Positions 1 through 64,000 of a DNA stretch of 64,000 bases are shown here, piece by piece. The notes below the pieces were generated by a model that saw nothing but the letters and a program-made list of their open reading frames with translations, ran no database searches and was not told the DNA's origin. The DNA comes from Cyanidioschyzon merolae (taxonomy: Eukaryota). Position 1 is the stretch's first letter, and the number at the start of each line of letters is the position of its first letter. A program made the position numbers and the translations under genes. The stretch is from assembly GCA_000091205.1 (NCBI GenBank), contig AP006492.2. One strand, given 5' to 3'.

Positions 1-1107
1 TTGAGCGGGGCGTTCGAGTCTCGGCGCCGAAAGTACGTGTACGCCAAACTGTTGCTGGCGGAATCACAACGTCGCAAGCAACGCCCTTGTGATTGCCCCA
101 GTATCTGGGGTTGCGTCAGCGAACCGAGCACCATACAGTGCATCCGGCTCTGTGCAACGCTCTTGTTCTCTATCTTGCTCAGCGTGCGCCTGCGCTCATG
201 ATACCTGTATGTAGTCTTGGAGGCCCGTCGATGCGCATCGCAGCAGCTCAATGCCTGGACCCGGTCGAGGCTCCATACAAGGATCGGAGGCAGCGCCTTT
301 CCGCACGAGCGTACGTCCAGCAGCGTGGGCTACCGTCGAGCGACTCGCTGACCAGTGATTTGCGTATCTGACTCATCGGAGAAGAGGGATGGTGCACGCT
401 TCTCGCATCGGTGCAAGTGAGGCCGTCGGCGACCCCAGCACCGGCTCATGTGCGTTTGCCAAAGCGTATCCGCGTGAGTCGTTCGTGGCGGCCCGTATAC
501 GTTGCGCGTGAAGCGTAGAAAGCACACGTCGCTGCTCGATACGGTGCATAGCGCATCGAGACGAGCCCAGACGCTGTCTTTCGACTTGTCGGTATGCCTG
601 CTGGCGTCATTGGTGCCCGGATCCCGACAATACCGCGCCCTGGAAGAGCTGAGCAGCTTCATCCGCTCTCCGTTCATGTCTCTCGCGCCGTCGTCCTGTT
701 TAGAGGTACGGCAACCGCGGTGACGCCTTTCAAACTGGAATCCACGCTCTCCACAACCTCGCTCCCTCTGCTTGCCTTGAACGGTCGCAAGAGCGAGCCT
801 GGTATCTCGAAACAGGTCTAGGTTTTACAACGTGCGTTCAGCTGGGTATGCCGTCGCTCTCCGTGGACCCTGTGAAACTCGAGTCCATCTCCTCGCTACA
901 GACGAGAAACCAGGAACGCGATGCACCAGTGTCCTCGCGAAGCTCCTGAAGCGCTGCCTACTTGTACGCGTGAACCAGCTGTACCTCATTGTAGCGCCCA
1001 TCCAGTACACGAATTTGTGTCTATGGTGATCGCTTGGGCCTCGATGTGGTACATGGAGCCACCATCGAACAGACGCTTCGTGTGTCGAGGGCGCTCGCAT
1101 ACAACCA

Positions 1108-1262
1108 GCTAGTCTGCTCTGTTCTGCTCTGTTGTGTTCTGCTCTGTTGTGTTCTGCTCTGCCCTGCTCTGCTCTGCTCTGCCCTGCTCTGCTCTGCTCT
1201 GCTCTGTTCTGCTCTGTTCTGCTCTGTTCTGCTCTGTTCTGCTCTGTTCTGCTCTGCTCTGA
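1108..1262. repeat. Compound microsatellite (CTGCTCTG/CTGTTCTG)n inside IR arm A
   Basis: Direct reading: ctgctctgttctgctctgttgtgttctg... for about 155 bp. It gives low-complexity ORFs in all frames ([11 protein letters not shown] / [10 protein letters not shown]). Confidence 0.85.
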
Positions 1263-1644
1263 CAAGCATGACTGGCGAATACGCGGAAGCGCAAGATATA
1301 ACGACGGCTGGCACACATCAGGTTCCGAACTTGCTGTGGGTATGACGTGTGTCGCTCCGAGGCCGACAACTACACGATGCGCTTCGACGACCTGAAGCGA
1401 CGCTCGCGCTCGATGCCACGTCTATGCTGTTTTGCATGGCGTCCTGTTTCTTACTTCTTTTATCTAAAAATAGGCCTTGACAATGGTTTCAGGCTGGGTT
1501 TTCGGCTCCGACGGGTTTCGCATCCGGTCCGTCCTCGTTCTCTGTGTCCAGTGCGTGCATCGCCTTGTTGCGGACTCGGCGCGGGCGCCTAGGTATGGTC
1601 GCGATACTCTGTGGCCGGTTTTTCCGGGGGATTCACTCATGCAA

Positions 1645-1662
1645 ACACACACACACACACAC
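1645..1662. repeat. (AC)9 dinucleotide microsatellite in IR arm A
   Basis: acacacacacacacacac read directly. Confidence 0.9.
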
Positions 1663-2571
1663 TGGGTGGACGGCGGTACTGAAACTCATCTTGTCTATGA
1701 ACGCATTTGCGATTCCTCAGGTACGTCCTCGTCTGCTTCTCAGTTGCGAGCATATCCACACGCCGCCGAGCGCCTTTCCGCACCCTCCCCTATAAACAAA
1801 ATCAGCGAAGCAGCAGCAAAGTCTCCTTGAGTGAGACGACCAACCTTATCTTCCCTCCTGTAATGAGCGTTCGCTGCCAAGTACGAAATCGATCGCGTGT
1901 CTTGTTCAACGCGCGACGGTCTCTTGTACATGTGCACGTTTTTTGCAGAGTCCATGCACGTCTCTTCATAGCCGTTTGCATCAGCGGTCCGGAAACGTCA
2001 TATCCTGCTGCTTCCTCGGTCGTATCTCTTAGAGAACGTACGCTGCGGAATGTTTCGACGAGGAGACGATCGTGCGGTTACACTTTGACATGTTGTGTTT
2101 TGGGCGCACAGCGTTCAGGATACGGTCGACGCGTACCATGGTGCAGTCACCTGCTCGCAGCAGAATCACTGACCCGCGCAACGAAACCCATTTTTCGCAA
2201 GCGAGCAGTAACGTCAGCAAGACTTTCCGTGAGCTCAGTCCATTCTACAGGACACTTGGCTTTTGTTGAATACCCGCAAGGAAAACGAAAAAAACAAAAA
2301 GACGTGCTGGCTAATGTGTGCCCGCATTGAAGACGCAGAGTTAACACCCAGATTGTTGTCGCGATAGTGCCTGCCCGAGACGAGCGCTCGTGCACTATGC
2401 GGCTGGAGCTGCGACTGTACCAAAGAGAGAGTGGAATTCGTTTACTCCTTCGACGATGGGTTTAAAGAGCACCGCTAGAAAACACAGTCGATCGGCCATG
2501 CAACACGATTCGCGCTGTGCTTGAACCAGACCAGGGTGCAAGGACGCTCAACCATTGGCAAACCGATCGTA

Positions 2572-3216
2572 TCACTGCGCGGTAACGGGCGGCGTCGGCA
2601 GCGGGCCATGCGGGCGGATCAACTTCACGTTACCGCCATCCTCAATCAGCTTTCCTTCCGCTCGTAGCTTTTCGTACTCTTCACGTGTGAAGCGCGTAAA
2701 GCCCCAGTATCGCGACACGTAAATACGCTGGCGTCCAGGGAACTTGTACTTGCTGCGTCTGAGTGCTTCCTTCGCTGCCTCTACGTGTTGCTCTTTCACG
2801 CGCACGCTCATGAGAATCTGTCCGATATCGACTCGAGCGACGGTGCCTTGAGGCTTCCCAAAAGCGCCCCGCATACCGGTTTGCAGGCGATCAGCGCCTG
2901 CACAGGACAACATTTTGTTGATGCGGATCACGTGGAACGGGTGAACACGCACCCGTAGGTGAAATCCATCTTTCCCAGCAGTCGCAGTCAAGTACTTGTT
3001 GGCAGCAACTCGGGCTGCTTCGAGTGCTTCACTTGACAGCTGCTCCCGCTCGTCGGAGACCAGGTTCACACAAAAGGGCAACTCGTCCGTAGCGGCCTTC
3101 TTTCGCCCCAAGTCGAAGATGCGGATCTTAGGGTCCGGCACACCTCGACAGTAGCGCGACTTGGGGTATGGCTTATTCTTGCAATAGCGGTAACAACGAG
3201 CAGGGCGCCGACCCAT
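2572..3216 (-). CDS. RPL10: 60S ribosomal protein L10 (uL16), 214 aa, single exon
   Basis: Translation [41 protein letters not shown]...[21 protein letters not shown] is the highly conserved eukaryotic L10/uL16 sequence. Full-length ORF. Confidence 0.93.
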
Positions 3217-3714
3217 GGTGAAGGTATGCTCCTAAGAACCCGACAATACGCTTCGCGACGCTCGAACCAGGAAAAGCGTGCGTTCGTATCGCTGGGAGTC
3301 GCCGCGGCGCATCGATTCCGTTTTGTACAGGATGTGGATCGATATGCGCGCGGCGCCACGGCGACGCGGGGTCGTCATCGTGCCGAACGTGTGCATCCTC
3401 TGAAATATGTCCGTTAAGTACAGAAAAAGACAGATCGTTGCGACGGCTGCAGAAGCACATCGCGCAGGGCGGTGCCATGTACGTAACGTCCTTTTACGGA
3501 AGATAAGTACAATATAGTACAATATGTTACAGGCCTGGCGGGATATCGACGGCGTGCACTGCGCTCGTAGCGCCGACGCTGCAACCAGCGACCCTGTTGA
3601 CGTCCCCTGTACGCACCGAAGCGCTCACGAGGTCTGTGGGGCGTTCGTGTAGGTCCTAGGGCGCCTGTGTGTGTCTCTGTGTTCTGACGTTACGTTTAGC
3701 CGCAAACAGGCACG
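3217..3714. promoter_or_regulatory. Putative bidirectional promoter region shared by the divergently transcribed RPL10 and RPL15 genes
   Basis: A 498 bp spacer lies between two head-to-head ribosomal-protein CDSs. It has a local AT-rich patch (tacagaaaaagacag..., tacaatatagtacaatatgttacag). This is inferred from arrangement only. Confidence 0.4.
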
Positions 3715-4332
3715 ATGGGCGCATACAAATACCTTCAAGAGCTTTGGCGTAAGAAGCAGTCGGAAGCGCTGCGCTTTCTTCAACGAGTACGAGCCTGGGA
3801 GTACCGCCAGCGCCCGACAGTGCACCGGGCGACACGGCCGTCACGCCCGGACAAAGCGCGCCGCCTGGGGTACCGGGCGAAACAAGGATATGTGATCTAC
3901 CGGGTGCGGGTGCGTCGAGGCGGACGAAAACGTCCTGTTCCGAAAGGCATTCAGTATGGGAAACCAAAGCACCAGGGAATAACGCAACTCAAGTTTCAGC
4001 GCAATAAGCGCTCGGTCGCGGAGGAACGCGTAGGACGTAAGATCTGCGCGAACTTGCGCGTGCTGAACTCATATTGGATTAACGAGGACGCGCTTTACAA
4101 GTATTACGAAGTTATTTTGATTGATCCGAACCACAACGCTATTCGTCGTGACCCTCGAATCAACTGGATCTGCCGCCCGACCATGAAACACCGTGAACTG
4201 CGCGGCCTGACCAGCGCTGGAAGAAAAGGAAGGGGCCTGCACCGCAAGGGCCATTTGGTCAACAAAGCTCGTCCAAGTGTACGTAGCGTCTGGAAGCGCC
4301 ACAACACTCTCTCTCTTAGACGCTACCGTTAA
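3715..4332 (+). CDS. RPL15: 60S ribosomal protein L15e, 205 aa, single exon
   Basis: [32 protein letters not shown]...[21 protein letters not shown] matches the eL15 family end to end. Confidence 0.93.
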
Positions 4333-4350
4333 GCGTAGTGCCACTCAGCC

Positions 4351-4764
4351 TCACTTGGCTGATGGCGCAGGTGTCGAGCCTTGTCCTCGTAGACGCACGC
4401 CTAGCGCTTTCTCCATCTTGTTGATGATAACGGGGTTTGGTGGAACCGCTGCGCGCTCGTAGTCGTTCACTACTCTGGCGCGTTCTCCAATGGCCTGGGC
4501 AAGCTGGGTCTGCGTCCAGCCCTTCTGCTGCCGTGCCTGTTGAATCCGCTTAGCAAGACTTAAAGGCACACTCTGCAGACGTTCAGGTTCGTGCGCCTCG
4601 TCTAAACGTTTTGCGTTCGGAACGAGGTTCTTCTTATTGCTTCCGGCTCCAAACTTCTTCTCAGCTGCAGCGCCTGTAATAGGTCCCGTCAAGCTCTGGG
4701 AGGACACCTGGTTTCTCTTGGCTCGGGGGTTTATCACCACTTCCTTCCAGTCCTGAGTTTCCAT
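4351..4764 (-). CDS. MBF1: Multiprotein-bridging factor 1 (MBF1, HTH_3/XRE domain), about 137 aa from the internal ATG; the ORF is open upstream to 4986
   Basis: METQDWKEVVINPRAK...LSLAKRIQQARQQKGWTQTQLAQAIGERARVVNDYERAAVPPNPVIINKMEKALGVRLRG aligns with MBF1/EDF1 (DWDTVTVLRKK...[51 protein letters not shown]). The ATG at 4762-4764 (- strand) matches the MBF1 N-terminus. Confidence 0.8.
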   Translation of the reverse strand: METQDWKEVVINPRAKRNQVSSQSLTGPITGAAAEKKFGAGSNKKNLVPNAKRLDEAHEPERLQSVPLSLAKRIQQARQQKGWTQTQLAQAIGERARVVNDYERAAVPPNPVIINKMEKALGVRLRGQGSTPAPSAK

Positions 4765-4918
4765 CGGTTTCGCACGCTCTAAGAAAAAAATACTCCAGAA
4801 CAGGAGAGCTTTAACTGCTTTTGTTGCGACAACTTCTGCTGCCGCTTTGCTACGCGCGAGAACGGCGATCGCGGGCGCTCCTGGAAGCGTCTCGCGCAGC
4901 GTCTCAGATTGTGTACCT

Positions 4919-4994
4919 TTTTCAGTTCGCTTTTCAGTTCGCTTTTCAGTTCGCTTTTCAGTTCGCTTTTCAGTTCGCTTTTCCATTTCGCTTT
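4919..4994. repeat. 12-bp tandem repeat (tcagttcgcttt)x6, in frame with and upstream of MBF1 (would encode (EKRT)n)
   Basis: Direct reading: ttcagttcgcttttcagttcgcttttcagttcgc... Confidence 0.85.
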
Positions 4995-6150
4995 TCAGCT
5001 CTTTTCTGGTGAGGTGTGAGGTTTCTTCACGAATAAGTAGTTTTTTGGACTAGGTCTCCGCAGCCGCACTCTCAGGTATCTGCTATTGATTTCTCGTTAT
5101 ATAACAGAGGAAAAGCTCTGCTTTCCTTATACTCTATTTCTCTTTCCGTCCTTATACGGAATTGTTCTCGAGTGCACGCTATAGCATCATCGTTTGGGAA
5201 CTCGGACGCTACGCCCAAGGAGGTGTCTTCGCTGAGCGAGGTAGCGTACGGTACGCATCCCTGTGTATGGTTTTTCCAGAGTCGCGGAGAAGATCGTTCG
5301 CCTGATCCGTATCAGGCCCGAATCTAAAAGATGCACGTTGGTCGTTGGCTATTGATCGACGCTGAAATGTTATGCCAACGCTTCCCTCTTGCCACGAACT
5401 GCGTGCTTCGAAGCGTCACCCGGGATTCGAGCTGTCGCGCGCTACCAGCACGCTTGTTATTTTAGCGCACATCACATGGCTTCTAGCATGAGGCGCGGCT
5501 ATGAGGTCGAACGCGATATCATCGCGACAGGCGCTTGCGTTATGATATGCGATTAGGGACGAGCGTTTCCCGGGTTTGCGGCTTCTGAGATTCAGTCAAG
5601 GTCTTTACAGTGCGTAGAACTGTGCGGGTGTCAGAGCTGCAGTATCGTCTCGGTACTGGTCGATATCGAGGTTCGGCCGCCGTCCATCAGGTACAACGCA
5701 CTGGTGCAGCCGACTGCAAATGGCAGTTTCCAGCGATCAGGTGTAATGCATTTGTGCAGTCCACTGTGAAATGCGAGGTCGAGCGAACTTTGCACTTTGA
5801 AACAGCTTATCTTCCATTTGAGAAGCAGACTGCGTTTTAGGACAGATCTTGCGTCACACACACGCGTGATACGGGCATACGGAGCGCCCATGCTGTTCCG
5901 TTCCACGCGCCTAACCGAACAACTTATGGTAAAACGCTTCTGTATCGCCGGAAGTGAGGCTCCGATAAGCGTAGACTGCCAGTCTACCGCAGCGTCCAAC
6001 ATAACCCCAAACCTGTTTGAAAAATTGCACAGGGTTGGGCGCGTAGGCGGCATGTGTTGCAAGCAACCTGAAGCGTACAAACAGATTCGACTAGAATTCA
6101 TAGCTTTAAACCGTGTACGACATATTTTGCGTACCCCGCGTGCCCGCGCG

Positions 6151-8430
6151 TTAACGATAGGTACTCGATGATGATGATGATGGTGGTGGTGGTGGTGGTG
6201 GCGGCGGCTGTCGCCCTTGCAGGGCGCCAGACCAGGGACCCTGTGCTCCCGACTGCACCATTCCTTGGCGTGCTACGCCCTGCGAACCAGAGGAAAACTG
6301 CTGCTGCTGCTGCTGCTGCTGCTGTTGAGCAACCAGCGGCGGCGGTGGCACAATAGGCGCGCCGGTACCCGCGTGTGCCATCGAGGAGCTCCATGGATGG
6401 CCCGCTTGACCGATAGGATACGGCATTGACGCACTCGGCAGCGACTGTGCACCAGAAGTCATCGTCGTCGTCGTCGTCATCGGTGGCGGCAGCGGAGGCG
6501 CGCCTCCCGAATACATGGATGCAGCACTCACTCGAGGCGACGCCGGAACCTGCGACCTTGGTACAGCAGGCGCCTGCTGCGGAGCGTGCAGGGCAGTTGA
6601 TCCACTTCGAGACATCGGGGGAGGCTGCGGCCTCATAAGCGGCGATGTCAGTGACGACTGCGGAGCTTGTCCAGCAAAAGCACCCGCATTGCTCTGCACA
6701 GGAGTGGCTATTCCCGGTAAAGGCGGAGGCGGCGCTGGTCTAACGGGTGGCGCTGCCGGCGACGGTGGCGGTTGCGGAAACGCACCCACCTGTGCGGCAC
6801 CATAGGCGGGCGGTGCTCGCTGGGTGCTGTTTGGCGAGAATGCCGCTGGCGCTGGAGGCACGCTACGCTCCATGCCGCTCGCGTTCGAGGCCAAGCCCGG
6901 GGGCAAACCTCTGGCACCAGAGGCGGCAGCGTTCATAGCGTAAACACTCGTCGTTCCAGGTGGCGGTGGCATGATCCCTGCCGCAGGAACGAAGGACCCC
7001 GACGTCCGTGCGCCCGCGACAGGTACTTGATTCGTCGCGGCAACCTGCGACGTCACAGAGGCAGGAGGCATACCTGGGAACCTCGCACCTGCACCAGCGA
7101 AACTGGAGTCGAAACCCGAACGCACCAGATTGCCTGCACCTGGGTGTGATCCAGGCGATACCGCTGGCGACATGTGTGCCAACTGCGGTGTTACCGGTCC
7201 ACTGGGGGCCCTCTGCCGCAGCGACGCCGGCACACTACCAGCAGATGCAGTAGACGCCGTGGCAGCGGAGCCCAGTTCCTGCTGTGCTTGTGCGCGTTCC
7301 CGGTCACGAATCGCTTGCGCTCCAGCCTCCGATGCCTCGGCGATCTGCTTCCACTCGCCTGAAGGCAGCTGCCTCCAGAGAGATACCGTCTGATCGCCAC
7401 AGGATACAGCGAGAAACAGACCTGCGGTGCTCCAGCTGAGGCCCCAACATGGTGCCTTGAAGCGTGGTAGCTCTACATAGCTCCACTGACCGCCGTCGTG
7501 CTTCGCTGCCTCTCCATGAGCTCCACTCGGTACACGCCGCCAGATGAGCACTCGGCCGTCTTGACCTGCGGATGCGAGGACTTGACCAGCACTGCGACTT
7601 GGGCACCAGGCCACCGCACGTACCCAGTCGGTATGACCTGGGAGTTCTCCGCTTCGGGGCGAGGACACGCCGTCGCCTTCGATGCGCCAACACTCGGAGG
7701 ATGCATCGTAGATCCATATCCGTACCAGGTGGTCGCAACCACCGGTGGCAAGGCGCATCGGTGACCAAGTGCCCGCTGCGTCAGCGGCCTGCTCAGCGAG
7801 CGTGCTGTTTATATTGCCGGCAGGTGCCCAGGATAAGCAGGTCGCTCCGAGCTTGTGCGCGATGCCAGTTGCGGGATCAGCAACCCATTCGACCCGCCAA
7901 CTTCCGTCGCGCTCATCGCGTCGACAGACGGAAACGCGACCGTCTGAGGCAGCACACGCCAGCGTGAGACCATATTCCGGGGGCGCGAAAGCCACCGCGT
8001 TCACGGAAGCCGGTTCATGTGCCCGGTGTTCGTAAATAGGTTGCAGCAGGGGTCCTGGAGTCGGTCGTGAGCGCGCCCCGCCCGGCCAAGCAGCAGGCGG
8101 AGGCTCCTGCTCCGCCCATACGATCACGCGACCATCAAAGCCACAGGACGCTAGAACTGTTCCAAAGCACGGGTGCGCCCAGGAAACCTGCCATACAGGG
8201 CCACTTGTGCTCGCTTGCACCTCGCTTACGAGTCGTGCGGAACTCAAGGCACCACTCCCTAAACCAGCGTTGCTGCAGTCAAACACTTTGATTTTACCGT
8301 CTGCCGCACACGTCGCCAGTCTTTTACCATAAAAGTCAAACTGGAGGTCCAAGATGCGGTCATTATGTTGTGTCTCTATGAAAAGCTTCGGCACAATGAG
8401 CGCGCCTTCAAGAGCAGAGTCTTCCGTCAT
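6151..8430 (-). CDS. SEC13: Sec13-like WD40 protein (COPII / nuclear pore component) with a C-terminal Pro/Ala/Ser/Gln-rich extension of about 430 aa; 759 aa ORF
   Basis: The N-terminal 300 aa (ILDLQFDFYGKRLATCAADGKIKVFD, SGPVWQVSWAHPCFGTVLASCGFDGRVIVW) closely match Sec13 ([50 protein letters not shown]). The ORF then stays open through 1.35 kb of low-complexity P/Q-rich codons, far longer than chance allows at this GC content. Confidence 0.75.
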   Translation of the reverse strand: MTEDSALEGALIVPKLFIETQHNDRILDLQFDFYGKRLATCAADGKIKVFDCSNAGLGSGALSSARLVSEVQASTSGPVWQVSWAHPCFGTVLASCGFDGRVIVWAEQEPPPAAWPGGARSRPTPGPLLQPIYEHRAHEPASVNAVAFAPPEYGLTLACAASDGRVSVCRRDERDGSWRVEWVADPATGIAHKLGATCLSWAPAGNINSTLAEQAADAAGTWSPMRLATGGCDHLVRIWIYDASSECWRIEGDGVSSPRSGELPGHTDWVRAVAWCPSRSAGQVLASAGQDGRVLIWRRVPSGAHGEAAKHDGGQWSYVELPRFKAPCWGLSWSTAGLFLAVSCGDQTVSLWRQLPSGEWKQIAEASEAGAQAIRDRERAQAQQELGSAATASTASAGSVPASLRQRAPSGPVTPQLAHMSPAVSPGSHPGAGNLVRSGFDSSFAGAGARFPGMPPASVTSQVAATNQVPVAGARTSGSFVPAAGIMPPPPGTTSVYAMNAAASGARGLPPGLASNASGMERSVPPAPAAFSPNSTQRAPPAYGAAQVGAFPQPPPSPAAPPVRPAPPPPLPGIATPVQSNAGAFAGQAPQSSLTSPLMRPQPPPMSRSGSTALHAPQQAPAVPRSQVPASPRVSAASMYSGGAPPLPPPMTTTTTMTSGAQSLPSASMPYPIGQAGHPWSSSMAHAGTGAPIVPPPPLVAQQQQQQQQQQFSSGSQGVARQGMVQSGAQGPWSGALQGRQPPPPPPPPPSSSSSSTYR
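6298..6326. repeat. (CTG)n trinucleotide repeat encoding polyQ on the - strand, within the Sec13-like tail
   Basis: ctgctgctgctgctgctgctgctg read directly; gives QQQQQQQQQQQ in the 759 aa ORF. Confidence 0.85.
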
Positions 8431-9507
8431 AGCTAGTTGTCGTTGTTGAAACGACGTAGGCGGTGCCGAAACGGCCGTCAGGTACGCCGCACTGCTGGTT
8501 CGACGTCGGCGGCTTTGGCTGCGTTTTCAACCGCTGCTTCCCGAACGCCCCGTTCGGGAGGAGGATACGAACGTTCCCTCGGTACCCTGGAGGTACACGG
8601 TAAAGCAACCGTAGCGAACAGTGTTGAGCGCTGCTTGAAAGTACTGCTAGGATAGTGCTGTGTCCCGGTTTGGTGTTGGACGCGAGGGTAGCTTTGCGCT
8701 ATTGACGCTAGGCTCAGAACGTCCACTCTTGTTCGTTTCCGAGAGATCACTGACACTGCTACGGAACAGGAGCTGTTCAAAACTTCCGGAACGCTCGTGT
8801 CAAAGAGACTTGCGTCTGCTCGACCGCGCAGAAGTGGACACTGCTGGGAGTTACTGATTGAAAGGCTTCGGACTTGCCCGGTTCACAACTGAAAGGATCT
8901 GTCTTGAGCGACAAGCTGCCCATTAACGAGCGTAGCTCCCCGCTATTCAACTACTTGCAAGGCAAAGAAGCGCCTCCCCTCTTTTCGAGACAGTGCGTGT
9001 GTGCGTGCTTGATTCCTTGTTTCAGAACGTGCGCAGCTCTCTTGTTCCAGGACTGAAACGAAAGACTGCACCGCGGCATACCACTGTATCAGCTTTTACC
9101 TTTGGACCAAGCTCGCAGCCTGATTTGCAAAACTTGCCAAATCTTTCGTCCTATTCCGTCCCATACGCAGTGCATACGAGTTTTGATCGAGTCTAGTTCG
9201 ACAGTGTCGAGTTCCGCGCGCTTCGCGTACGTGCGGTGTCCCTAGAAATTGCTGGCACGAGAGAAGACCTGCCTGCGATAGTTTCGGTGCAAAAGTGCCC
9301 GTGCGTGCCAACAGAACGGGCAGTTCAGTCTGCTGCGACTGCGTACAACTTGTAGTCTCTCTGGTGCAAAAAGTCGCCCGCTCACACGCAAAACTGCAGC
9401 GAGCGCGCTGCGAAGGCCGCAGCACATCGACCCTGGCGCGTAGCAGTGACTTGCTGGCGGCTCTTTTGTCATTATCGCTTTGTTCGCTCGTTCAGGTTCT
9501 TTTCGAG

Positions 9508-10035
9508 ATGACGTTACCCGACGCCTTTGGCATATTTTGTATTTCACTCATTGCGTCATTGGTTTCAGAGTATTTGCTATATCTCACCGTCTATCGCAGA
9601 CAAAGTTTCCGGAACGATCGAGATGAGCTCATCGCCTTGCAGCGGAAATTGCACCAGGAGGAGCATCGCATTGTGCGGGCTGATCGGAAACCGCTCCACG
9701 AGCGACGCATTGCATCCCTGGAGAGAACCCTGCAGGAGACGTATGCGCGAGCGAGTCGGCGGAAAATGTGGATGAACCTTGCGATTTCCATCTTTTACTT
9801 CTTCGTTTATCGCGCAGTTCACCGAACGTATTCTGGTCGAGCTGTCGCCGCGCTTCCGTTTGAACCCATTCCAGCAGTACGTCGAATCACTCATCGAGAC
9901 GTCCCCGGGGATCATCCTCGAGAGACTGGCCTTGCTTTCATTTATATGCTGTGTTCTATGACGTTGCGCGTTTTTATCGGGCGCGTTAGTGGCCATGATT
10001 TACCACCCGTAGTCGCGCGCCGCTTGTCCAAGTAG
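9508..10035 (+). CDS. TMCO1: TMCO1-like ER membrane protein (Oxa1/YidC superfamily; DUF841), about 175 aa from the internal ATG
   Basis: MWMNLAISIFYFFVYRAVHRTYSGRAVAALPFEPIPAVRRITHRDVPGDHPRETGLAFIYMLCSMTLRVFIGRVSG aligns with human TMCO1 (MFAIGFCFTALMGMFNSIFDGRVVAKLPFTPLSYIQGLSHRNLLGDDTTDCSFIFLYILCTMSIRQNIQKILGL). It has an N-terminal TM helix, a coiled coil, then the conserved block. Confidence 0.72.
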   Translation: MTLPDAFGIFCISLIASLVSEYLLYLTVYRRQSFRNDRDELIALQRKLHQEEHRIVRADRKPLHERRIASLERTLQETYARASRRKMWMNLAISIFYFFVYRAVHRTYSGRAVAALPFEPIPAVRRITHRDVPGDHPRETGLAFIYMLCSMTLRVFIGRVSGHDLPPVVARRLSK

Positions 10036-10234
10036 GAACGTGCGCATAGGTTCACGCCTGCGAGCGAGCGAGCGAGCGCAAAGTCGCACGATTTCTACTG
10101 CCCGGACGCGCAGTTTGCTGGGTCCGGAGCACCTGCCTCGGATCTCGTGTGCTATGTTGCGCATACGCTGTTTACCAAGGCAACTGGTCGTGACTCGAAC
10201 TTTGCTTGCTGCACCGTAGCCTCGAGGCGTTGAG

Positions 10235-11047
10235 CTACTGCGTCGCGCTGTCCTTACCATCGCCACCGCTGCTGTCTTCATCGTCTTCGACATCTTCCTC
10301 GGGATACACTCCTTTGACGAGAGGTGTTACCCATCCACCGTAGAAACTGCGCGGTTCCGGACGTACTCGGTATTCATCCACCCAACAGGCATCCACCTTG
10401 GCAGGATAAAATGCGATGTGGTCTTTCAGCATCCGGTAGGCCCTGGTCGGAAAATCGTACGACCAGGCTGCTCCTTCACTGACCTCCCAGCCAACTTCAA
10501 CATCGTAGTACGTAGCTTCACCTTTGAATTCGCAAAAAGTGCTCCTCACTTTGCTGGAAACCATCACGTACTGCAAGTCGATATCATCGAGCGGAATGTA
10601 ATACGAAGGCGGATGGGAGTACTCAAGAACCCGGTAACCTCGCCGAGTCTCCGCAATAGTGACTTGGTTGTGCACCACACGCAGGTGTCGAGTGTTCGGC
10701 TCCACACGCGGCGGACGCGGGTACGACCAGATTGACTCACGCTCGGCTAGAGGCGGTTTCATCACGCGCTTCGTTTCCAGGTCCGTCGGGAGGTTCACGG
10801 GCAAGTCACTGCTGCACAGAGGCCGGAATACGTGTGAGCACGCTTTCCGCAGTCTTTGGCCTTTTCTCAAGCAAGTATTTGCGCGTTCCAGACCAGCACC
10901 CCGGAAAGATAGAACTATTCGGTCAACAAACATAGCACTCGAGTCCAAGTAACCTGGAGCTGCCAGATACCCGCTGCGCTCCACGAACGAAGCGACGCCC
11001 TCAGGGGTGATTCGGCCAGGTGTCAATGACCAGGCGACGCGCTGCAC
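10235..11047 (-). CDS. DUF427 domain protein, 270 aa ORF
   Basis: NTRHLRVVHNQVTIAETRRGYRVLEYSHPPSYYIPLDDIDLQYV...FCEFKGEATYYDVEVGWEVSEGAAWSYDFPTRAYRMLKDHIAFYPAKVD matches the DUF427 consensus (R.R.ef.g..IAdS...l.LeE...P.YYiP..Dv.......ChyKGeAsY........aWsY..P........v.Fy). Confidence 0.75.
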   Translation of the reverse strand: MQRVAWSLTPGRITPEGVASFVERSGYLAAPGYLDSSAMFVDRIVLSFRGAGLERANTCLRKGQRLRKACSHVFRPLCSSDLPVNLPTDLETKRVMKPPLAERESIWSYPRPPRVEPNTRHLRVVHNQVTIAETRRGYRVLEYSHPPSYYIPLDDIDLQYVMVSSKVRSTFCEFKGEATYYDVEVGWEVSEGAAWSYDFPTRAYRMLKDHIAFYPAKVDACWVDEYRVRPEPRSFYGGWVTPLVKGVYPEEDVEDDEDSSGGDGKDSATQ

Positions 11048-11162
11048 CAGAGGTGTCGCAGGAAACGCCCCAGAGCGCAGCGTTCAGCGTTCGGTGCTGC
11101 GCTTGCGAGGGCCATGCTGCGTTAGCGGTAAACTATGTTTTAGTCTTGGCTACGAGCCAGAT

Positions 11163-12002
11163 CTATTTACCGCTTAGGGCATGTCCAGACGTGCACTGCT
11201 CCGTTGCACTCAGGATGTGAGCCGCTTTGCAGCCGCGTTGGAACACCGACCCGGAGCGCTTCTGGCACTTGACGTTGGTCGGCGAAAAATTGGCGTAGCT
11301 GTTTCGGATACATAGTAAGTCTTCTTTCGTGCTGATCATTCCGTATGGGAGCACGGACTGGACAGATGGACTCCGCTGAACACCAGCGAGGTGGAACAAG
11401 GCCAAGCACTCACTCGACAACGTTGTCCAGACAAAGTTGTCTATGACGCATGATCCGTGGTCGGGTATTATAGAGCCTTGTGAGAGCGAATGAAGACCGA
11501 TTTTAGCTATGCTGCACCTTATCTGTTGTTTGGGTGCATGCAAGTGCGCTGGTCTCCGACAATTACATTGTTCAGACACTAACCTGTGGAAGCGATCCCG
11601 GTCGGTTAGTCGCATTGCTGCTTTCCCGCTCGGCACACTAGTTCGATATGGAGACCCCGTCCACGTCCAGTACAAGCTCGTGCAGCAGCTGCTTGACACA
11701 ATTGCAAAATACAGCGTGGTTGCCCTGGTCTCCGGATATCCGCTGGAGCTTAGCAGGTCGCGAGAAGGACCCTCCTGCTCTATGGTCCGGTCGTTTCTCT
11801 CATCGCTAACGGTGACACCTGAGCTAATGTGTCGAGTGGTGCCGACGTTGTGTCTGCCTTTGCCATGTTTGCTGTGGGATGAGCGATTTTCGTCGGTTTC
11901 AGCGCAGTGGTACCAGTATGTTGAAGAGCCCGGACGCCGCGGCCACGTGCGTCCGCTGCCGCAGTGGAAGAAACGTGGTATCGATGCGTATGCCGCGCTC
12001 AT
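11163..12002 (-). CDS. Hypothetical protein (279 aa ORF, no family recognised)
   Basis: Long ORF with non-repetitive composition and a Cys/His-rich C-terminal half. Coding status is inferred only from ORF length. Confidence 0.3.
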   Translation of the reverse strand: MSAAYASIPRFFHCGSGRTWPRRPGSSTYWYHCAETDENRSSHSKHGKGRHNVGTTRHISSGVTVSDERNDRTIEQEGPSRDLLSSSGYPETRATTLYFAIVSSSCCTSLYWTWTGSPYRTSVPSGKAAMRLTDRDRFHRLVSEQCNCRRPAHLHAPKQQIRCSIAKIGLHSLSQGSIIPDHGSCVIDNFVWTTLSSECLALFHLAGVQRSPSVQSVLPYGMISTKEDLLCIRNSYANFSPTNVKCQKRSGSVFQRGCKAAHILSATEQCTSGHALSGK

Positions 12003-13920
12003 TATTTTACGTGGCGTTCTGGAATGTGACTGGGCGCGATACCAGGCACCGCCGCGGACTCTCTAAAAGGCCTGAGGGAAGGGCGGCGGCACAGATGCGA
12101 AAGCGCATGCTCTATGTGCCTGCGGTGTATGTCCATGCTGCGGTGCGTTGGCGAGACCCAGCGACCGTTCGCTTCTCGGTAATTGGAGTAGGTGACGGAG
12201 GCATTGCCAGCTGCAGAGCCTATGACGGTATCGTTAGAATCCCGAAGGTATTCACCGCGAAAATGCTGTTGCAAGCAATGCGGCTTTTGTGTTTGGCGAT
12301 GAAGGGACCACGCGGGCGCTAGGAGCGGTATCTCTCGGAGCTGCCTGTATGCGCCTGAACGCATGCGATGCTCGTGATCACCAGGTCCGCCTCTTAGCCG
12401 ACTGAATATCTGCGCTCGCGGAAAAGAAGCCCACCGAACAAGAATGAGCGCGCACGTACCGTCCAGTGGAAAGCGGACGCCAGTGTGCGGCCATATCTAC
12501 GGTAAGGATGCAGTCACGAGTGTTACGGTGCAGAAGCGAGATAGTTAAGCACATTCCCCGAGAAGCGCAAACCCCGGGAGCCGCTGCGCAAGCAGCTGCA
12601 TCTGTGCGAGATTTAAATGGAAAACTGGACTGCTTGCTCTGTTCTTCACGTTCGATTTCTGTCCGAATCGTTTTAGATGTACCGCGTCGACATTCGAATA
12701 GCAGCTACATGGACTTGCGGATTCATGCGTAGGTGTAGGATTCCCGGTCGCATGGTTCTCGGAGTCGCTCCTTCGAATATCTCTGCCGCTGGCACTCGTC
12801 ACGTCATCGGAGCCAGGCTGATTCGCGACGCCCTCACACGAGGGATCGTAAAGCAACCGATATCGTCACCCAATGCATACGTTGAAGCCTCCACGCTTCT
12901 CCTTTCCCTACGTATAGTGCGCACGAATCATGCATGCTTCTTGATTTCGATCTTTGTGTTTCACAACAACTCGTGGGTACAGGGGTTCGCGCCGATCGGC
13001 TGACGACGGGAAACCTCGACATCGTCGCTTGACGACCTGATCACGAGCTCCTGCCAAATGTTCGCTAAAAATATTACGTCAAATAACCGAATTCGTTCGA
13101 AAGACGAATACTTCTCTGCTTGTGGACGTTGACGAAACCATATTTGGCAGCAGTTTCGTGATACCTGTTTCGCAAAAGAAGCCCGTGATTGTGGACAATG
13201 CTGCCCATCACGAAACGGAGGTCGCCATCCAGAAGAGCCATCTGTACCCGGCACGGGTAACACCGGGCGATGAAGCGAGCCGTCACCCGTCACAACGCGG
13301 CGTCCGGGAAAGTCGGTATTAGGGACATTTAGGAACCCTTGACCCCCCGTCAAGTATCAGCGCGACAGAGGCTGCACAGCTGCTGTTTACAATAAGATGA
13401 ACATGGCAAGCGAAGCATAGATCGCAACTTCAGCTCATGCATGTGTTGCCTAGGAAGCAGCCGGAAGCAGCAAAATCGGAACTTGAACGATGCGATCAAC
13501 CTATCTCAACTGCTGACAACAGTACTGGACATACGGGACAGACCAGCATACTTAAAGTCGGAAACGACAGGGAGGCAAAGGAAGCAGCCCACGAATGTTG
13601 GCACTCATAACACCGACGTAAGACACCTGAACTTTCGCCTGTACGCAAGTCACAGGGTACGTCTGTCGCCCTGCACGGCAACGTACGCGCAGCGCGACGA
13701 CCGCAGATTGAAGCTACGCGCGCGTCTGCCTTGAGGCGACTCCATGACTAGCGACATAAATGTACATAGTAAAACAAAAGTACACTGACATGAACTTTTT
13801 CTGGGCCTCGAGCAGAGGCGCCCGGCGGGCCTGCAGCGCTCCATGGCAAACGTTGCTATATCGCGAACGGCAAGGTTTAGAAGCAAGACGGCGCTGCTGC
13901 GAACGCAAACTTAGGATACC

Positions 13921-16116
13921 ATGTGGGCCGCATTTGTCTTTTTACCAACGTCACGCTTTCTTCAAAGGGCGTCTCCCCCGTGCCCTAGCTCGAATCTATG
14001 TGGAAGACAGCGATCTGCAGGGCGCGTGTCAGCGGGGACGGCGTCGCTGCGTGCGCAAGAGGGCACCACGAACACACCTCCGCGAAAGCTTTCACCCGTC
14101 GAAGGCATAAAAGAGCGCTCGAACCAGCTTCGCTATCCTCTCATAGACGAGCTGAGAAACGACGAGATTTTCGTCTCTGGGGACGCAGGCCAAATACTCA
14201 AGTTTCACGGCACCTATCAGCAGGACGATCGGGATCAGCGCACCAAGGGTGAACAGAAGAAATATCAGTTTATGCTTCGTTTGAAGATGCCGGCAGGCGA
14301 ACTGCCGGCGAGCTTCTATCGCGTTCTCGACGACCTGTCGGAGCAGTATGGGAACAGCACGCTGCGGGCCACAACGCGGAGCACTTTCCAGATCCACGGT
14401 GTTCTCAAGGGGAACCTCAAGCACGTCATGGCAACGATCATGAACGCCGGTGGCAGCACTGCAGGCGCTTGCGGCGACATCAACCGGAACGTTATTACCA
14501 CGCCAGCGCCGTACCAGAGTCCGCCCTACCAACACGTTCGCTTCATTGCCAAAATGCTCGCTGAGGTATTCGCGCCACAGACGGGTGCGCTCTGTGAGGC
14601 ATGGCTCGACGGCGAGAAGGCGGCTTCAATTGAATACTGGAAGAGGGACATCGATATGGATGAAGTGAAACGAATACGTGAGCACGACAATGGACGAGGA
14701 CAGGTGTTCAGCGGCAAAGAGGAGCCTATCTACGGAGAAACCTACCTGCCTCGCAAGTTTAAGATGGCCGTGACTGTTCCCGGTGATAACAGTGTCGACA
14801 TCTTCACGAACGATATCGGCATCGTCGTGCTCATGGATGATAACTATGTGTTACAGGGATACAACATTCTCGTCGGTGGCGGTATGGGACGCACCCACAA
14901 CAAGGAGGCAACCTTTCCACGCCTTGCGGATCCTCTCGGATTCGTTCCGCCTGATTCGCTTTTCGATACCATCAAGGCTATCGTCGCCGCGCAGCGCGAC
15001 CACGGTGATCGGCAGGTCCGCACAAACGCCCGAATGAAGTATCTTGTACACCGTCTGGGTATCGACGGTTTCCGTGATCTCGTTCGCTCTTACATGACCG
15101 ACAATGGTGCCGCGCTACAACCGTGGCGTCCGATCCCGGCCTGGGAGCACCGCGACTATCTCGGCTGGCACGAAGACGGTACCGGCAAGCTCTTCTACGG
15201 GCTGCTGATTGACAACGGGCGGGTGCGCGGCCCGCTGAAAAAAGCGCTTCGCCAGATCGTAGACGAAATATCGCCTGGTATGATCATGACGCCGCACCAA
15301 AACCTGCTTTTAACCAACATCATGCCAGAGCAACGGCAAGTCGTCGAGGGCATCCTGGCCCAGCACCAGGTCTACCGCGACGTGCGGCACATTGATCAAC
15401 TGGTGCGCAAGGCGATGGCATGTCCGGCGTTGCCACTCTGCCCGCTGGCGATCACAGAGGCTGAACGTGTGATGCCCCAGTACCTCGAGCGCATTCGCGA
15501 GATTCTCGGCAAGGCTGGCATAGCACCAAGCGAATCGTTCTTTACGCGCATGACCGGATGCCCGAACGGATGCAGCCGTCCCTACATGGCAGAATTGGCC
15601 CTGGTCGGCAGTGGACCCAACGAGGTATACCAGCTCTGGCTGGGTGGCTCGCCCAACCAAACCCGGCTCGCTTGGCCGTTTGCAGACCGGCTATCATTGA
15701 ACGAGCTCGATCGCGTGCTCGAAGCGCTCTTCGTTTTTTGGCGGCAAGAACGCCGACCTGCTGAGGCTTTCGGAGATTTTTGCGATCGCATCGGGAAAAA
15801 CGGACTTGAGCAATTCGTCTCCCAGTATGGCGAGGGGCATGCGAATGGCGATACCTCGAAGGCACGCGCAAGTACATCACGCCTATCCAAGAGCACCGCA
15901 AACAACGAAGAGAAAGTTCCGCTGCGACCCCGCGTCTCCCTGCGCCCAGCGGTGCATGCGCGTCTGCGAACGATGGCGGCCCGAGCTGGTGTTCCGCTCA
16001 AAGTCCTCGTGGATGAGATTCTGACCAAGTTCATCGCCTCCCCTGAATCCGAGAAGATGTTCGGGGGCCGTATCTCTTCGGCGATCAAGACAGATGGGAA
16101 TACTGCGATGGACTGA
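13921..16116 (+). CDS. SIR: Ferredoxin-dependent sulfite (or nitrite) reductase hemoprotein, plastid-type, with a transit-peptide-like N-terminus and an unusual C-terminal extension of about 90 aa; 731 aa
   Basis: MPAGELPASFYRVLDDLSEQYGNSTLRATTRSTFQIHGVLKGNLKHVMATIMNAGGSTAGACGDINRNVITTPAP and the siroheme/4Fe-4S Cys cluster motif ...TGCPNGCSRPYMAELALVGSG are the NiR/SiR hemoprotein signatures. The N-terminal 55 aa are Ser/Arg/Ala-rich (MWAAFVFLPTSRFLQRASPP...). Confidence 0.85.
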   Translation: MWAAFVFLPTSRFLQRASPPCPSSNLCGRQRSAGRVSAGTASLRAQEGTTNTPPRKLSPVEGIKERSNQLRYPLIDELRNDEIFVSGDAGQILKFHGTYQQDDRDQRTKGEQKKYQFMLRLKMPAGELPASFYRVLDDLSEQYGNSTLRATTRSTFQIHGVLKGNLKHVMATIMNAGGSTAGACGDINRNVITTPAPYQSPPYQHVRFIAKMLAEVFAPQTGALCEAWLDGEKAASIEYWKRDIDMDEVKRIREHDNGRGQVFSGKEEPIYGETYLPRKFKMAVTVPGDNSVDIFTNDIGIVVLMDDNYVLQGYNILVGGGMGRTHNKEATFPRLADPLGFVPPDSLFDTIKAIVAAQRDHGDRQVRTNARMKYLVHRLGIDGFRDLVRSYMTDNGAALQPWRPIPAWEHRDYLGWHEDGTGKLFYGLLIDNGRVRGPLKKALRQIVDEISPGMIMTPHQNLLLTNIMPEQRQVVEGILAQHQVYRDVRHIDQLVRKAMACPALPLCPLAITEAERVMPQYLERIREILGKAGIAPSESFFTRMTGCPNGCSRPYMAELALVGSGPNEVYQLWLGGSPNQTRLAWPFADRLSLNELDRVLEALFVFWRQERRPAEAFGDFCDRIGKNGLEQFVSQYGEGHANGDTSKARASTSRLSKSTANNEEKVPLRPRVSLRPAVHARLRTMAARAGVPLKVLVDEILTKFIASPESEKMFGGRISSAIKTDGNTAMD

Positions 16117-16988
16117 CATGGAGTCGCCAACAGCACCGGTGTTTCCAGAAGAACCGCATCCTGTGATACGTGAAAGCCCATGTCGAAGAACGGTCGATCA
16201 AGTGTGTGCGGTATAAAGTAAGCTCTTGTTGGCTCGCGGCAGTGACCGCAAAGGTTCCCATCTCGCACGACGCTGAACGCGGTGAGGGTATTCAGCATGC
16301 GTATGCCTCTCAGCGGGCTGCATGCTGGAATATCGTTACCGGAAGAGCCGTTCTGTTTTTTATCGTTTTCCTTGCGGGTATTCAACAAAAGCCAAGTGTC
16401 CTGTAGAATGGACTGAGCTCACGGAAAGTCTTGCTGACGTTACTGCTCGCTTGCGAAAAATGGGTTTCGTTGCGCGGGTCAGTGATTCTGCTGCGAGCAG
16501 GTGACTGCACCATGGTACGCGTCGACCGTATCCTGAACGCTGTGCGCCCAAAACACAACATGTCAAAGTGTAACCGCACGATCGTCTCCTCGTCGAAACA
16601 TTCCGCAGCGTACGTTCTCTAAGAGATACGACCGAGGAAGCAGCAGGATATGACGTTTCCGGACCGCTGATGCAAACGGCTATGAAGAGACGTGCATGGA
16701 CTCTGCAAAAAACGTGCACATGTACAAGAGACCGTCGCGCGTTGAACAAGACACGCGATCGATTTCGTACTTGGCAGCGAACGCTCATTACGGGAGGGAA
16801 GATAAGGTTGGTCGTCTCACTCAAGGAGACTTTGCTGCTGCTTCGCTGATTTTGTTTATAGGGGAGGGTCCGGAAAGACGCTCGGCAGCGTGTGGATATG
16901 CTCGCAACTGAGAAGCAGACGAGGACGTACCTGAAGAATCGCAAATGCGTTCATAGACAAGTTGAGTTTCAGTACCGCCGTCCACCCA

Positions 16989-17007
16989 GTGTGTGTGTGT
17001 GTGTGTT
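16989..17007. repeat. (GT)n microsatellite in IR arm B (mirror of the (AC)n at 1645)
   Basis: gtgtgtgtgtgtgtgtgtg read directly. Confidence 0.9.
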
Positions 17008-17391
17008 TGCATGAGTGAATCCCCCGGAAAAACCGGCCACAGAGTATCGCGACCATACCTAGGCGCCCGCGCCGAGTCCGCAACAAGTCGATGCACGCAC
17101 TGGATACAGAGAACGAGGACGGACCGGATGCGAAACCCGTCGGAGCCGAAAACCCAGCCTGAAACCATTGTCAAGGCCTATTTTTAGATAAAAGAAGTAA
17201 GAAACAGGACGCCATACAAAACAGCATAGACGTGGCATCGAGCGCGAGCGTCGCTTCAGGTCGTCGAAGCGCATCGTGTAGTTGTCGGCCTCGGAGCGAC
17301 ACACGTCATACCCACAGCAAGTTCGGAACCTGATGTGTGCCAGCCGTCGTTATATCTTGCGCTTCCGCGTATTCGCCAGTCATGCTTGTCA

Positions 17392-17661
<270 letters not shown>

Positions 17662-19891
17662 CTACAATGAGGTACAGCTGGTTCACGCGTACAAGTAGGC
17701 AGCGCTTCAGGAGCTTCGCGAGGACACTGGTGCATCGCGTTCCTGGTTTCTCGTCTGTAGCGAGGAGATGGACTCGAGTTTCACAGGGTCCACGGAGAGC
17801 GACGGCATACCCATCTGAACGCACGTTGTAAAACCTAGACCTGTTTCGAGATACCAGGCTCGCTCTTGCGACCGTTCAAGGCAAGCAGAGGGAGCGAGGT
17901 TGTGGAGAGCGTGGATTCCAGTTTGAAAGGCGTCACCGCGGTTGCCGTACCGCAAAACAGGACGACGGCGCGAGAGACATGAACGGAGAGCGGATGAAGC
18001 TGCTCAGCTCTTCCAGGGCGCGGTATTGTCGGGATCCGGGCACCAAAGACGCCAGCAGGCATACCGACAAGTCGAATGACAGCGTCTGGGCTCGTCTCGA
18101 TGCGCTATGCGCCGGTATCGAGCAGCGACGTGTGCTTTCTACGCTTCACGCGCAACGTATACGGGCCGCCACGAACGACTCACGCGGATACGCTTTGGCA
18201 AACGCACATGAGCCGGTGCTGGGGTCGCCGACGGCCTCACTTGCACCGATGCGAGAAGCGTGCACCATCCCTCTTCTCCGATGAGTCAGATACGCAAATC
18301 ACTGGTCAGCGAGTCGCTCGACGGTAGCCTACGCTGCTGGACGTACGCTCGTGCGGAAAGGCGCTGCCTCCGATCCTTGTATGGAGCCTCGACCGGGTCC
18401 AGGCATTGATCTGCTGCGATGCGCATCGATGGGCCTCCAAGACTACATACAGGTATCATGAGCGCAGGCGCACGCTGAGCCACATAGAGAACAAGAGCGT
18501 TGCACAGAGCGGGATGCACTGTATGGTGCTCGGTTCGCTGACGCAACCCCAGATACTGGGGCAATCACAAGGGCGTTGCTTGCGACGTTGTGATTCCGCC
18601 AGCAACAGTGTGGCGTACACGTACTTTCGGCGCCGAGACTCGAACGCCCCGCTCAACATATGGAGATATCTCGTGCATGCGGGGCGTCGAACGGCTTTGT
18701 ATCGAGCGAACGTTCGAGATCCTCGTTGAGGACTCGGTACATGCACTGTGCTGAAACGCTAGCGACTTTCGATGAAAAAAATCTGTGGTAAAGTCACAGG
18801 GCAGGGGATTCTCGCATGGACCACGGCACTGGTATGGGTACGGTTCAGCGATCCAGCAAGTCCAGCGTGCCCCATATACGCACAGCGAAAGCCTCTACTG
18901 CGTAAATGGTGAACGATCATTGTCGTCCACTATTCCATAGAACAGAGTATGCGGCAGCAACATCGATCCATGAAGTTGCCCGTTCTGCCCGGCGAATGCA
19001 TAGCATGTGCTCAGAGCAGAGCAGTCGACACACACCATCCTGTGATCTTGGAACGATGGGCGGCATTTTACGCTGCACAAACGCAACCGCGTCCTGGATA
19101 TCGCGCAATATCCCCCAACAACACCGAGACGAAATGCGAGTGCGTATGCTTAAAGCGGAAAGTCCGTTGCCAGCTGTAAACAGTGCTCTAGACGAGCGTC
19201 TAACCACTTGTTCTAGTCTAGTTGGATAGCAACGAGCCGCTTTTAGCGATTTTCGGCATATGCAGGGGCACTTTCGCGAGAGCGCAGCGGCAAGCCCCAA
19301 AAAGCGCCCATGCCTGTCCGAATGCGCTGGCAGCAGGCACCAAAGCGGGATTACGAGCGCTCGCCACACAACCCTGGTGCACGATGCGCGGCATCCGGAC
19401 TGGGGACGCTGCCTACCCGAGGCAGCGTCGGATGCGGATGTGGATTTCGCCCCTCTGCGAGTCACTGCTTCATCTGATGTGGCTGGTGCGCAGCACAATC
19501 GTCTAGGTCGCGCTTGTCTGCAAGCGTTTGCAAGCTGGATACAAGGTGTTCACCTTTTCGTGCAAAAAAATCTTGCTGTTTCTGGCGCTATCTTCCAGTA
19601 TAGATATCCGGCGAGGAAGGAGCTCTCGGTAGGATGTCATCTTGGACATCAGCTACACACCAGTGAGAGAGGGATGGCGGGCAATTTCGGCCAACAACGT
19701 CATCCATGTCGTCCTTGAGCGGACCCAGGAATCACGAACCGTCGGCACAGAGCAAATACGGCTGGCTATCAACAAGGCCTCTCAAAGCCTCCCCAGAGAC
19801 TCACGAGGAGCTCTGTGATCGGCCCGCAGTCGGGAGCATCCTTTGCATTGCCGCGATGTGGACGCGCTTGTCAACGGCAAGTCCCAAATTC

Positions 19892-21421
19892 CTACCGTTT
19901 TGAACGTCGCTGGTGTCGCCCAGTCGGCAGTGCATTACGAGAAGATGGATGCACAACCGGCAGGACCGGCGCAAGATATGTTTGACGTGGCCCAAAGAGC
20001 TCCTCCGTCCCCTGCGCTGAGTTATGCGCCGCATTGCTCGGGCAGTTCGCCGCCTTGCGACGCGACATGCGCTGATGGCGTCGAAGCTTCTCAGAATATT
20101 CATCTGCTCTCAGAATGAAATCTCGGTAGAGACCATCACGTCCGCCAACGGGCTTCGGAATGGAGCTCAGCGAGCCACGGGTGGAGAGTCGAGGCGCGCC
20201 GTCGATGGATCGAGCGAATCGAGGCAGCCGAATCCTTTCTCGGTGCTTCGCTCCGATTCCCGATGTATCAGTATCACCCGCGGTGACTTCTTTGATGCAG
20301 CGAATGAGCGTGCCATAATTACCGCATTCGGGGCAGAAACGGATCGTTTGCTCGTCCAGTTCCTGTGCATCTATGGTACGATTGCAGGCAGTGCAGAGGC
20401 GAATGAAATGCCGTGCCCAGCGGATCGTTTTCCGTGAGTCAACACTCACCAACGGAATATCGAGACACCGCATCACGTTCTGCATACTAAAATCGGTTGT
20501 CGCAATGGCCACCTGACCGGGTTTCAGCGCGTCCCATCGGAGCTCGGAGGCGATAGCTTCCGGGTTATGGGTCGGTGGCAGCCAGGTATCCGCACATAGA
20601 GCCTCAGCATGTGACGACATGCCTCTGCTCGAGTCCACATATGCAGAAGAAGCGCCGTTTTCACTGGAGTCTTTCTCAGCTTCAGAGGGAATACAAGACT
20701 GCACATCATTTTTCATTGACCGCTGTGACTCTTTCTCACATGCCGTTCTGTTGCACTCTGCTCGGTGGTGCGGCCGACTACCTGGATACATGGACAGTTC
20801 GTCGACTCCTCGCAGCAAACTCTCTGGTAACGAGGCATCGAGTTCAGAAAGTCTTCGCCGGACTTTTTTGAGACCCTCCCCGAAAACATACGTGCGAGGG
20901 TCGAAAAAGTCGGGATTCCGGGTTGATTCGCGACGCCAGGATAGCGCAGACTGCGCTATTCGTTCTCCGTGTATGTCAAACGAGTCGGAAGCAGTGCGCG
21001 TACTGGGCGCGGAACCCGCGCCGCACGTCTCTTCGACTCCGTTCCCCGAGGTAACAGGTTCGCTGGGCTTCTCTGGGTGCCCGAGATCAATCGCGAGTGC
21101 AATCAAATTGACGTCCGCTGTGCTCAGGAATCCCAAGTCGCCAGTTTCGCGTGCAGCGCGCTCAACACAAGCCACGGCTTTGGGAGAAGGCTCCGACACC
21201 GTCAGCGCTCGTGCGTCATCCGCTCCTCCTGACTTGAGTCCAAGAAGCCACTCGAGTCGCTTTCGGGCAGCCTCGTCTCGAACTTCGTGTAGCACATCAG
21301 GTACTGTACATAGTTGCAAATCTTTCTCGAGCGCGGCGCGCTGAAGCCAGCTTTCCGAGGCGTGGATCCAGGCGCTTGCATCGAGCACCAAAAACCGACG
21401 CGTGGCTGCGTTTTCCACCAT
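19892..21421 (-). CDS. NOB1: Nob1-like 20S pre-rRNA D-site endonuclease (PIN domain plus C-terminal zinc ribbon), about 509 aa from the second Met
   Basis: The N-terminus RRFLVLDASAWIHASE...VPDVLHEVRDEAARKRLEW is a PIN domain (compare Nob1 HVVADAGAFL...IREVVTEIRDKATRRRL). The C-terminus DFSMQNVMRCLDIPLVSVDSRKTIRWARHFIRLCTACNRTIDAQELDEQTIRFCPECGNYGTL is the Nob1 zinc-ribbon. Confidence 0.75.
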   Translation of the reverse strand: MVENAATRRFLVLDASAWIHASESWLQRAALEKDLQLCTVPDVLHEVRDEAARKRLEWLLGLKSGGADDARALTVSEPSPKAVACVERAARETGDLGFLSTADVNLIALAIDLGHPEKPSEPVTSGNGVEETCGAGSAPSTRTASDSFDIHGERIAQSALSWRRESTRNPDFFDPRTYVFGEGLKKVRRRLSELDASLPESLLRGVDELSMYPGSRPHHRAECNRTACEKESQRSMKNDVQSCIPSEAEKDSSENGASSAYVDSSRGMSSHAEALCADTWLPPTHNPEAIASELRWDALKPGQVAIATTDFSMQNVMRCLDIPLVSVDSRKTIRWARHFIRLCTACNRTIDAQELDEQTIRFCPECGNYGTLIRCIKEVTAGDTDTSGIGAKHRERIRLPRFARSIDGAPRLSTRGSLSSIPKPVGGRDGLYRDFILRADEYSEKLRRHQRMSRRKAANCPSNAAHNSAQGTEELFGPRQTYLAPVLPVVHPSSRNALPTGRHQRRSKR

Positions 21422-22918
21422 GGAGTCTCGGGCACGAGTGCTGTGCAAAAGTAGTACTTTTTCAGTTCAGTGTTCCAGCGATAAGCTACTGCTCGATCGT
21501 TGCTGTCTCGTATGCGTCTTTCCGGTAGACTTGAACCTCGACCTGAGCGTCTGCCAAAACGTATACAGAGAATATATGTGGCCGCGCGTCGGCAGCGCTC
21601 GGTCGTGGCCGTCGAAAACAGCGACCCGGCGCTTTCGCGAGGGCGCAAACGTATCGATGCTGGTGCCAGTGAGGAGCCGCGCCAGTCACCGCAGCACCTG
21701 TGCTGCCGTGGACTTTGCATGGACTGATGCCGCCAGGACACTGGTGTCCGTCAACCTGCCACAGTACCTGTCATCGGGCGAGTGGTTTTTGGTGTTACGG
21801 ACGAGTGAGGCGCCTATTTTATCGTTCCGCTTCTGCAGCAGGTTCCGCGCCCCCCAGAGAACACGTGTCGTTTACCAGAGTCGAAGACTGTTGCTGCCGA
21901 TGACGGTGAATATCCAAGTATTGGACTTTTGCGAGGCTCCGCAACGTGGAGCTATCCCATGCAGGTTCCTCGTTGGAGGAGTATCCACGGAGACGGACCC
22001 GAATGCAGTGACGCACCGGCGGACTTGCACGATTCGACGCGTGCGCTCTTCAGCGAGGATGCCGGATGCATCGACGCAGTCGCTGGCGTTGCTCCGAGCC
22101 CATAGCACATCCGGGCGACAGGATCGAAATCGGGGCCGTGTTTGCCAGTAGCAGCTGGTAGCGTGGTCATCAAGGGGTTGCTCAGGGCGCCAACCTCAAC
22201 GATGGAACCTGGAACCCCGATTCTCGTGCGCCGTCATAGGTGCACTGCACGCGGCTCGGCACCAGAGCCGGCAAGAGCGTTTAGAAATGTCTCGCTGTCA
22301 TCAGCGGGTCCGCCGTGGAGATGCAGTTCGTGAACAAGTGGCATATCGATCACGAATCGATCGTCATACGAATCATATGATTTTCGTCCGCGATGCAGAA
22401 AAACGCATCCATAGACAGAAGATGAGGACGCCTGCTTTTCTGGAAATTGGGGTGTATGTGCGCGTCGTTGAGTTCGTATCAGGGACGACCTCAAGATCGT
22501 CGCTCCTTTGCACTCTGTGGGGCAGCCTCTCGGTCTTTGGACATAAAGGGATGATGACCGCACGCAACCGCCAACGTGCAGCCGCTGGTCGAGATCGCCC
22601 GGCCACTCAAGGACAACTGCACACTTGTTCATTCCAGGCATGTGCAGCTGATGTTTCTGGAGCATCGTTTATGAATCTGAACGGGTACTCCCGGCTGGGC
22701 AAACACTGCTGCTGCCCGAGCAAGACACCAGAGTCGGAGCACAGACGCTTGCACGTTCTCCCGGACCCAGACAAGTCTTCCTGTCGAGAATACAGATCCA
22801 GTCGTTCCAGGGACCGGAATGTGCCGTGCCTCCCATAGAGCCTGAATGCGAGACTGGATGCCGCACAGTCGCTGCTGCGGACCTTGGCGAAGATCGACCA
22901 GCTTTCCGCGAACAGGAC

Positions 22919-23330
22919 GTGCGTCGATCAGCTGATGCCCATGGTCGATCGAGGTGGCACGCATCCAGGGTCCAGCGATCAACACGGTAATCAGTATTGT
23001 CCATAAAAGTTCTGTTTGTGTGTGCGTCGATCAGCTGATGCCCATGGTCGATCGAGGTGGCACGCATCCAGGGTCCAGCGATCAACACGGTAATCAGTAT
23101 TGTCTATAAAAGTTCTGTTTGTGTGTGCGTCGATCAGCTGATGCCCATGGTCGATCGAGGTGGCACGCATCCAGGGTCCAGCGATCAGCACGGTAATCAG
23201 TATTGTCCATAAAAGTTCTGTTTGTGTGTGCGTCGATCAGCTGATGCCCATGGTCGATCGAGGTGGCACGCATCCAGGGTCCAGCGATCAACACGGTAAT
23301 CAGTATTGTCCATAAAAGTCCTACGTGTGT
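22919..23330. repeat. Tandem satellite, 103-bp unit x 4.0
   Basis: The unit gtgcgtcgatcagctgatgcccatggtcgatcgaggtggcacgcatccagggtccagcgatca(a/g)cacggtaatcagtattgtc(c/t)ataaaagttctgtttgtgt recurs at 22919, 23022, 23125 and 23228. Confidence 0.9.
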
Positions 23331-23537
23331 GCACCTCCATTCGAGCGAGCGCGCACAGCTCCACTCGAGCGCAGGTTCCACGCGGCGGATCGAGGCGCCC
23401 CGGAGCGCGCGCGTCCTGCGAGGAGCGCAAAGTACGTCCGCAGGTACCTGGCAGTAACCTCACACGGACGACATCTCTTATCGTTCAACCGGAGCTCGTA
23501 TCGCGCTGAGAAATATCAAACTTCGGTAACGACGAAA

Positions 23538-24011
23538 ATGCTCGGGTTTGTGACAGGCCTCATTCCCTTAACCAGAAATGACTCTGTCGTCGACAGCAGC
23601 TTGAAACGTTGCCGGGTTCGCACGAGTAAGGTTTCGCTGCGGATGCAGTTGAAGCGCCTCAGGTGGAGTGAGTTTGAGGATCGCGCAGCGTACGCGCCGT
23701 TGCCCAGGAACTGGGCAGGCGAGTTCGACTCCATAGGACCGCTGGATCCGCCGAAAAGTCAAGAGGAGAAACTGCCAGAGCAAATCTTCGGTCAGAAGTA
23801 TGAGAAGCCGCTCCCGCTGAATATCACTCCTGAGGAAGAAGCTGCTTTCAAAGCGTTTCAGAGCGCCGAACAGCGAGCACGGCAGGAAGCCGTCGCTCGT
23901 CTAGCCGAGAAGAAGCAGCTGGAAACCGCAGCGCCTGGCATAATGAGCAACTTTGATCCCGCTTGGGTTTACAAGACCCCAGTTCTCGAGTACTGGCGGA
24001 GTCGCAAGTGA
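23538..24011 (+). CDS. Hypothetical small protein (157 aa from the internal ATG), possibly organelle-targeted
   Basis: ORF MLGFVTGLIPLTRNDSVV...WVYKTPVLEYWRSRK. No family recognised by eye. Confidence 0.35.
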   Translation: MLGFVTGLIPLTRNDSVVDSSLKRCRVRTSKVSLRMQLKRLRWSEFEDRAAYAPLPRNWAGEFDSIGPLDPPKSQEEKLPEQIFGQKYEKPLPLNITPEEEAAFKAFQSAEQRARQEAVARLAEKKQLETAAPGIMSNFDPAWVYKTPVLEYWRSRK

Positions 24012-24288
24012 AGACGGGCAGAACTCTGTTTGTCGTTTGCTTCCGCGTTTACGCGCACTAAAGGCTATAGTTGCACGAAGAGACTTGTTAGCGTCAACAG
24101 GGTTTGGAACGGGAACGACTATCACATAAACCACTTCGTTTCGTTTCACGCTACACCCCTGTCTTGTTACAGTTCATCAGGTTCATTCAGCCAACACAAG
24201 CGCAGACGCTAAAGTTTTGGTTTCTCTACAGCATGATCACCACCAGACTCTAAGGGTTTTTTCTGCAATTGATCTCATTTTTCCTCGA

Positions 24289-25044
24289 TCACGCCCTCGG
24301 CTTTAAAGGCACCGCTCTCTCATGCCCATCCAGCTCGGTCACCAGCAGTCGAAGTAAGTTGATGGCAGCGTTCAAGTCCCGATTTCGCAGCTTCCTGTCA
24401 TTTTCTAAGATTTCCAAGCACAGGCGAAAGAATAGATCTACGCCCCTCTCACTTTTTGCATCCTGTTGGTATACAGCCTGAGTGCATGCTTCGCATCGGT
24501 GATACATGGGTGTTGTCGGGTGTTCCGAAATGTCCATCACACCTCCGAGTGCCAACATGTGGCGGGTGAGCGCCTGCTTCACTTCTCGGTACACCGTCTT
24601 GATTGGTATACAAGGCTCTCCTATATGTAGTCCTATGTTTCCGCGCCCGGCGCCCTGCCCGACGATCATGGACTTCTTCTGGGAGATGCCCTCGGTGCGT
24701 ATGCTGTCCGCTGTACGCGCAAGTACACGCTGTTCCATTCGATGACAGTTTGGTGAAACGCGATGTTGTCCACGATGACACAAATACCGGAAGCCAATTC
24801 TCGGCATGAGAAGAACGCGAGAAATGCCGATTCGTTTAGGCTCGCTTCGTGCTAAAAGGCGACGCACGCTGCACTGGAAGCGAGAGCTATGATGACTCAA
24901 GTCCAAGCCAATACGCCTTTCCGATCCAAACGCAAGACACGGAGGCCTCTGGTACCATATCCCGTGAGAGGTTTCAAGCTGCTGTCGAATGCCTTTTCGC
25001 CGATGACACAAAGCGAGAGGCACTTGTCTTTCCAACGGAATCAA
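24289..25044 (-). pseudogene. TnpB/Fanzor-like C-terminal fragment (relic B): RuvC-II region, degenerate zinc finger and RuvC-III motif
   Basis: ...SMIVGQGAGRGNIGLHIG...VMDISEHPTTPMYHRCEACTQAVYQQDAKSERGVDLFFRLCLEILENDRKLRNRDLNAAINLLRL. The C..C zinc finger followed by RNRDLNAAINL is the canonical TnpB/Cas12/Fanzor RuvC-III signature. It is homologous to relics A (34121..36380) and C (55062..55697). No N-terminal half is found upstream. Confidence 0.55.
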
Positions 25045-26090
25045 TCATTTGACGTAAAGTGGTCAGTTGGTGTTCAGCTCAAGCGCGTGCAAAACTCCTC
25101 GAAAGACGACGTCGATTATGATTACATGTCGCTAGTACAGAGACTCGAATTGCTGCGCCCATGTGTTGCCTTGAAACAGAATTTCAGAAACCTTGAAGAA
25201 TGTGTGACTTGAGCTTGCTTCACGTATGGAAACGGTAAGCGTTGAAGCCTGCACCTATGAATTGGATGATCATGTCGATTGCGTTTTCGGATTCTTCGAT
25301 CGACGATGTCGCGAATCATCATCTTGGTTCCGGTGACATGCCGAGTTCCAGCGGCAGAGAGATTCGAAGGAGCCCCTCCGACCTACAGACCGAGAACCCC
25401 AAAACTGCGTATGCAACCGCAAGCCCATACTCCTGCACTTCGAATGGTGATACTATAAATCTTAGAAAGGGTACGGAAAAATCTCGAGCTAGGAATAGAG
25501 CGAGCCGTTCAGTGCCCCAGTTTAACCGAACACGCTCATTGTGGGGCTTGTTCAATATAATGAGGCGCCCGACGTCTGACTGCTACGAAAACTATCCGCA
25601 ACGGGTCCCTGTGCACCAGGTTTGCCAATTAAGCTCGAGTTCTGCGGGCGCTGTGCAGCCTGATCGTAAGCCGGGAACCTTTCGCCACCAACGGGAACGC
25701 GGTTCGGTTACGTCCGCACCCGCTCGCCCTGCAAACCACCTGGCGTTCACCACCGCTCTCACAAAGCAACCTCCCAGCGCAGTTCTTTTGAACTTCAATG
25801 CACCACGTCCTCCTATCTGAAGAAGATTGACCAAGATCCCGACGAGACACTCGCCATCAAAGTGCCTTCGTTCCACAGGAGCGCATCGACGTTTCCGCTC
25901 AACGCCACCGTTCAACCAGTCTGGACAGCAGCACAGAGGCGCTGCGCGTTCATTCCGAACGCCTGCCCCTGAACGGCTCGGTACTGAAGCGCTGCACGTG
26001 CAACGCGGTTGCAGGACAGACTTGTTGTTGTTGTTAGCTGCGATACACCTTGTCCAAGTTCGGCTTTGTTATTATTGAAAGCACACGAAC

Positions 26091-29000
26091 ATGCAGGTGA
26101 GGCCGCTCCCTGATCTCGCTCGTGAGCTTCACGCTTCCCAAGTGCGGGTCGTGGTTCGCGCGCTGCAAGAGCTCTGGGTAGAGCACGGCGCTCTCGGTGA
26201 CTGTTCTGCAACCGCCGAAGATCTTGCTGCTATTCTAGTAGAAGAGATAGGTGCTCGCGATGTCGATTTTGATGTGGAAACGTTGGAATCAGAGAGCGCT
26301 GGTAGCGCGGACGTCGACTCGGACGAGCTGCTCGAGGGCCTTCGCGCGCTCCGCGAAGCCAAACGAAAGGTTGCACTAGCGAAACAAGGGGAAGAGCGTT
26401 CCTTAGAAAACGTTGATGCTGAGCATTTTTCAGAGCGAGCCGAAGAGCTCGTGGTATTCCTTCTAAACGAAGTCAGTCGCGAACGTCTTGGTCACTCGCT
26501 GGCAAAGAGGAGCGCTTTGGAGACCCAGCGTGCTGAGAGCGGAGTCCCAGCGGACGCGCACCAAACTCACCGGGCAGGCCATGCGTTCTTCAATCTTGTC
26601 CTAGCTCTCTACACCGCTGTGATGCTCAGAAGTGAGCGCTCAAAGACGAGGCATCTCGGCTGTCTGCTGCTCGCACGACTGCCAGTACGGGCAGCAATGA
26701 CCGCCCTGGCGCTTGACCGAGGCAAGGTCGTTGCGATTCTGCTTCGAGAACACAGCTTTCTGCGCAAGGCGGCAGCAAGAGCGTTGAGTACGCTCCTACT
26801 GCGGTTCGTGGATGTCGTGTCTGGCGCAAATGCGGCAAAGCCTAGTCAGTTCGAGGACGTCGACTCGATATGGCTGCGACGATTGCGCTATGATCAACAC
26901 TTCTTACGGACGCTTGCAACTGTGTTTCGCGGTCTCGTCATCGCGCTCGAAGACCCAGATGATGAGGTCTTCGCCGAATCCCTCCTCGGACTTGTGCGTT
27001 TGTGTCGAGGTCGACCAGAGGGAGCGGAAAGCGCGCGATCTCCCCTGGGGCTCCATTGTTTCGAGATTCTGGATGCGTCTGGTGCCGCGATTATTGCCCG
27101 CTTTTATCAAACATCGGACCCTGAGCTGAAAAGCACGATATTGAGAGAGCTCCCTGGTTTTATCGCACTGAGCCTTGACCGCCACAAGCAGGGCAGCAAT
27201 GCTGCCGGAAAGACAGCACCGCGCGCTGCACCACCACAGACCAAAAGGAAGGTCTCGTGTGCGGTCGATCCCGGAGCAGGCCCAGCGCCGGAGGCCGACG
27301 ATCTCTGGGCGCTATCTTTCGTGAGAGAGTTCTGCATGCCCATGTTGAAGCTGGAGCGGAACCTCGTGCGTCTTGAGGATGAGGCAGCTGCTGAGACAAA
27401 CGCGTCGCATGGCAGCGGATCCCAGCCCAAATCGCATCGCCACACGAAAGCTACGGAACGGAACGAGTCCGTCTGGCGGGCTGTAGTTGTATTTCTTCTG
27501 GAGTTGGCGTGCCTGACTCGCAACAGGGACGTCCAGGATTTGCTTGCCTCGGAACTTCCAGCATTGCAGGTAGCACTGTCTCAGCGGGAACTCTCCTCAG
27601 GTCTGTCTGCGTACCTTTTTCGCAGTCTGCTTTCGGCGTCGATGGAGCTCTTGCCTACCCCAGAGGGCCAGTACCGATTTCTGTTGAAGGAGCTGGAGCT
27701 GTGGCCAAGACGACCGCGTTCGTGTCAAACTCGAGCGAATTTGATGCTCCTGGTCTCCCTAACCATGGATTGCGCCTATCGCTTTCCCTCTGGGCGCGTT
27801 GAAAACGGAGCACCTTTTGGCGCTTCGGCCAGCGCCTTCACGGATGTACCCAGTATCTGCCGAGCGCTGTTCCCGCCACTTCGGAGGAACCTCCTGGACA
27901 GTCACCTTGTTCGTGAATCAGACTGGAATCGTCTCCGGGACACCCTGTTCTGCGCAATGACCGTGGTTTGCGCGAGACTACATACTTCGCTCTGCGGTAC
28001 GGGGCAACAGGCATTCGATACCAATCGGGCACATACGAACCCTTCAGGTCAACAGGTTGACCTGCTGTCAGAGGCTCGCTGCCATGAGCTCACCACAACT
28101 CTCCATTTCCTGAGCAATTTTCGCGAGATTGTTTTTCGTTACCACGGGCTGAGTGCTCAGTACGGTGATTTCATGGCAGCGCTGATATGTTTGGCTCTGC
28201 AGGCCGTCTTCTACCAGCGCGGCGTGCCGTTGGCGCTCCAGCAAGTCGCCATTGGCTTCATGACGGAGACGCTTCGTGACTGCGCAAGGCACGTGGCCTC
28301 GCCGACTGCTCTGAAAATCTTCTCTCGAGGCATATGCTGTGCTCTGCCCTTACTGCCACCATTCGAGGCAGAAAACGAGTTGTATGATATGCTGGTGATT
28401 TTCCTTGAGCAGGCAGTGGCTCGTGCCTCAGCGCTTCCGGTGCAACGTCGAGTCTGGAGATCGTCGACAGGCGTGCTCCGTTTTGAGACTTGTGCTCCCG
28501 TCCGAGCATGGCAAAGCGCCGAAACTGTCGAATTAAGCGGTTCCGCCCTGTCTCCCGATGAAAACAAGACAGGCGCGGGAGACCCACTGCTGCAGATGCT
28601 CCTTGATGCTGGTCAAAGCCCGCAGATGCTACTCAGAAAAGCCACAAGCGGCGCAACGGCACCGAATGCGAACCCTGGTGAGCGCAAAGTGCACGCCGCG
28701 CGGCACTCGATTCCGAGTTTACTGCTTGACTCGGACGAGGAAACAAATCTCGAGGAGAAGAACCCTGCAGACGAGAGGCAGGTACCGCTGCGTACGCTGA
28801 TATCCGAAGCAGCCCCAATGCTCTACGACACCCAAACCGGCACCGAATATGCGGAATTCGTACGGCGAACGAACCTCGAGCTCATCGGATCTATTTTCGA
28901 GATGCAGAAGCGCTTTCCGGGAGCGAACTCGCGGGCGCTACGAACGTATGTGCAGCTAGCTGTACTGCAGATTGAGCTCTTAGCAGAGAGTCCCAGTCGA

Positions 29001-30443
29001 GCCTACCGTGATGACGTTTTTCTTGATGTGGCCGCAGCAGCTGACAGCCAGTTGCGTTTCCTGCGCATTGGGGAATACGCTACCCCTGAATCCCGGGATG
29101 CACTCCTGCGGCGAGTCGCTACCAAGGATGACACTCAACTGCAAGCGTTCCTAATTGTGAATGGCGGTCAGGCACGTCCGCTTGTCGCAGCGCATATCAC
29201 GGATGCTGTGGTGGACGTAGTGCGCGCGCTGTTACTCCACGAGCACCTCTTGATGCAATGTGTTCCTGATGCCCTACGCAAGGCGACCGTCTCGGAAGTG
29301 AATGGGCTGGAACGGAGCTGGGTCACGCGCCAGCCGTCCGTCGCTGCGTTTATAGAACGTTTCCTGGCATTCGTTTGGCCGCGCGTATCGACTGGTCCAG
29401 CACCAGGGACACCTGCGCCAGCCGTACAACTCTGCGGTGACCATGGGCCGCTGCGCATTCAGGCGCACTATACTCTGGATCATCGAGCAGGTCTTGTGCG
29501 TTTGGTCCTTGATGTTGAGTATCAAGAGGATGCTTGCGGTTTTGCGGATATTCGCATCGGTTTCTGCGGAGACGGTGATTCGAGCGATTCCAGCGACACA
29601 GCATCCTCGGCAAGCGCTGACGCTGTGAAATCGCCAGCCGACGCTGGCTGGCTGCAGGTCCCCGAACAGTACCAGTATCGATTCTTCCTGCGGCAAAGTG
29701 CTACGTTGCAGGTGCCGCTTCCCTTGCGCCGTGGTGTCTACTACGTCGAACCGATTCGGGTTCGAGTCTGGTGGCGTCCGTGTGATAGCCTCGCGAACAT
29801 GTTCGTGACCGAGTCGTCGAATGGAACGGACGCTGCAGTGCCCGTTGTTGGTGTCGATGATTATCAAACTCGAGCTGCTGCCGCTGTGGCAGTTTGGCAA
29901 TGCAGGACAGCGATGCCGATGGCGCTCGGTGAAGTACCTGTAACGCCGTCGCGCTTACTCCTGTTTTCTCCATTGGACACGGGTACGGGTGCGTCGTCCC
30001 TTGAGTTTTGCTACGGACTCTGGGATCGCTGTCCGGCTGGGCGGGCTGCGGCCATGGCGCCCGCCGAAACCTCTCTGCCAGCAGTGTCGCGCTCCTATCT
30101 ATGGGTCCATTACCTGCTCAGATTTCTGGAGACCACCTTCAGTTTCAGAACCATGGCGAAAGCTCCAGACTCTGAGCCACAATACGCGGTCTTGTACGCT
30201 CGTTCTCGAGTGCACGGGTACAGCGTTCTGATGCGCCTGGAGGCACCGCTGGACACAGCCTTGCAAGGCACAGGGTCACCGCGCGATTTAGAGCCCGGGA
30301 TGCGACCGTGGATACTGATGCATCTGCGCTCTGAGGATGCGCTCTTTCTCGACGTATTCTATGGTCATTTGGTGAATGCGCTACGGCACTGGGAGCTACC
30401 TCTCGACGTCCGGGAACACGACGAGCGCTCCATCATGAGCTGA
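26091..30443 (+). CDS. Large hypothetical protein, 1450 aa, single uninterrupted ORF, mostly Leu/Ala/Arg-rich, alpha-helical-looking
   Basis: A 4.35 kb ORF with non-repetitive composition. No domain recognised by eye. Confidence 0.5.
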   Translation: MQVRPLPDLARELHASQVRVVVRALQELWVEHGALGDCSATAEDLAAILVEEIGARDVDFDVETLESESAGSADVDSDELLEGLRALREAKRKVALAKQGEERSLENVDAEHFSERAEELVVFLLNEVSRERLGHSLAKRSALETQRAESGVPADAHQTHRAGHAFFNLVLALYTAVMLRSERSKTRHLGCLLLARLPVRAAMTALALDRGKVVAILLREHSFLRKAAARALSTLLLRFVDVVSGANAAKPSQFEDVDSIWLRRLRYDQHFLRTLATVFRGLVIALEDPDDEVFAESLLGLVRLCRGRPEGAESARSPLGLHCFEILDASGAAIIARFYQTSDPELKSTILRELPGFIALSLDRHKQGSNAAGKTAPRAAPPQTKRKVSCAVDPGAGPAPEADDLWALSFVREFCMPMLKLERNLVRLEDEAAAETNASHGSGSQPKSHRHTKATERNESVWRAVVVFLLELACLTRNRDVQDLLASELPALQVALSQRELSSGLSAYLFRSLLSASMELLPTPEGQYRFLLKELELWPRRPRSCQTRANLMLLVSLTMDCAYRFPSGRVENGAPFGASASAFTDVPSICRALFPPLRRNLLDSHLVRESDWNRLRDTLFCAMTVVCARLHTSLCGTGQQAFDTNRAHTNPSGQQVDLLSEARCHELTTTLHFLSNFREIVFRYHGLSAQYGDFMAALICLALQAVFYQRGVPLALQQVAIGFMTETLRDCARHVASPTALKIFSRGICCALPLLPPFEAENELYDMLVIFLEQAVARASALPVQRRVWRSSTGVLRFETCAPVRAWQSAETVELSGSALSPDENKTGAGDPLLQMLLDAGQSPQMLLRKATSGATAPNANPGERKVHAARHSIPSLLLDSDEETNLEEKNPADERQVPLRTLISEAAPMLYDTQTGTEYAEFVRRTNLELIGSIFEMQKRFPGANSRALRTYVQLAVLQIELLAESPSRAYRDDVFLDVAAAADSQLRFLRIGEYATPESRDALLRRVATKDDTQLQAFLIVNGGQARPLVAAHITDAVVDVVRALLLHEHLLMQCVPDALRKATVSEVNGLERSWVTRQPSVAAFIERFLAFVWPRVSTGPAPGTPAPAVQLCGDHGPLRIQAHYTLDHRAGLVRLVLDVEYQEDACGFADIRIGFCGDGDSSDSSDTASSASADAVKSPADAGWLQVPEQYQYRFFLRQSATLQVPLPLRRGVYYVEPIRVRVWWRPCDSLANMFVTESSNGTDAAVPVVGVDDYQTRAAAAVAVWQCRTAMPMALGEVPVTPSRLLLFSPLDTGTGASSLEFCYGLWDRCPAGRAAAMAPAETSLPAVSRSYLWVHYLLRFLETTFSFRTMAKAPDSEPQYAVLYARSRVHGYSVLMRLEAPLDTALQGTGSPRDLEPGMRPWILMHLRSEDALFLDVFYGHLVNALRHWELPLDVREHDERSIMS

Positions 30444-30965
30444 CGCCCCGGCAACGAGTGCCCGACTTGTGATTGCACCGCTCGCGATGCTTTGTGCTTC
30501 ATGGTAAGCAGAAAGGACGCACTTGCGCCCCGGCAGTCATGATACTGCGCAGTGCAGTGCAGTGCAGTCGATATGCGCATGGCGTTTGTTGCGTAGCTGC
30601 CTGCGGCACTGGAGCGCGGTGCATACGCCTGCGTGTCGTCGTTGGGCAGCACGCAGCGGTTATGTAAATCTGGACTTTATTGGACACGATGTGCATGGTA
30701 CACGATTTTCATGGTGTGTCTAGTTTAAAACCAAAATATACAGCTCTTTGCCGCGCGTCGCCACCCGATCCGACGGGCGGCGACGCACATCATCTTCCGC
30801 CCTGAAGAAATAGCCGACTCTGGCAGCTGCGTTCTTGGTACGCAACTCCTGCACGGCGGATACGCTTGGTGTTGACGTGGAGCTATCGCCGGGGGGCGCT
30901 CGAGTGCACCTTAGAAGCAGCGACTGCGTGCGGCGTGTGCGCGCTTTGCAGCATTTTGCAGCGCC

Positions 30966-31547
30966 ATGGGCAAATCATACCGGAACTTTTCTAAAGTCTA
31001 TAAGATCCCGCGACGGCCGTTCGAGAAAGAACGCCTTGACGCGGAGCTCAAGCTCTGTGGTGAGTACGGCCTCCGCAATAAGCGCGAAGTATGGCGGGTT
31101 CAGTACGCGCTTTCGAAGATCCGGGCAGCCGCCCGGGAGCTTTTGACAAAAGATGAAAAAGATGAGCGACGCATCGTCGAGGGCGCTGCCCTGCTCCGTC
31201 GCTTGACGCGGTACGGTTTATTGGACCAGACGCAACAGGATCTCAACTACGTTTTATCGCTCAAAGTTCAAGACTTTTTAGAACGTCGACTACAGACGCA
31301 GGTGTTCAAGTTAGGGCTGGCAAAGTCTATTCACCACGCACGCGTTTTGATTCTGCAGCGGCATATCCGCGTTGGCAAACAGCTAGTGACAGTTCCTAGT
31401 TTCATGGTGCGCGTTGACTCCCAGAAACATATCGACTTTGCGCCAACGTCACCGTTCGGAGGTGGTCGTCCAGGTCGCGTCAAGCGTCGCCGTTTGCGGC
31501 GAGAGTCCAGTGGCGATGCTGGCGACGCCGCCGACGACGACGAGTAA
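30966..31547 (+). CDS. RPS9: 40S ribosomal protein S9 (uS4), 193 aa
   Basis: [61 protein letters not shown]...GRPGRVKRR is the conserved eukaryotic S9 sequence. Confidence 0.93.
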
Positions 31548-31577
31548 CACGACACGTTCAGCACTGGATGCGGTTCC

Positions 31578-31620
31578 GTGTGTGAGTGTGAGTGTAAGTG
31601 TGTGTGTGTGCGGGCGGGCG
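31578..31620. repeat. GT-rich microsatellite (GTGTGAGTGTGAGTGTAAGTGTGTGTGTGTGCGGGCGGGCG)
   Basis: Direct reading in the RPS9 3' flank. Confidence 0.8.
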
Positions 31621-32518
31621 TAAGCTTCGGATTCCATGATGTTCCGCGCGTCCTCCGTTGTTGCATGTGGCTGTGTACGTGTTTTGAAGGGCGTAAACTG
31701 CGGATTCCACGATGTTCCGCGCGTCTTCATCTCTTGACGGTTGACGATGCAGTCCCTGCTGCACCTGGTCGATGCGGTCGATCGAGGTTGCTCGCCTCCG
31801 GGTCCGATGTCCAGGAGAAGCTCCAGGGTTGCGTTCCCCACGCGCAGTTGTCGATAGCGCTCGGGGACACCAGCGCACCCGACTGGCAACATGGGGCCGT
31901 TTCTGGAACGTCTCTGCATCTGCATGCCACAAACAGATGGGCGAACCCAACCTCCAGACCTTTGACGTCGCGCTGAGCGCTCATCGAGGCGAGCGGCGAA
32001 CTCTCGAATGCGTTGATGGAAGGAAAACGCCAGTGCATCTATGTACAAACCCGGTAGCATTCTGCAAGGGCGTTTACCGGAGATGGGGTTTCCGGTGCAC
32101 CAGTGTCGCGCGTGCTGCCTCCCCGATGTTTGCGATCACGGGCGTGCTGCTGTATGGACCCGGTCGGTACGCAAGCACGATCCACAGCAGCTGGGCGATC
32201 AAGCCGCTTGCGGAACAGCGTCAGCACAGCGCGTATCTGCGCTTATTTCAGGGACTGCTCAAGAGTCTGGTCGACCGATGACGGTTTATCTTTTGCTTCC
32301 AAACTAGAGCAGATGCAACACAGAATGAAGGCACCTTCCCCTGTAATCGTCAACGGCTCTCACTGAAAACCCATGCAACCGAAACGTCCAATCATGCGGA
32401 TTTCGTAAAGTGTCAGCGTCTTGCACGATCTATGCATGATTCTGGGTCCCATGTGATCGACAGACGCTGTTGAGAGCAGGCTTGCGTCGCGTGTCCCCGT
32501 TGTAACGGAACGCCGGTG

Positions 32519-33193
32519 TCACTTGCGCCACTCCGTGGACTCATCCTTCATTGCAATAGAGGGCGGTTTACCGCGACCCAGTTTCATTTTTAACCATTGG
32601 ATAAGGCTCATAGCTTGTTCGGGTCGAATCATCTGCGTCGGATAGTCAAAATCTTTCGCAATAACGCGGTAGCCGTACTCCAGGTCATCAGCGGTATACT
32701 TTCGCAACGCGGAGTACTTGCGCAGGGCGGCGTGGATCATGCGACGCCCCTGCTCACTGAAAACAGAGCGTGCCACTCCCTTGTTCAAAGTGTCGCCATA
32801 GAATTTGCGTCCCCAGCTCGTGCGCATAGCGTTAACCAGCATCTTCGCGCGCCCGTCGCCTCTCATGGTGCCCAGTGGGTACCACAGCCCCGAGACGGGA
32901 CTACGCGCGAGAATTGCAAACACCGGTGTACCGTCTTCAGGAACCTCTAGTTCGCTAGGCGGTGCCAGTGGAGCATTAGGTTTACCTTTCTTGGCTTGGA
33001 GGCCAATAACGCCTCGATGCGGCAGTGCGGTCGAGCGATGCACCCCAGCGGCGCTTGCCGGTGCGCTCTGTACGCGTGACCTTGGACAGAAAACACCGTG
33101 GGTATGAGCAGTTGTTAGAGATACCGCTTGTCCATTTCTGTTTAGACTTGGTTTCCAACGTGTACCACTGAAACCAGCGCCTTGGATGAACAT
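32519..33193 (-). CDS. Hypothetical conserved-looking protein, 224 aa
   Basis: ORF with a non-repetitive C-terminal half (MLVNAMRTSWGRKFYGDTLNKGVARSVFSEQGRRMIHAALRKYSALRKYTADDLEYGYRVIAKDFDYPTQMIRPEQAMSLIQWLKMKLG). Family not recognised. Confidence 0.4.
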   Translation of the reverse strand: MFIQGAGFSGTRWKPSLNRNGQAVSLTTAHTHGVFCPRSRVQSAPASAAGVHRSTALPHRGVIGLQAKKGKPNAPLAPPSELEVPEDGTPVFAILARSPVSGLWYPLGTMRGDGRAKMLVNAMRTSWGRKFYGDTLNKGVARSVFSEQGRRMIHAALRKYSALRKYTADDLEYGYRVIAKDFDYPTQMIRPEQAMSLIQWLKMKLGRGKPPSIAMKDESTEWRK

Positions 33194-33699
33194 CTGTTAC
33201 CAGTTCACCTGTGCGGCACACGAAGAGTGATGGACAATGCCTGCAATGTTCGTTGTACGGAAGGCCATCGATGGGCAGCGAGTCGTGATCGCCGGCTCCG
33301 CTGCGTGCCCGCCGTGAGCACCCCCGCAGCAGCGCTCATGGTGCCGGTGCAGATGTATGCTTGAGTCAGAGCGACTTGGCCGTACCACTTTGGGCATCGG
33401 ATGGAGTAATACTACAGCTGGCATGGAATTAGGGCTAGGTATCATTCTGGGAACCTGAAATATAGGCAGATGGACGTACTGGCTACGGCCACGCGAAGCG
33501 ATATGCTTGGAGATAACTGCAATATGAGCAACGCCCAGTCGCAGCTTGAATGCCCCTAGTCCCAGAATAAGCTGCGTTGCGAACGAGTCGCGCAGGTCTC
33601 GCCGGAGCAACCGCCACTTTAGAGGCACACCGAGCGCAAACCTGGGAGACTCGTCCGGCTCGCGGGACCTGCCTCCTGTACGGTAAACTTTCGACAATA

Positions 33700-36600
33700 T
33701 GGAAACCTGTTCCCGCTCTAAAATTTTTTTTGTTGAGGGGAAAGAAATTATTTTCTAGTTGCTAGGTAGTGGTTGGTCTCTGTCCTTTATTACGATATGG
33801 CGCACTCGATACGCCCACCTCCATATTCGGCAGGAACGGAACACGTCGCGCATGTCGCCTTTGTGGGGAGACACGATCCTGGGCACTCGTTGACCTACTG
33901 CTCTAACGGGCAAGTTGTACTAACATGAAAGTCGCATCAAAGTATAGTCTTCCATTCCAGTTGTGTTTCAACCCTCAAGTAAGTGTATTCAAGTGATTTT
34001 TTGCAGTTTATAACGAAAGCGTTCACAGCGCGGTTTTCTCAAAAATAACAAAGTAGTGGAAGTGGAATTGGAGGATTCTCGAGGACCGATATCGCCGGCT
34101 GAAGGGAAAAACGAAAAGAATTGCCGAGCAGAGAGGACCAGGAGAAGACAAAGAAGCTGAGACAGGAGGCCAGACGTCAAAGGCTGCACGAGAGACGACA
34201 GTGCGACGAAATGGTGGTGCAAGCTCTTCTTCTACGCCGTACCAAGCATCCCTGTGGGCAAACGTTGCGAGAGGCCATCAGAAACCGTGTCGAGTCGTAC
34301 TCCGTGAGTATTATAAAGGCCTCGTCAGGGCTAATGCATTTGGTGAAGGAGATGTACCATCACATTACGGATATCACAACAGTCGAGGTTCCGGAAGAAT
34401 TTTTCATCGGGACCTTTATTCGCCACCTGATGCCTGGCACAGGGAAAATGTCGACGAAATGCGAGGGAGTGCACGCCCTCCACGAAAAATTTCCCCTTTA
34501 GAGCTCCAATGGTGCTCGATACAGGGATGAAGGAGATATTTACACCTACAGGGCGATGAAGTACTTCACGAATCTGAAGGACCACGTGAAAATGAACCGC
34601 GAACGTTTCATGAAACGCTCCGTATTTGCGCTCTACCCGGGCATCTCTCGCAAGCGGATACGTGCGATTATCCATGGCATCATGAACAATCGCCAGCATG
34701 GACAGGAGATCGAATTCGTTGACGAGAAGACATCACTCTGGTAAACGAATCAGGCTTATGTCATTCGTGCGGTTATACAAGAGCACCGTGCAATCTTGGG
34801 GCTGGCGAACCCAACAGAAAAGGTATTAGATTTGAAAAAAGATAAGGAAAGATGCTATCGCCTCGTCCTACGCTATTTCGTGTTCCTGGACCGAGAACTG
34901 GAACGCAAGGCGGAGATGACGCTGAGTGAGGAAAACAATGATGAATGGCAGAGACGGAAGGCTGTCCTGATGGGTAAGCGCTTCAATGGCGTTCCGTTGT
35001 GCAGCATCAAGTCGCACTATGTGATTATCGACTCCAGAGTCCTCTACGGCGTCATGGAGGAGACCTGTCCGCAGTTCGATGGAAGGAAGACGGAGTTCAC
35101 CGGTGAAAGCCGGGAGACGTACTGGAAGAATATCTTCTATTTCAAACGTCGCAAAGTGAGCAAGCAGAGGGTATTCACGGGCATAATCGAAACCGATGGA
35201 GTGTCCATGTGTGTACACTGTCGGCGGTTGAAGGCGGATCGTCCTATCGTGCCTTCGGCTTCGCCCGTGACGAAGCATGAAGAAAAGAAAGAGGCGGATC
35301 CTGCGACGCAGGAGGTGCATGAGAGTGACTTTGTCGTCGGCGTGGACCCCGGAAACACGATGAATATAGCCGTTGCAGCACCCAAGCGTGCGGAAGATGG
35401 CAGTGACGGTGACTTACGTCAGAAAGACATGCGTCTTTTCAAGCTCTCGAGAGCAAGATACCATCGAGAATCGGGAATCATGAATGCGAGGAAGAAAATC
35501 GAGACGTGGAATGCAGGAATCAAGGATCACCTGGAAGTTATGGGCGAGGTGGCGAGCCGCGGAGCAGACTTTAAAGCTTTTCGGGAGTTCGTGAAAATTC
35601 GTGTTGCCCATTGGGGTGCGCTGTGGAAAGAGTACGCCAAGCCCCGGTGGGCTCGTCTGCGTATGAACCTGTACTGTGGAAAACAGCGTGCATTCGCGAA
35701 TTTTTTCAATCAGTTGAGAGCCTTGAAGGAGGCCGAGAGTCAGAGGCTCGTAGTGGCATACGGAGCAGGGCGCAGGAAGACCCATAAAGGAACTACGCCA
35801 GCTCCAAGGACGAGAGCGTACAAGGAATGTGCACCGCGTTTCGACACGATACCTGTAGATGAGTTCCGAACGTCGTATACACATCATGAACTGGGGGTGT
35901 ACGCTTCAGAGAGTTGGGATGGAAAAGCGCCAGCAGAGCTCCGAGGATATGGCAAAAGTACGGAGCCCTGACGGAAGAGCAAATGGAAAGGAGGGCGAAC
36001 GTTCGTGGACTACTTGCATCAGTGAGTACAACCAGTGATGGCAAGAAACGTATGGAGTTCGTGAATAGAGACTTTCATGCAGCTATCAAAATAAGAAGAC
36101 GTGCGATGATGGAGAAAAGACCTGCAGAGTGGACGCGAGAGAACTTTGTTGGGCAACGTCTCAAGGTGGAACTATATGAGAAAAACTTGAGACCAGTAGA
36201 AGGTGGCCGGTCCAAAAAGACGGGGAAGCGTCTGCACATCAGTTGGAGACGTTTCGTCTGGGGCAAGTTTCTCGCCACAACTGTGCACTGCCGGCGACTG
36301 CTTTCGACTTTTAAAAGGCGTTCGCTAGCGGTGTCTTTCCAGCCGTCGTCCGGTGTACTCGCGAAAGGACCAATGTGATGCACAGAGGTAGATGCCGGAA
36401 ACAGAAGCGCGCCCTAGGTTTCGTGGATACAAGGCGCGGACCCACGTAGAGATATTCCCGAAAGTTTCCCAAGGGCTACGTTCGAGTCCAAAGTAAATAC
36501 TCTTCGGAACATCAGACGACGAGCTATGCCCTTTGTCATGGACGCAGCGGAGCGGAGGACATTGTCGCCGCCACCGCCACCACCACCAACGCACCCGCAG

Positions 36601-36900
36601 GTATCACAGGTCTTCGAAAAGGAAACCATCGAGGCCGTTGAGCCGCATACAAGCCGGATCACGTTTCCATGGATGGTTCGTACATGAAAGCACCTCATCA
36701 TGACCAAGCTCTGGTTAACTGTTGACTCGGCGCGTGCCAGGGCCTGATCAAATGATAGCAAACACGATCCCCGGAACGCTTCGCACCAGACTTTTTGTAC
36801 CCCGCATGATTGATGTATAGCATGCCCGCTTCCCATATCCCATGAAAGGAACCCGCTGTCCCGCTCCACGATGCATCGACAGAGCAGCGTTCTAGCAGAG
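33700..36900 (+). mobile_element. Lower-GC island carrying a decayed TnpB/Fanzor-like nuclease gene (candidate degenerate IS605/IS607-like or Fanzor-type element). Boundaries are approximate and no terminal repeats were identified.
   Basis: Composition drops from about 58-60% to about 45-52% GC, with A-rich runs (aaaattttttttgttgaggggaaagaaattattttc...). The island contains relic A below. Flanking genes (32519..33193 and PheRS at 36981) have normal composition. Confidence 0.45.
34121..36380 (+). pseudogene. TnpB/Fanzor-like RuvC nuclease, relic A (about 650 aa reconstructed), interrupted by two in-frame stops (TAG at 34499, TAA at 34742) and one frameshift between the RuvC-II and RuvC-III motifs
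   Basis: ORFs 34121..34501, 34556..34744 and 34796..35971 are all in the same frame. RuvC-I is [16 protein letters not shown] (Asp at 35345-47). RuvC-II is VVAYGAGRRK...IPVDEFRTSYTHHELG (Glu at 35861-63). RuvC-III is FVNRDFHAAIKI, in the -1 frame (Asp at 36069-71, ORF 35914..36378). The zinc-finger Cys residues are replaced (YTHHELG). It aligns with relics B and C. Confidence 0.6.
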
Positions 36901-36980
36901 CGCGCTCATAGGCGCATGGCGATCAGTACACGCGGGCTTCTGCGCTGGAGTTGTTGCTCGACGACGTACCGCAGCCGTCT

Positions 36981-38870
36981 ATGCCAACCGTAACAGTTAT
37001 ACGCGATCGATTCTTGAAGGCACTGGACTCTGATCTCGATGAAGCGGCGCTAGAGCAACTCTGCTTCTCGTATGGTCTAGAAGTGGAAACCGTGGAGGAC
37101 GAGCCGCTGAGCGACCTGCTCGGCGGCCAGCGCGCTCGCTCTGGTTGGTCAGACTCCATCGACGACGTCGAAAACTACGCAGGCCCTCTAGACCAGCACG
37201 TCGCTTGTTTAAAAATCGAGGTACCGGCAAACCGTCCAGACTTGTTGTGCTTCGAAGGCTTAGTGCAGGCGCTTCGCGTCTTCCGCGGCCTTGATAAACC
37301 AGCTGCGTTTCTGCTGCAGCGAACGGAGCCGCGGGAGCGGATCCTTGTGAGAACGAATGCACTGCGCCCATACATTGTGGCTGCAGTGCTGCGCGGTATA
37401 GACCTATCGGATCCGCTGCGGTATCAGTCGCTGATGGATCTACAGGAGCACCTTCATCAAAACCTAGGTCGTCGCCGTGCGCTCGTCGCGATCGGTACGC
37501 ACGACCTCGATACTGTCAAGGGGCCCTGCACCTACACGGTGAAAGACCCCAGAGAGATTCGCTTTCGACCATTGGCCGCTGAGCGCGAGCTGAGCGGTCT
37601 CGAAATCATAGAGCACTACCGACTCGACAAGCATCTGAAACGCTACCTGCCGCTCGTGGAAGGTGCACAGGCGTACCCGCTCCTTCATGATAGCGAGGAT
37701 CAGGTGCTATCGCTCCCGCCTATCATCAATGGTGATCGAACCAAAATCCGTCCTAGCACGCGAAATATGTTGATCGAATGCACTGGAACGGACCTAGTGA
37801 AGCTCACCACCGCGCTGACCGTCATCGTGGCCTCCTTCTCCCGGTATTGTCTGCCGGCGTTTTATGTGGAGCCAGTGACGATTCACTACGATCAACCGCT
37901 ACCGGAGGATAGGCTTGCAGCGATCAAAGCCAACGTGCTCGATTCGCAAACGCTATGCACACCGTGGGTCGAGGACGCGCAAATGCAGGTTTCTGCGCGT
38001 TACGTACAATCGCTACTGGGGGTCTCGCTCTCGGTATCGGAGCTGGAACGTCACCTTCAGCGCATGCAGTTGCACCTAGTGTCTGTCGTGGAAAACGAGG
38101 CATTCGATCAGGTCCTCAACGTTCAGGTACCAGTCTTCAGGAGCGACATCCTCCATCCGTGTGACGTTGCGGAGGACGTAGGCGTCAGTTATGGTTTCGA
38201 TCATGTTCCCGAGCGCACTGCTCCCTGTGTGCCAGTCGGGCAGTGGCGACCCTTGGAGCGCTTAACAGATCATCTTCGTCGCGAGCTCGCGCAACAGGGA
38301 TACTTCGAGGTTTTAACCTGGGTAACCGTGTCGCACGCTGAAAATACCGAAATGCTGCAACGCAGCGATGCACAGTCGCCAGCTGTGCGTCTACATAATC
38401 CCAAAACTCTAGAATTCGAGGAATGCCGGACCAGTCTTCTCGTGGGGCTGTTGAAGACACTTCGCGAGCATCGGGAAGCGCCGCTTCCTCTGCGCCTTTT
38501 CGAGACCGGTGATGTCGTCCTGCTTGATTCCAAAAGCGAGACCGGAGCCCGAAATGAGCGTCATCTTGCGGCAGTTTATAGTGACGTCCGCGCAGGTTTC
38601 GAGATCGTGAAGCATCTTCTCGATCGGATCATACTTGCTTTGAATTTGAAGTCCTTGGGATACAATGCAGGTTACCGACTGGACCCAAAAGCTTGTCACG
38701 ATGACCTCTTCTTTCCAGGTCGACGAGCGACGATTCTTGTGGAGCGGCCCAACGGGGCTCGGTTCGCGCTCGGGAGTATGGGCTGGCTCCACCCGCAGGT
38801 ACTGAAGAACTTTGGTCTTGCGGCGCCAGCGTCAGCGTTCGAGTTGAACGTGCAACCTTTTGCTGCGTAG
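36981..38870 (+). CDS. FARSB: Phenylalanyl-tRNA synthetase beta subunit (cytosolic/archaeal-eukaryotic type), about 629 aa
   Basis: MPTVTVIRDRFLKALD... is the typical PheRS-beta N-terminus (MPTVSV.RD.L). It has B3/B4 and B5 domain-like segments. The C-terminal catalytic-like fold ...LNPKTLEFEECRTSLLVGLLKTLREHREAPLPLRLFETGDVVL...FFPGRRATI is the conserved eukaryotic FARSB core. Confidence 0.88.
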   Translation: MPTVTVIRDRFLKALDSDLDEAALEQLCFSYGLEVETVEDEPLSDLLGGQRARSGWSDSIDDVENYAGPLDQHVACLKIEVPANRPDLLCFEGLVQALRVFRGLDKPAAFLLQRTEPRERILVRTNALRPYIVAAVLRGIDLSDPLRYQSLMDLQEHLHQNLGRRRALVAIGTHDLDTVKGPCTYTVKDPREIRFRPLAAERELSGLEIIEHYRLDKHLKRYLPLVEGAQAYPLLHDSEDQVLSLPPIINGDRTKIRPSTRNMLIECTGTDLVKLTTALTVIVASFSRYCLPAFYVEPVTIHYDQPLPEDRLAAIKANVLDSQTLCTPWVEDAQMQVSARYVQSLLGVSLSVSELERHLQRMQLHLVSVVENEAFDQVLNVQVPVFRSDILHPCDVAEDVGVSYGFDHVPERTAPCVPVGQWRPLERLTDHLRRELAQQGYFEVLTWVTVSHAENTEMLQRSDAQSPAVRLHNPKTLEFEECRTSLLVGLLKTLREHREAPLPLRLFETGDVVLLDSKSETGARNERHLAAVYSDVRAGFEIVKHLLDRIILALNLKSLGYNAGYRLDPKACHDDLFFPGRRATILVERPNGARFALGSMGWLHPQVLKNFGLAAPASAFELNVQPFAA

Positions 38871-39933
38871 CTGGGCGTCTGCAAGTGCAGTATATCCAGC
38901 ACAGAGAGTTGCTCGGTTCGGCACGCGTTTCCTGTGCCGTCAACAAAGTGCTCGATTCACGCGTATTGGCCAGCGTCGTGCAACTGCCAGGGCCTTTGCC
39001 AGACCAGTTCAAAACATTCATGGAACAGAAATCCTTAAGGATGTGCAGTGTTGGAGCGATAGTGTTGCAGGACGCCAGCCCTTACGTCGCGTCTCCAGCA
39101 CGTTAGCCAGAGTCTCAGGCGAGCGCAACTCCTGCGGCGTTGCCAGTGGAATCTAGCACCTGTTCTTGAGGAAATTCCTATGCCACAGTGGGTGGAACGC
39201 GAAAGCATCTGTTCAGGAAGAGCGGTCTCTTCGCTGGTCACTAATGGCAACCACGTAGCCTTCAAGTGTAAGTTTCATCCTCTTTAGAATGAAATGGAAC
39301 GGGTGGTCCATCTGGGGCGTACCCCCTTCAGGTTGTGTCTCTTCCCGGTGTCATGAAGAATACGAGGTGCCATGGACCAGACAAATCGGAAACTTGAAGC
39401 ATGCTTTGTCCGGCCTTGGTATGCGCTGGGAACAGAAAAGAATGGCGACCTGTACGTATGCATTGGACGATGACACGGGTTATTTTACGAAGCTTTATTT
39501 GTAGGCATCGCGAATCATTTGATGACAATGACGTATCGAATTCTATTGCCAAACCGCCGAAGGAACCTCGCCAAAAACAACACAACCGAAACCCCAAGAA
39601 TTACGTATGCATCCGTATGCCCGCATTGCTGAACGTCAAATATCGACGCTGTACGTCCCCCGAAAAAAAATACTCGGAGATATCTCGAGGCAGGAAGAGA
39701 GCGAGCAGTTCAGTTTTTCTTTTCCATTGGACTCGGGTGGATGGAAAACGCTTGACGAGGATGGAGCATCCGCAGGGCCGTCCGATCGTTCCAACTTCGG
39801 CTCTCCAGTCATTGCTCTGGTGCGGTTTCCGCTTGGCGAGCGCAGTGTACACGAGCTGGACCGCAACGCGCTCCCGTTGACCGAGTTGCAAAATGAGCTA
39901 CACTAGGCTGGACGGAATCACCGTTCACCAAGT

Positions 39934-40725
39934 TTGAACGAGCAAGACTGTCGCCATAATACGAGTCTTTCTTTCGTTCTCGCAAACGCTGTGGGATCGC
40001 GAAAAGCAATTCAGCCCCGGGGGAGAGGTATGTGGGTGCCGGTTGGCGCTCAGAGGCCCCAGAAAGCGCCGCGACGATGGGTGCTCTTTGTGTCGCGCCC
40101 GCTCATTGCTTGCAGTGATGCCGGAAACCACAGCGACAACGGTCGAGAAGAGCCGAACCCTGCTTCAGGCTCGGGTCACGGGTTCCTGCTGCCGCCCCAG
40201 CGAAAGCCAGTAGAAAGGATCCTCCGAGACCAAGTGCAGGCGTACGTCGCGCGGCGAACGGCGCCTCCGCCGGGTCCGCTCTATGTTGCCGTACCTGCTC
40301 AAGAACTAACGCTCTATGCAGAACAGATTCAGGTATTTTTGCATCCCCAGAAGGGCGCGGAGATGGCTTGGCTACGACCACTGATCCTGCGGCTTCCCTA
40401 CTCGGAACCTGGGGCGACCACTGGACGGGGCACTGCCCCAGGGTCGTCAGCGACGCCCGGAGCGAGCGCAGCGCCAGCTGGAGCTGCACCCAGCTCGGAA
40501 GAACATATGCCGCAAGTTTATCTCTGTGCCGGCCTCGTATCGGATATTGTCATTCCAGCTGGGTGCTGCTCGCGCATCGTTTCTGAATGGGAAAAGACAA
40601 TGATCCGAATGTATGTCGTAGCGAGCCAATATCAAGCAGCCTGCAACGCTGCAGATGATACAGCACGGGCACGCATCATGACGCTCTATGGACGCTGGCT
40701 GCGGGAAATCTGTGGAGCGGACTAG
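39934..40725 (+). CDS. Hypothetical protein, 263 aa ORF (the true start may be an internal Met)
   Basis: ORF with a conserved-looking C-terminal part (VYLCAGLVSDIVIPAGCCSRIVSEWEKTMIRMYVVASQYQAACNAADDTARARIMTLYGRWLREI). Family not recognised. Confidence 0.3.
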   Translation: MNEQDCRHNTSLSFVLANAVGSRKAIQPRGRGMWVPVGAQRPQKAPRRWVLFVSRPLIACSDAGNHSDNGREEPNPASGSGHGFLLPPQRKPVERILRDQVQAYVARRTAPPPGPLYVAVPAQELTLYAEQIQVFLHPQKGAEMAWLRPLILRLPYSEPGATTGRGTAPGSSATPGASAAPAGAAPSSEEHMPQVYLCAGLVSDIVIPAGCCSRIVSEWEKTMIRMYVVASQYQAACNAADDTARARIMTLYGRWLREICGAD

Positions 40726-41469
40726 AGCCCTCGAACGAGTGCAAAGCGTGCATTTCAGCTGGTGCCTGGAAGCGCCTAGAGGTCGCTCTCATATTCGCAC
40801 TCGCTGTGAGGCAGTGCCTCAGTGAACGACTCAGGGCAAGCATATGCGCTGTAGAGCGACCTGGGAACAGCCACGCACCATTGCGGATTCCAGCAACCGG
40901 ATCAGAACGACTCATTCGGAGAAAGCACCGGTTTTACTAGCACGGAAAGCGTAACAGAACGTAACAACGGCGACAGCAGCATCAGCAAGGTACGCTGGCA
41001 CTGCCTGCCGCGCCATCACGCAGTGACAGCGCCAATGCGCTACGGAAACTGTGCATCCAAGGCCGCAGCAGAGCATGCGATGTCGTCAACGGGTGTTGCT
41101 ACTTGCACACCATACAACAAAAACCCGCTTCCATGTACCCGCATAGGCCGTAAAACGAAACGTACGCTCGCAGTGACAAGCGCGTTTGGCAAGTTTGTAT
41201 AGATCTGTCCCGGGCTTGCGCCCCCTACGGAAGGTGCCGCCAGCCCGCATTTCATGCATAACGTGAACCAGCGGCTGCCTCAGGATCATCTCTCGAGCTC
41301 GCCGTAGCGATGGTGCTCGCGCTAGCGCCCCCCGCGCGATCCCTCTCGTGTGCGTGTCCAGCGATGCGGTCGATGCGTGCGAGCACTGCACACCCGCGAT
41401 CCGCCTGGCACGCGTGTGCCCGCCTCGGATCATAGAGGGCGCCAAAATGCCGTGCTCACTTGCCCAGCT

Positions 41470-42443
41470 CTAATCATCCCAGTCTGAACTGCAGACGGAA
41501 TGCTCGTCATCGCTGAGAGGTACCGGAGCTGAGAACTTTCGCAGCAACGGATCGCTGATGACGTCGGCCGGGACCGAATGGAAGGGAACGCTTGGTGTGT
41601 GCGGAAGCGATCGCAAACTTTCGAGCAACTGCACCATCATTCGATGCAAGTAACTCGGCGTGTTCAGGTTCTCCATATTGCTTGGTCGAATTCGCAATCG
41701 AAAATCCGGTCCATAGTACTCATAGTATGGGTTGTAGGGTATCATGTCATCGAGAACGACACCGGCTGCGAGCGCCGTTTCATACGCCCAACATCGCGCC
41801 ACGTTGCGAATGGTATAGCCGCCGCCACCCAGCAGCATCAACTGGACGCCGTAGCGTTGGAAGAAACGTACGCACTGCGCGTGTCCGTCCAGCGACAGGT
41901 TGAAGCAACCCAGACGATCGCCACTGAGGGAGTCGGCCCCGCATTGGAGCACGACTGCGGTCGGCTGATACCATTCCATCACTCTGGACATGATCGGAGC
42001 AAAGATTTCGCGATAGCAGACATCGTCGATACCGTCCTGCAATGGGAAATTGAGTGCGTAGTGTCTTCCAGGGCCGTATCCAATGTCTCGCACATCGCCG
42101 GTACCAGGAAAAAAGTTCCCGAATTTGTGGAAAGAGCACGTCATCACCCGGTTGGTCGTGTAGAACGCCTCCTCGACGCCGTCGCCATGATGTACGTCGA
42201 TGTCACAGTATAGAACGCGGGCGTGATGCTTGAGCAACTCTAAAATCGCCAGCACGCAGTCATTGACGTAACAGAAACCGGAAGCTTCACTTTTCTTCGC
42301 GTGATGCAGTCCGCCTGACCAGTTGATAGCCACGTCGCAGAAACCGCGGTTCAGGCGGGCAGCACCAGCTAGGGAGCCGCCGGCGCTTATCTGGCAAAAG
42401 CGATAGATGTCATCAAAACAGGGGGAATCCTCAAACAAGCCAA
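41470..42443 (-). CDS. HDAC1: Class I histone deacetylase (RPD3/HDAC1-like), exon 2
   Basis: [114 protein letters not shown]...[16 protein letters not shown] is about 70% identical to human HDAC1. The exon begins right after the AG at 42444-42445. Confidence 0.9.
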
Positions 42444-42685
42444 CTAATTGACGGAAATGGTTAGTTCAAGTTCTGGGGTATACGCGCTCGAACGTGCGAT
42501 TCGCTGGCGCTCCTCTCAGACTGGGCAGCACAACCGTTACTCACGTTCAGCGAGCTAGCGGTTGCGGATTCCGGAGTACGCCCTCGTTGCATCCAGCCTC
42601 TTTGGTCTCGGTAGAGGAAGCCTGGTTGTCATCAGTGAAGAGCCGGCGCGCGAACCGTTTCATCAGTGCGAAAATGAAAACTTAC
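42444..42685 (-). other. Spliceosomal intron of the HDAC gene (242 nt, phase 1), GTAAGT donor, ...TCAATTAG acceptor
   Basis: On the - strand the donor is ...CAGAGGT|GTAAGTTTTCATT and the acceptor is ...CCGTCAATTAG|TTGGCTTGTTTGAGGAT. Splicing is needed to join two ORFs that together match HDAC1 colinearly. Confidence 0.8.
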
Positions 42686-43016
42686 ACCTCTGCAATTGGT
42701 CCAGCTGCTTCTGTGCGGTTTCCGGGGTGATGCGCCGCAAGAACTCGATGTACTCGTCGGAGTGGAAGCGCGTCAGATCTCGCTCCGTTGCGCGAGGCGG
42801 TTGCAGTACCTGCAGTTTCTCGTGAACTCCGTAAGCAATAAGAAGCTCGTGAACCATTCGCATTCTATGGGGTTTCATTGGATGTCCCAAAGCGTAATAG
42901 TAGTTGCCGACGTCATGGTCGTAAAAGTACGCCACGCGGGACGGGAAAGCCTCAAGCGTGCCGACGCGCGACTCGGACGTGCCAGCCTCCGCTTTCATTG
43001 GAGCGGTGCTCAGCAA
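42686..43016 (-). CDS. HDAC1: Class I histone deacetylase, exon 1 (N-terminus)
   Basis: [84 protein letters not shown] matches the HDAC1 N-terminus ([84 protein letters not shown]). The join ...QLQR|[12 protein letters not shown] restores the HDAC alignment (QMQRFNVGEDCPVFDG). Confidence 0.85.
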
Positions 43017-43275
43017 GTAGAGACGTCGATCACGCCCTTGTTTGCAGCGTGACCGAAATAAGACAATTGCTGCTCAATAACGAGGTCAGATCAAGTCGAT
43101 GCTCGCCGAAGCAACAGGAAACCTCTGTTGATACGAGCCTTGAAACAGCACCGGCAGACGCAACGACTGTAGCCAGGGCGCGCCATCATCGCAGCAGCCG
43201 CAACCTAGAGGTCATCGGTTGGCACGCGTTGGTGATAGGTACTGTGAACGGGCGTTCGAGCACCGTAGACACGCC

Positions 43276-45285
43276 ATGTACGTTGTGTTGCCTGCACACT
43301 CCGGGACAAGACAGTTGCAGCGGGGTCTGCGGCCTGCCCTGCACCCAATAAGTGACGGTGTTGGCGTTCGAGCGACTCGCCAGCGAGCCTCAAGGCGACA
43401 CCGGACACCACTGGTCGCGGTTCAGTGGGAATGGTTCGGCTGGGATTTGGATGGGCGTTTTGAGCCAGATCTCACCGACATCACACCTAAACCGGAAAAA
43501 GTGCTCCCGAATACGGGAACGACGTATGCTGATTCGCTCGTTTTCCCGACAGACTCGAAACGCTGGCCTGATTCTCTACCGGGCACCGCGTTGCTCTGGT
43601 TCCGAAACGATCTCCGTTTGCACGATAACGAAGCGCTACGTCTTGCGAACCGCGCAGAGAGCCTGCTCTGTGTTTACGTGTTTGATGAGCGCTACTTCTT
43701 CGGAAAGTCCCGATTTGGAGGCTTCCTCCGCATTGGTGAGCATCGCGCATACTTCCTGCGGGAGTGCATCGTAGACCTGCGACAGGCACTCCGGAGTCGT
43801 GGTCAAGAGCTAATCGTTGAGATCGGCTCACCGGTGGATGTCATCCCCCGCTTAGTGCAAAAATTCGGGGTGCAGCATCTCATTTTCAGCAAGGAGGTCA
43901 CCGAGGAGGAGATCGCCACTGAAAATGCCCTCGTTAGGACGCTTGCACAAGTTGCCGCCCAGGGCCAGATCTCCGCGCCCGTCCAGTGCCATGCAGTATG
44001 GAACGCAACACTCGTGCATATTGAAGACCTACCGTACCCGTTCCCAGGCAAAGCAAAAGACATCAGCAGGCGTGCCGAGTCACCAGTTCCGAAAACTCGT
44101 GGTACACCAGCAGTGGATCGCGTTTTCCCGGATACATTCACGACGTTCCGTCGACTCGTAGAGCGAAGCTGGACCGTTCGCGAGACCTGGCAGTGTCCAG
44201 AGGTGCTTACACTGTTACCAGACGATGCCAGCAACTTCAATACCATAGACTGGTCTGGCGCCCTGCCCATAGAGTATCCCGCTGAGGCGACGCGTATCGG
44301 CGCTGAGCCGCCCAAGCTGCTGCTCATGCGACCCTATCCAGACCCGCGAGCCTGCTACGATTTTCACGGAGGCGAGACGGTTGCGCTTTCCCGCCTCGAG
44401 GATTGGATATGGGAGACGCAATCGCTCGCCAGCTATAAGGAAACGCGGAACGGCTTGGAGGGACCCGACTACTCCTCCAAGTTCAGTTGCTTCCTTGCCC
44501 ATGGCTGTATATCGCCGCGGTTGATCTACAATGCAGTGCGGGACTTTGAGCGCCGCGTGGAATCCAATGAATCCACGTATTGGCTGCTGTTCGAACTGCT
44601 CTGGCGAGACTTTTTCCGCTTTACTGCAGTGCATCATGGAAACGCAATTTTTAAGCGGCGGGGTCTGCGAGGCGTCCGCGGTGCCTCTAAAACTTCACAA
44701 AGCGGAGCGCGTTCCGCTGTTGTACGACAGCGCGAGGACGTCTCGCCAGATGCACGCTTGACGGCCTGGTGCCAGGGGCGTACGGGGGTTCCCTTCATTG
44801 ATGCCGCTATGCGAGAACTGCGGCTCACGGGCTTTATGTCCAATCGAGCGCGTCAGGTCGTCGCGTCATTCCTGATCAACGACCTGGGATTGGACTGGCG
44901 ACTTGGCGCCGAATGGTTCGAATCACAGCTCCTCGACTATGACCCATGTAGCAACTGGGGGAACTGGTGTTATCTTGCGGGAGTCGGAAACGATCCGCGC
45001 AGCGGTTCTCGCTATTTCCATCCGCTGAAGCAGGCGTATGAGTTCGATCCTCGGGCAACGTTCACAAAGCGCTGGTGCCCCGAGCTCTTCTGGGTGGATA
45101 ACGCTCTGATCCAAACGCCATGGAAATGGAATCGCAAAATGCAAGAGGCGTTTCGAGTGACCCTGGGCGACCAGTACCCGGAGCCAATTGTAACTTTGCG
45201 GGAGCCGGGGCGCGCCCGAACACCACCGAAGGTATCGCCATCGACGCCCGTGGACACTGACGCGGCGGTGCATCACGAGTCGTGA
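43276..45285 (+). CDS. CRYD: Cryptochrome DASH / DNA photolyase-family protein with an N-terminal presequence-like extension; 669 aa from the first ATG (the ORF is open from 43219)
   Basis: LLWFRNDLRLHDNEALRLANRAESLLCVYVFDERYFFGKSRFGGFLRIGEHRAYFLRECIVDLRQALRSRGQELIV is the CRY-DASH N-terminal alpha/beta domain. The C-terminal FAD-binding region WLLFELLWRDFFRF...TGVPFIDAAMRELRLTGFMSNRARQVVASFLINDLGLDWRLGAEWFESQLLDYDPCSNWGNWCYLAGVGNDPR is the photolyase/cryptochrome FAD domain. Confidence 0.88.
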   Translation: MYVVLPAHSGTRQLQRGLRPALHPISDGVGVRATRQRASRRHRTPLVAVQWEWFGWDLDGRFEPDLTDITPKPEKVLPNTGTTYADSLVFPTDSKRWPDSLPGTALLWFRNDLRLHDNEALRLANRAESLLCVYVFDERYFFGKSRFGGFLRIGEHRAYFLRECIVDLRQALRSRGQELIVEIGSPVDVIPRLVQKFGVQHLIFSKEVTEEEIATENALVRTLAQVAAQGQISAPVQCHAVWNATLVHIEDLPYPFPGKAKDISRRAESPVPKTRGTPAVDRVFPDTFTTFRRLVERSWTVRETWQCPEVLTLLPDDASNFNTIDWSGALPIEYPAEATRIGAEPPKLLLMRPYPDPRACYDFHGGETVALSRLEDWIWETQSLASYKETRNGLEGPDYSSKFSCFLAHGCISPRLIYNAVRDFERRVESNESTYWLLFELLWRDFFRFTAVHHGNAIFKRRGLRGVRGASKTSQSGARSAVVRQREDVSPDARLTAWCQGRTGVPFIDAAMRELRLTGFMSNRARQVVASFLINDLGLDWRLGAEWFESQLLDYDPCSNWGNWCYLAGVGNDPRSGSRYFHPLKQAYEFDPRATFTKRWCPELFWVDNALIQTPWKWNRKMQEAFRVTLGDQYPEPIVTLREPGRARTPPKVSPSTPVDTDAAVHHES

Positions 45286-46418
45286 GCACCTCGTGCGGAG
45301 GTCGTCACGTGTGCGCTGGTTTCAAGTCGACCTCTGACGGCCTTGCATAGATGCTGTTACAGATTCGATAACTCGAGGCCGATAATTCTGGAGTCCATCG
45401 ACACGAAGCCGTGTTCGAGTGTCGCGCTGCATTTCGCAACGACGCAGTGCATTCGCGGTTTCGCGGGGAATCCAACTGCAAGGCGACTGCGCTGAAACCT
45501 GCCATGCGAGTGCGTTCTCCGAGAATAATCGTCAACATCAAGGGTGTTGCCGGCGCTCTTCGACTCGAATAAAGTGTTGCGGAACGTTGCCTGTTGTTTG
45601 AGGAAGGTGGCTGCGTCCAAGAAAAGGACTAGCCTGGCACTGCAGAACTCGTCATCGAAGCTCGCGCAGGCGATCCAGTCCGGCGCGATTCCAAAACCAG
45701 ATTGTCCATAGGCACCGACTCGATTCGGTATTGACAGAGGATTTGCAACATCAAGTACCCGGAGTCGCGCGTGAACTAGCGAAATACGGGCGCATCCATC
45801 AGCTCTAGCGTCAGGGACGAGTCGCTTGCAGGGAAACGCAGACGCGTCGCGAATCGCTGCCTCGGCCCGAGCCTCCCGACACGAACACGAGATCGTCTGT
45901 GGTCGCCAAATCACTTGTGATGAACACGGTAAATATCTATGCAATGTCTGATACAGTCTAAAAATCCGTCAGCTCGATATGGTGGATTTTATACACAAAA
46001 GCGCTGACCGAGGCGATGCCCACGACGCGAAGCGTGCTGTCCCAGTATCCACGACCCAGCAAGCACCTTGTCAATCACCGTGGCGTCATACGTATGCGGT
46101 TGCCGGTGGTGCCAGGGGCTGCAGACGCCAGTGCTGCGCCTTTGCGGCGCTCGCAAGCCGTAGCATCGCTGGATTGGACATCCATTCCCGACGATGTTCG
46201 TGGTTTGAAATTCGTAGAATATAGGTGCGCATGCGGATGACTTGCGCTCTCTTCCTTCATCACGGACATCACGCAAGTATCCCGAGAATTCCTGTTCATT
46301 TCATATTGCTTGCTCTTGCAAACTAGACGTCCGCGCGTACCAACATGAATTCCAAGGTTGTACGACGCCGTCTCTATCCGATTCCCGTTCGACACCATGA
46401 GCATATGAAAGCGCGCGA

Positions 46419-47612
46419 CTACGTTGCGGGCAGCGCAAGGGTGCGCGATGCTGCGAGCCACGGCTCGAATGCAAACCCCAACATATCGAAAAGAGGAGGC
46501 AGCAACGCCAGACTGAAAAAGAAGAAGATGCTGTAAATCGCACCGCTCGCCGCAAAACGTGCTGCGGCACAATAAGACACCCTGCTCTTCGCCTCGTGCC
46601 GGGCGCGCTTCGCGCCCGGCACATCGGGTGCGTGGCGGTCATCCGCTGATGGGCTTCTCTTAGAGCGCCACCTTGAGCCCGGCTCGCTCGTCGAGCCTTT
46701 CGCTATCGACTCCGATTCCGTACATGGAGACGAAAACAGATACCCTTTCGCGTCCTCTTTCTCACTCGGTGGCGGTGTACCAACTTGTGACGCTCCCGTC
46801 CAGCCCAGTTGACCGTTCGAGATAGTCAAGAACGAGGCGAGTTCTCGCAGCACCGACTTGGTGACACAAGCGAAACCGACAATCATTCGCTGACCATTTG
46901 TCGGAGGTTTTCCGTTTGTCTCGCAGCTAGCTTGCGACGCGGCCTCATTCGGGTTGTCTGGCGAGCTCCTCGCTTCCACAGTGCGAGTGCTTTGCGCGCA
47001 CACGAGCGCTTCCAGTTCGCGAACGCGTTCCCTCAGCCGTTGATTCTCGACCGCGAGATCGCTGAGTGCCCGAGATAACAACAGGTAGTCTCCAATGCCC
47101 ATGTCGCGAGAACTCCACGCTGTGTCCTCTAAACAAAATGATGCAGCACGAGGCGACTGTGGCAGCGACTCCGCGGCGACAGTGCACCCACCAAAGTCGG
47201 TGGACGAGTCCGTCTCGAACCGCCCTGAAGTAGGTATGATACCCGAACGTACCTCCCATTCACCATTTTGTTCGTCTTGAGAACAAGATTCTAAGTTAAG
47301 AAAGTTGTCCCAGTTAGATAGGTTTGTTGAGGTCGTGTGTTCCACTGCCATGCAGTCCGTTTCGAGGCGAACGCAAAACACGAATCGGATACGGGATCGC
47401 GTATGCGTGTGCGCCTTCGAGAATCGCGGAGGCGCTTCCAACCGATCGGACACGTGTCCCGCGCGTTGATCCACAGGCATGCGTGCCTGGCGGATGAAAT
47501 CCCTGATTTTGTTGGATAGGGCCCAGACAATGTGCCTGGATTCTAGAGTGCGCGTTGCAACTGGGCACTCGGGAAAGCATCCATCATACTTCGTGATACG
47601 TCCAAGTTCCAA
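46419..47612 (-). CDS. Hypothetical coiled-coil protein, 397 aa
   Basis: Long ORF with a Cys/His-containing N-terminus (ITKYDGCFPECPVATRTLESRHIVWA) and a heptad-like segment (LSDLAVENQRLRERVRELEALV). No family assigned. Confidence 0.35.
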   Translation of the reverse strand: MELGRITKYDGCFPECPVATRTLESRHIVWALSNKIRDFIRQARMPVDQRAGHVSDRLEAPPRFSKAHTHTRSRIRFVFCVRLETDCMAVEHTTSTNLSNWDNFLNLESCSQDEQNGEWEVRSGIIPTSGRFETDSSTDFGGCTVAAESLPQSPRAASFCLEDTAWSSRDMGIGDYLLLSRALSDLAVENQRLRERVRELEALVCAQSTRTVEARSSPDNPNEAASQASCETNGKPPTNGQRMIVGFACVTKSVLRELASFLTISNGQLGWTGASQVGTPPPSEKEDAKGYLFSSPCTESESIAKGSTSEPGSRWRSKRSPSADDRHAPDVPGAKRARHEAKSRVSYCAAARFAASGAIYSIFFFFSLALLPPLFDMLGFAFEPWLAASRTLALPAT

Positions 47613-50480
47613 GACCCATTCATTGTTTCGAATAGACTGGTCGTTCCATACGATCCATGATGCTCCGAGCCTGTCGTACGCATCCGCAAGAGCGTGAAGA
47701 GAGCCAGTGCGGACACCGGACGCGGGTAGACCACTTTTTTATCATTCCGCTGAGGGCGGCTGCTCGAGGCGTGGTCCACCTGACGCGGGATCCGGTTTCG
47801 TTGTCAGTGCACGCTCTGGCAGGCTGCATATGGGACCCTATTGAAGCGGCACGGCGCTTTGGAGAAATCTAACTGCTAGGAAGAATTCTGGCCATAGAGT
47901 CTCACATTCGCCATCGGATACGGATTGCGTTGCGGTATAGGAGCGCGGGTCTTGGCTCGGTACCCATCAGCGAGGAGGTAGATGAAACGCTGGGCCGGCA
48001 CGCCCATCCGTATTGCGCAGCCTTCAGCCAAGAGGCTAGAATGTGAGATTGGTCGGCGCTCGCGGGGTTGTGGCTCAGACAGAGGAACACCAGGTGCCAG
48101 AACTGCAATCAATGCGAATGATCGTCCTCGATCGCCTATAGTGACGTTTCGAAGATGTGCTCCCTCAGGGAGCCTGCAGTGATCCTCTAGCCAAAGCGGA
48201 CTCTGTAGAAACGACTTTGTGTGTGTGTGTGTGTGAGTCACAGGAGTTGCGTACACGAAGCCAAGGTGGTGTGATTCCCTGTGAGCCGCTTATGTCTTGG
48301 TACGGCATGCAGCCGGGGCCAGCGACAACGGACTGACACGCGCGTTGGCGAGCCAGTTGGTGACTCGGGCAAGCACTATGCACACCAGCGCCTCCTATCA
48401 AGAGCAGCGTGCATCTACTATATCCACGTTTGAATAAAACAGAACGAGTCCATCTGGCTACTTCGAGCGTACTCGATAGAGTATGTGTCATAATCATAGT
48501 CTTCATCACCGGCGTTCGTCAGCCTCTGCTTCAACTGTTTTGTTTCCCTCTGTCTTGTCTCCGGAGAGAAGTACGCCCGTCTTTCCTGCGGCTTCGGATC
48601 CGTTGTCAACAGTTAAACGATGTTCACCTCAGCGTTCTGGTCCCGATTTTGCTGCTTGAGGCTGGTGTTCACGCGTTTTATGCACAGAAAAAGTGCTCGA
48701 TCGGCGCATCGCTCGCAATGTTCGACTTCTTCGAATTAATCCATTGTACGTTCTTCACAGCAGCGATGCTCATTTGTGGTCATGTGTCCCTCGGAGATCC
48801 AAAACACCTTCGCTTTCTTCGAGGGCCACTTCGAGACTCGTGAACGCTTCCTTTCCTGCTCGATATATGCGGTGGACGGGGACAGGAGGCTTCATTGGAC
48901 CCCGCTCCCTGGTTCCCGTGTCAGGGGCCATACTCTAAGATAACGGGCTACTTGTGAACGATTTCTTCGCCCAGTACTCTGCTCTAGGAAGCGGAAGCGC
49001 ACGCGATTCCATTCGATAGATGATCTGTGGAACACGATGTCGTTCGTGCTGAAACTAGAACGGGGAGGAAAACCCGAACTGGAGATCGTGCCGGGAATTT
49101 TCGATCCGCGTACGCTCGCTTCGTGCAAAACGTTGACGTATTCTCCACTGGGACCGATCGCTCCGATGATACAAGTCCGGGGGCCACGACCCTGCTCTAT
49201 GCAAACACCCGAGACAGCAGCCTCGGTGAGTATCACTAGTGAGGCGAATCATGCTGTTGTAGATCTTTGTTTCGACGACGAGAACGAAAAGAGGAGGATT
49301 TGAATTTTGAGCAGAATCCCTCATTTGGCGTGAGAGGTTCCGTGAACCTTCGGTATGTGCTTTCAAACAAGTCGTTACGGGACGACGTCGAGTTTTCCGT
49401 CCTCTTCAATCCGATGGGATGAATCGCTGCGCTCGTGAGTAGCCTTGAAACCGAGAGATTGATACGTTAAGGGATTCGTGATTCTGGCATGCTACGCGTA
49501 ATGAAAGAAGAAGAGTAGAGGCTGAAACGTATGAATATGATCCTGGTATCGTTTACTCTATGAGCCATTTTCGATTGCGTCGCAAATCGTCTTGATCCCT
49601 GTATCGTAAAGAATTCCAGGGGGAAAATATCGAAGGCGCAACACCGGACTGGTCATCGGGACTCCTATATCTATGTATGCATCCGTCCGCCGTTTTTGCC
49701 GCATTCCGAATGTGGAGGCAGCACATCGAAAACAAGTTCGAAAAAAATTGGTACGCAGGAACAGCGCAAGCAGTTCCGTCTTCTATTTGAACCTGTGACG
49801 GATTTAGATGCCAATACCGATACGAAATGCAAGCACGTCCGTTTTCTACAACCAACCGCCTTTCCATACCTCTATACGTATCTAAGGTGCCACACTAGAT
49901 TCAAAATATATCTCATAGACCTCTACACACTGCGATACGTTCAAGAGCTTAGGGTGCTCGTACAGGCGCATGCCTACGCATATATGTACGTATAGGCACT
50001 CTCGTTGCCAGTGACAAGTACGGACCAGTGGACGCGTTTTCTCGAGTTGAGGCCGACGCCTCCACTTTGCCGTCTGTTGTACACAACGTATGCAACGGAA
50101 CTTTGGTCGGGAAAACGTGGATCGCCGCCAGTTCTAGCCTATTAGAGACCTCGTGCCATCAGCACGATCCACGTAGGGTATGGATACCGACTCACAGACA
50201 CTTCGCTGGGTTGCCCGACTCGCCGACTGGTATCAGCTTCAGCTTCTCCTGGTACATCTCGACCTCGAGAGGTTCCCCCACAGAGTTCGCTCGCGTTAGC
50301 TCCGTGGGTCTCATCTTCAGGACTGCACATCTCCTCGTATTGATGGCGGCGTTAAAGTTCACGAACGCCATGCGTTTCTTGCCTCTGCGCGAACCCATCA
50401 ATGCAAGGATTCCTAGAATTCGCGCCCTTCGTACCACTACAGCCTCATCAACGCCCCGCCGTGCGAACACGCTCTCTCGC

Positions 50481-50846
50481 CTATCCCCCTTCTTCTACTT
50501 CGTCATTTGCTATTCTTCGCTCAATGTTCGGCGAGAAGAGGACTGTTTCGTTATTTTCCGGCACCCTTGCCTATCCCCCTTCTTCTTCTACTCCGTCATT
50601 TGCTATTCTTCGCTCAATGTTCGGCGAGAAGAGGATTGTTTCGTTATTTTCCGGCACCCTTGCCTATCTCCCTTCTTCTTCTACTTCGTCATTTGCTATT
50701 CTTCGCTCAATGTTCGGCGAGAAGAGGATTGTTTCGTTATTTTCCGGCACCCTTGCCTATCCCCCTTCTTCTTCTACTTCGTCATTTGCTATTCTTCGCT
50801 CAATGTTCGGCGAGAAGAGGATTGTTTCGTTATTTTCCGGCACCCG
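50481..50846. repeat. Tandem minisatellite, 93-bp unit x about 4 (first unit 90 bp)
   Basis: The unit ctatcccccttcttcttctacttcgtcatttgctattcttcgctcaatgttcggcgagaagaggattgtttcgttattttccggcacccttgc recurs at 50481, 50571, 50664 and 50757. All three forward frames stay open through it (ORFs 50028.., 50401.., 50507..). Confidence 0.88.
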
Positions 50847-52018
50847 ACGATGACGGCTGTCCACGATCCTCGACTTTTATGTCCGTAACTTGCGCATGGG
50901 TATTCTATTTGTTCAAGTGCACGCACGTGTCTCTGCCCTGAGGTGAGGATATCCCAGGAGGAGAGAAGAACGTGCACAAGAAAGACGGCACGTGTCCCGC
51001 AGTCACCGTGTGCTGAACACATTAGCGATTTGCCCAGTAGAGCGATCATTACGTTTCACGATAGAAAACACTCTTTTTTTATGGGGTAGCACAACGGATT
51101 CTACAGAAGAATGAAAAGCAGCTCTACCCTGATAAAATTCGCAAAAGCCCGATCGCAAGGGGAATGGTGAAATACCACACTGTCCACCGGAAGAACGACA
51201 CCAAATGTCGGGGGAAATTCTTCAACGATGGGATGAGGCGGGTCCAGTTTTGTGAGCCCTTTCCGCCAGCGAACCAGAGGCGATCAAATGAATGCACTGC
51301 ATCTAGAGCAGATGATGATGATGATGATGTTCTCGTCTTCTTCGAGCTCGATCGTACATACAACGGGCTTTCTTTCCGCGAATACCCGTGTACACTCCGA
51401 CCGTTTCATCCGAAAAATCTCCTCGACAAAGAATCAAACCGACATCCCGGTGCTTCATACCTATCGCGACGTCCCAGGAACGCTATCGTTGCGATTTCTG
51501 TGGAGAATATTCATTCTTGAACTAGGACTCTTTCTTGAGACTGTATCCCGGTGTTTTCAGGACAACGCGAACTAACCGTACCGAAACAGAGACGCCTGTG
51601 ATGTTTACTATCATCGCTTTTCGATTTCCCTGGAGTGGTCAACAGATCATTTTTTACCATTGACCGTAAGCAATCTTTTAGAATATCAGTTTTTGGCGGG
51701 GTGCCTATCTATCTGTTTGTTTCAGAGTTCCCCGACCATCTGAGTCCTGTTCTATGCCTTACCTGATTGAGTAATGCAGTTCTCCTTGAAATGTTCAGTA
51801 AAGTATATGTATCCTACACGCAATTCGTCTACGATCTATTCGGTACATTGCATGGTCATTTCGATCTCTTGCCATGCACCGCATCGAAGTTGAAACAATA
51901 ATGAGTTGAAAGCATATAACCAGATACTCCGGACGACAGTTTCCAGTCCAAACAACATTTGAAAACTAGTAAAAGGAATGCTGACGAAACTCCGGATTCG
52001 GGTAAAGTGTCGAACGCT

Positions 52019-54514
52019 TTACGCCTCAGCAGTGGGCACGTGCTCCGCTGGGGTCGCAGCGTCAGCAAGGTCAGCGAGGTCGTCGACGCCGTCATCGTCG
52101 CGCACACAACGCGCTACCTGCCAACAGGTTACGCACTGAATCGTCAGCGCTAAGCAGCCAATGCCACAGAGTCGAATGCTCTGCCATATACTGCGAACTT
52201 GGCGCGAAATATCCTGTTGGATGAGCACCGCTTCCGCGCGAAGGCCGCGCATGCGGTACTTGCGACGCAACCTACTAGGGAAGAGGCGCGCGTGCACGTT
52301 CGGTCCCAATTTGCGACCCTCTCGAAGTGATAGGAGAAAGATATGCCGCCAAAAGAGTTCTTCCGGAGCCTGCCAGGGTCGACGACCATGCGCCATCGAA
52401 TCGTGATCTGAGGAGCTCTCTGGCACCTCCATTGATGCCGTGGATTCGGTGCCGATGGCGTCATCTGCGAAGCGAACATGCGCGTCGTCGGGTCGAGCTC
52501 GCTCCTCGACGGGCGCCTCCAAAGACGCTGCTGTTGCTGCTGCTGCTGCTGCTACTGCCGAACTGCCTTGCACCGACTCCGTACCAGCATCAGTGGCCGC
52601 TTGCACAGAACGGGAGCTGCGACCACGCTGCTCCGTTCGTTCCAGCAGATGTTGTGGGTTCTGCTGCGATGATGCGTCGCCGTTTTCCGCATCTGCGCTC
52701 TCGCTGAGCTGCGACGATAAACGCCTATCTCGGTACAGAGCCTGGGCCGCGTGGACGCGTTCTCCGTAGAGGTCGGGGTTCGCGGAAAACGCCTCACGAA
52801 GCGAGGATCCGCTATGGGTACTCGCATACTCCAGCTCGTGCATGAAGCGCTGAATCTCTACGTACATAGAAAGGCGACCCATCTCAAACAACTCCAATTG
52901 ACCGGTTGTCGAGATATCCGTGTCCAGCGCGCCATACTCGCCGACGCAGAGGAAGACGGCACGAGGCATGCTTAAACCGCCCGGCCAGCGCTCTGCGTAG
53001 CGATAGATTTGCTCGCGGGTTAGCCGATCGTAGATAATGCGCATGCTTCGTGTCGCTACCCCAAAGATTGATGTCGTCTTCTCCGAGTGGCTGTAGAGTG
53101 CCTGGGCGAAAGCCTGCCCAATGCGTTCATAGTCAAAGCCACGCGTTTCCGGCGGGATCGGATCCCACAAAAGATGGTACAGCTCATAGTGAATAAAGTC
53201 ATTGAAGGAGAAGGTCACCATACCAAGGCCGGTGCCATCCTGTGGCAATGCATCGACTGGCCAGTTATTGACGAGTCCTCCATCACAGTACTGATGTCCC
53301 TGGTACGCGTACACGTCGAAAACAATGGGAATGCCAGCGGACATGCGCACGGCGGCCTTCACCGGCAGGTCTGGATCACTATGCGGCGTGAGTTTGCGCT
53401 CGCGGCCGGTGTCCAGTTCAGTCGTCACAATGACGAGCTCCTTGCCGTACCGCTCAAGAACCTGGCCCATGGTGATGTTCGGATCTCCGGTTTGCTCGGC
53501 GAGCACCTGCCCCATCCAGCGCTCCAAAGCACGCCCCGAACTCAGACCGCGACCACGAGTCAGCGCACTCAAATCCGGCGACATGAGGTCGTCAAAGTTG
53601 AGCGCCTGGAGCTGTCGCATACAGCCAGCAGCTCGATAGCCCACAGCGAGCGTCGACGCCATGATGGCCCCAGCGGAGGTCCCGGCGAATCGTTTTATTC
53701 GGGTGTAATCGAGCCCGTGCTGCTCGAGCACCGAAAGCGCGCCGACATAGGCAGTGCCGAGAACACCGCCACCGCAAAACGCTATCGCAGTGAGCCTCTG
53801 AAGCGCTTCACGCATGGGCACTCGGCACGACGCATCGTATCGGGCAAAATCTCGAGATAATTCCTGCAAAAGGCGCAATCTCTGCAGATACTTGTCGACT
53901 CGTTCCCGATCGGAACGGCTAAGCTGTCGTCGGGCGTGTCGTGCTGCATCCTCCAGAGATTCCATCATCGCCTGCGAGAGATGTTCAGAGGATTGTCGGG
54001 ACGGCCCAGCTTGCTCTACTGAAGAAATGGCGCTCTTGAGTCTGTCCAGTTGCAAGGAGTCAGGACGTTGCGCTTCCAGTGATGCTGCATCGAGGCCGCG
54101 GCTCTGGTTCAAATGGTCGTCCTCGTGCTCATCTATGGGCTGGGTCGTAGCTTCCTGTGACAAGTCTCGCTGCGGGCTGAGTTTTGCTTGCACCGCCACT
54201 TTCCCATCCACGTTCTTGCTTCGATGCACTCTAGACCATGGCGCCCGAATCGCAGGAAGCATCGTGAACACCGCGCACGGATCTGGCTGTGACCTACTGT
54301 ACCACGACGGAAGCAACGCTGATATCTCGTACACGTGCCTGCTGTTCCGAGCTTGGGAACGCTGCAAACCCGTTTCCGTATCCCAGACGAGTACGCTGTT
54401 CGCGTTACGTTCACTCGAACGCTTTCCAGCGGAGCAAGTCGCTCGATATGCAGGCTGCACAACTGCTTCGCCGCGACGGACCCGGGTGCGTTCGCAAGCC
54501 GCCGCAATCGCCAC
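52019..54514 (-). CDS. Patatin-like phospholipase domain protein, 831 aa ORF (GTG-initiated in the ORF track; the true ATG is probably near 54260)
   Basis: IAFCGGGVLGTAYVGALSVLEQHGLDYTRIKRFAGTSAGAIMASTLAVGY has the patatin oxyanion GGGxxG and nucleophile elbow G-T-S-A-G. The later DGG segment (QYCDGGLVNNWPV) holds the catalytic Asp. Confidence 0.82.
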   Translation of the reverse strand: MAIAAACERTRVRRGEAVVQPAYRATCSAGKRSSERNANSVLVWDTETGLQRSQARNSRHVYEISALLPSWYSRSQPDPCAVFTMLPAIRAPWSRVHRSKNVDGKVAVQAKLSPQRDLSQEATTQPIDEHEDDHLNQSRGLDAASLEAQRPDSLQLDRLKSAISSVEQAGPSRQSSEHLSQAMMESLEDAARHARRQLSRSDRERVDKYLQRLRLLQELSRDFARYDASCRVPMREALQRLTAIAFCGGGVLGTAYVGALSVLEQHGLDYTRIKRFAGTSAGAIMASTLAVGYRAAGCMRQLQALNFDDLMSPDLSALTRGRGLSSGRALERWMGQVLAEQTGDPNITMGQVLERYGKELVIVTTELDTGRERKLTPHSDPDLPVKAAVRMSAGIPIVFDVYAYQGHQYCDGGLVNNWPVDALPQDGTGLGMVTFSFNDFIHYELYHLLWDPIPPETRGFDYERIGQAFAQALYSHSEKTTSIFGVATRSMRIIYDRLTREQIYRYAERWPGGLSMPRAVFLCVGEYGALDTDISTTGQLELFEMGRLSMYVEIQRFMHELEYASTHSGSSLREAFSANPDLYGERVHAAQALYRDRRLSSQLSESADAENGDASSQQNPQHLLERTEQRGRSSRSVQAATDAGTESVQGSSAVAAAAAATAASLEAPVEERARPDDAHVRFADDAIGTESTASMEVPESSSDHDSMAHGRRPWQAPEELFWRHIFLLSLREGRKLGPNVHARLFPSRLRRKYRMRGLRAEAVLIQQDISRQVRSIWQSIRLCGIGCLALTIQCVTCWQVARCVRDDDGVDDLADLADAATPAEHVPTAEA

Positions 54515-55061
54515 AGGCGCTCACGATAACACACGAACTGCTTCTTGGTCACGCTCGCTAATAAGCGGACTGTTGGCAGAAGCGTTATGCGCTTCGAGGC
54601 CTCACTACCGCCTTAGAGGCGGGCGCATCTGCCCCGTAGGTCTGGCTGCCTACCTCGACACGCCCCCGGTGGCTGCAGTTGCGCGGTAGCAGCAGTCGCC
54701 CCGTAGAGGGTAGCGTCAATGGCTTTCGCCTGAAACAGGACATTTATGGATGTATGTTGCATAGGTGGATGCGGCCCAGGCGTCTGCCTCATTCCATTCC
54801 TGAACATTCTGGGAGAATACAGACATATGTCACGATGCCGTAGCGAATCTGGACTCGATGGTACCCGATGTTCTTCGCTGAGCACAGGATCGTTCCTGTG
54901 AGCGTGCAGGCATCGCTGCTTTCGTAATGGTTGTACGCATCCGGCACCTTGTTCATCGTGCCGTACTAGACCTTCAGGTTCCACCAGTGACCATGTGTAA
55001 TTCGCTTCGGAGATCATGGTTGGTTTGTATGAACTTGCAGGTGCCGAGTGTACACCCGGCG

Positions 55062-55697
55062 TCAGACGAATATCGAACAGGTCCACGAACAAGGACGTAT
55101 GCGCTGAAGTTTGGGTTTCTTGGGACTGTCGTCAGCACCAGCCTTTGTGCGCTTTTTTTTTGCGACAGCTGCCTTCCCTCGTACGTCCGGCTTTAAGTAC
55201 GCAGGTTTCTCCGTACCCACCAGCGCCGTTTCCGAAAGTCGAAGGATGTCGATGGCAGCGCTCGGATCCCGAATTCGACACTTCCGGCTGTTTTCGACGT
55301 ATTTCATGCACATACAAAAGTCGTGAACTGTGATTCGCATGCCATTTTCATCTTTGTCGTATATAGCCTTGCTGTGCCCGTCGCAGCTGTGACCATTAAG
55401 GAAGAACAGGTGTTCCCACATATCCATGAATTCTGCATCTCGCGCCATGCCGCGATGCGTGGACCCTGCCTTTACCCCTCGGTTCACGCCCTCGACGGGC
55501 AGAGAAGGCTCGTGGCAAAAGCGGTCGTGCGTGTACGCGCCCGATATTGTGCATGACGATCGGGGGCATCTTCGACGTGATCCCCCGGGCAAGCACTGTG
55601 TTCGCTGCGCGCTCAAGCGCATGCTGCTGCATTTCATACAAGATTTGTGGAATGCAGCACTGCCCATGATGAAACAAGCGCCGAAAGGAAAATCCAC
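55062..55697 (-). pseudogene. TnpB/Fanzor-like C-terminal fragment (relic C): RuvC-II block, degenerate zinc finger, RuvC-III-like motif
   Basis: ...AEFMDMWEHLFFLNGHSCDGHSKAIYDKDENGMRITVHDFCMCMKYVENSRKCRIRDPSAAIDILRL aligns position by position with relic B (VMDISEHPTTPMYHRCEACTQAVYQQDAKSERG...RNRDLNAAINLLRL) and with relic A. Confidence 0.5.
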
Positions 55698-56694
55698 GCG
55701 GGAGAAGAGCTAACCGATACCTGTCCGTCTACGAACCCTTTGTGCCAAGCGATGACGCAATCCCCACTGGAAACGATCGCTAGGATAACTGAAATCCGAG
55801 TCCAGGTCCCTTTTCTATGCAAACAGGAGAGACACAGGCCTGCGCGTGGATGTTGCGTGAAAGCGACATCACGCGTCTGTGGAATGGCGTTTCGTCGATG
55901 ACCAAAAGAAGAACAAGGATTTCTGTTTCGAAGGAAAAAACCCAGTTGACGTGACATTCCCCGTGAACCTGCGGCTTGAGCTCGTGAACAAGTCATCAAA
56001 TGACATTGTCGAATATTTCGTTTCCTCGTCAAGTTTGCCGCGCGAAATGCTGCGCCCACCAGTCACCTTGAAACCGAACCGTCCAAGTCTTGAAGAATGC
56101 GTGACGCGAGCATGCTAAAAATAAGGAAATAAAAAACCTAGAGGCTTCTTTTTATGAACCGAATCATGAAGGCCGTCATTTTACCCACCCCTGTTCGGGA
56201 ACACGAAGCATCACCTTGATTCTGGTGATAGAACGAACACCAGCGAAAAGAAAAGCCCCGAAAGAGCCACTCCGAAAACACGTCCCACAAAGCTACCATG
56301 ACGTATGGATCCGCAAAACCTCATCACGACATCCTAAATAGCCATCCCATACATCTATTGAACCTCGAAAATTCTTGTGGTAGCGAACCCAGCGAGCAGC
56401 TCCATACGCTATGCTCATCGTGTATGCGTGCAGCGATACCGTGCTGGATGCGCTGTCGATGCATCCGATCGGCGATCGCTGCAGGCAACTGCCCGAGGCG
56501 TCATGCATCATGCTAGACGTATCTACCAATATATACCAAAAGCGTACCCCGGGGCTAGCTGCACAACGCGTTGCACACACGCGGGACAGACGGCGCGCAC
56601 GCAGGCCTCGATGGATCGCGAGTCGCGCGTTGCAGCGCAGTTGGACGCAGCGCAGCGCAGCACGCAAGGCACGGGCGAGACAGGGAAACGCACC

Positions 56695-58209
56695 ATGTTG
56701 GATAAGGTAAACTGGTCTGACGTAAAGCGGAAGGGAGTTCGTCAGCGTGGGAAACTCGTTTCCTGGTTGAAAGATGCGGTAATGACTGACGTCGAGAACA
56801 GTGTGCGCGCGGCGACGAGCGTTGAGCCGTACGGGCCCACACAGCGGGAACTGGCGGAAATCGCGAGCGCTACCCACAACGCGGAAGAGTATCCCCTTGT
56901 GATGAGTATCATCTGGTCACGGCTGAACGACAAGGGGCGATACTGGCGGCGGGTATACAAGGCTCTGGACTTGTTGCGGTACCTGCTGCTGCACGGCTCG
57001 CCACGCGTGTTGGAGGAGGCGCGAGCAGCGTTGCCGCACCTCGAGGTTCTGCAAGAGTTTCGTTATTTTGACCAGACGGAGCGGCGGGACTGTGGACTGA
57101 GTGTTCGCCAGAAGGCCAAAGTCGTTGTGGAGATCATACGAGACCCTAGGCGATATGAGGAGGAGCTGCAGCGGAGTCTAACCATGATGCAGAAACTGGG
57201 CGCTTCAGTGGGGTCGACGCCCCTGCACAGCGGTTCAACTGGTGCAGCCCCGGGTGATTTGCCTTTTTACGCAAGCAGATCTGGCGGAAGCCTGGCACGC
57301 GGTCCAGATATGTACACAGGCGCAGCGCGCAGTGCACTGCGGTCTGGTGATGCCTACGCACCGGCGCCCAGCGCCGGCTTTCGTGGTTTCGGCTCCGAGG
57401 AGGTCGACTTTGATAGGGCAGCGACGATAGCCTCAACTTCCGCGTCTACAACAGCTGCTTTCTGTGCCACCAATAGTGCACCAGTCAGAGCCGACACAGG
57501 GCCTAGCGCTACCCGAGTCGATGATTTGCTGGGCTTCGACGACGGCGATGCATCTGAAGCGGCCACCAGCAAAGCATCAAAAGCGGAACTCGAAAGCAAG
57601 GATGATGCGCTTGGAGGTATGAACGCAACGAACGATTGGAGTGACTTTGTGGCGGCCTCGTCGGGCACCGGCGCCAGCGGTCTTGCATCCAAGCCAAGCA
57701 CCGCTGCGATGCCTTCTGCGAGCGGCACGGTTCCAAGCGCCGCATACGCCAGCGATGGTGATGATTTTTTCCAAATGATCCAATCTTCTGTCGTCGTGTC
57801 GCGATCAAAGGCCTCAGACGCATTGCACAGTACCGAAGCGCCGTCGGTTAGCGTACTCCATACCGAAAACCGCGTCGAAGCGCAAGGCATGTACCCGCCA
57901 TCGCTCTCTACGAATGCGCACAGTTCAAAGAAGCTCTCGGAATCGCCTGGAAATAACTTGCTGAGTGATTTGCTCTCAGGAGCAACGCCAGCAACACCAG
58001 CAACGGCAAACTCGGCATCGAGTCGAACACCAAACGCAATGCAGCGTGCGGGGGTGGCGGCTTCGACGGGGCCGCGTGTCCAACCGACAGCGCGAGGCGC
58101 TCTGCGACCGAATTCCAGTGGCCTCGAGGCAGGCCCCTCGGACGATCCGTTTTCAAATCTTCTCGCTGAAATGGCGTTGAAAGACGCAGATACCGTGAAA
58201 AACAAATGA
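56695..58209 (+). CDS. Epsin-like protein (ENTH domain plus long disordered Ser/Ala/Thr-rich tail), about 504 aa from the ENTH-proximal ATG (the ORF is open from 56377)
   Basis: ATSVEPYGPTQRELAEIASATHNAEEYPLVMSIIWSRLNDKGRYWRRVYKALDLLRYLLLHGSPRVLEEARAALPHLEVLQEFRYFDQTERRDCGLSVRQKAKVVVEIIRD aligns with the epsin ENTH domain (ATSNDPWGPSSSLMSEIADLTYNVVAFSEIMSMIWKRLNDHGKNWRHVYKAMTLMEYLIKTGSERVSQQCKENMYAVQTLKDFQYVDRDGKDQGVNVREKAKQLVALLRD). Confidence 0.85.
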   Translation: MLDKVNWSDVKRKGVRQRGKLVSWLKDAVMTDVENSVRAATSVEPYGPTQRELAEIASATHNAEEYPLVMSIIWSRLNDKGRYWRRVYKALDLLRYLLLHGSPRVLEEARAALPHLEVLQEFRYFDQTERRDCGLSVRQKAKVVVEIIRDPRRYEEELQRSLTMMQKLGASVGSTPLHSGSTGAAPGDLPFYASRSGGSLARGPDMYTGAARSALRSGDAYAPAPSAGFRGFGSEEVDFDRAATIASTSASTTAAFCATNSAPVRADTGPSATRVDDLLGFDDGDASEAATSKASKAELESKDDALGGMNATNDWSDFVAASSGTGASGLASKPSTAAMPSASGTVPSAAYASDGDDFFQMIQSSVVVSRSKASDALHSTEAPSVSVLHTENRVEAQGMYPPSLSTNAHSSKKLSESPGNNLLSDLLSGATPATPATANSASSRTPNAMQRAGVAASTGPRVQPTARGALRPNSSGLEAGPSDDPFSNLLAEMALKDADTVKNK

Positions 58210-58455
58210 GATGCGCACAGGTAGGCGAGCAGAGCGCGTCAGAGGCGCAATGAGCGAAGCGATCGCTGAGGCGACGTGTTTGTTCCTCGGCTACGAGCAT
58301 GAAAGCGCTGGCCGTGTGTTGGACGTTCTCGTTCGTTAAAGATGCGGTGATCACGTCCGTCCGTATTCTTGTCGACCGGGTGCGTTGCATGAACACAATG
58401 GTCACCGAGCTGACGCCCGTCCAGACAGCTCCAAGTTGTTCTGTCTCTGCCGGGC

Positions 58456-58525
58456 AGCGGCGGCGGCGGCGGCAGCAGCAGCAGCAGCAGCAGCAGCGGC
58501 AGCAGCAGCAGCAGCAGCAGCAGCG
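58456..58525. repeat. (GCG/GCA)n trinucleotide repeat, about 23 units
   Basis: cggcggcggcggcggcagcagcagcagcagcagcagcggcagcagcagcagcagcagcagc read directly. It gives poly-A, poly-C and poly-L pseudo-ORFs on the two strands. Confidence 0.9.
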
Positions 58526-58759
58526 CATCTAGCGTTGCTTCAAACGCTAGCGATAGGTTCGGCAACTGAAAAGTACCTGGATCGATCCAGGGCGTGTCTC
58601 GTGAGCCATCGAAGCACTGCTATGAGGTTTGAGGTGCACAGAGGCGTAGCTAGGGGCGATCACATCTGGTCATCGTTCTCCGGTAGCGTTAGCGCATCGA
58701 AGGCAAACGTGGCTGCGTTCATCGATCCGAAACTGCAAGAGACGGGACATCTGTTCGGC

Positions 58760-58982
58760 GGCTGGTCGTAGGTGCTGCTCCAAAGCAGGTATTTCACATC
58801 GTTTCTCGCTAAACAAGTCCATTCGCTCCCACACGACACTTGAAAGCGAGCATCACCCACGGACAGGGGCGGCTGGTCGTAGGCGCTGCTCGAAAGCAGG
58901 TATTTCACATCGTTTCTCGCTAAACAAGTACATTCGCTCCCACTCGACACTTGAAAGCGAGCATCACCCACAGACGGGAACA
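58760..58982. repeat. Tandem duplication, about 111-bp unit x 2
   Basis: ggctggtcgtagg(t/c)gctgctc(c/g)aaagcaggtatttcacatcgtttctcgctaaacaagt(c/a)cattcgctccca... occurs at 58760 and again at 58871. Confidence 0.85.
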
Positions 58983-60382
58983 GTGCTGGTCACGATGGAT
59001 GATCGGTTCTGCGCCCAGGTCGAGTCGCCTGGAGCCAGGCGTAGTGCAGCGCCCGGATCCCGTGAACTTTCCCCCGGCAAGGTTGCTCCTCTGGCGTCCG
59101 AGCTCGATCTGCTCGGATGGTGTACTGTTGATCCGCGTAAACGGTGACAATGATCGCTGTTCATGGACATCCAGTGGGTAGCCTCGGAGCCACCGTATTG
59201 ACACATGCTGGAAGACGAATGCCGGTGCGCCCGAACTGGACGCTAGCGAGCCATGCGATGACGGGTTGTGGTGTGCGTTGTGCCCAAAGCGAGTTCGTTA
59301 CTCTCAAGCGTCTTTAGCGGAAACCTAGTCGTGGAAAGACTCGATCGCCTCTAGTCCGATGGGCAAAGTCGCTTCGAAGAACTGGTAGGGACAAAACAGC
59401 GCCGGATCAAGTCGTTTCGTTCAGCGATAGCGGGCGGTTTCAGCTACTCTAGAAACTCCGCGGAGCGTCTGCTGGGTTGCAGGCTTCCGTATGCGTTCAG
59501 CCTTCGTGGTGGTGCGAGCGCGCGGTGCTCGCTGCGCTTGACCATTCGGAAAGCAGTGAAGCACCCAGTGCGTGAGGCAAGTAGGATCCCTTTCCAGTAC
59601 GTGCTGTAGCATAGCTCGATGCACGTTCGGGTTCACTGAATTCGAAATTCGCGGCCCCCGGCTATCGGACCTCATCCATGTACTAGTTGTACCTCATTGG
59701 GCACAGTGTGCTCGAACAGCATCGCACGCCATAGAACAGCACCAAGCCAGCGCCTTCTGCCGGTTGTCACGGTACCGTCCACGCACGCTTCTATGGGCGG
59801 GCAGGTTCAAGTTCCCGCGGCTACCCAGAAGCGATGCGACTGCGGGCGACTGTTCGGGAATCGATGCTGACCGATGCAGTACTCGCGCTGAAGCTCCGTC
59901 TTTGTGCCTGCATCCGCTGGGCGTCCGTTCGCGTGGCGCTTCACAGACTCGATGTTGCAGCGTACTGTGCAGAGCTGTGAGGTCGCCTGCAAATGCATGT
60001 CGCCGCTTCACGAGCCGCTCTGAAGAGTTGAATCACGGGAGCGCACTCCAAAGGTTTCGTATTTCCGTGCTTGCGGTCGCTACGTGAGGCGCCAAGCGGC
60101 CCTTGAAGACCACACATTCAAAGCGTGCCCTACCCGCGACTCTTTCAACTAAGCACAGGCTCTTTGTCGTGTGCACGATACGACGCTCATGGTCTGAATA
60201 TTCAGGGCCCCGCAACAATAACAACGACCAGGTATGATATGATATCCACTTGGCGACCAGCAATCGCAGCCTTCACTTTTCGAAAAAGAAGCGCTTACGC
60301 GTTTCGCATCGCGCACGTGGCGAGGCATTACTTGGATCGCCCAACACCTGGTTTCCATGAAAAGCGCACAGCCAAACACTAT

Positions 60383-60952
60383 TCAGTAATAGGTAGCGTG
60401 TGCCTCCAATGCCGCCCGAAAATATCTATACCCGGATACGAGCGACAGAACCGCAGCAGCATGCAGAAAGCTCACACCGAGATACAGTACGGGTGGCGGA
60501 AGTCCGATGCTGGGTTGCGCCAGCAGCAGCAACATAATACTGCCCATCTGGAACACCGTTTTCAGTTTCCCGTGCTGATTCACGGCGACAACATCCCGTA
60601 GACCTCGAGAGGCCATCCACTCGCGTAACGCTGTGATCGCTATCTCTCGCACAAGAATAACGACGGCCGGCAGTGTGACCCAGAACCGCGCGTAACGCTC
60701 GACAAGTAAGATAAGCATCGTTGCGACGCTGAGTTTATCGGCAACAGGATCCAGGAACGCGCCCCATACGCTCGATACGTTAAGGCGACGAGCGATGTAC
60801 CCATCGAGCCAGTCTGTGAGGGAAACCATGCCGAAAAGCGTCGTGCACACAAGCGCAGCCCAGCGCTGAGAGATGTAGAAGAACACGACTATGGGCGGTA
60901 ACAAAATAAGGCGGGCAAGCGTCAGTGCATTGGGCAAGTTCCAAAAGCTCAT
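60383..60952 (-). CDS. CDP-alcohol phosphatidyltransferase (PGP synthase / cardiolipin synthase-type), core 189 aa from ATG 60952. The ORF is open upstream to 61672, so a longer presequence-bearing form is possible.
   Basis: SFWNLPNALTLARLILLPPIVVFFY...DWLDGYIARRLNVSSVWGAFLDPVADKL is the CDP-OH_P_transf signature D-G-x2-A-R-x8-G-x3-D-x3-D, followed by TM helices. Confidence 0.75.
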   Translation of the reverse strand: MSFWNLPNALTLARLILLPPIVVFFYISQRWAALVCTTLFGMVSLTDWLDGYIARRLNVSSVWGAFLDPVADKLSVATMLILLVERYARFWVTLPAVVILVREIAITALREWMASRGLRDVVAVNQHGKLKTVFQMGSIMLLLLAQPSIGLPPPVLYLGVSFLHAAAVLSLVSGYRYFRAALEAHATYY

Positions 60953-61454
60953 ACTTTGGACAGGTACAGGTTTCGCCTCGTGAGCGTCTGGACCCAAATC
61001 CAAACGATAGCGCTTCTCGGATTCTAGTGGCTTTTTCCGTCGGATCTGTGAGGGCACATCCTCTATGCAGCCGCGAAGGAGCGTCGGTCGTTTAGCGTGG
61101 ACGCACAAACCGCACCTCCGGAGTGAAGCAAACGCACCGTGCCTCTGTGGGGCGCGCTCCGGCGCCAACCTACCGACAGGTGCCACAAATGCCACCAGTT
61201 GCGACAAGTGGGCACCGTACAGGATGCTGCACGGCGTACACCAGAAACCCATGATGCCTATTGATGACTGGAATTCGTAACTGATTTCATGAGTAAAGCC
61301 ACACCCGCGGCACAGCACAGCAGAGCACAGTGCCGCCTTGCAGGGCAATCGCGAACGACGCTCTTCCCACGGGATGCAGTGATCCGGTAGATGCGCCTGC
61401 CGCACTGCGGCTGGACATCGACGGCGTCGGAGGCGGCATTCCTGCAGCAGTTCC

Positions 61455-61670
61455 TTATCCTGTACAAACCTGCATGAAATAGACTCCTGGGATTCGATGC
61501 GCTCCTCAATATTCAGTACAAACCTGCATGAAATAGACTCCTGGGATTCGATGCGCTCCTCAATATTCTGTACAATCCTGCATGAAATAGACTCCTGGGA
61601 TTCGATGCGCTCCTCAATATTCTGTACAATCCTGCATGAAATAGACTCCTGGGATTCGATGCTCTGACGC
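61455..61670. repeat. Tandem repeat, 54-bp unit x 4, in frame with the upstream part of the CDP-alcohol phosphatidyltransferase ORF
   Basis: cctgcatgaaatagactcctgggattcgatgcgctcctcaatattc(a/t)gtacaa(a/t) occurs at about 61469, 61523, 61577 and 61631. It translates on the - strand to (IESQESISCRIVQNIEER)x4. Confidence 0.88.
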
Positions 61671-61986
61671 ATGACGCAATCGCATTCCGCATTCCACTAG
61701 TGCGCGGTTGAGGTGTACCCGTTCGTTACGGACGGTTCCCTGGTCCGTGTGTGTATATGTGCGGAGAGTCTTCGGGTATACTTTTGAGATCGTTCTTGGT
61801 ACTCCAGCGACTGCTCTTGTTCGGAACGACGGCTCTGGCCGCCTGTTGAAACTGAACGCAGCCGACCAGAGCGAGCGCTCCTTCTGCACCACTGGCAGCA
61901 AGCACCGTTCGAGCGCACGGGCTGGCTGCCTCGAAAAGGGCGCTTTCGTGTCGTGTCTCCTTTCGACGAACCAGTGATCCGCATTT

Positions 61987-63648
61987 TTGGACCAGCTGGT
62001 GTCTACCTACGCTGCTTGTAAACCCATGGAGCCGCTTTACGCGCTACAGAAGCTAGGAGAGTTTGGCTCCGCCATGACGGGGTCCCGTATGGACGAGGAT
62101 AAGCAGCTGCTGTTTGTGGGGACGACTGCCTACCCGCTTGACCAGCTGACGCCTGCGCGTCGCACTGCAGGTGCGCGCAAAGGGGAACCCTACACGCTTC
62201 GTGATATTTATGTCGCGCTCCTTTATACGGACGCTTCGCTTCGTGAATATGTGGCATACTGTCAACAAAACGGCGTCAGTCGGTTGATGGAGGCAGAGCG
62301 CAAAGAGCTTGTGAAGTTTATGCTGGGAGAGATCAGCGTCGAGGAGTCCTCGCTCCTTGGTGCGAGTGTCGACTCGGCAGGGAGCACGTTGCGACACGCG
62401 GCCTCCGCGCTGCCGCCAACCACCGCGCCAGCTACAGGCGAAGACGCTGATCAGCTACCCCGGGGAAGTGCCCCCGCTCGGGAAAGCCCAGTACCCAGAG
62501 AGTCTTCTGCGCCTCCGGCAATCGATGGAGATAAGGTGAAACACGAACGAAGCGATTTCAATGGCGAGGCCCCGTTGGCCTCCGCTGCGGATTCCACTTT
62601 CTTAGCGCAATGCCGCGAAATGGAGCGCATCCAACGCACGTGCGATGCGTTCTTCGAACTTGACAAGCGGAAACAGATTAATTTTTTGTCTTTCCCGGTG
62701 ATTGAAGCACTTCGCAAATCTTTGATCGCACCAGCACCAACAGATGAGCAACCACGAGAGTCCGCTGCGACCGCACAGAGCCTCCAAGCCAACGGGTCGA
62801 GCGGCGTGGATATCGCACGTGGTGATCGATACCGCACTGATCCGCTGCGAGCGTATCGAGAAGCCGGTCTCACTGAAATTGAGCGTTTGGAAATCGATCC
62901 CGCTGTCAGTTTGGCTTCCGTGGCAGCCAGTCTTGGCGATGTTGGTACGAGTACCGCAGCTCGGTCCAAAGCGACCGTGGCGCCGCAGCAGGCAGCATCG
63001 GCTGCGACGACGCTAACATCTGCAAGCGAAGTGCACATGCCCGGTATCCCAGCGGGTCAAGGGCAAAACTATGCTCGAAAAGACGCTAGAGCGGCAGGTT
63101 CGGAAAAGCCTCAGACCGGAACTGGGGGCCTCCGAGCGCCAGCAACACCCGGACGCGGTCCAGATCGAGGATCAGCGCCGATCATCATTCTGCCTTCAGG
63201 TCAGCAACCATTGGTTACGATGTTGAACATCAGGGATTTCGTGGAAAAGGGCACATTTAGATCCCAGGAGGAATTGCGGAAACAGGGGATCGTTCAGAAG
63301 CCAGCCAGCCCTGTGGAGATCTATCACCGGGGTCAGTGTTATCTGTTCACCGATCAGCCTGGGCAGCTGCAGCCCAATGAATGGAAGCGCGTGGTCATGG
63401 TTGTCTGTCAGGGAGCACTGTGGCAGTTCAAGGGATGGCCCCTGCCGGGTGATCCGGCGCAGTTGTTTGCCAGAGTCCAGGGCGTCTACTTTTACTACGA
63501 GGATGAAGAGATTCCGCCAACGGTGCGGCAGTGGGCCGTGAAATGCATCCCGATTCGGCGCCACCGGCGTTATACGGACGAGGGCGTCGTCCGCGAGTTT
63601 TGGTCTCTTGTCGAGTTCGCTTGTAGACGGGCCCAGTATGTGTCGTGA
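61987..63648 (+). CDS. CDC73: CDC73/parafibromin (Paf1 complex subunit), 553 aa
   Basis: The C-terminal domain PIIILPSGQQPLVTMLNIRDFVEKGTF...EWKRVVMVVCQGALWQFKGWPLPGDPAQLFARVQGVYFYYEDEEIPPTVRQWAV matches the CDC73 C-domain (PIIIIPSA..SLITMLNAKD...[22 protein letters not shown]...DIFAKIKAFHLKYDE...VQKWDV). The N-terminus MDQLVSTYAAC...LYALQKLGEFGSAMTGSRMDEDKQLLFVGTTAYPLDQLT is CDC73_N-like. Confidence 0.82.
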   Translation: MDQLVSTYAACKPMEPLYALQKLGEFGSAMTGSRMDEDKQLLFVGTTAYPLDQLTPARRTAGARKGEPYTLRDIYVALLYTDASLREYVAYCQQNGVSRLMEAERKELVKFMLGEISVEESSLLGASVDSAGSTLRHAASALPPTTAPATGEDADQLPRGSAPARESPVPRESSAPPAIDGDKVKHERSDFNGEAPLASAADSTFLAQCREMERIQRTCDAFFELDKRKQINFLSFPVIEALRKSLIAPAPTDEQPRESAATAQSLQANGSSGVDIARGDRYRTDPLRAYREAGLTEIERLEIDPAVSLASVAASLGDVGTSTAARSKATVAPQQAASAATTLTSASEVHMPGIPAGQGQNYARKDARAAGSEKPQTGTGGLRAPATPGRGPDRGSAPIIILPSGQQPLVTMLNIRDFVEKGTFRSQEELRKQGIVQKPASPVEIYHRGQCYLFTDQPGQLQPNEWKRVVMVVCQGALWQFKGWPLPGDPAQLFARVQGVYFYYEDEEIPPTVRQWAVKCIPIRRHRRYTDEGVVREFWSLVEFACRRAQYVS

Positions 63649-64000
63649 ACGCGCAAGCCGTTCAAGGAACATTACAGCGCATCACGGTGCTGCGGAGATA
63701 CGCCTGTTGTACGTATTCCCTTTGCGGGTAGCGCATTTTCGTATGCCGCAGTTTGAATACAATGGTTACCAGCAGCCACGACCTAGTCTCTCGCTATAAG
63801 CGCATTGTTCCAGTGAGGCTCCAGCGCTCTGCACGTACCCTCCTTGTATCGTTTCGTTTCCGCGCGCAGTTTCGCGCTACACCTGAGCCACATCCCTGGG
63901 CGTGCAACGTTTGCGTTTGAGTCCCTTCTTGAAGAGACACCGAAACCAACGTCCAGTTACAAATCGTGCTTCGGTCTTCGCTCTGCCTGATTCGTTGGTT

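What the first reader, a model, noticed from the sequence alone, without database searches (positions are those of the whole stretch)
15820..16116. Ferredoxin-sulfite/nitrite reductase carries a C-terminal ribbon-helix-helix-like extension
After the conserved end of the SiR/NiR hemoprotein fold (...FGDFCDRIGKNGLEQFVSQYGEG) the ORF continues for about 90 aa: ...SKARASTSRLSKSTANNEEKVPLRPRVSLRPAVHARLRTMAARAGVPLKVLVDEILTKFIASPESEKMF... The segment RVSLRP-AVHARLRTMAARAGVPLKVLVDEILTKFI has the spacing and residue pattern of an Arc/MetJ/CopG RHH motif. That is a beta-strand with alternating basic and hydrophobic residues, then helix A, then G-x-S/P, then helix B (as in RVSLRLPEELHERLRELAAREGVSLSELIREAL). 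Plant plastid SiR is a known nucleoid DNA-binding protein without such a domain. A fused RHH-like tail on a eukaryotic SiR would be novel and could suggest nucleoid or regulatory DNA binding.
Basis: partly seen in the sequence, partly recalled or inferred. Interest (0 to 1): 0.55.

Follow-up and report, generated by a model that had tools for sequence, protein, structure and literature searches.

The report
Known DNA-binding-type tail on sulfite reductase
The red alga's sulfite reductase does end in a small ribbon-helix-helix domain. The same tail was described in 2016 for plant, cyanobacterial and red-algal sulfite reductases, including this species, so the finding is correct but not new.

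Summary
ORF 13921-16116 (+) is one uninterrupted 731-aa ferredoxin-dependent sulfite reductase, identical to Cyanidioschyzon merolae 10D BAM80251.1. The catalytic core ends at aa 636. A variable linker (aa 637-668) and a conserved ~45-aa module (aa 669-712) follow.

My tests support a ribbon-helix-helix (RHH) fold:
- A profile of 24 tails finds mainly RHH proteins among solved structures.
- The AlphaFold model (pLDDT 89.9) superposes on CopG at 1.2-1.4 Å.
- pN/pS against a close relative is 0.07 in the module and about 0.65 in the flanks, so it is translated and constrained.

The novelty claim fails. Kobayashi et al. 2016 (PMC4898807) described this "C-terminally encoded peptide" as a predicted RHH. 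[quoted passage not shown] I found the tail in 80 of 80 sampled cyanobacterial SiR loci and in many red algae. It is absent from diatom SiRs and from the second C. merolae SiR.

What the tail does in C. merolae is open, because CmSiR is reported not to sit on nucleoids.

In passing: in five related red-alga-like loci the tail lies in the -1 frame behind a conserved slippery heptamer plus stem-loop. This looks like programmed frameshifting and I found no report of it.

The parts
13921..14073 (+). N-terminal presequence (aa 1-51), presumed plastid transit peptide
   Evidence: It lies upstream of the first residue matched by TIGR02042 (aa 52). It is rich in S, T, R and A. A targeting function is inferred, not tested.
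14074..15828 (+). Ferredoxin-dependent sulfite reductase catalytic core (aa 52-636)
   Evidence: TIGR02042 774 bits against a cut-off of 731.5, profile positions 5-581 of 581. Pfam NIR_SIR 4.6e-46 and NIR_SIR_ferr 8.6e-25, two stretches each.
15829..15924 (+). Variable, low-complexity linker (aa 637-668)
   Evidence: 7 of 30 residues are identical to the closest relative, pN/pS 0.63. Linker length ranges from about 10 to more than 150 aa across red algae and cyanobacteria.
15925..15945 (+). RHH beta-strand segment RPRVSLR (aa 669-675)
   Evidence: Extended in the AlphaFold model (model residues 7-13). Residues alternate basic/polar with hydrophobic. The Arg at alignment position 9 (aa 671) is at least 90% conserved across 24 tails.
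15946..15987 (+). RHH helix A PAVHARLRTMAARA (aa 676-689)
   Evidence: AlphaFold helix 14-27; the 10-residue blocks covering it average pLDDT 97-98.
15988..15996 (+). Inter-helix turn GVP (aa 690-692)
   Evidence: Model residues 28-30 are non-helical. The family consensus at this position is R-G-x-S.
15997..16038 (+). RHH helix B LKVLVDEILTKFIA (aa 693-706)
   Evidence: AlphaFold helix 31-44. Together with the strand and helix A it superposes on CopG 1ea4/1b01/2cpg at 1.2-1.4 Å over 36-39 residues.
16042..16071 (+). Short extra helix PESEKMFGGR (aa 708-717), outside the canonical RHH
   Evidence: AlphaFold helix 46-55 with lower confidence (last block pLDDT 71). The start, SPESE, is conserved in Cyanidiales relatives; the remainder diverges.
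16072..16116 (+). Unconserved C-terminal end (aa 718-731) and stop codon TGA (16114-16116)
   Evidence: For aa 713-731, 4 of 19 residues are identical to the closest relative, pN/pS 0.66. The stop is seen.

Best explanation
The gene is the nuclear, plastid-targeted ferredoxin-dependent sulfite reductase of Cyanidioschyzon merolae, the copy on the 839,707-bp chromosome. Its last ~95 residues are a flexible linker plus a ~45-residue ribbon-helix-helix domain. This is the same element Kobayashi et al. 2016 named the C-terminally encoded peptide (CEP) of SiR. It was inherited from the cyanobacterial ancestor of plastids, where the fusion is widespread. Shown here: the tail is part of the ORF, is under purifying selection as strong as the enzyme core, has RHH-type sequence and predicted fold, and is conserved across red algae and cyanobacteria. 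Inferred: as in other RHH proteins, two tails pair their N-terminal strands into an antiparallel ribbon, which would make SiR a tail-linked dimer. The ribbon, with outward-facing Arg/Ser/Arg side chains, would sit in the DNA major groove, and the N-terminus of helix B would contact the backbone. That would tether some of the enzyme to plastid DNA. In land plants this tethering is supported by the CEP-graft experiment. In C. merolae it is untested, and bulk nucleoid localisation was reported absent.
For: Identity and extent. Conservation of the tail in SiRs of Cyanidiales, Galdieria, Chondrus, Agarophyton, Porphyridium, Rhodella, Compsopogon and Madagascaria, and of cyanobacteria. All 80 best cyanobacterial SiR loci (Nostoc, Anabaena, Calothrix, Tolypothrix, Nodularia, Coleofasciculus, Gloeocapsa, Aphanothece and others) carry the tail in the SiR ORF. 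Purifying selection, pN/pS 0.074 in aa 667-712. RHH assignment: the profile of 24 tails against PDB sequences gives AvtR 1e-4, MazE7 9e-4, a CopG-family protein, ORF56, ParG, CopG, PutA RHH and omega repressor. Pfam RHH_5 matches 12 of 24 tails (best 4.6e-5) and RHH_3 reaches 8.2e-6. AlphaFold gives pLDDT 89.9 with an extended segment followed by helices 14-27 and 31-44. Foldseek finds CopG at probability 0.98-0.99 and rmsd 1.2-1.4 Å. HMMER over 1.84 billion representatives links the tail to many 45-60-aa stand-alone proteins with the same motif pattern at E 1e-9 to 1e-5. Prior description and plant experiment: PMC4898807.
Against: The window tail on its own reaches no Pfam or NCBIfam threshold. 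One scan found nothing even at E<=10; a shorter segment gave FitA-like RHH at 13.4 bits against a cut-off of 27. Foldseek E-values are only 0.2-1, as expected for so small a domain. DSSP assigns no strand in the monomer model. The dimer could not be modelled, and the natural tandem tail of Rhodella gave an inconclusive model with no ribbon (pLDDT 73.9, pTM 0.40). Kobayashi et al. cite Sato 2004 that C. merolae SiR does not localise to nucleoids, so bulk DNA tethering may not be its role in this species. I could not retrieve land-plant CEP sequences, so homology to them rests on the paper, which gives <30% identity.
Confidence: 0.8

Rival explanations
1. The RHH-fold tail is used in red algae and cyanobacteria mainly as a dimerisation or protein-protein interaction module. 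It might, for example, control oligomeric state, partner binding or turnover of SiR. DNA binding would then be a later specialisation of land-plant CEPs.
For: CmSiR and cyanobacterial SiR are reported not to be nucleoid-localised, as cited in PMC4898807. The authors propose that nucleoid affinity arose later through sequence change. Red-algal and cyanobacterial tails are <30% identical to plant CEPs according to the paper.
Against: The strand keeps basic or polar residues at the outward-facing positions. One Arg is at least 90% conserved across red algae and cyanobacteria, which is the signature of a nucleic-acid-contacting ribbon. In many tails the segment just before the strand is rich in Lys and Arg. 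The closest structural and sequence matches are DNA-binding repressors and antitoxins.
Confidence: 0.25
2. The tail makes SiR a PutA-like 'trigger enzyme': a metabolic enzyme whose RHH domain binds specific operators and couples sulfite or redox status to transcription. Targets would be sulfur-assimilation genes in cyanobacteria and perhaps plastid-encoded genes in red algae.
For: The PutA RHH domains (2gpe, 2rbf, 2ay0) are among the weak profile hits, E about 0.6-1. The fusion is retained over a very large evolutionary span under strong constraint. That fits a specific function better than generic stickiness. Lack of bulk nucleoid localisation is compatible with few specific sites.
Against: No operator, regulon or regulatory phenotype is known. 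In PutA the RHH is N-terminal, whereas here it is C-terminal behind a floppy linker. I made no test of candidate binding sites.
Confidence: 0.15
3. The extension is not part of the protein. It would be a 3' UTR read as ORF in GC-rich DNA, or a missed intron or stop at the junction.
For: None was found beyond the generic risk in a 55-58% GC genome. An antisense ORF of 268 aa (15582-16388) shows that long spurious ORFs do occur here.
Against: There are 27 synonymous against 5 non-synonymous differences in the module. The same module is conserved in dozens of species in the same position. The reference annotation has the same 731 aa.
Confidence: 0.01

Closest known systems
C-terminally encoded peptide (CEP) of plant-type sulfite reductase (Kobayashi et al. 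2016, Genome Biol Evol 8:1459, PMC4898807)
   Same: Same position directly after the SiR core, same size (~50 aa) and same predicted RHH fold, which the paper modelled on CopG 1B01. The paper explicitly lists red-algal SiRs (C. merolae) and cyanobacterial SiRs as carrying it and infers an origin in the endosymbiont.
   Different: Sequence identity to land-plant CEPs is reported as <30%. The nucleoid localisation shown for plant CEP is reported absent for CmSiR. The paper did not analyse selection, the breadth in cyanobacteria, the tail-less C. merolae paralogue or the frameshifted variants seen here.
CopG / Arc / MetJ superfamily of RHH transcriptional repressors (e.g. CopG, PDB 1b01, 1ea4, 2cpg)
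   Same: Strand, helix, turn, helix order in about 45 residues. Alternating strand residues. Model rmsd of 1.2-1.4 Å to CopG. The profile hits listed.
   Different: Those proteins are free-standing small dimeric regulators. Here the module is the C-terminal appendage of a 70-kDa redox enzyme, and it has an extra short helix. No operator is known.
PutA (proline utilisation A), an enzyme fused to an RHH DNA-binding domain
   Same: A metabolic enzyme covalently joined to an RHH domain. PutA RHH appears among the weak profile hits.
   Different: In PutA the RHH is N-terminal and autorepression of the put operon is demonstrated. For SiR no regulatory role has been shown.
Second SiR-like enzyme of C. 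merolae (BAM79554.1; NIR, CMG021C in the literature)
   Same: 61% identical catalytic core and the same domain set.
   Different: It ends about 10 residues after the core with no RHH tail. The literature treats CMG021C as the nitrite reductase of nitrate assimilation (PMC4549557). Equating BAM79554.1 with CMG021C is my inference from its 584,452-bp chromosome.

Membership tests
Ferredoxin-dependent assimilatory sulfite reductase (TIGR02042) | Full-length match above the curated equivalog cut-off | tested here: met
   774 bits against a cut-off of 731.5; protein aa 52-636 match profile positions 5-581 of 581.
Ferredoxin-dependent assimilatory sulfite reductase (TIGR02042) | Duplicated NIR_SIR_ferr plus NIR_SIR (4Fe-4S/siroheme) domain pairs, with the Cys-x5-Cys and Cys-x3-Cys cluster ligand motifs | tested here: met
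   Pfam PF01077 and PF03460 each match in two stretches. ACPALPLC and GCPNGC are visible in the translation. Assigning these as the cluster ligands is from my own knowledge.
Ribbon-helix-helix (Arc/MetJ/CopG) superfamily | About 45 residues ordered as N-terminal strand, helix A, tight turn, helix B | tested here: met
   AlphaFold model pLDDT 89.9: residues 1-13 extended, helices 14-27 and 31-44, 3-residue turn.
Ribbon-helix-helix (Arc/MetJ/CopG) superfamily | Structural superposition on solved RHH proteins | tested here: met
   Foldseek against the PDB: CopG 1ea4/1b01/2cpg at probability 0.98-0.99, TM (target) 0.72-0.78, rmsd 1.2-1.4 Å over 36-39 residues. Nearly all top 50 hits are RHH proteins. 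E-values are only 0.2-1.
Ribbon-helix-helix (Arc/MetJ/CopG) superfamily | Statistically significant sequence match to RHH family profiles | tested here: inconclusive
   The window tail alone: best hit FitA-like RHH, E 0.075, 13.4 bits against a cut-off of 27; nothing. Family level: RHH_5 matches 12 of 24 tails (best 4.6e-5) and RHH_3 reaches 8.2e-6. The profile against the PDB gives AvtR 1e-4 and MazE7 9e-4. The hits are consistent, but I did not check whether any of them reaches Pfam's curated cut-offs.
Ribbon-helix-helix (Arc/MetJ/CopG) superfamily | Obligate homodimer with a two-stranded antiparallel beta-ribbon | not testable with these tools
   No multimer prediction was available. As a proxy I modelled the natural tandem tail of Rhodella. 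It gave four helices and no ribbon (pLDDT 73.9, pTM 0.40), which is inconclusive.
Ribbon-helix-helix (Arc/MetJ/CopG) superfamily | DNA binding through the ribbon | not testable with these tools
   Support is indirect only: the strand reads R-P-R-V-S-L-R and one Arg is at least 90% conserved.
SiR C-terminally encoded peptide (CEP; Kobayashi et al. 2016) | Conserved ~50-aa peptide immediately C-terminal to the SiR catalytic domains, predicted RHH | tested here: met
   The paper itself names CmSiR as a carrier.
SiR C-terminally encoded peptide (CEP; Kobayashi et al. 2016) | Detectable homology to land-plant CEPs (pea, bean, Physcomitrella) | not tested
   No plant SiR appeared in the 120-hit lists. 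The paper's supplement is not held. The paper reports <30% identity.
SiR C-terminally encoded peptide (CEP; Kobayashi et al. 2016) | Confers localisation to plastid nucleoids | not testable with these tools
   Shown for bean CEP grafted on AtSiR. CmSiR is reported as not nucleoid-localised.

The most novel reading that the evidence does not exclude
In red algae and cyanobacteria the RHH tail may not be a bulk nucleoid anchor. It may instead be a dose-sensitive, sequence-specific module (a PutA-like trigger enzyme) linking sulfite reduction to plastid or cyanobacterial gene expression. Three observations are compatible with this. Constraint on the tail in C. merolae is strong (pN/pS 0.07) although the enzyme is reported off the nucleoid. 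The nitrite-reducing paralogue has lost the tail. In a related red-alga-like group, attachment of the tail appears to be rationed by a conserved -1 ribosomal frameshift signal, which would give mostly tail-less enzyme plus a minor tailed form.
Probability: 0.15. Interest if true: 0.65.

Novelty: already known. Interest (0 to 1): 0.15.

Why it matters
For the window itself it matters little. The tail is in the public protein record, and its RHH nature, including in C. merolae, was published in 2016.

What remains open is its function outside land plants. An enzyme-RHH fusion has been kept under strong selection from cyanobacteria to red algae, yet it is reported not to be nucleoid-bound there. 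C. merolae has gene targeting, so tail deletion and localisation experiments are feasible.

The side observation could matter more. It is a conserved slippery site plus stem-loop that puts the tail in the -1 frame in five related loci. Conserved programmed -1 frameshifting in cellular nuclear genes is rare and often disputed. A preprint abstract on frameshifting in a human gene says very few conserved nuclear examples are known and some evidence is controversial (PMC11451614, listed).

Tried and rejected
- Pfam and NCBIfam on the 98-aa tail alone found nothing even at E<=10. Only alignment-level tests gave a signal.
- The word-indexed protein search with the tail profile returned only 9 short SiR fragments. 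It did not reach plant CEPs, so I could not test plant homology myself. The paper's supplement with the alignment is not held.
I replaced it with a full-length cyanobacterial SiR query. Its best 80 loci are biased towards proteins that match the tail, so 80 of 80 is not a prevalence estimate.
- The tandem-tail model of Rhodella, used as a stand-in for a dimer, was inconclusive.
- For the split SiR/RHH loci I considered four alternatives:
  - An intron. In L002 no GT...AG pair removes the stop and restores the frame (hand check on the sequence), and the two frames overlap by only about 10-17 codons.
  - Homopolymer assembly error. This is unlikely because five different sequences share the same -1 arrangement and the same in-frame stop. 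An indel in the G7 run is still needed in L006.
  - Stop-codon readthrough. This works only in L006.
  - Separate genes. The gaps are only 2-114 nt in a eukaryotic context.
- The metagenome pattern scan for more cassettes returned 20 stretches, but only re-finds of known loci lay next to SiR.
- Rfam has no family for the cassette.
- Accession and run numbers gave no paper, so the organisms stay unidentified.
Full report
**What is in the window**

The + strand carries one uninterrupted ORF, 13921-16116, of 731 aa. NCBIfam TIGR02042 (ferredoxin-dependent sulfite reductase) matches aa 52-636 over its entire length at 774 bits, against a cut-off of 731.5. Pfam finds the duplicated NIR_SIR_ferr / NIR_SIR domains. 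Residues 637-731 therefore lie outside the canonical enzyme. The finding's coordinates (15820-16116) cover aa 634 to the stop.

An exact-sequence look-up shows the protein is BAM80251.1 / XP_005534858.1 / UniProt M1URK1. That entry is 'sulfite reductase, ferredoxin dependent' of Cyanidioschyzon merolae 10D, on an 839,707-bp chromosome. The public annotation already includes the tail.

**Is the tail real coding sequence?**

I fetched the orthologous gene of a close relative (P0002, 80% identical protein; locus L001). I then counted codon differences by region.

| Region | pN/pS | Notes |
|---|---|---|
| Catalytic core, aa 100-636 | 0.111 | |
| Linker, aa 637-666 | 0.63 | |
| RHH module, aa 667-712 | 0.074 | 27 synonymous, 5 non-synonymous, 42 of 46 residues identical |
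| Last 19 residues, aa 713-731 | 0.66 | |

The module is as constrained as the enzyme, and it is flanked by nearly neutral segments. This rules out an untranslated read-through or a missed stop or intron.

**Distribution**

Among the 120 best SiR homologues, the same C-terminal module follows the core after a linker of very variable length. The consensus is (K/R)PR(V/L)(S/T)V…(L)K…A…(R)G.S…(L)A.EI(L)..YL. It occurs in these groups:
- Cyanidiales: Cyanidiococcus and Cyanidium.
- Other red algae: Galdieria, Chondrus, Agarophyton, Porphyridium, Compsopogon and Madagascaria. Rhodella carries two tandem copies.
- Cyanobacteria: Lyngbya and Chamaesiphon.

Diatom SiRs stop 2-8 residues after the core.

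A scan of bacterial genomes with a cyanobacterial SiR found 569 relatives. All 80 of the best loci carry the module inside the SiR ORF. They include Nostoc, Anabaena, Calothrix, Tolypothrix, Nodularia, Coleofasciculus, Gloeocapsa, Aphanothece, Symploca and Microcoleus. The sample is biased towards tail-bearing genes.

The second SiR-like protein of C. merolae is BAM79554.1 (679 aa, on a 584,452-bp chromosome). It has no tail. By inference it is CMG021C, which the literature treats as the nitrite reductase of nitrate assimilation (PMC4549557).

**Is it an RHH?**

- The window tail alone reaches no curated threshold.
- A profile of 24 tails (A1) searched against all PDB sequences returns mostly RHH proteins. 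They are AvtR (1e-4), MazE7 (9e-4), a CopG-family protein, ORF56, ParG, CopG 1b01, PutA's RHH and the omega repressor. All align in the same register.
- Scanned individually, 12 of 24 tails hit Pfam RHH_5 (best 4.6e-5). Others hit RHH_3 (8.2e-6), FitA-like, HicB, RHH_4, RHH_1 and ParG.
- AlphaFold2 on aa 663-719 with this alignment gives pLDDT 89.9. The model has an extended N-terminal segment, helix 14-27, a three-residue turn, helix 31-44 and a short extra helix.
- Foldseek against the PDB puts CopG first (probability 0.98-0.99, rmsd 1.2-1.4 Å over 36-39 residues). Arc, MazE6, CopA-SO, StnY, NikA, TacA and PutA follow. E-values are 0.2-1, as is usual for a 45-residue domain.
- HMMER over 1.84 billion representatives finds 719 proteins at E<=1e-3. 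They include many stand-alone or tandem proteins of 45-60 aa that share the same motif pattern.

The fold assignment is well supported. The dimeric ribbon and DNA binding are inferred. A model of the natural tandem tail of Rhodella showed the helix pattern twice but no ribbon (pLDDT 73.9).

**Comparison with what is known**

Kobayashi et al. 2016 (Genome Biol Evol 8:1459; PMC4898807) reported a conserved ~50-aa 'C-terminally encoded peptide' (CEP) in nucleoid-type land-plant SiRs. Their main points were:
- They modelled it as an RHH on CopG 1B01.
- Maize and Arabidopsis SiRs lack it.
- Adding the bean CEP to AtSiR relocates the enzyme to nucleoids.
[quoted passage not shown] - They note that CmSiR is not nucleoid-localised, citing Sato 2004.

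The premise that plant SiR lacks such a domain, and the novelty claim, are both wrong. This is an already known feature.

My analysis adds several points:
- The selection test.
- The breadth of the fusion in cyanobacteria.
- Absence of the tail from the NIR-type paralogue.
- The variants described under 'Seen in passing'.

**Mechanism**

The most likely mechanism, at about 0.5 for the DNA step, is as follows. Two tails form a strand-swapped RHH dimer. The ribbon (R-P-R-V-S-L-R, with one Arg at least 90% conserved) contacts DNA and tethers SiR dimers to plastid DNA.

There are two rivals. One is a non-DNA dimerisation or interaction role. The other is a PutA-like, sequence-specific 'trigger enzyme' role. 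The reported absence of CmSiR from nucleoids keeps both alive.

**Seen in passing: a frameshift-like cassette in related loci, not in the window**

Five contigs from unidentified compact eukaryotic genomes carry an SiR core ORF that stops at …P-S/L-T-G/E*. The RHH tail is encoded just downstream in the -1 frame. The loci and sources are:

| Locus | Source |
|---|---|
| L002 (= L003 = L013) | GCA_029976255.1 |
| L005 | SRR25757609 |
| L006 | GCA_016292395.1 |
| L007 | SRR23274246 |
| L108 | ERR10921351 |

Their SiRs are 74% identical to those of Chondrus and Agarophyton. The frame arrangement is shown.

The junction is conserved at the nucleotide level. It has a slippery heptamer in the correct phase: A_AAA_AAA in three loci and A_AAA_AAC in two. 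A 5-6-nt spacer follows. Then comes a 9-13-bp stem-loop (CCGTCGAC…GTCGACGG) whose loop holds the 0-frame stop. Folding energies for the four loci folded (L002, L005, L006, L007) are -26 to -31 kcal/mol, with z-scores of -1.5 to -4.1.

In the four-sequence alignment (L002, L005, L006, L007), 97.5% of stem cells pair. The only variation is two wobble changes, and there are no compensatory double changes. L108, checked by eye against L002, adds two further wobble-compatible changes. The -1 frame opens only 2-8 codons before the slippery site.

L006 additionally needs an indel in a G7 run, or stop-codon readthrough, to reach the RHH.

This is the architecture of programmed -1 ribosomal frameshifting. 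It would yield mostly tail-less SiR plus a minor SiR-RHH form. Transcriptional slippage on the A-run is the main alternative.

Rfam has no matching family. I found no paper on it in the held library.

One further contig (L004) encodes what looks like a stand-alone RHH protein of the same subtype, with its own N-terminal presequence.

**Verdict**

Novelty is nil for the window's feature, so interest is low. The frameshift cassette in related loci deserves separate follow-up.

Noticed in passing
L002 4932-4987 (= L003, L013); L005 ~3294-3337; L006 ~2660-2703; L007 ~3181-3225; L108 ~3090-3145: In five related red-alga-like SiR genes the RHH tail lies in the -1 frame behind a conserved cassette. 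The cassette is an in-phase slippery heptamer (A_AAA_AAA or A_AAA_AAC), a 5-6-nt spacer, and a 9-13-bp stem-loop (CCGTCGAC…GTCGACGG) whose loop contains the 0-frame stop. This is the textbook architecture of programmed -1 ribosomal frameshifting, and would give tail-less SiR plus a minor SiR-RHH form. There is no Rfam family and I found no paper. The organisms are unidentified. L006 needs an extra indel in a G7 run, or stop-codon readthrough, to reach the RHH.
   Followed up: partly
L004 375-932 (Logan ERR4592243); also proteins P0183/P0304: An apparently stand-alone gene encodes an N-terminal presequence, a low-complexity region and an RHH of the same subtype as the frameshifted SiR tails (KARPRLTVQADVMARLRKVAVEREMTASELAEELL). 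The upstream DNA is AT-rich and there is no SiR core upstream. This may be a domain fission of the SiR tail.
   Followed up: partly
Protein BAM79554.1 (P0148; cluster of P0005), C. merolae chromosome of 584,452 bp; not in this window: The second SiR-like enzyme of C. merolae ends about 10 residues after the catalytic core and has no RHH tail. By inference it is CMG021C, the nitrite reductase of nitrate assimilation. Its orthologue in Cyanidiococcus (P0155) also lacks the tail.
   Followed up: partly
Protein P0029 (Rhodella, MMETSP0314) aa ~679-749: This SiR carries two tandem copies of the RHH module with almost no spacer, a possible single-chain pseudo-dimer. The AlphaFold model showed four helices but no ribbon (pLDDT 73.9).
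   Followed up: partly
Proteins P0007, P0017, P0022, P0024, P0036, P0046, P0050, P0060 and others (florideophyte-like SiRs), linker between core and RHH: These linkers are 100-180 aa long. They contain a recurring motif, (K)RVTVARGxxK(I/V)TV(L/V), well upstream of the RHH. It looks like a further conserved strand-like element of unknown role.
   Followed up: no
Proteins P0200 (299 aa) and P0213/P0305 (358-364 aa): Eukaryote-looking proteins with a match to the SiR-tail profile near the N-terminus (aa 75-133). A HAD-superfamily phosphatase-like region follows; one source names it beta-phosphoglucomutase-like. This may be another enzyme-RHH combination.
   Followed up: no
window 17390-17543: A pentanucleotide microsatellite, (CAGAG) x ~31 copies with 85% matches, lies about 1.3 kb downstream of the SiR stop. 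It creates long artefactual ORFs in several frames on both strands.
   Followed up: no
window 15582-16388 (-): A 268-aa antisense ORF overlaps the whole tail region. The + strand codon-substitution pattern argues that it is a spurious ORF of GC-rich DNA.
   Followed up: no

What the first reader, a model, noticed from the sequence alone, without database searches (positions are those of the whole stretch)
34121..36380. Decayed Fanzor/TnpB-like RNA-guided nuclease gene with all three RuvC catalytic motifs still recognisable
Read in one frame, 34121..35971 gives a colinear protein of about 620 aa. It is interrupted only by TAG at 34499-34501 and TAA at 34742-34744. It has a RuvC-I motif GVDPG (Asp codon 35345-35347) and a RuvC-II motif VDEFRTS (Glu codon 35861-35863). 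The -1 frame (35914..36378) then supplies NRDFHAAIKI (Asp codon 36069-36071), which is the RD.NAA.NI RuvC-III signature of TnpB/Cas12/Fanzor. The zinc-finger position between RuvC-II and RuvC-III reads YTHHELG instead of C..C, so it is degenerate. GIDPG-type RuvC-I plus NRD-type RuvC-III is the Fanzor flavour rather than the bacterial TnpB GIDLG. This is a eukaryotic OMEGA-family nuclease relic. Two stops and one frameshift mean inactivation was recent enough that the frame is otherwise intact. Alternatively the interruptions could be very small in-frame introns or read-through sites, which would make it an intact gene. Either way, it points to an unannotated Fanzor family in this genome.
Basis: partly seen in the sequence, partly recalled or inferred. 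Interest (0 to 1): 0.85.

Follow-up and report, generated by a model that had tools for sequence, protein, structure and literature searches.

The report
Dead copy of known Fanzor transposon

Summary
The window is Cyanidioschyzon merolae 10D (exact matches of five neighbouring host proteins). Window 33299-36320 (+) aligns colinearly to positions 152-3169 of the published 3,169-bp CMe-1A Fanzor1 element consensus (Bao & Jurka 2013, PMC3627910) at about 83% identity. A profile of the family hits the solved Parasitella Fanzor1 (PDB 9cf0) at E = 5.9e-11, with the D, E and D motifs aligned.

The copy is a pseudogene with seven lesions, not three:
- start ATG>GTG
- three 1-bp frameshifts
- two stop codons
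- loss of the ancestral stop

Six of the seven are shared by orthologous loci in environmental strains. The mini-intron and read-through alternatives are rejected.

The ORF has far fewer stops and indels than neutral decay from the consensus predicts, so inactivation came late in this lineage's history.

The missing CCCC zinc finger is a trait of the whole family. The 'RuvC-II' Glu is the rearranged Fanzor-type glutamate.

New but modest: copies share a subterminal 3' hairpin and one covarying helix just after the stop codon. These are candidates for an omegaRNA scaffold.

Novelty: already known. Interest: low.

The parts
33299..36320 (+). 5'-truncated copy of the CMe-1A Fanzor1 transposable element (consensus positions 152-3169 of 3169)
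   Evidence: blastn and local alignment to the published consensus: 83.2-83.8% identity, 13 small indels. Homology between independent copies ends at about this 3' position.
33299..33787 (+). TE-N2_CMe-like 5' module of the element (consensus 152-635). The first 151 bp are missing, and the truncation point lies 105 bp from the CMJ126C start codon.
   Evidence: Alignment; 22.8% divergence. The paper states that the 5' 635 bp equal TE-N2_CMe. The 5' truncation was checked.
33788..34055 (+). Non-coding leader between the TE-N2 module and the Fanzor ORF (consensus 636-905)
   Evidence: Alignment; 20.2% divergence and several indels.
34056..36261 (+). Fanzor1 (CMe-1) pseudogene: ancestral start to ancestral stop. 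The repaired translation is 77% identical to the 734-aa published protein.
   Evidence: Codon-by-codon comparison; tblastn.
34056..34058 (+). Lesion 1: start codon ATG>GTG
   Evidence: shared by orthologous loci L025, L046 and L024.
34100..34112 (+). Lesion 2: 1-bp deletion in an A-run (consensus position 956), a frameshift near the N-terminus. The consensus has a KKRK NLS-like motif here, which has decayed to EKRKE in this copy.
   Evidence: shared by the orthologs.
34499..34501 (+). Lesion 3: TAC (Tyr) > TAG stop
   Evidence: shared by the orthologs.
34742..34744 (+). Lesion 4: AGC (Ser) > TAA stop
   Evidence: shared by the orthologs.
35345..35347 (+). RuvC-I catalytic Asp codon (GVDPG), retained
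   Evidence: It aligns to the D of DPG in the solved PpFz1.
35762..35764 (+). Gly at the canonical RuvC-II glutamate position (VVAYGAG), the Fanzor-type substitution
   Evidence: Sequence; rule taken from Jiang et al. 2023.
35861..35863 (+). Alternative (rearranged) catalytic Glu codon in VDEFRTS, 33 residues after the Gly and directly before the TNB/zinc-finger position
   Evidence: It aligns to IDEFRTS of PpFz1. Literature.
35892..35896 (+). Lesion 5: +1 insertion (5 G where the consensus has 4)
   Evidence: shared by the orthologs.
35953..35957 (+). Lesion 6: +1 insertion in GGCAAAAG. It is polymorphic (absent in L025 and L024), so it is the youngest lesion.
36070..36072 (+). RuvC-III catalytic Asp codon (NRDFHAAIKI), retained
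   Evidence: It aligns to the RD of PpFz1.
36259..36261 (+). Lesion 7: ancestral stop TAG>TGG. The frame then runs on to the TGA at 36376-36378, outside the element.
   Evidence: shared by the orthologs.
36262..36276 (+). Helix directly after the stop (GGCAAGTTTCTCGCC), part of the candidate omegaRNA scaffold. It covaries across the family.
   Evidence: A2 columns 159-175: 92% of cells paired, with a CG<->GC swap in 12 of 31 sequences.
36301..36320 (+). Subterminal 3' hairpin of the element, decayed in this copy (GAAAGG>AAAAGG)
   Evidence: Across 31 non-redundant copies the mean MFE is -10.5 against -0.65 kcal/mol for the control (p = 3e-8). Two sequence versions give the same hairpin. Window copy: -4.4 kcal/mol, z = +0.6.

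Best explanation
The region is one fixed, dead insertion of CMe-1A. CMe-1A is a roughly 3.2-kb element of Cyanidioschyzon merolae with no transposase gene and no terminal inverted repeats. Its only gene is a Fanzor1 protein, the eukaryotic descendant of the TnpB RNA-guided RuvC nuclease.

Inferred mechanism, by homology to characterised Fanzor1 and TnpB:
- In a live copy the protein would bind an omegaRNA transcribed from the element's right end.
- That RNA would use a guide read from the flanking DNA, and the protein would cut matching DNA with a single RuvC site.
- The site consists of the Asp in GxDPG, the rearranged Glu in VDEFRTS, and the Asp in NRDFNAAINI.

This particular copy cannot do that. 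It is 5'-truncated and has lost its start codon. It carries three 1-bp frameshifts and two premature stops, and its right-end hairpin has decayed.

Shown here: identity with CMe-1A, homology to Fanzor1, the lesion map, and fixation of the insertion across strains.

Also shown: the lineage's ORF was under purifying selection for most of its divergence from the family consensus.

Inferred: RNA-guided nuclease activity of the ancestor, and the omegaRNA role of the right-end structures.
For: - Host and context. Five neighbouring proteins match C. merolae 10D exactly. The relic lies between CMJ126C (BAM80256) and PheRS-beta (BAM80257).
- Identity with CMe-1A. The published consensus and protein were retrieved. 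Window 33299-36320 equals consensus 152-3169 at about 83% identity. The repaired protein is 77% identical to CMe-1.
- Fanzor1 homology. The family profile hits PpFz1 (9cf0) at E = 5.9e-11, with ETDGV, DPG, IDEFRTS and RD..A..N aligned. Distant relatives P0034 and P0035 carry PF07282 above its threshold.
- Pseudogene status. Seven lesions, six of them shared by orthologous loci that are 99% identical to the window. Divergence between strains is higher in the relic (1.6-2.6%) than in the flanking coding sequences (0.3-0.6%).
- Past selection. ORF divergence is 14.0% against 20-25% in the non-coding parts. Differences by codon position are 90/77/140 (p = 2e-5). There are 2 stops against 10.4 +/- 3.1 expected (P = 0.002), and 3 indels against 19-29 expected.
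- Right-end structure.
- Literature on omegaRNA position and catalytic-site arrangement.
Against: - Homology needed a family profile.
- The AlphaFold model was unusable (pLDDT 34.7), so the WED/REC/RuvC/TNB fold was not confirmed structurally.
- The family lacks the CCCC zinc finger that the founding paper and the structural papers list as conserved.
- No expression data exist for any omegaRNA.
- The covariation evidence rests mainly on one subfamily-level swap and one hairpin in two versions, so it represents few independent events.
Confidence: 0.96

Rival explanations
1. The gene is intact and the interruptions are removed by very small in-frame introns, programmed frameshifting or stop-codon read-through.
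For: The frame is unusually well preserved for 14% divergence from the consensus, and the catalytic residues are retained.
Against: - Both stops are substitutions inside conserved codons (TAC>TAG, AGC>TAA). There is no extra sequence relative to the single-exon consensus, so any 'intron' would delete conserved residues.
- The start codon is GTG. Three separate 1-bp indels sit in homopolymer runs, and one of them is polymorphic between strains.
- The relic now evolves faster than the neighbouring coding sequences.
- From my own knowledge (Matsuzaki et al. 2004), C. merolae has only about 27 introns in its genome.
Confidence: 0.01
2. The relic, or its right end, has been co-opted by the host. 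It could serve as promoter or UTR material for CMJ126C, which starts 105 bp from the truncated 5' end, or as a residual non-coding RNA.
For: The insertion is fixed in all three sampled environmental strains. The last 59 bp show 0 differences in L025 and L046, and the 5' end abuts the CMJ126C start region.
Against: Zero differences in 59 bp is not significant at about 1% divergence, since about 0.6 differences are expected. The terminal hairpin is decayed in this copy. Overall divergence between strains is higher in the relic than in its flanks. No Rfam family matches anywhere in the window.
Confidence: 0.03
3. It is a bacterial TnpB (IS200/IS605) acquired by recent horizontal transfer, or it is contamination, rather than a eukaryotic Fanzor.
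For: Fanzor and TnpB share the same RuvC motifs. The ends lack inverted repeats and have a subterminal hairpin, as in IS200/IS605.
Against: It is embedded between nuclear host genes on a 99%-conserved syntenic block. The family profile hits only a eukaryotic Fanzor1 in the PDB, and no TnpB or Cas12 chain at E <= 10. The canonical RuvC-II Glu is replaced by Gly, as in Fanzors. About 150 copies are reported in this nuclear genome.
Confidence: 0.005

Closest known systems
CMe-1A element / CMe-1 Fanzor1 protein of Cyanidioschyzon merolae (Bao & Jurka 2013, Mobile DNA 4:12; PMC3627910)
   Same: Same species. About 83% nucleotide identity, colinear over consensus positions 152-3169. Same single-exon Fanzor1 ORF (77% amino-acid identity after repair). 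Same TE-N2_CMe-like 5' module. The divergence fits the reported 'about 80% identical to the consensus'.
   Different: This copy lacks the first 151 bp and carries seven ORF lesions. The paper reports that some copies are still intact.
Structurally and biochemically characterised Fanzor1 nucleases: Parasitella parasitica PpFz1 (PDB 9cf0), SpuFz1, GtFz1
   Same: Significant profile homology (E = 5.9e-11). The ETDGV strand, the RuvC-I DPG, the rearranged Glu in IDEFRTS and the RuvC-III RD..A..N all align. The non-coding right end is short and structured, which is where the omegaRNA lies in those systems.
   Different: The CCCC zinc finger is absent from the CMe-1 family (HHELGC...EKC instead). 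There are no terminal inverted repeats, unlike SpuFz1 loci with their 30-nt repeats. No omegaRNA, TAM or activity has been demonstrated. Pairwise sequence similarity is too low for a single-sequence hit.
Bacterial TnpB of IS200/IS605 (for example ISDra2 TnpB)
   Same: Ancestral RuvC nuclease family. An element without inverted repeats or target duplications, with a subterminal hairpin. The guide RNA scaffold is expected at the right end, overlapping or following the 3' end of the gene.
   Different: Nuclear eukaryotic host. The canonical RuvC-II Glu is replaced by Gly. The N-terminal half is much longer. There is no Pfam OrfB or TNB hit for this protein and no TnpA partner.
Environmental relative P0033 (35% identity), encoded next to a DDE_3 Tc1/mariner-type transposase
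   Same: Same protein family (E = 1.8e-86), same HH motif in place of the first zinc-finger cysteines, D and RD motifs retained.
   Different: It sits directly downstream of a transposase ORF in L002. CMe-1A encodes no transposase.

Membership tests
CMe-1A transposable element family (C. merolae) | Colinear nucleotide similarity to the 3,169-bp published consensus, at about the 80% level reported for copies | tested here: met
   Window 33299-36320 equals consensus 152-3169; 83.2% (blastn) or 83.8% (ungapped positions); 13 small indels.
CMe-1A transposable element family (C. merolae) | Resides in the Cyanidioschyzon merolae nuclear genome | tested here: met
   Five neighbouring proteins are exact matches to C. 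merolae 10D entries on an 839,707-bp record.
CMe-1A transposable element family (C. merolae) | Encodes the 734-aa single-exon CMe-1 Fanzor1 protein | tested here: met
   All 734 codons are alignable. 77% amino-acid identity after repair of three frameshifts, but the gene is inactivated.
CMe-1A transposable element family (C. merolae) | 5' 635 bp corresponding to TE-N2_CMe | tested here: inconclusive
   Consensus 152-635 is present at 77% identity, and positions 1-151 are absent. The TE-N2_CMe sequence itself was not retrieved.
CMe-1A transposable element family (C. merolae) | No terminal inverted repeats and no recognisable target-site duplication | not tested
   This copy is 5'-truncated, so its ends cannot be compared. 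The flanks of other copies show a T-rich 5' motif and no obvious duplication.
Fanzor1 (eukaryotic TnpB-like RNA-guided nuclease) | Significant sequence homology to an experimentally validated Fanzor1 | tested here: met
   Family profile A1 against the PDB: PpFz1 9cf0, E = 5.9e-11, two colinear stretches. The single sequence alone gave no hit.
Fanzor1 (eukaryotic TnpB-like RNA-guided nuclease) | RuvC-I Asp, and RuvC-III Asp within an RD..A..N helix motif | tested here: met
   GVDPG (35345-35347) and NRDFHAAIKI (36070-36072). Both align to the corresponding PpFz1 motifs.
Fanzor1 (eukaryotic TnpB-like RNA-guided nuclease) | Rearranged RuvC-II: Gly or Pro at the canonical Glu position, and an alternative Glu downstream, just before the TNB domain | tested here: met
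   VVAYGAG (Gly 35762-35764), and VDEFRTS Glu 33 residues later. Rule from Jiang 2023 and Xu 2024.
Fanzor1 (eukaryotic TnpB-like RNA-guided nuclease) | C4 (CCCC) zinc finger between the [TS][TS] motif and the RD motif | tested here: not met
   The consensus CMe-1, P0001, P0002, P0005 and the window all read TSYTHHELGC...EKC...LVSTTS, without CxxC pairs. P0034 and P0035 keep CxxC...CxxxC and pass PF07282. The founding paper nevertheless places CMe-1 in Fanzor1, so this is a family-level departure and not a reason for exclusion.
Fanzor1 (eukaryotic TnpB-like RNA-guided nuclease) | WED/REC/RuvC/TNB fold | tested here: inconclusive
   AlphaFold2 on P0001 with the 11-sequence alignment: mean pLDDT 34.7, pTM 0.21. 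The model was not usable for fold search.
Fanzor1 (eukaryotic TnpB-like RNA-guided nuclease) | omegaRNA scaffold encoded at the element's right end, with the guide read from the flank | tested here: inconclusive
   A conserved subterminal hairpin (p = 3e-8 against the control) and one covarying helix after the stop. The global RNAalifold signal is weak. There is no Rfam hit and no expression data.
Fanzor1 (eukaryotic TnpB-like RNA-guided nuclease) | RNA-guided, TAM-dependent double-strand DNA cleavage | not testable with these tools
   This requires biochemistry on a reconstructed intact CMe-1 protein with its right-end RNA.
Bacterial TnpB (IS200/IS605, IS607) | Canonical RuvC-II glutamate, OrfB_IS605 / TNB Pfam domains, prokaryotic IS context with TnpA | tested here: not met
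   Gly at the canonical position. No Pfam family at E <= 10. Eukaryotic nuclear context.

The most novel reading that the evidence does not exclude
CMe-1A may be a eukaryotic element that moves in an IS200/IS605-like or Helitron-like way, through single-stranded DNA and an HUH-type transposase supplied in trans.
- Its conserved right-end hairpin and the helix after the stop would form the omegaRNA scaffold of a Fanzor1 lineage that works without the CCCC zinc finger.
- The T-rich TGATTTTTTT motif found just upstream of full-length copies would be its target-site or TAM motif.
- The lineage kept its ORF under selection for a long time, so it might still be active in some hot-spring Cyanidioschyzon populations.
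Probability: 0.12. Interest if true: 0.5.

Novelty: already known. Interest (0 to 1): 0.15.

Why it matters
It matters little as a discovery. The exact family in this exact species was described in the 2013 paper that defined Fanzors, so this locus adds one more dead copy out of about 150.

There is modest added value:
- It is a clean worked example that a Fanzor1 relic can be recognised from raw sequence.
- There is quantitative evidence that the CMe-1 ORF was kept under selection long after the family diversified. This supports the earlier remark that the protein has a function for the element.
- The whole family lacks the CCCC zinc finger.
- A candidate right-end RNA structure and a left-flank motif could guide an experimental test of a thermo-acidophilic Fanzor1.

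Tried and rejected
- Pfam scan of the repaired 752-aa translation: no family, even at E <= 10.
- phmmer of the same sequence against the PDB: only a chance hit at E = 2.3. Homology became visible only with the family profile.
- PF26935, precomputed on the relatives, is DUF8286. The hits are weak and uninformative, and they were not reproduced by the local Pfam copy.
- AlphaFold2 on P0001 with alignment A1: pLDDT 34.7. I discarded the model and ran no fold search.
- Rfam scan and tRNA scan of the whole window: nothing.
- RNAalifold on 235 nt of the right end: weak global consensus of -1.66 kcal/mol. The two helices I proposed inside the ORF (A2 columns 115-130 and 144-156) are explained by sequence conservation and are not supported as structure.
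- Search for intact copies among 80 environmental loci: none is full length.
- Considered and rejected: mini-introns or read-through, bacterial TnpB or contamination, and a protein-coding function on the opposite strand. The last is rejected because the relic diverges faster between strains than the neighbouring coding sequences.
Full report
**1. The observation**

It has TAG at 34499-34501 and TAA at 34742-34744, GVDPG (Asp codon 35345-35347) and VDEFRTS (Glu codon 35861-35863). The frame 35914-36378 contains NRDFHAAIKI. The Asp codon there is 36070-36072, one base later than reported. The region is purine-rich on the + strand and has slightly lower G+C than its surroundings: 0.513, with GC skew +0.157 and AT skew +0.176.

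**2. First homology tests**

The repaired conceptual protein has no Pfam hit, even at E <= 10, and no meaningful PDB hit by single-sequence search. A search of the large protein collection found 35 clusters:
- 32 close relatives (52-75% identity), all from JGI metagenomes
- one relative at 35% identity (P0033)
- two relatives at 26-27% identity (P0034 and P0035)

P0034 and P0035 pass the Pfam threshold for PF07282, the Cas12f1-like/TnpB TNB zinc-ribbon domain. They have CxxC...CxxxC and RDHNAALNI.

A profile built from 11 family members (A1) hits the solved Parasitella parasitica Fanzor1 (PDB 9cf0) at E = 5.9e-11. The match has two colinear stretches that align ETDGV, the DPG of RuvC-I, IDEFRTS and the RD..A..N of RuvC-III. 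No TnpB or Cas12 chain appeared at E <= 10. This establishes Fanzor1 homology independently of the literature.

**3. Host and context**

Five neighbouring ORFs are exact matches to Cyanidioschyzon merolae 10D proteins on an 839,707-bp record: Sec13, ferredoxin-sulfite reductase, CMJ123C, CMJ126C and phenylalanyl-tRNA synthetase beta. Their Pfam content fits an intron-poor photosynthetic eukaryote. The relic lies between CMJ126C (32519-33193, minus strand, BAM80256) and PheRS-beta (36981-38870, BAM80257). These accessions are consecutive, so no protein is annotated across the relic.

**4. It is a published element**

A literature search showed that the paper which defined Fanzors (Bao & Jurka 2013, PMC3627910) lists one Fanzor1 family in C. 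merolae, called CMe-1A. The paper reports these properties:
- a 3,169-bp consensus
- about 150 copies, each about 80% identical to the consensus
- no terminal inverted repeats, and target duplications undetermined
- a 5' 635 bp that equals another repeat, TE-N2_CMe
- a single-exon 734-aa protein
- some copies still encoding intact protein

I retrieved the consensus DNA and the protein from the supplementary files. Window 33299-36320 aligns colinearly with consensus positions 152-3169 at 83.2% identity (blastn), or 83.8% over ungapped positions with 13 small indels. After repair, the protein is 77% identical to CMe-1. The finding is therefore a 5'-truncated copy of CMe-1A.

**5. Lesion map**

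Relative to the consensus ORF (positions 906-3110), the copy carries seven lesions:
- start ATG>GTG (34056-34058)
- a 1-bp deletion in an A-run at about 34106
- TAC>TAG (34499)
- AGC>TAA (34742)
- an extra G in the run 35892-35896
- an extra base in GGCAAAAG at 35953-35957
- the ancestral stop TAG>TGG (36259-36261)

The last lesion lets the frame run on to the TGA at 36376-36378, beyond the element end. The stretch CTLQRVGMEKRQQSSEDMAK between them is readable in the third frame.

Both stops are substitutions in conserved codons, and there is no extra sequence at those sites. With the lost start and the three frameshifts, this rules out mini-introns or read-through.

**6. Catalytic and domain features**

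The three acidic residues are retained. According to Jiang et al. 2023, Fanzors replace the canonical RuvC-II Glu with Gly or Pro and use an alternative Glu downstream. According to Xu et al. 2024, that Glu sits on the loop between the fifth beta-strand and the TNB domain. Here the canonical position reads VVAYGAG (Gly 35762-35764), and the Glu of VDEFRTS lies 33 residues later, directly before the zinc-finger position.

The CCCC zinc finger is described as conserved in SpuFz1 and TnpB and is part of the 2013 motif definition. It is absent here, but this is a property of the family and not of this copy. The consensus and the environmental relatives all read TSYTHHELGC...EKC...LVSTTS. In this copy the second of those cysteines has additionally become Arg.

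The consensus N-terminus has a KKRK motif, in keeping with the N-terminal nuclear localisation signals reported for Fanzors. In this copy the motif has decayed and is separated from the rest of the ORF by a frameshift.

**7. History of the copy**

The ORF is 14.0% diverged from the consensus, while the element's non-coding parts are 20-25% diverged (Fisher p = 1.7e-7). Differences fall 90/77/140 on codon positions 1/2/3 (chi-square p = 2e-5).

I simulated 307 neutral substitutions on the consensus ORF using the observed mutation spectrum. This gives 10.4 +/- 3.1 stop codons, against 2 observed (P = 0.002). At the non-coding indel rate, 19-29 indels are expected in the ORF, against 3 observed (P <= 7e-6).

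Most of this lineage's divergence from the consensus therefore accumulated while the ORF was under purifying selection, and inactivation came late.

'Late' is relative, however. Three metagenome contigs (L025, L046, L024) are orthologous, being about 99% identical across the relic and both flanking genes. They share six of the seven lesions. Only the 35953-35957 insertion is polymorphic. The insertion and its inactivation therefore predate the divergence of these strains.

Between strains the relic ORF differs by 1.6-2.6%, against 0.3-0.6% in the flanking coding sequences. So there is no present constraint on either strand. The differences are clustered, which suggests gene conversion among paralogous copies or assembly chimerism.

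**8. The family in the environment**

A metagenome scan found 344 stretches encoding relatives, of which 80 loci were fetched. None has a full-length intact ORF. The best (L001/P0001) covers consensus residues 53-699. The 35%-identical relative P0033 lies directly downstream of a DDE_3 (Tc1/mariner-type) transposase ORF. This association is known for Fanzor1 (abstract of PMC3627910).

**9. Right end and a candidate omegaRNA**

In characterised systems the omegaRNA is transcribed from the transposon right end. [quoted passage not shown]

In CMe-1A copies, conservation holds up to consensus position 3169, or a few bases beyond, and then collapses. The last 20-25 nt form a hairpin that occurs in two different sequence versions: CGTTTTTC-TTTT-GAAAGGCG and CG(Y)CGTTCGA-CTT-TCGAACGGCG. 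Across 31 non-redundant copies:
- mean MFE is -10.5 kcal/mol, against -0.65 for a same-length coding control
- mean z is -2.07, against +0.41
- Wilcoxon p = 3e-8

A helix directly after the stop codon (window 36262-36276) is paired in 92% of cells and shows a CG<->GC swap in 12 of 31 sequences. Two further helices that I proposed inside the ORF are not supported beyond sequence conservation. The global RNAalifold signal is weak, and Rfam has no match.

I rate this as moderate evidence for a structured right end. It is compatible with an omegaRNA scaffold, or with a DNA hairpin used in transposition. In the window copy the terminal hairpin has decayed (MFE -4.4 kcal/mol, z = +0.6).

At the other end, 17 distinct full-length copies share (C/G)TGAT followed by a T-run immediately upstream of the published consensus start. 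This is either about 10 more nucleotides of element, or a target-site or TAM-like motif.

**10. Structure prediction**

AlphaFold2 on P0001 with the 11-sequence alignment gave mean pLDDT 34.7.

**11. Verdict**

The core interpretation (a Fanzor relic and a pseudogene) is right. The lesion count, the intron alternative and the claim of an undescribed family are not. The element is a member of a family already published for this genome, so the novelty class is 'already known' and the interest is low.

Noticed in passing
window 1-2299 (-) and 16351-18656 (+): These two stretches are inverted duplicates at 98.3% identity, and the left one runs off the window edge. Each carries a much older Fanzor-like relic, about 25% amino-acid identity to CMe-1. 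Remnants FTGSTESDGI and RRDSNAPLNI are readable, the Glu motif is lost and stops are present. This looks like a second, unrelated and more decayed Fanzor-derived repeat. The 2013 paper lists only one family for this species.
   Followed up: partly
window 50216-50446 (-): A short fragment of another CMe-1A copy. It covers protein residues 640-719 at 58% identity, and consensus DNA 2833-3019 at 74%. It lies next to a 93-bp tandem repeat at 50476-50845.
   Followed up: partly
window 47537-47806 (+): A 270-bp match to consensus positions 27-293 of CMe-1A at 68% identity. This is probably a solo TE-N2_CMe-like fragment.
   Followed up: no
window 35036-35072 and 35498-35617, compared with L025 and L046: Differences between strains inside the relic are clustered in short blocks, and they raise its divergence to 1.6-2.6%, against about 0.5-1.2% in other non-coding DNA. 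This suggests ectopic gene conversion among the many CMe-1A copies, or chimeric metagenome assembly.
   Followed up: partly
5' flanks of full-length copies, e.g. L045:1175-1214, L049:2526-2565, L036:3657-3696: 17 distinct full-length copies share (C/G)TGAT plus a T-run (TGATTTTTTT) immediately upstream of the published consensus start. This may be extra element sequence, or a target-site or TAM-like motif.
   Followed up: partly
3' flanks of copies, e.g. L013, L077, L074, L069 (A2 columns 221-233): After the terminal hairpin many copies continue with TT(T)G and then TTGGTG or TTGATGGTG. Copies of the same subfamily in different contexts share 10-19 nt beyond the published consensus end. The true 3' terminus may therefore lie somewhat downstream of consensus position 3169.
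   Followed up: partly
L002:588-1466 and 1501-3459: The 35%-identical relative P0033 is encoded directly downstream of a DDE_3 (Tc1/mariner-type) transposase ORF on an ENA metagenome contig. That is a different carrier element from the transposase-less CMe-1A.
   Followed up: no
P0001, P0002, P0005 (e.g. L001:8001-10259): Several environmental copies carry two or three extra tandem copies of a roughly 25-residue segment (KHEE-K-A-P-TQ-V-DND-VV) in the linker just before the RuvC-I DPG motif. The window copy and the consensus have one copy of it.
   Followed up: no
window 22919-23331, 58757-58978, 61456-61665: Short tandem repeat arrays with units of about 103-111 bp at 94-97% identity. The last one lies inside the ORF 60383-61672, where it encodes the repeated peptide IESQESISCR.VQNIEER.
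   Followed up: no

Follow-up and report, generated by a model that had tools for sequence, protein, structure and literature searches.

In the window analysed here, a 64,000-nucleotide stretch of Cyanidioschyzon merolae DNA (contig AP006492.2), an HHL1-like gene and a PheRS-beta gene are transcribed divergently, and the spacer between them holds a mobile element. The element, a 5'-truncated copy of the CMe-1A Fanzor1 transposon, occupies 33299-36322 on the + strand. Host intergenic DNA flanks it on both sides, at 33194-33298, from the HHL1-like start codon (33193, − strand) to the truncated left edge, and at 36323-36980, upstream of PheRS-beta; the former has neither repeat coverage nor a left-end profile match, and the latter no similarity to 81 related loci. 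CMe-1A was described as a Fanzor1 element of C. merolae with about 150 copies, lacking terminal inverted repeats (TIRs) and target-site duplications (TSDs) (Bao & Jurka 2013, PMC3627910); its consensus of 3169 bp contains one 734-aa ORF, and the copies are about 80% identical to it (PMC3627910).

The CMe-1A copy and its empty site

A blastn comparison aligned consensus positions 152-3169 with window positions 33299-36320 (+) as a single HSP of 3031 columns at 83.2% identity, and pairwise alignment of the window copy with the 3169-bp consensus gave 84.0% identity with 22 gaps. The whole copy corresponds to consensus positions 152-3171 and is without the first 151 bp of CMe-1A. The possibility that the match is a database artefact was considered and is implausible at 84% identity across 3 kb. 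In more than 70 related copies, similarity to the window stops right after GGCGTT at 36322, which gives a sharp right end, and in more than 40 copies this end lies two nucleotides (TT) past the published consensus. Repeat coverage from the 81 related loci is likewise confined to 33299-36322. On the left, a profile built for the left end (nhmmer) matched 33303-33791 with E=1.5e-98, the first matched profile position being 156; a MAFFT alignment had suggested that the left end reaches into the HHL1-like gene, an extension that was rejected as the profile match starts only at 33303. The non-coding 5' leader of the element spans 33299-34055 (+, consensus 152-905), and its first part, 33299-33787 (+), corresponds to the 635-bp module that CMe-1A has in common with TE-N2_CMe, as shown by the published description (PMC3627910) and by the left-end profile.

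Judged by these alignments, the segment 33299-36322 is a single CMe-1A copy that is old and inactive. It resembles the consensus in its single Fanzor1 ORF, its 5' module, its lack of TIRs and TSDs and its level of divergence, and differs from it in being 5' truncated and a pseudogene. The family was already catalogued in 2013, and the window involves no new kind of system. Related sequences are frequent in metagenomes, where we found 369 stretches related to the element, and proteins homologous to the window's Fanzor-like protein fall into 63 clusters. An earlier, sequence-only reading of this DNA had placed the limits of the insert at 33700-36950; the right end lies about 630 bases before that, and the leftmost 400 bp had been missed, while its location of the right end between the RuvC-III motif and PheRS was correct. 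It had also named 24030-24290 and 54900-55062 as 3' flanks of other copies for comparison, a use for which neither is suited: the remnant at 24292-25044 (−) comes from another, only distantly related Fanzor-like family, and 54910-55054 holds a fragment of the left end of the element.

The suggested comparison of orthologous loci did reveal an empty site. In Cyanidiococcus yangmingshanensis (L083) 871 bp separate the HHL1-like gene from the PheRS gene and the element is absent, and the same adjacency without the element is found in a second related cyanidiophyte (L084). Subtracting the 3024-bp element from the 3787-bp gap between the two genes in the window leaves 763 bp. On this comparison the insertion is specific to the window's lineage and the orthologous site is empty in relatives, which, together with the multi-copy nature of the family, bears out the suggestion of a transpositional insert. 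The intergenic DNA of the window gave no alignment with that of Cyanidiococcus or of the second cyanidiophyte, and the breakpoints are therefore not placed to the base from the empty sites.

A decayed Fanzor1 gene

The Fanzor-like gene with RuvC motifs that had been recognised earlier is real and extends from 34056 to 36261 (+), as established by codon-by-codon alignment to the 734-aa consensus ORF, three-frame translation and tblastn, in which the CMe-1 protein matched the window at 74% identity over residues 19-734. Its ATG is deleted at 34056, and single-nucleotide indels lie at 34106, 34225/34228, 35893 and 35953. Two substitutions relative to the consensus (TAC>TAG and AGC>TAA) have produced the nonsense codons TAG at 34499-34501 and TAA at 34742-34744, and the family stop codon TAG has become TGG at 36259-36261. 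Taken together, these lesions make the window copy a pseudogene. The same pseudogene is present in a strain 0.8% diverged from the window, and nearly all sampled CMe-1A copies are dead. A cluster of SNPs at 35004-35148 had no donor copy among 80 loci. Read from its codons, the CMe-1 protein was under selection in the past, since in 49 non-redundant copies codon position 3 shows lower conservation than positions 1 and 2.

A profile of the family matched SpuFz1 of Spizellomyces punctatus (PDB 8GKH; Saito et al. 2023) over about 350 residues with E=1.9e-11, and RuvC-I, the alternative glutamate and RuvC-III were all aligned. By this homology of the RuvC nuclease core, with the glutamate rearranged in the same manner, CMe-1A is a Fanzor1 family. 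The family alignment shows no variation at the catalytic D, E and D residues or in the DPG and NRDxNAAxNI motifs, and the three catalytic residues are kept in the window copy. The RuvC-I motif VDPG (35342-35353, +; Asp codon 35345-35347) aligns to the DPN of SpuFz1, and the RuvC-III motif, NRDFHA in the window and NRDFNA in the consensus, occupies 36064-36081 (+; Asp codon 36070-36072). The RuvC-II region (35756-35869, +) is rearranged: the sequence AYGAG has a glycine in place of the canonical TnpB glutamate, and about 36 residues past it an invariant alternative glutamate within VDEFRTS (GAG, 35861-35863) aligns with the E of SpuFz1 LDEYKTS. In Fanzor1 proteins the canonical RuvC-II glutamate is replaced by glycine or proline, with an alternative conserved glutamate about 45 residues downstream (PMC10530073).

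The zinc ribbon sets the clade apart. SpuFz1 keeps a CxxC zinc ribbon (CPRC...CTNPNC), whereas the CMe-1 clade, with THHE...C...C, has lost the cysteines, a family-wide condition that is not peculiar to the window copy. The Pfam model OrfB_Zn_ribbon had no match on proteins P0001, P0048 or P0056, and Pfam-A, in a set searched without PF26935 (DUF8286, the precomputed label), had none to the ORF pieces or to intact homologues. RNA-guided, TAM-dependent DNA cleavage by CMe-1 is a possible activity, and the T/C-rich run to the left of the element is the sole lead for a candidate TAM.

Some Tc1/mariner-type elements, among them PUl-1 to PUl-4 of Pythium (Bao & Jurka 2013), carry Fanzor1 genes. In metagenomes the closest intact relatives of CMe-1 are P0048 (40% identity) and P0055 (31-34%), each with a DDE_3 transposase gene immediately upstream, and one of these two elements has candidate 30-nt inverted repeats. 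CMe-1A differs from Tc1/mariner (DDE_3) Fanzor1 elements in having no transposase, TIRs or TA duplication, and does not belong among them; tblastn found no similarity to DDE_3 or any other transposase inside 33299-36322 or in the 905-bp leader of CMe-1A. Decayed pairs of DDE_3 and Fanzor-like genes also occur within the window.

A conserved 3' terminal module

The last ~95 nt of the element form a conserved terminal module (36225-36322, +), a candidate omega-RNA scaffold that we delimited by a covariance model (R1), pair counts and folds. It comprises a helix over the last codons (36225-36235/36245-36255), a short GC hairpin (36262-36267/36271-36276), the linker ACAACUGUGCAC (36277-36288), which corresponds to the family-conserved linker ACUACUGUACAC, and a degenerate terminal hairpin (approximately 36293-36322) ending in GGCGTT, all on the + strand. 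Model R1 scored 36225-36322 at 76.9 bits (E=5e-18) and produced 79 matches across loci; it had no second match within the window and returned noise only (E≥0.58) when run on the empty-site loci and on those of distant homologues. The R1 structure has 81.6% of cells paired, versus 36-51% in slid controls, and 15 pairs have changes on both sides, versus 8.7±1.8 in shuffles, with 0 of 500 shuffles reaching the observed value, counts that overstate significance because the copies are related and that come from a covariance alignment fitted to the proposed structure. Compensatory changes affect 11 of the 12 pairs of the terminal hairpin, and the changes in helices H0/H1 and H2 are mostly one-sided, H0 overlapping coding sequence. 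The structure was seen only after the copies had been folded singly and then realigned with the covariance model; RNAalifold, applied to an unfitted MAFFT alignment of the last 300 nt, gave a near-empty consensus of -2.6 kcal/mol.

Folding also distinguishes the two strands, with sense versus antisense energies of -44 vs -32.8, -34.9 vs -27.1 and -30.9 vs -23 kcal/mol. The fold of the 3' module at locus L009 has a z-score of -4.9, and that of the window copy's terminal hairpin, which has decayed, a z-score of -0.68. Three of the 12 stem pairs of the terminal hairpin are G·U in most copies; for the two outermost pairs, G·U was counted in 41/50 and 30/51 copies. Over the final 250 nt of the ORF, third-codon positions show no extra conservation, and any scaffold is therefore short. 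A scan of 33000-37100 against Rfam (by E-value) had no match. The conserved hairpins, the compensatory changes and the G·U pairs, which can form on the sense strand alone, suggest that the last ~95 nt of the family are an omega-RNA scaffold, a reading that is plausible but unproven; its support comes from other copies, the window gene being dead and its hairpin decayed.

The guide RNAs of Fanzors derive from the 3' non-coding region abutting the right end (PMC10432273, PMC10530073), and that of SpuFz1 consists of a 75-nt scaffold and a 14-15-nt guide (PMC10432273). If intact CMe-1A members work in the same way, the nuclease mRNA or a separate transcript would extend across the element's final 95 nt, and the sense strand of this segment would fold into a helix spanning the stop codon, a short GC hairpin, the conserved ACUACUGUACAC linker and a terminal hairpin of 10-12 bp that closes exactly at the element's end. 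As in SpuFz1 and other Fanzors, the folded segment would then serve as omega-RNA scaffold, with the following 15-20 nt of flank as guide, which in the window would put the guide in host DNA at 36323-36340 (+), by comparison with the 14-15-nt guide of SpuFz1 (PMC10432273). The nuclease would then cut element-free alleles, leading to retention or copying of the element. The two systems are not documented alike: the SpuFz1 omega-RNA is known from small-RNA-seq and cryo-EM and that of CMe-1A is predicted only, and SpuFz1 elements have inverted repeats, which CMe-1A has not. We advance only tentatively the full proposal that the module is the omega-RNA of a zinc-ribbon-less Fanzor1 clade of thermoacidophilic red algae, with a guide read from the flank, a T/C-rich TAM and RNA-guided homing without a transposase of its own. 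Against an omega-RNA stand the loss of the zinc-ribbon cysteines found in characterised Fanzors, the dead state of nearly all sampled copies and the composition of the right flank, where about 9 nt past 36322 are GT-rich and A-poor, a bias not predicted by a pure guide model, in flanks that are otherwise unrelated between copies. Moreover, a signal for a single-strand transposase would also look like a terminal hairpin.

The last point leads to the main alternative, in which the terminal hairpin is a top-strand DNA transposition signal recognised by a transposase supplied in trans, similar to the hairpins at the 3' end of Helitron/Helitron2 elements and at the right end of IS200/IS605, and not a guide-RNA scaffold. 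Alignments of the left and right flanks of many copies contained no TIRs and no recognisable TSD, in keeping with the earlier failure to find any by eye. Nearly all copies have a T/C-rich run before their left end, T directly follows the right end in 27 of 48 flanks, and T often stands on both sides of the insertion. The absence of TIRs and TSDs, a strand-specific hairpin flush with the terminus, the T/C-rich run before the element and mostly T after it are the general signature of single-strand (HUH) transposons (PMC10288648), and the Fanzor1 genes of Chlamydomonas ride in Helitrons (PMC3627910, PMC10530073). Like CMe-1A, IS200/IS605 elements with TnpB and omega-RNA and the Helitron-borne CRe-1 to CRe-3 of Chlamydomonas are without TIRs and TSDs, have a hairpin in terminal or subterminal position and a gene for an RNA-guided nuclease whose 3' end abuts the right end, and insert beside a short biased motif. 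A further point in favour is a consensus-level inverted match of 10 nt that links the 5' end (GACAAAACGT) to a subterminal site on the 3' side, reached by 9 of 2000 shuffles (p ~0.005); individual copies do not maintain this match, which counts against the DNA signal and for which reason we rejected it as a terminal inverted repeat and retain it as a lead only.

In other respects the likeness to these transposons is incomplete. CMe-1A shows neither a Y1 nor a Rep/Hel transposase, and none was found in the window or in the loci, where the only transposase remnants are DDE_3. Helitrons have TC...CTRR ends, Helitron2 elements asymmetric terminal inverted repeats (ATIRs), and both a 3' hairpin, insertion at AT or TT and a Rep/Hel partner in the genome; of these features CMe-1A has the 3' hairpin and lacks the TC...CTRR ends, and its ATIR is a candidate at consensus level only. 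A hairpin was identified at the right end of CMe-1A and none at the left. The prevalence of G·U among three of the 12 stem pairs also speaks against a signal read in DNA. Such pairs are tolerated in RNA and destabilising in DNA. For these reasons we consider a purely DNA-level role for the hairpin rather unlikely. The two readings are nevertheless compatible, because both functions overlap in IS200/IS605.

The sequence-only reading had allotted 36000-36950 to a possible omega-RNA scaffold. Of that interval only the ~95 nt at 36225-36322 are upheld, by the evidence from other copies, and 36323-36950 is unique host DNA. The guide RNA of certain Fanzors sits far downstream of the ORF, about 200 nt in ApmFNuc (PMC10530073), which might favour a scaffold or an element end further right, within 36323-36950. 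Such a position is very improbable, given that 0 of 81 loci share window sequence beyond 36322-36334, that the published consensus ends at the same place, and that this DNA has a host-like GC content of 56.2%, no Rfam match and no fold signal (z=+0.25 for 36323-36420).

Taken as a whole, the locus is with high probability explained by a dead CMe-1A copy of intrinsically low GC whose 3' module would be an omega-RNA scaffold in intact members. Both the lower GC and the disrupted Fanzor ORF are accounted for by a dead copy of a catalogued transposon. To the published description our analysis adds the exact right end of the family, the empty-site evidence and, from the comparison of copies, evidence for a short structured module, specific to one strand, at the 3' end. 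Should this module be a guide RNA, it would provide a testable omega-RNA for a Fanzor clade without zinc ribbon from a hot, acid-growing organism, and would bear on the question, raised by Bao & Jurka (2013), of how a Fanzor-only 'non-autonomous' element reached about 150 copies.

Base composition and the remaining alternatives

The GC dip at the locus is real and modest. The element has 51.2% GC, the span 33700-36950 has 51.4% and the whole window 55.7%; among 3-kb windows (mean 55.7%, sd 2.0) the element falls at the 3.5th percentile, the lowest value being 48.5% at 49-52 kb. The lower-GC island reported earlier thus exists as a dip, and its supposed 45-52% throughout does not. Values of 45-50% are limited to 33750-34950 and 35850-36300, with 52-55% at 34950-35850 and a host-like 56.2% at 36323-36980. 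The most AT-rich part of the element is 33700-34210 (46.8% GC), and its leftmost 400 bp (33299-33700) have 57%. The neighbours, put at 58-60% GC, measured 55.1% (HHL1-like gene) and 56.2% (PheRS). The A-rich character of the + strand was confirmed: between 34.8 and 36.3 kb it is rich in purines and A, with a GC skew of +0.18 to +0.27 and an AT skew of up to +0.29.

A segment 4.5 GC points under the window mean could be viewed as a recently acquired foreign island, the more so as Fanzors occur in giant viruses too (PMC3627910), and horizontal acquisition had been offered as one origin of the insert. The proposed check of GC and codon usage separates the two properties, in that the GC profile is not flat and the codon usage is not foreign: GC3 of the Fanzor ORF is 0.60, versus 0.55-0.66 in host genes, and the deficit resides in the leader and in the first two codon positions. 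The low GC is therefore due to an ORF rich in Lys, Glu and Arg and to an AT-rich leader, and the host-like GC3 points to a resident transposon in place of a recent import. The family is old, with about 150 or more diverged copies in the genome, some 80% identical to the consensus (PMC3627910); the window copy is itself 16% diverged and heavily decayed, and is shared as the same pseudogene with the 0.8%-diverged strain. A recent foreign origin has, in our estimation, very little to recommend it.

Least credible of all is a functional window gene whose stops and frameshifts are bypassed through introns or recoding, for while some Fanzor genes do have introns (PMC10530073) and the D/E/D residues are kept, the consensus ORF is continuous, the defects are point substitutions and single-base indels, both the start codon and the left end have been lost, and the neighbouring genes are uninterrupted. 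The 629-aa PheRS ORF is one of these, in agreement with an intron-poor genome. An exact-sequence look-up of the window PheRS protein returned no record; alignment gave 75% identity with the Cyanidiococcus protein and 99% with those on JGI metagenome contigs.

Identity, limits and state of the element

Alignment to the published 3169-bp consensus (supplement of PMC3627910) identifies the segment as a copy of the catalogued Fanzor1 transposon CMe-1A: consensus positions 152–3169 match window positions 33299–36320 (+) in one HSP at 83.2% identity, and a pairwise alignment (84.0%) extends to 36322 with the addition of two terminal T's that lie beyond the published consensus and are found in most copies. 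The transposon family was known before, and the window copy is a pseudogene. In Cyanidioschyzon merolae, CMe-1A has been described in about 150 copies, each ~80% identical to a ~3 kb consensus, without terminal inverted repeats (TIRs), with target-site duplications (TSDs) and class left unassigned by Bao and Jurka, and with a 5' stretch of 635 bp common to the element TE-N2_CMe (PMC3627910).

The limits of the copy were defined by comparison with its relatives. In a blastn search of 32500–38000 against 81 related loci, coverage extended only from 33299 to 36322–36334, and when the right ends were aligned, more than 40 independent copies finished in ...GAACGGCGTT or ...GAAAGGCGTT, followed by complete divergence. 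The right limit of 36950 proposed for the island and element in the sequence-only reading is therefore too distant: from 36323 up to the start of the PheRS gene (36981) the sequence is unique, with a host-like GC content of 56.2%. The insert itself was borne out by comparison with relatives. In Cyanidiococcus (GCA_026122185.1, L083) the order of a 1445-aa gene, RPS4, the HHL1-like gene (-) and PheRS (+) is conserved with the window, the HHL1-like to PheRS distance being 871 bp, and a second relative (L084) is arranged alike; neither locus carries the element between these genes, and searches of both loci with the two end profiles (left and right) and the Fanzor protein gave no match. The corresponding gap in the window is 3787 bp, or 763 bp after subtraction of the 3024-bp element. 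PheRS-beta identity is 75% to Cyanidiococcus yangmingshanensis, 43–47% to other red algae and 99% to one JGI contig, which assigns the host to the cyanidiophycean red algae; because intergenic DNA cannot be aligned at this divergence, the breakpoints were set by the family ends and not by the empty sites. The segment is shown to be an inactive transposon copy with Fanzor1 as its only gene, and relatives lack an insert at this site.

Compared with the consensus, the window copy lacks the first 151 bp (an absence also seen with the left-end profile) and the ATG, contains 1-nt indels at 34106, 34225/34228, 35893 and 35953 and two nonsense substitutions (TAC>TAG and AGC>TAA), and has its TAG stop codon changed to TGG (36259–36261). 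Three-frame translation reveals a single long reading frame broken by TAG at 34499, TAA at 34742 and frame changes near 35890–35955, in which the motifs VDPG, VDEFRTS and NRDFHAAIKI can be read; the codons for the catalytic residues (D, E and D) are intact. The same pseudogene is present in a strain contig, L001, that is 0.8% diverged over 16 kb.

Some 20 of the 125 differences in this ungapped, 99.2% identical L001 alignment cluster at window 35004–35148 (L001 10209–10353), ~145 bp inside the Fanzor pseudogene, and 21 fall within 34990–35160. Either gene conversion, with a different CMe-1A copy as donor, or chimerism in the metagenome assembly could account for this; a search of 80 loci turned up no donor. 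The 5' module of ~650 bp (consensus 1–650) is present in only about 8–17 of 49 non-redundant copies, most of which start aligning at about consensus 650–700, a pattern that suggests possible subfamilies with differing 5' regions or frequent 5' truncation.

The Fanzor1 protein family

Homologues retrieved from the database form 63 protein clusters, which come almost entirely from JGI metagenomes and bear the precomputed label DUF8286. A profile of ten of these clusters matches the structurally solved Spizellomyces punctatus Fanzor1, SpuFz1 (8GKH), with E=1.9e-11 over ~350 residues, the alignment spanning RuvC-I, the Glu of DEF/DEY and RuvC-III. Gly (in AYGAG) takes the place of the canonical RuvC-II Glu, and an invariant Glu is found ~36 residues further on; such a 'rearranged' catalytic site is known from Fanzors (PMC10530073). 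Whereas SpuFz1 and TnpB contain CxxC...CxxC zinc-ribbon cysteines between RuvC-II and RuvC-III, the whole clade of CMe-1, the CMe-1A protein, is devoid of them (family alignment columns 700–790; window about 35870–36060), yet the family bears signs of past purifying selection. Conservation at codon position 3 is below that at positions 1 and 2 in 49 non-redundant copies, which indicates that the CMe-1 protein was under selection during diversification of the family, the same argument as that of Bao and Jurka (PMC3627910). Almost all sampled CMe-1A copies are now dead. Just upstream of RuvC-I, a ~72-bp unit encoding a peptide that ends in (D/E)NDFVV is repeated in tandem 2–5 times in several copies (proteins P0001, P0007 and P0012; L002 11226–11440, compared with window 35266–35344) and occurs once in both the window copy and the consensus.

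A conserved module at the 3' end

The sole remaining, mildly interesting point is a possible guide-RNA role of the conserved 3' module. Characterised Fanzors take their guide RNA from non-coding sequence on the 3' side, next to the right end of the element, and that of SpuFz1 consists of a 75-nt scaffold and a 14–15-nt guide out of the flank (PMC10432273, PMC10530073). The '600 bp' region put forward for a scaffold in the sequence-only reading shrinks to the portion left of 36322, since the right part is unique; there is no fold signal past the element end (z=+0.25, 36323–36420) and no Rfam match in 36323–36980.

The stop codon of the consensus ORF is 61 nt upstream of the element end. When 34 copies were folded singly over their terminal 92 nt, nearly all formed the same terminal hairpin, in the versions GGCGUCGUUCGA-CUU-UCGAACGGCGUU and AACGUUUUUC-UUUU-GAAAGGCGUU. 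Searching with a covariance model built on the terminal 95 nt gave 79 hits among the loci and a single one in the window (36225–36322, 76.9 bits), with none in the empty-site loci or the loci of distant homologues. In 56 distinct sequences, drawn from mutually related copies in an alignment fitted to the model, 81.6% of cells are paired, compared with 36–51% with slid partners, and 15 pairs are changed on both sides, compared with 8.7±1.8 in shuffles; compensatory changes occur at 11 of the 12 terminal-hairpin pairs. RNAalifold support on an unfitted alignment is weak, a different helix, further upstream across the final codons, has about equal support to the stop-codon hairpin, and third-codon positions at the ORF end show no extra conservation. 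The version of the module in the window has a fold no more stable than that of shuffled sequences (z=-0.68) and does not form the canonical terminal hairpin.

By analogy with the characterised systems, the leading candidate for the omega-RNA scaffold of the family is the 95-nt module, and the putative guide would be located from 36323 to about 36340. A live rival is that the hairpin is a DNA-level signal for single-strand transposition, a role that may coexist with one in RNA. The two outermost hairpin pairs are G·U in 41 of 50 and 30 of 51 copies, corresponding to C·A mismatches on the opposite strand, and in well-kept copies the sense fold is better than the antisense (L009, -44 kcal/mol, z=-4.9, versus -32.8). 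The ends, the junction biases and a 10-nt inverted match were counted as bearing on the choice between RNA and DNA roles. CMe-1A has neither TIRs nor TSDs. Nearly every copy (L017, L024, L035, L038, L048, L050, L052, L058, L059, L072 and others) has a T/C-rich run of 6–8 nt in front of the published 5' end, and at the right junctions of about 48 loci the 9 nt that follow the 3' end are rich in G and T and almost A-free (e.g., TGTTGTTGG and GTTGGTGCG); these biases could stem from target-site preference, mark a TAM or be terminal nucleotides of the element that went unrecognised. The 10-nt inverted match links the 5' end to a subterminal site on the 3' side; it is present at the consensus level (p about 0.005) and lost in single copies. 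Neither Rep/Hel nor Y1 genes were observed in the window or the loci.

Base composition and other transposon remnants

The GC dip noted in the sequence-only reading is real, with misplaced edges and a modest depth: the sliding profile gives 45–51% at 33750–34950, 51–55% at 34950–35850 and ~49% at 35850–36300, returning to 53–56% from 36300 rightwards. GC content is 55.7% for the whole window, 51.4% for 33700–36950 and 51.2% for the CMe-1A copy (33299–36322), the last being at the 3.5th percentile of same-length window segments (mean 55.7%, sd 2.0); the part at 49–52 kb is lower still, down to 48.5%. The flanking genes, for which 58–60% had been claimed, measure 55–56%. Horizontal acquisition, the other proposal, fares poorly: GC3 of the Fanzor frame (0.60 in the window copy, 0.615 in the consensus) is host-like (host ORFs 0.55–0.66), and the deficit lies in GC1 (0.55 versus 0.59–0.68 in the host), GC2 and an AT-rich leader (46.8% GC), which argues against a recent foreign origin. 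The GC pattern fits a transposon long resident in the host, with a Lys/Glu/Arg-rich protein. The whole Fanzor ORF is purine-rich on the + strand.

The nearest intact CMe-1 relatives (proteins P0048 and P0055; 31–40% identity), on contigs of 44–48% GC (L087–L093), are located directly downstream of DDE_3 (Tc1/mariner-type) transposase genes; in L088, a candidate 30-nt inverted repeat (736–765/4347–4376) encloses the transposase and Fanzor-like genes. The window contains decayed remnants of a different, distant Fanzor1-like family at 16370–16755(+) with 17832–18726(+), 2281–1772(-) with 824–3(-), and 25044–24292(-) (profile E-values across the group, 8e-12 to 7e-5); the supposed other copy at 24 kb belongs to this distant family and not to CMe-1A. 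Two of these remnants come shortly after, on the downstream side, a DDE_3 remnant that points the same way, and the pairs look like dead transposase-plus-Fanzor elements. The best DDE_3 remnant, 51860–51178(-) (tblastn E=1.5e-9), is inside the lowest-GC part of the window (49–52 kb, 45–52% GC). Fragments of CMe-1A itself comprise a left end at 47531–47806(+) (consensus 27–293, nhmmer E=1.5e-34), which may be a TE-N2_CMe-like element, an ORF 3' end at 50436–50259(-) (consensus 2833–3019) and a weak left-end match at 54910–55054(+) (E=2.6e-9).
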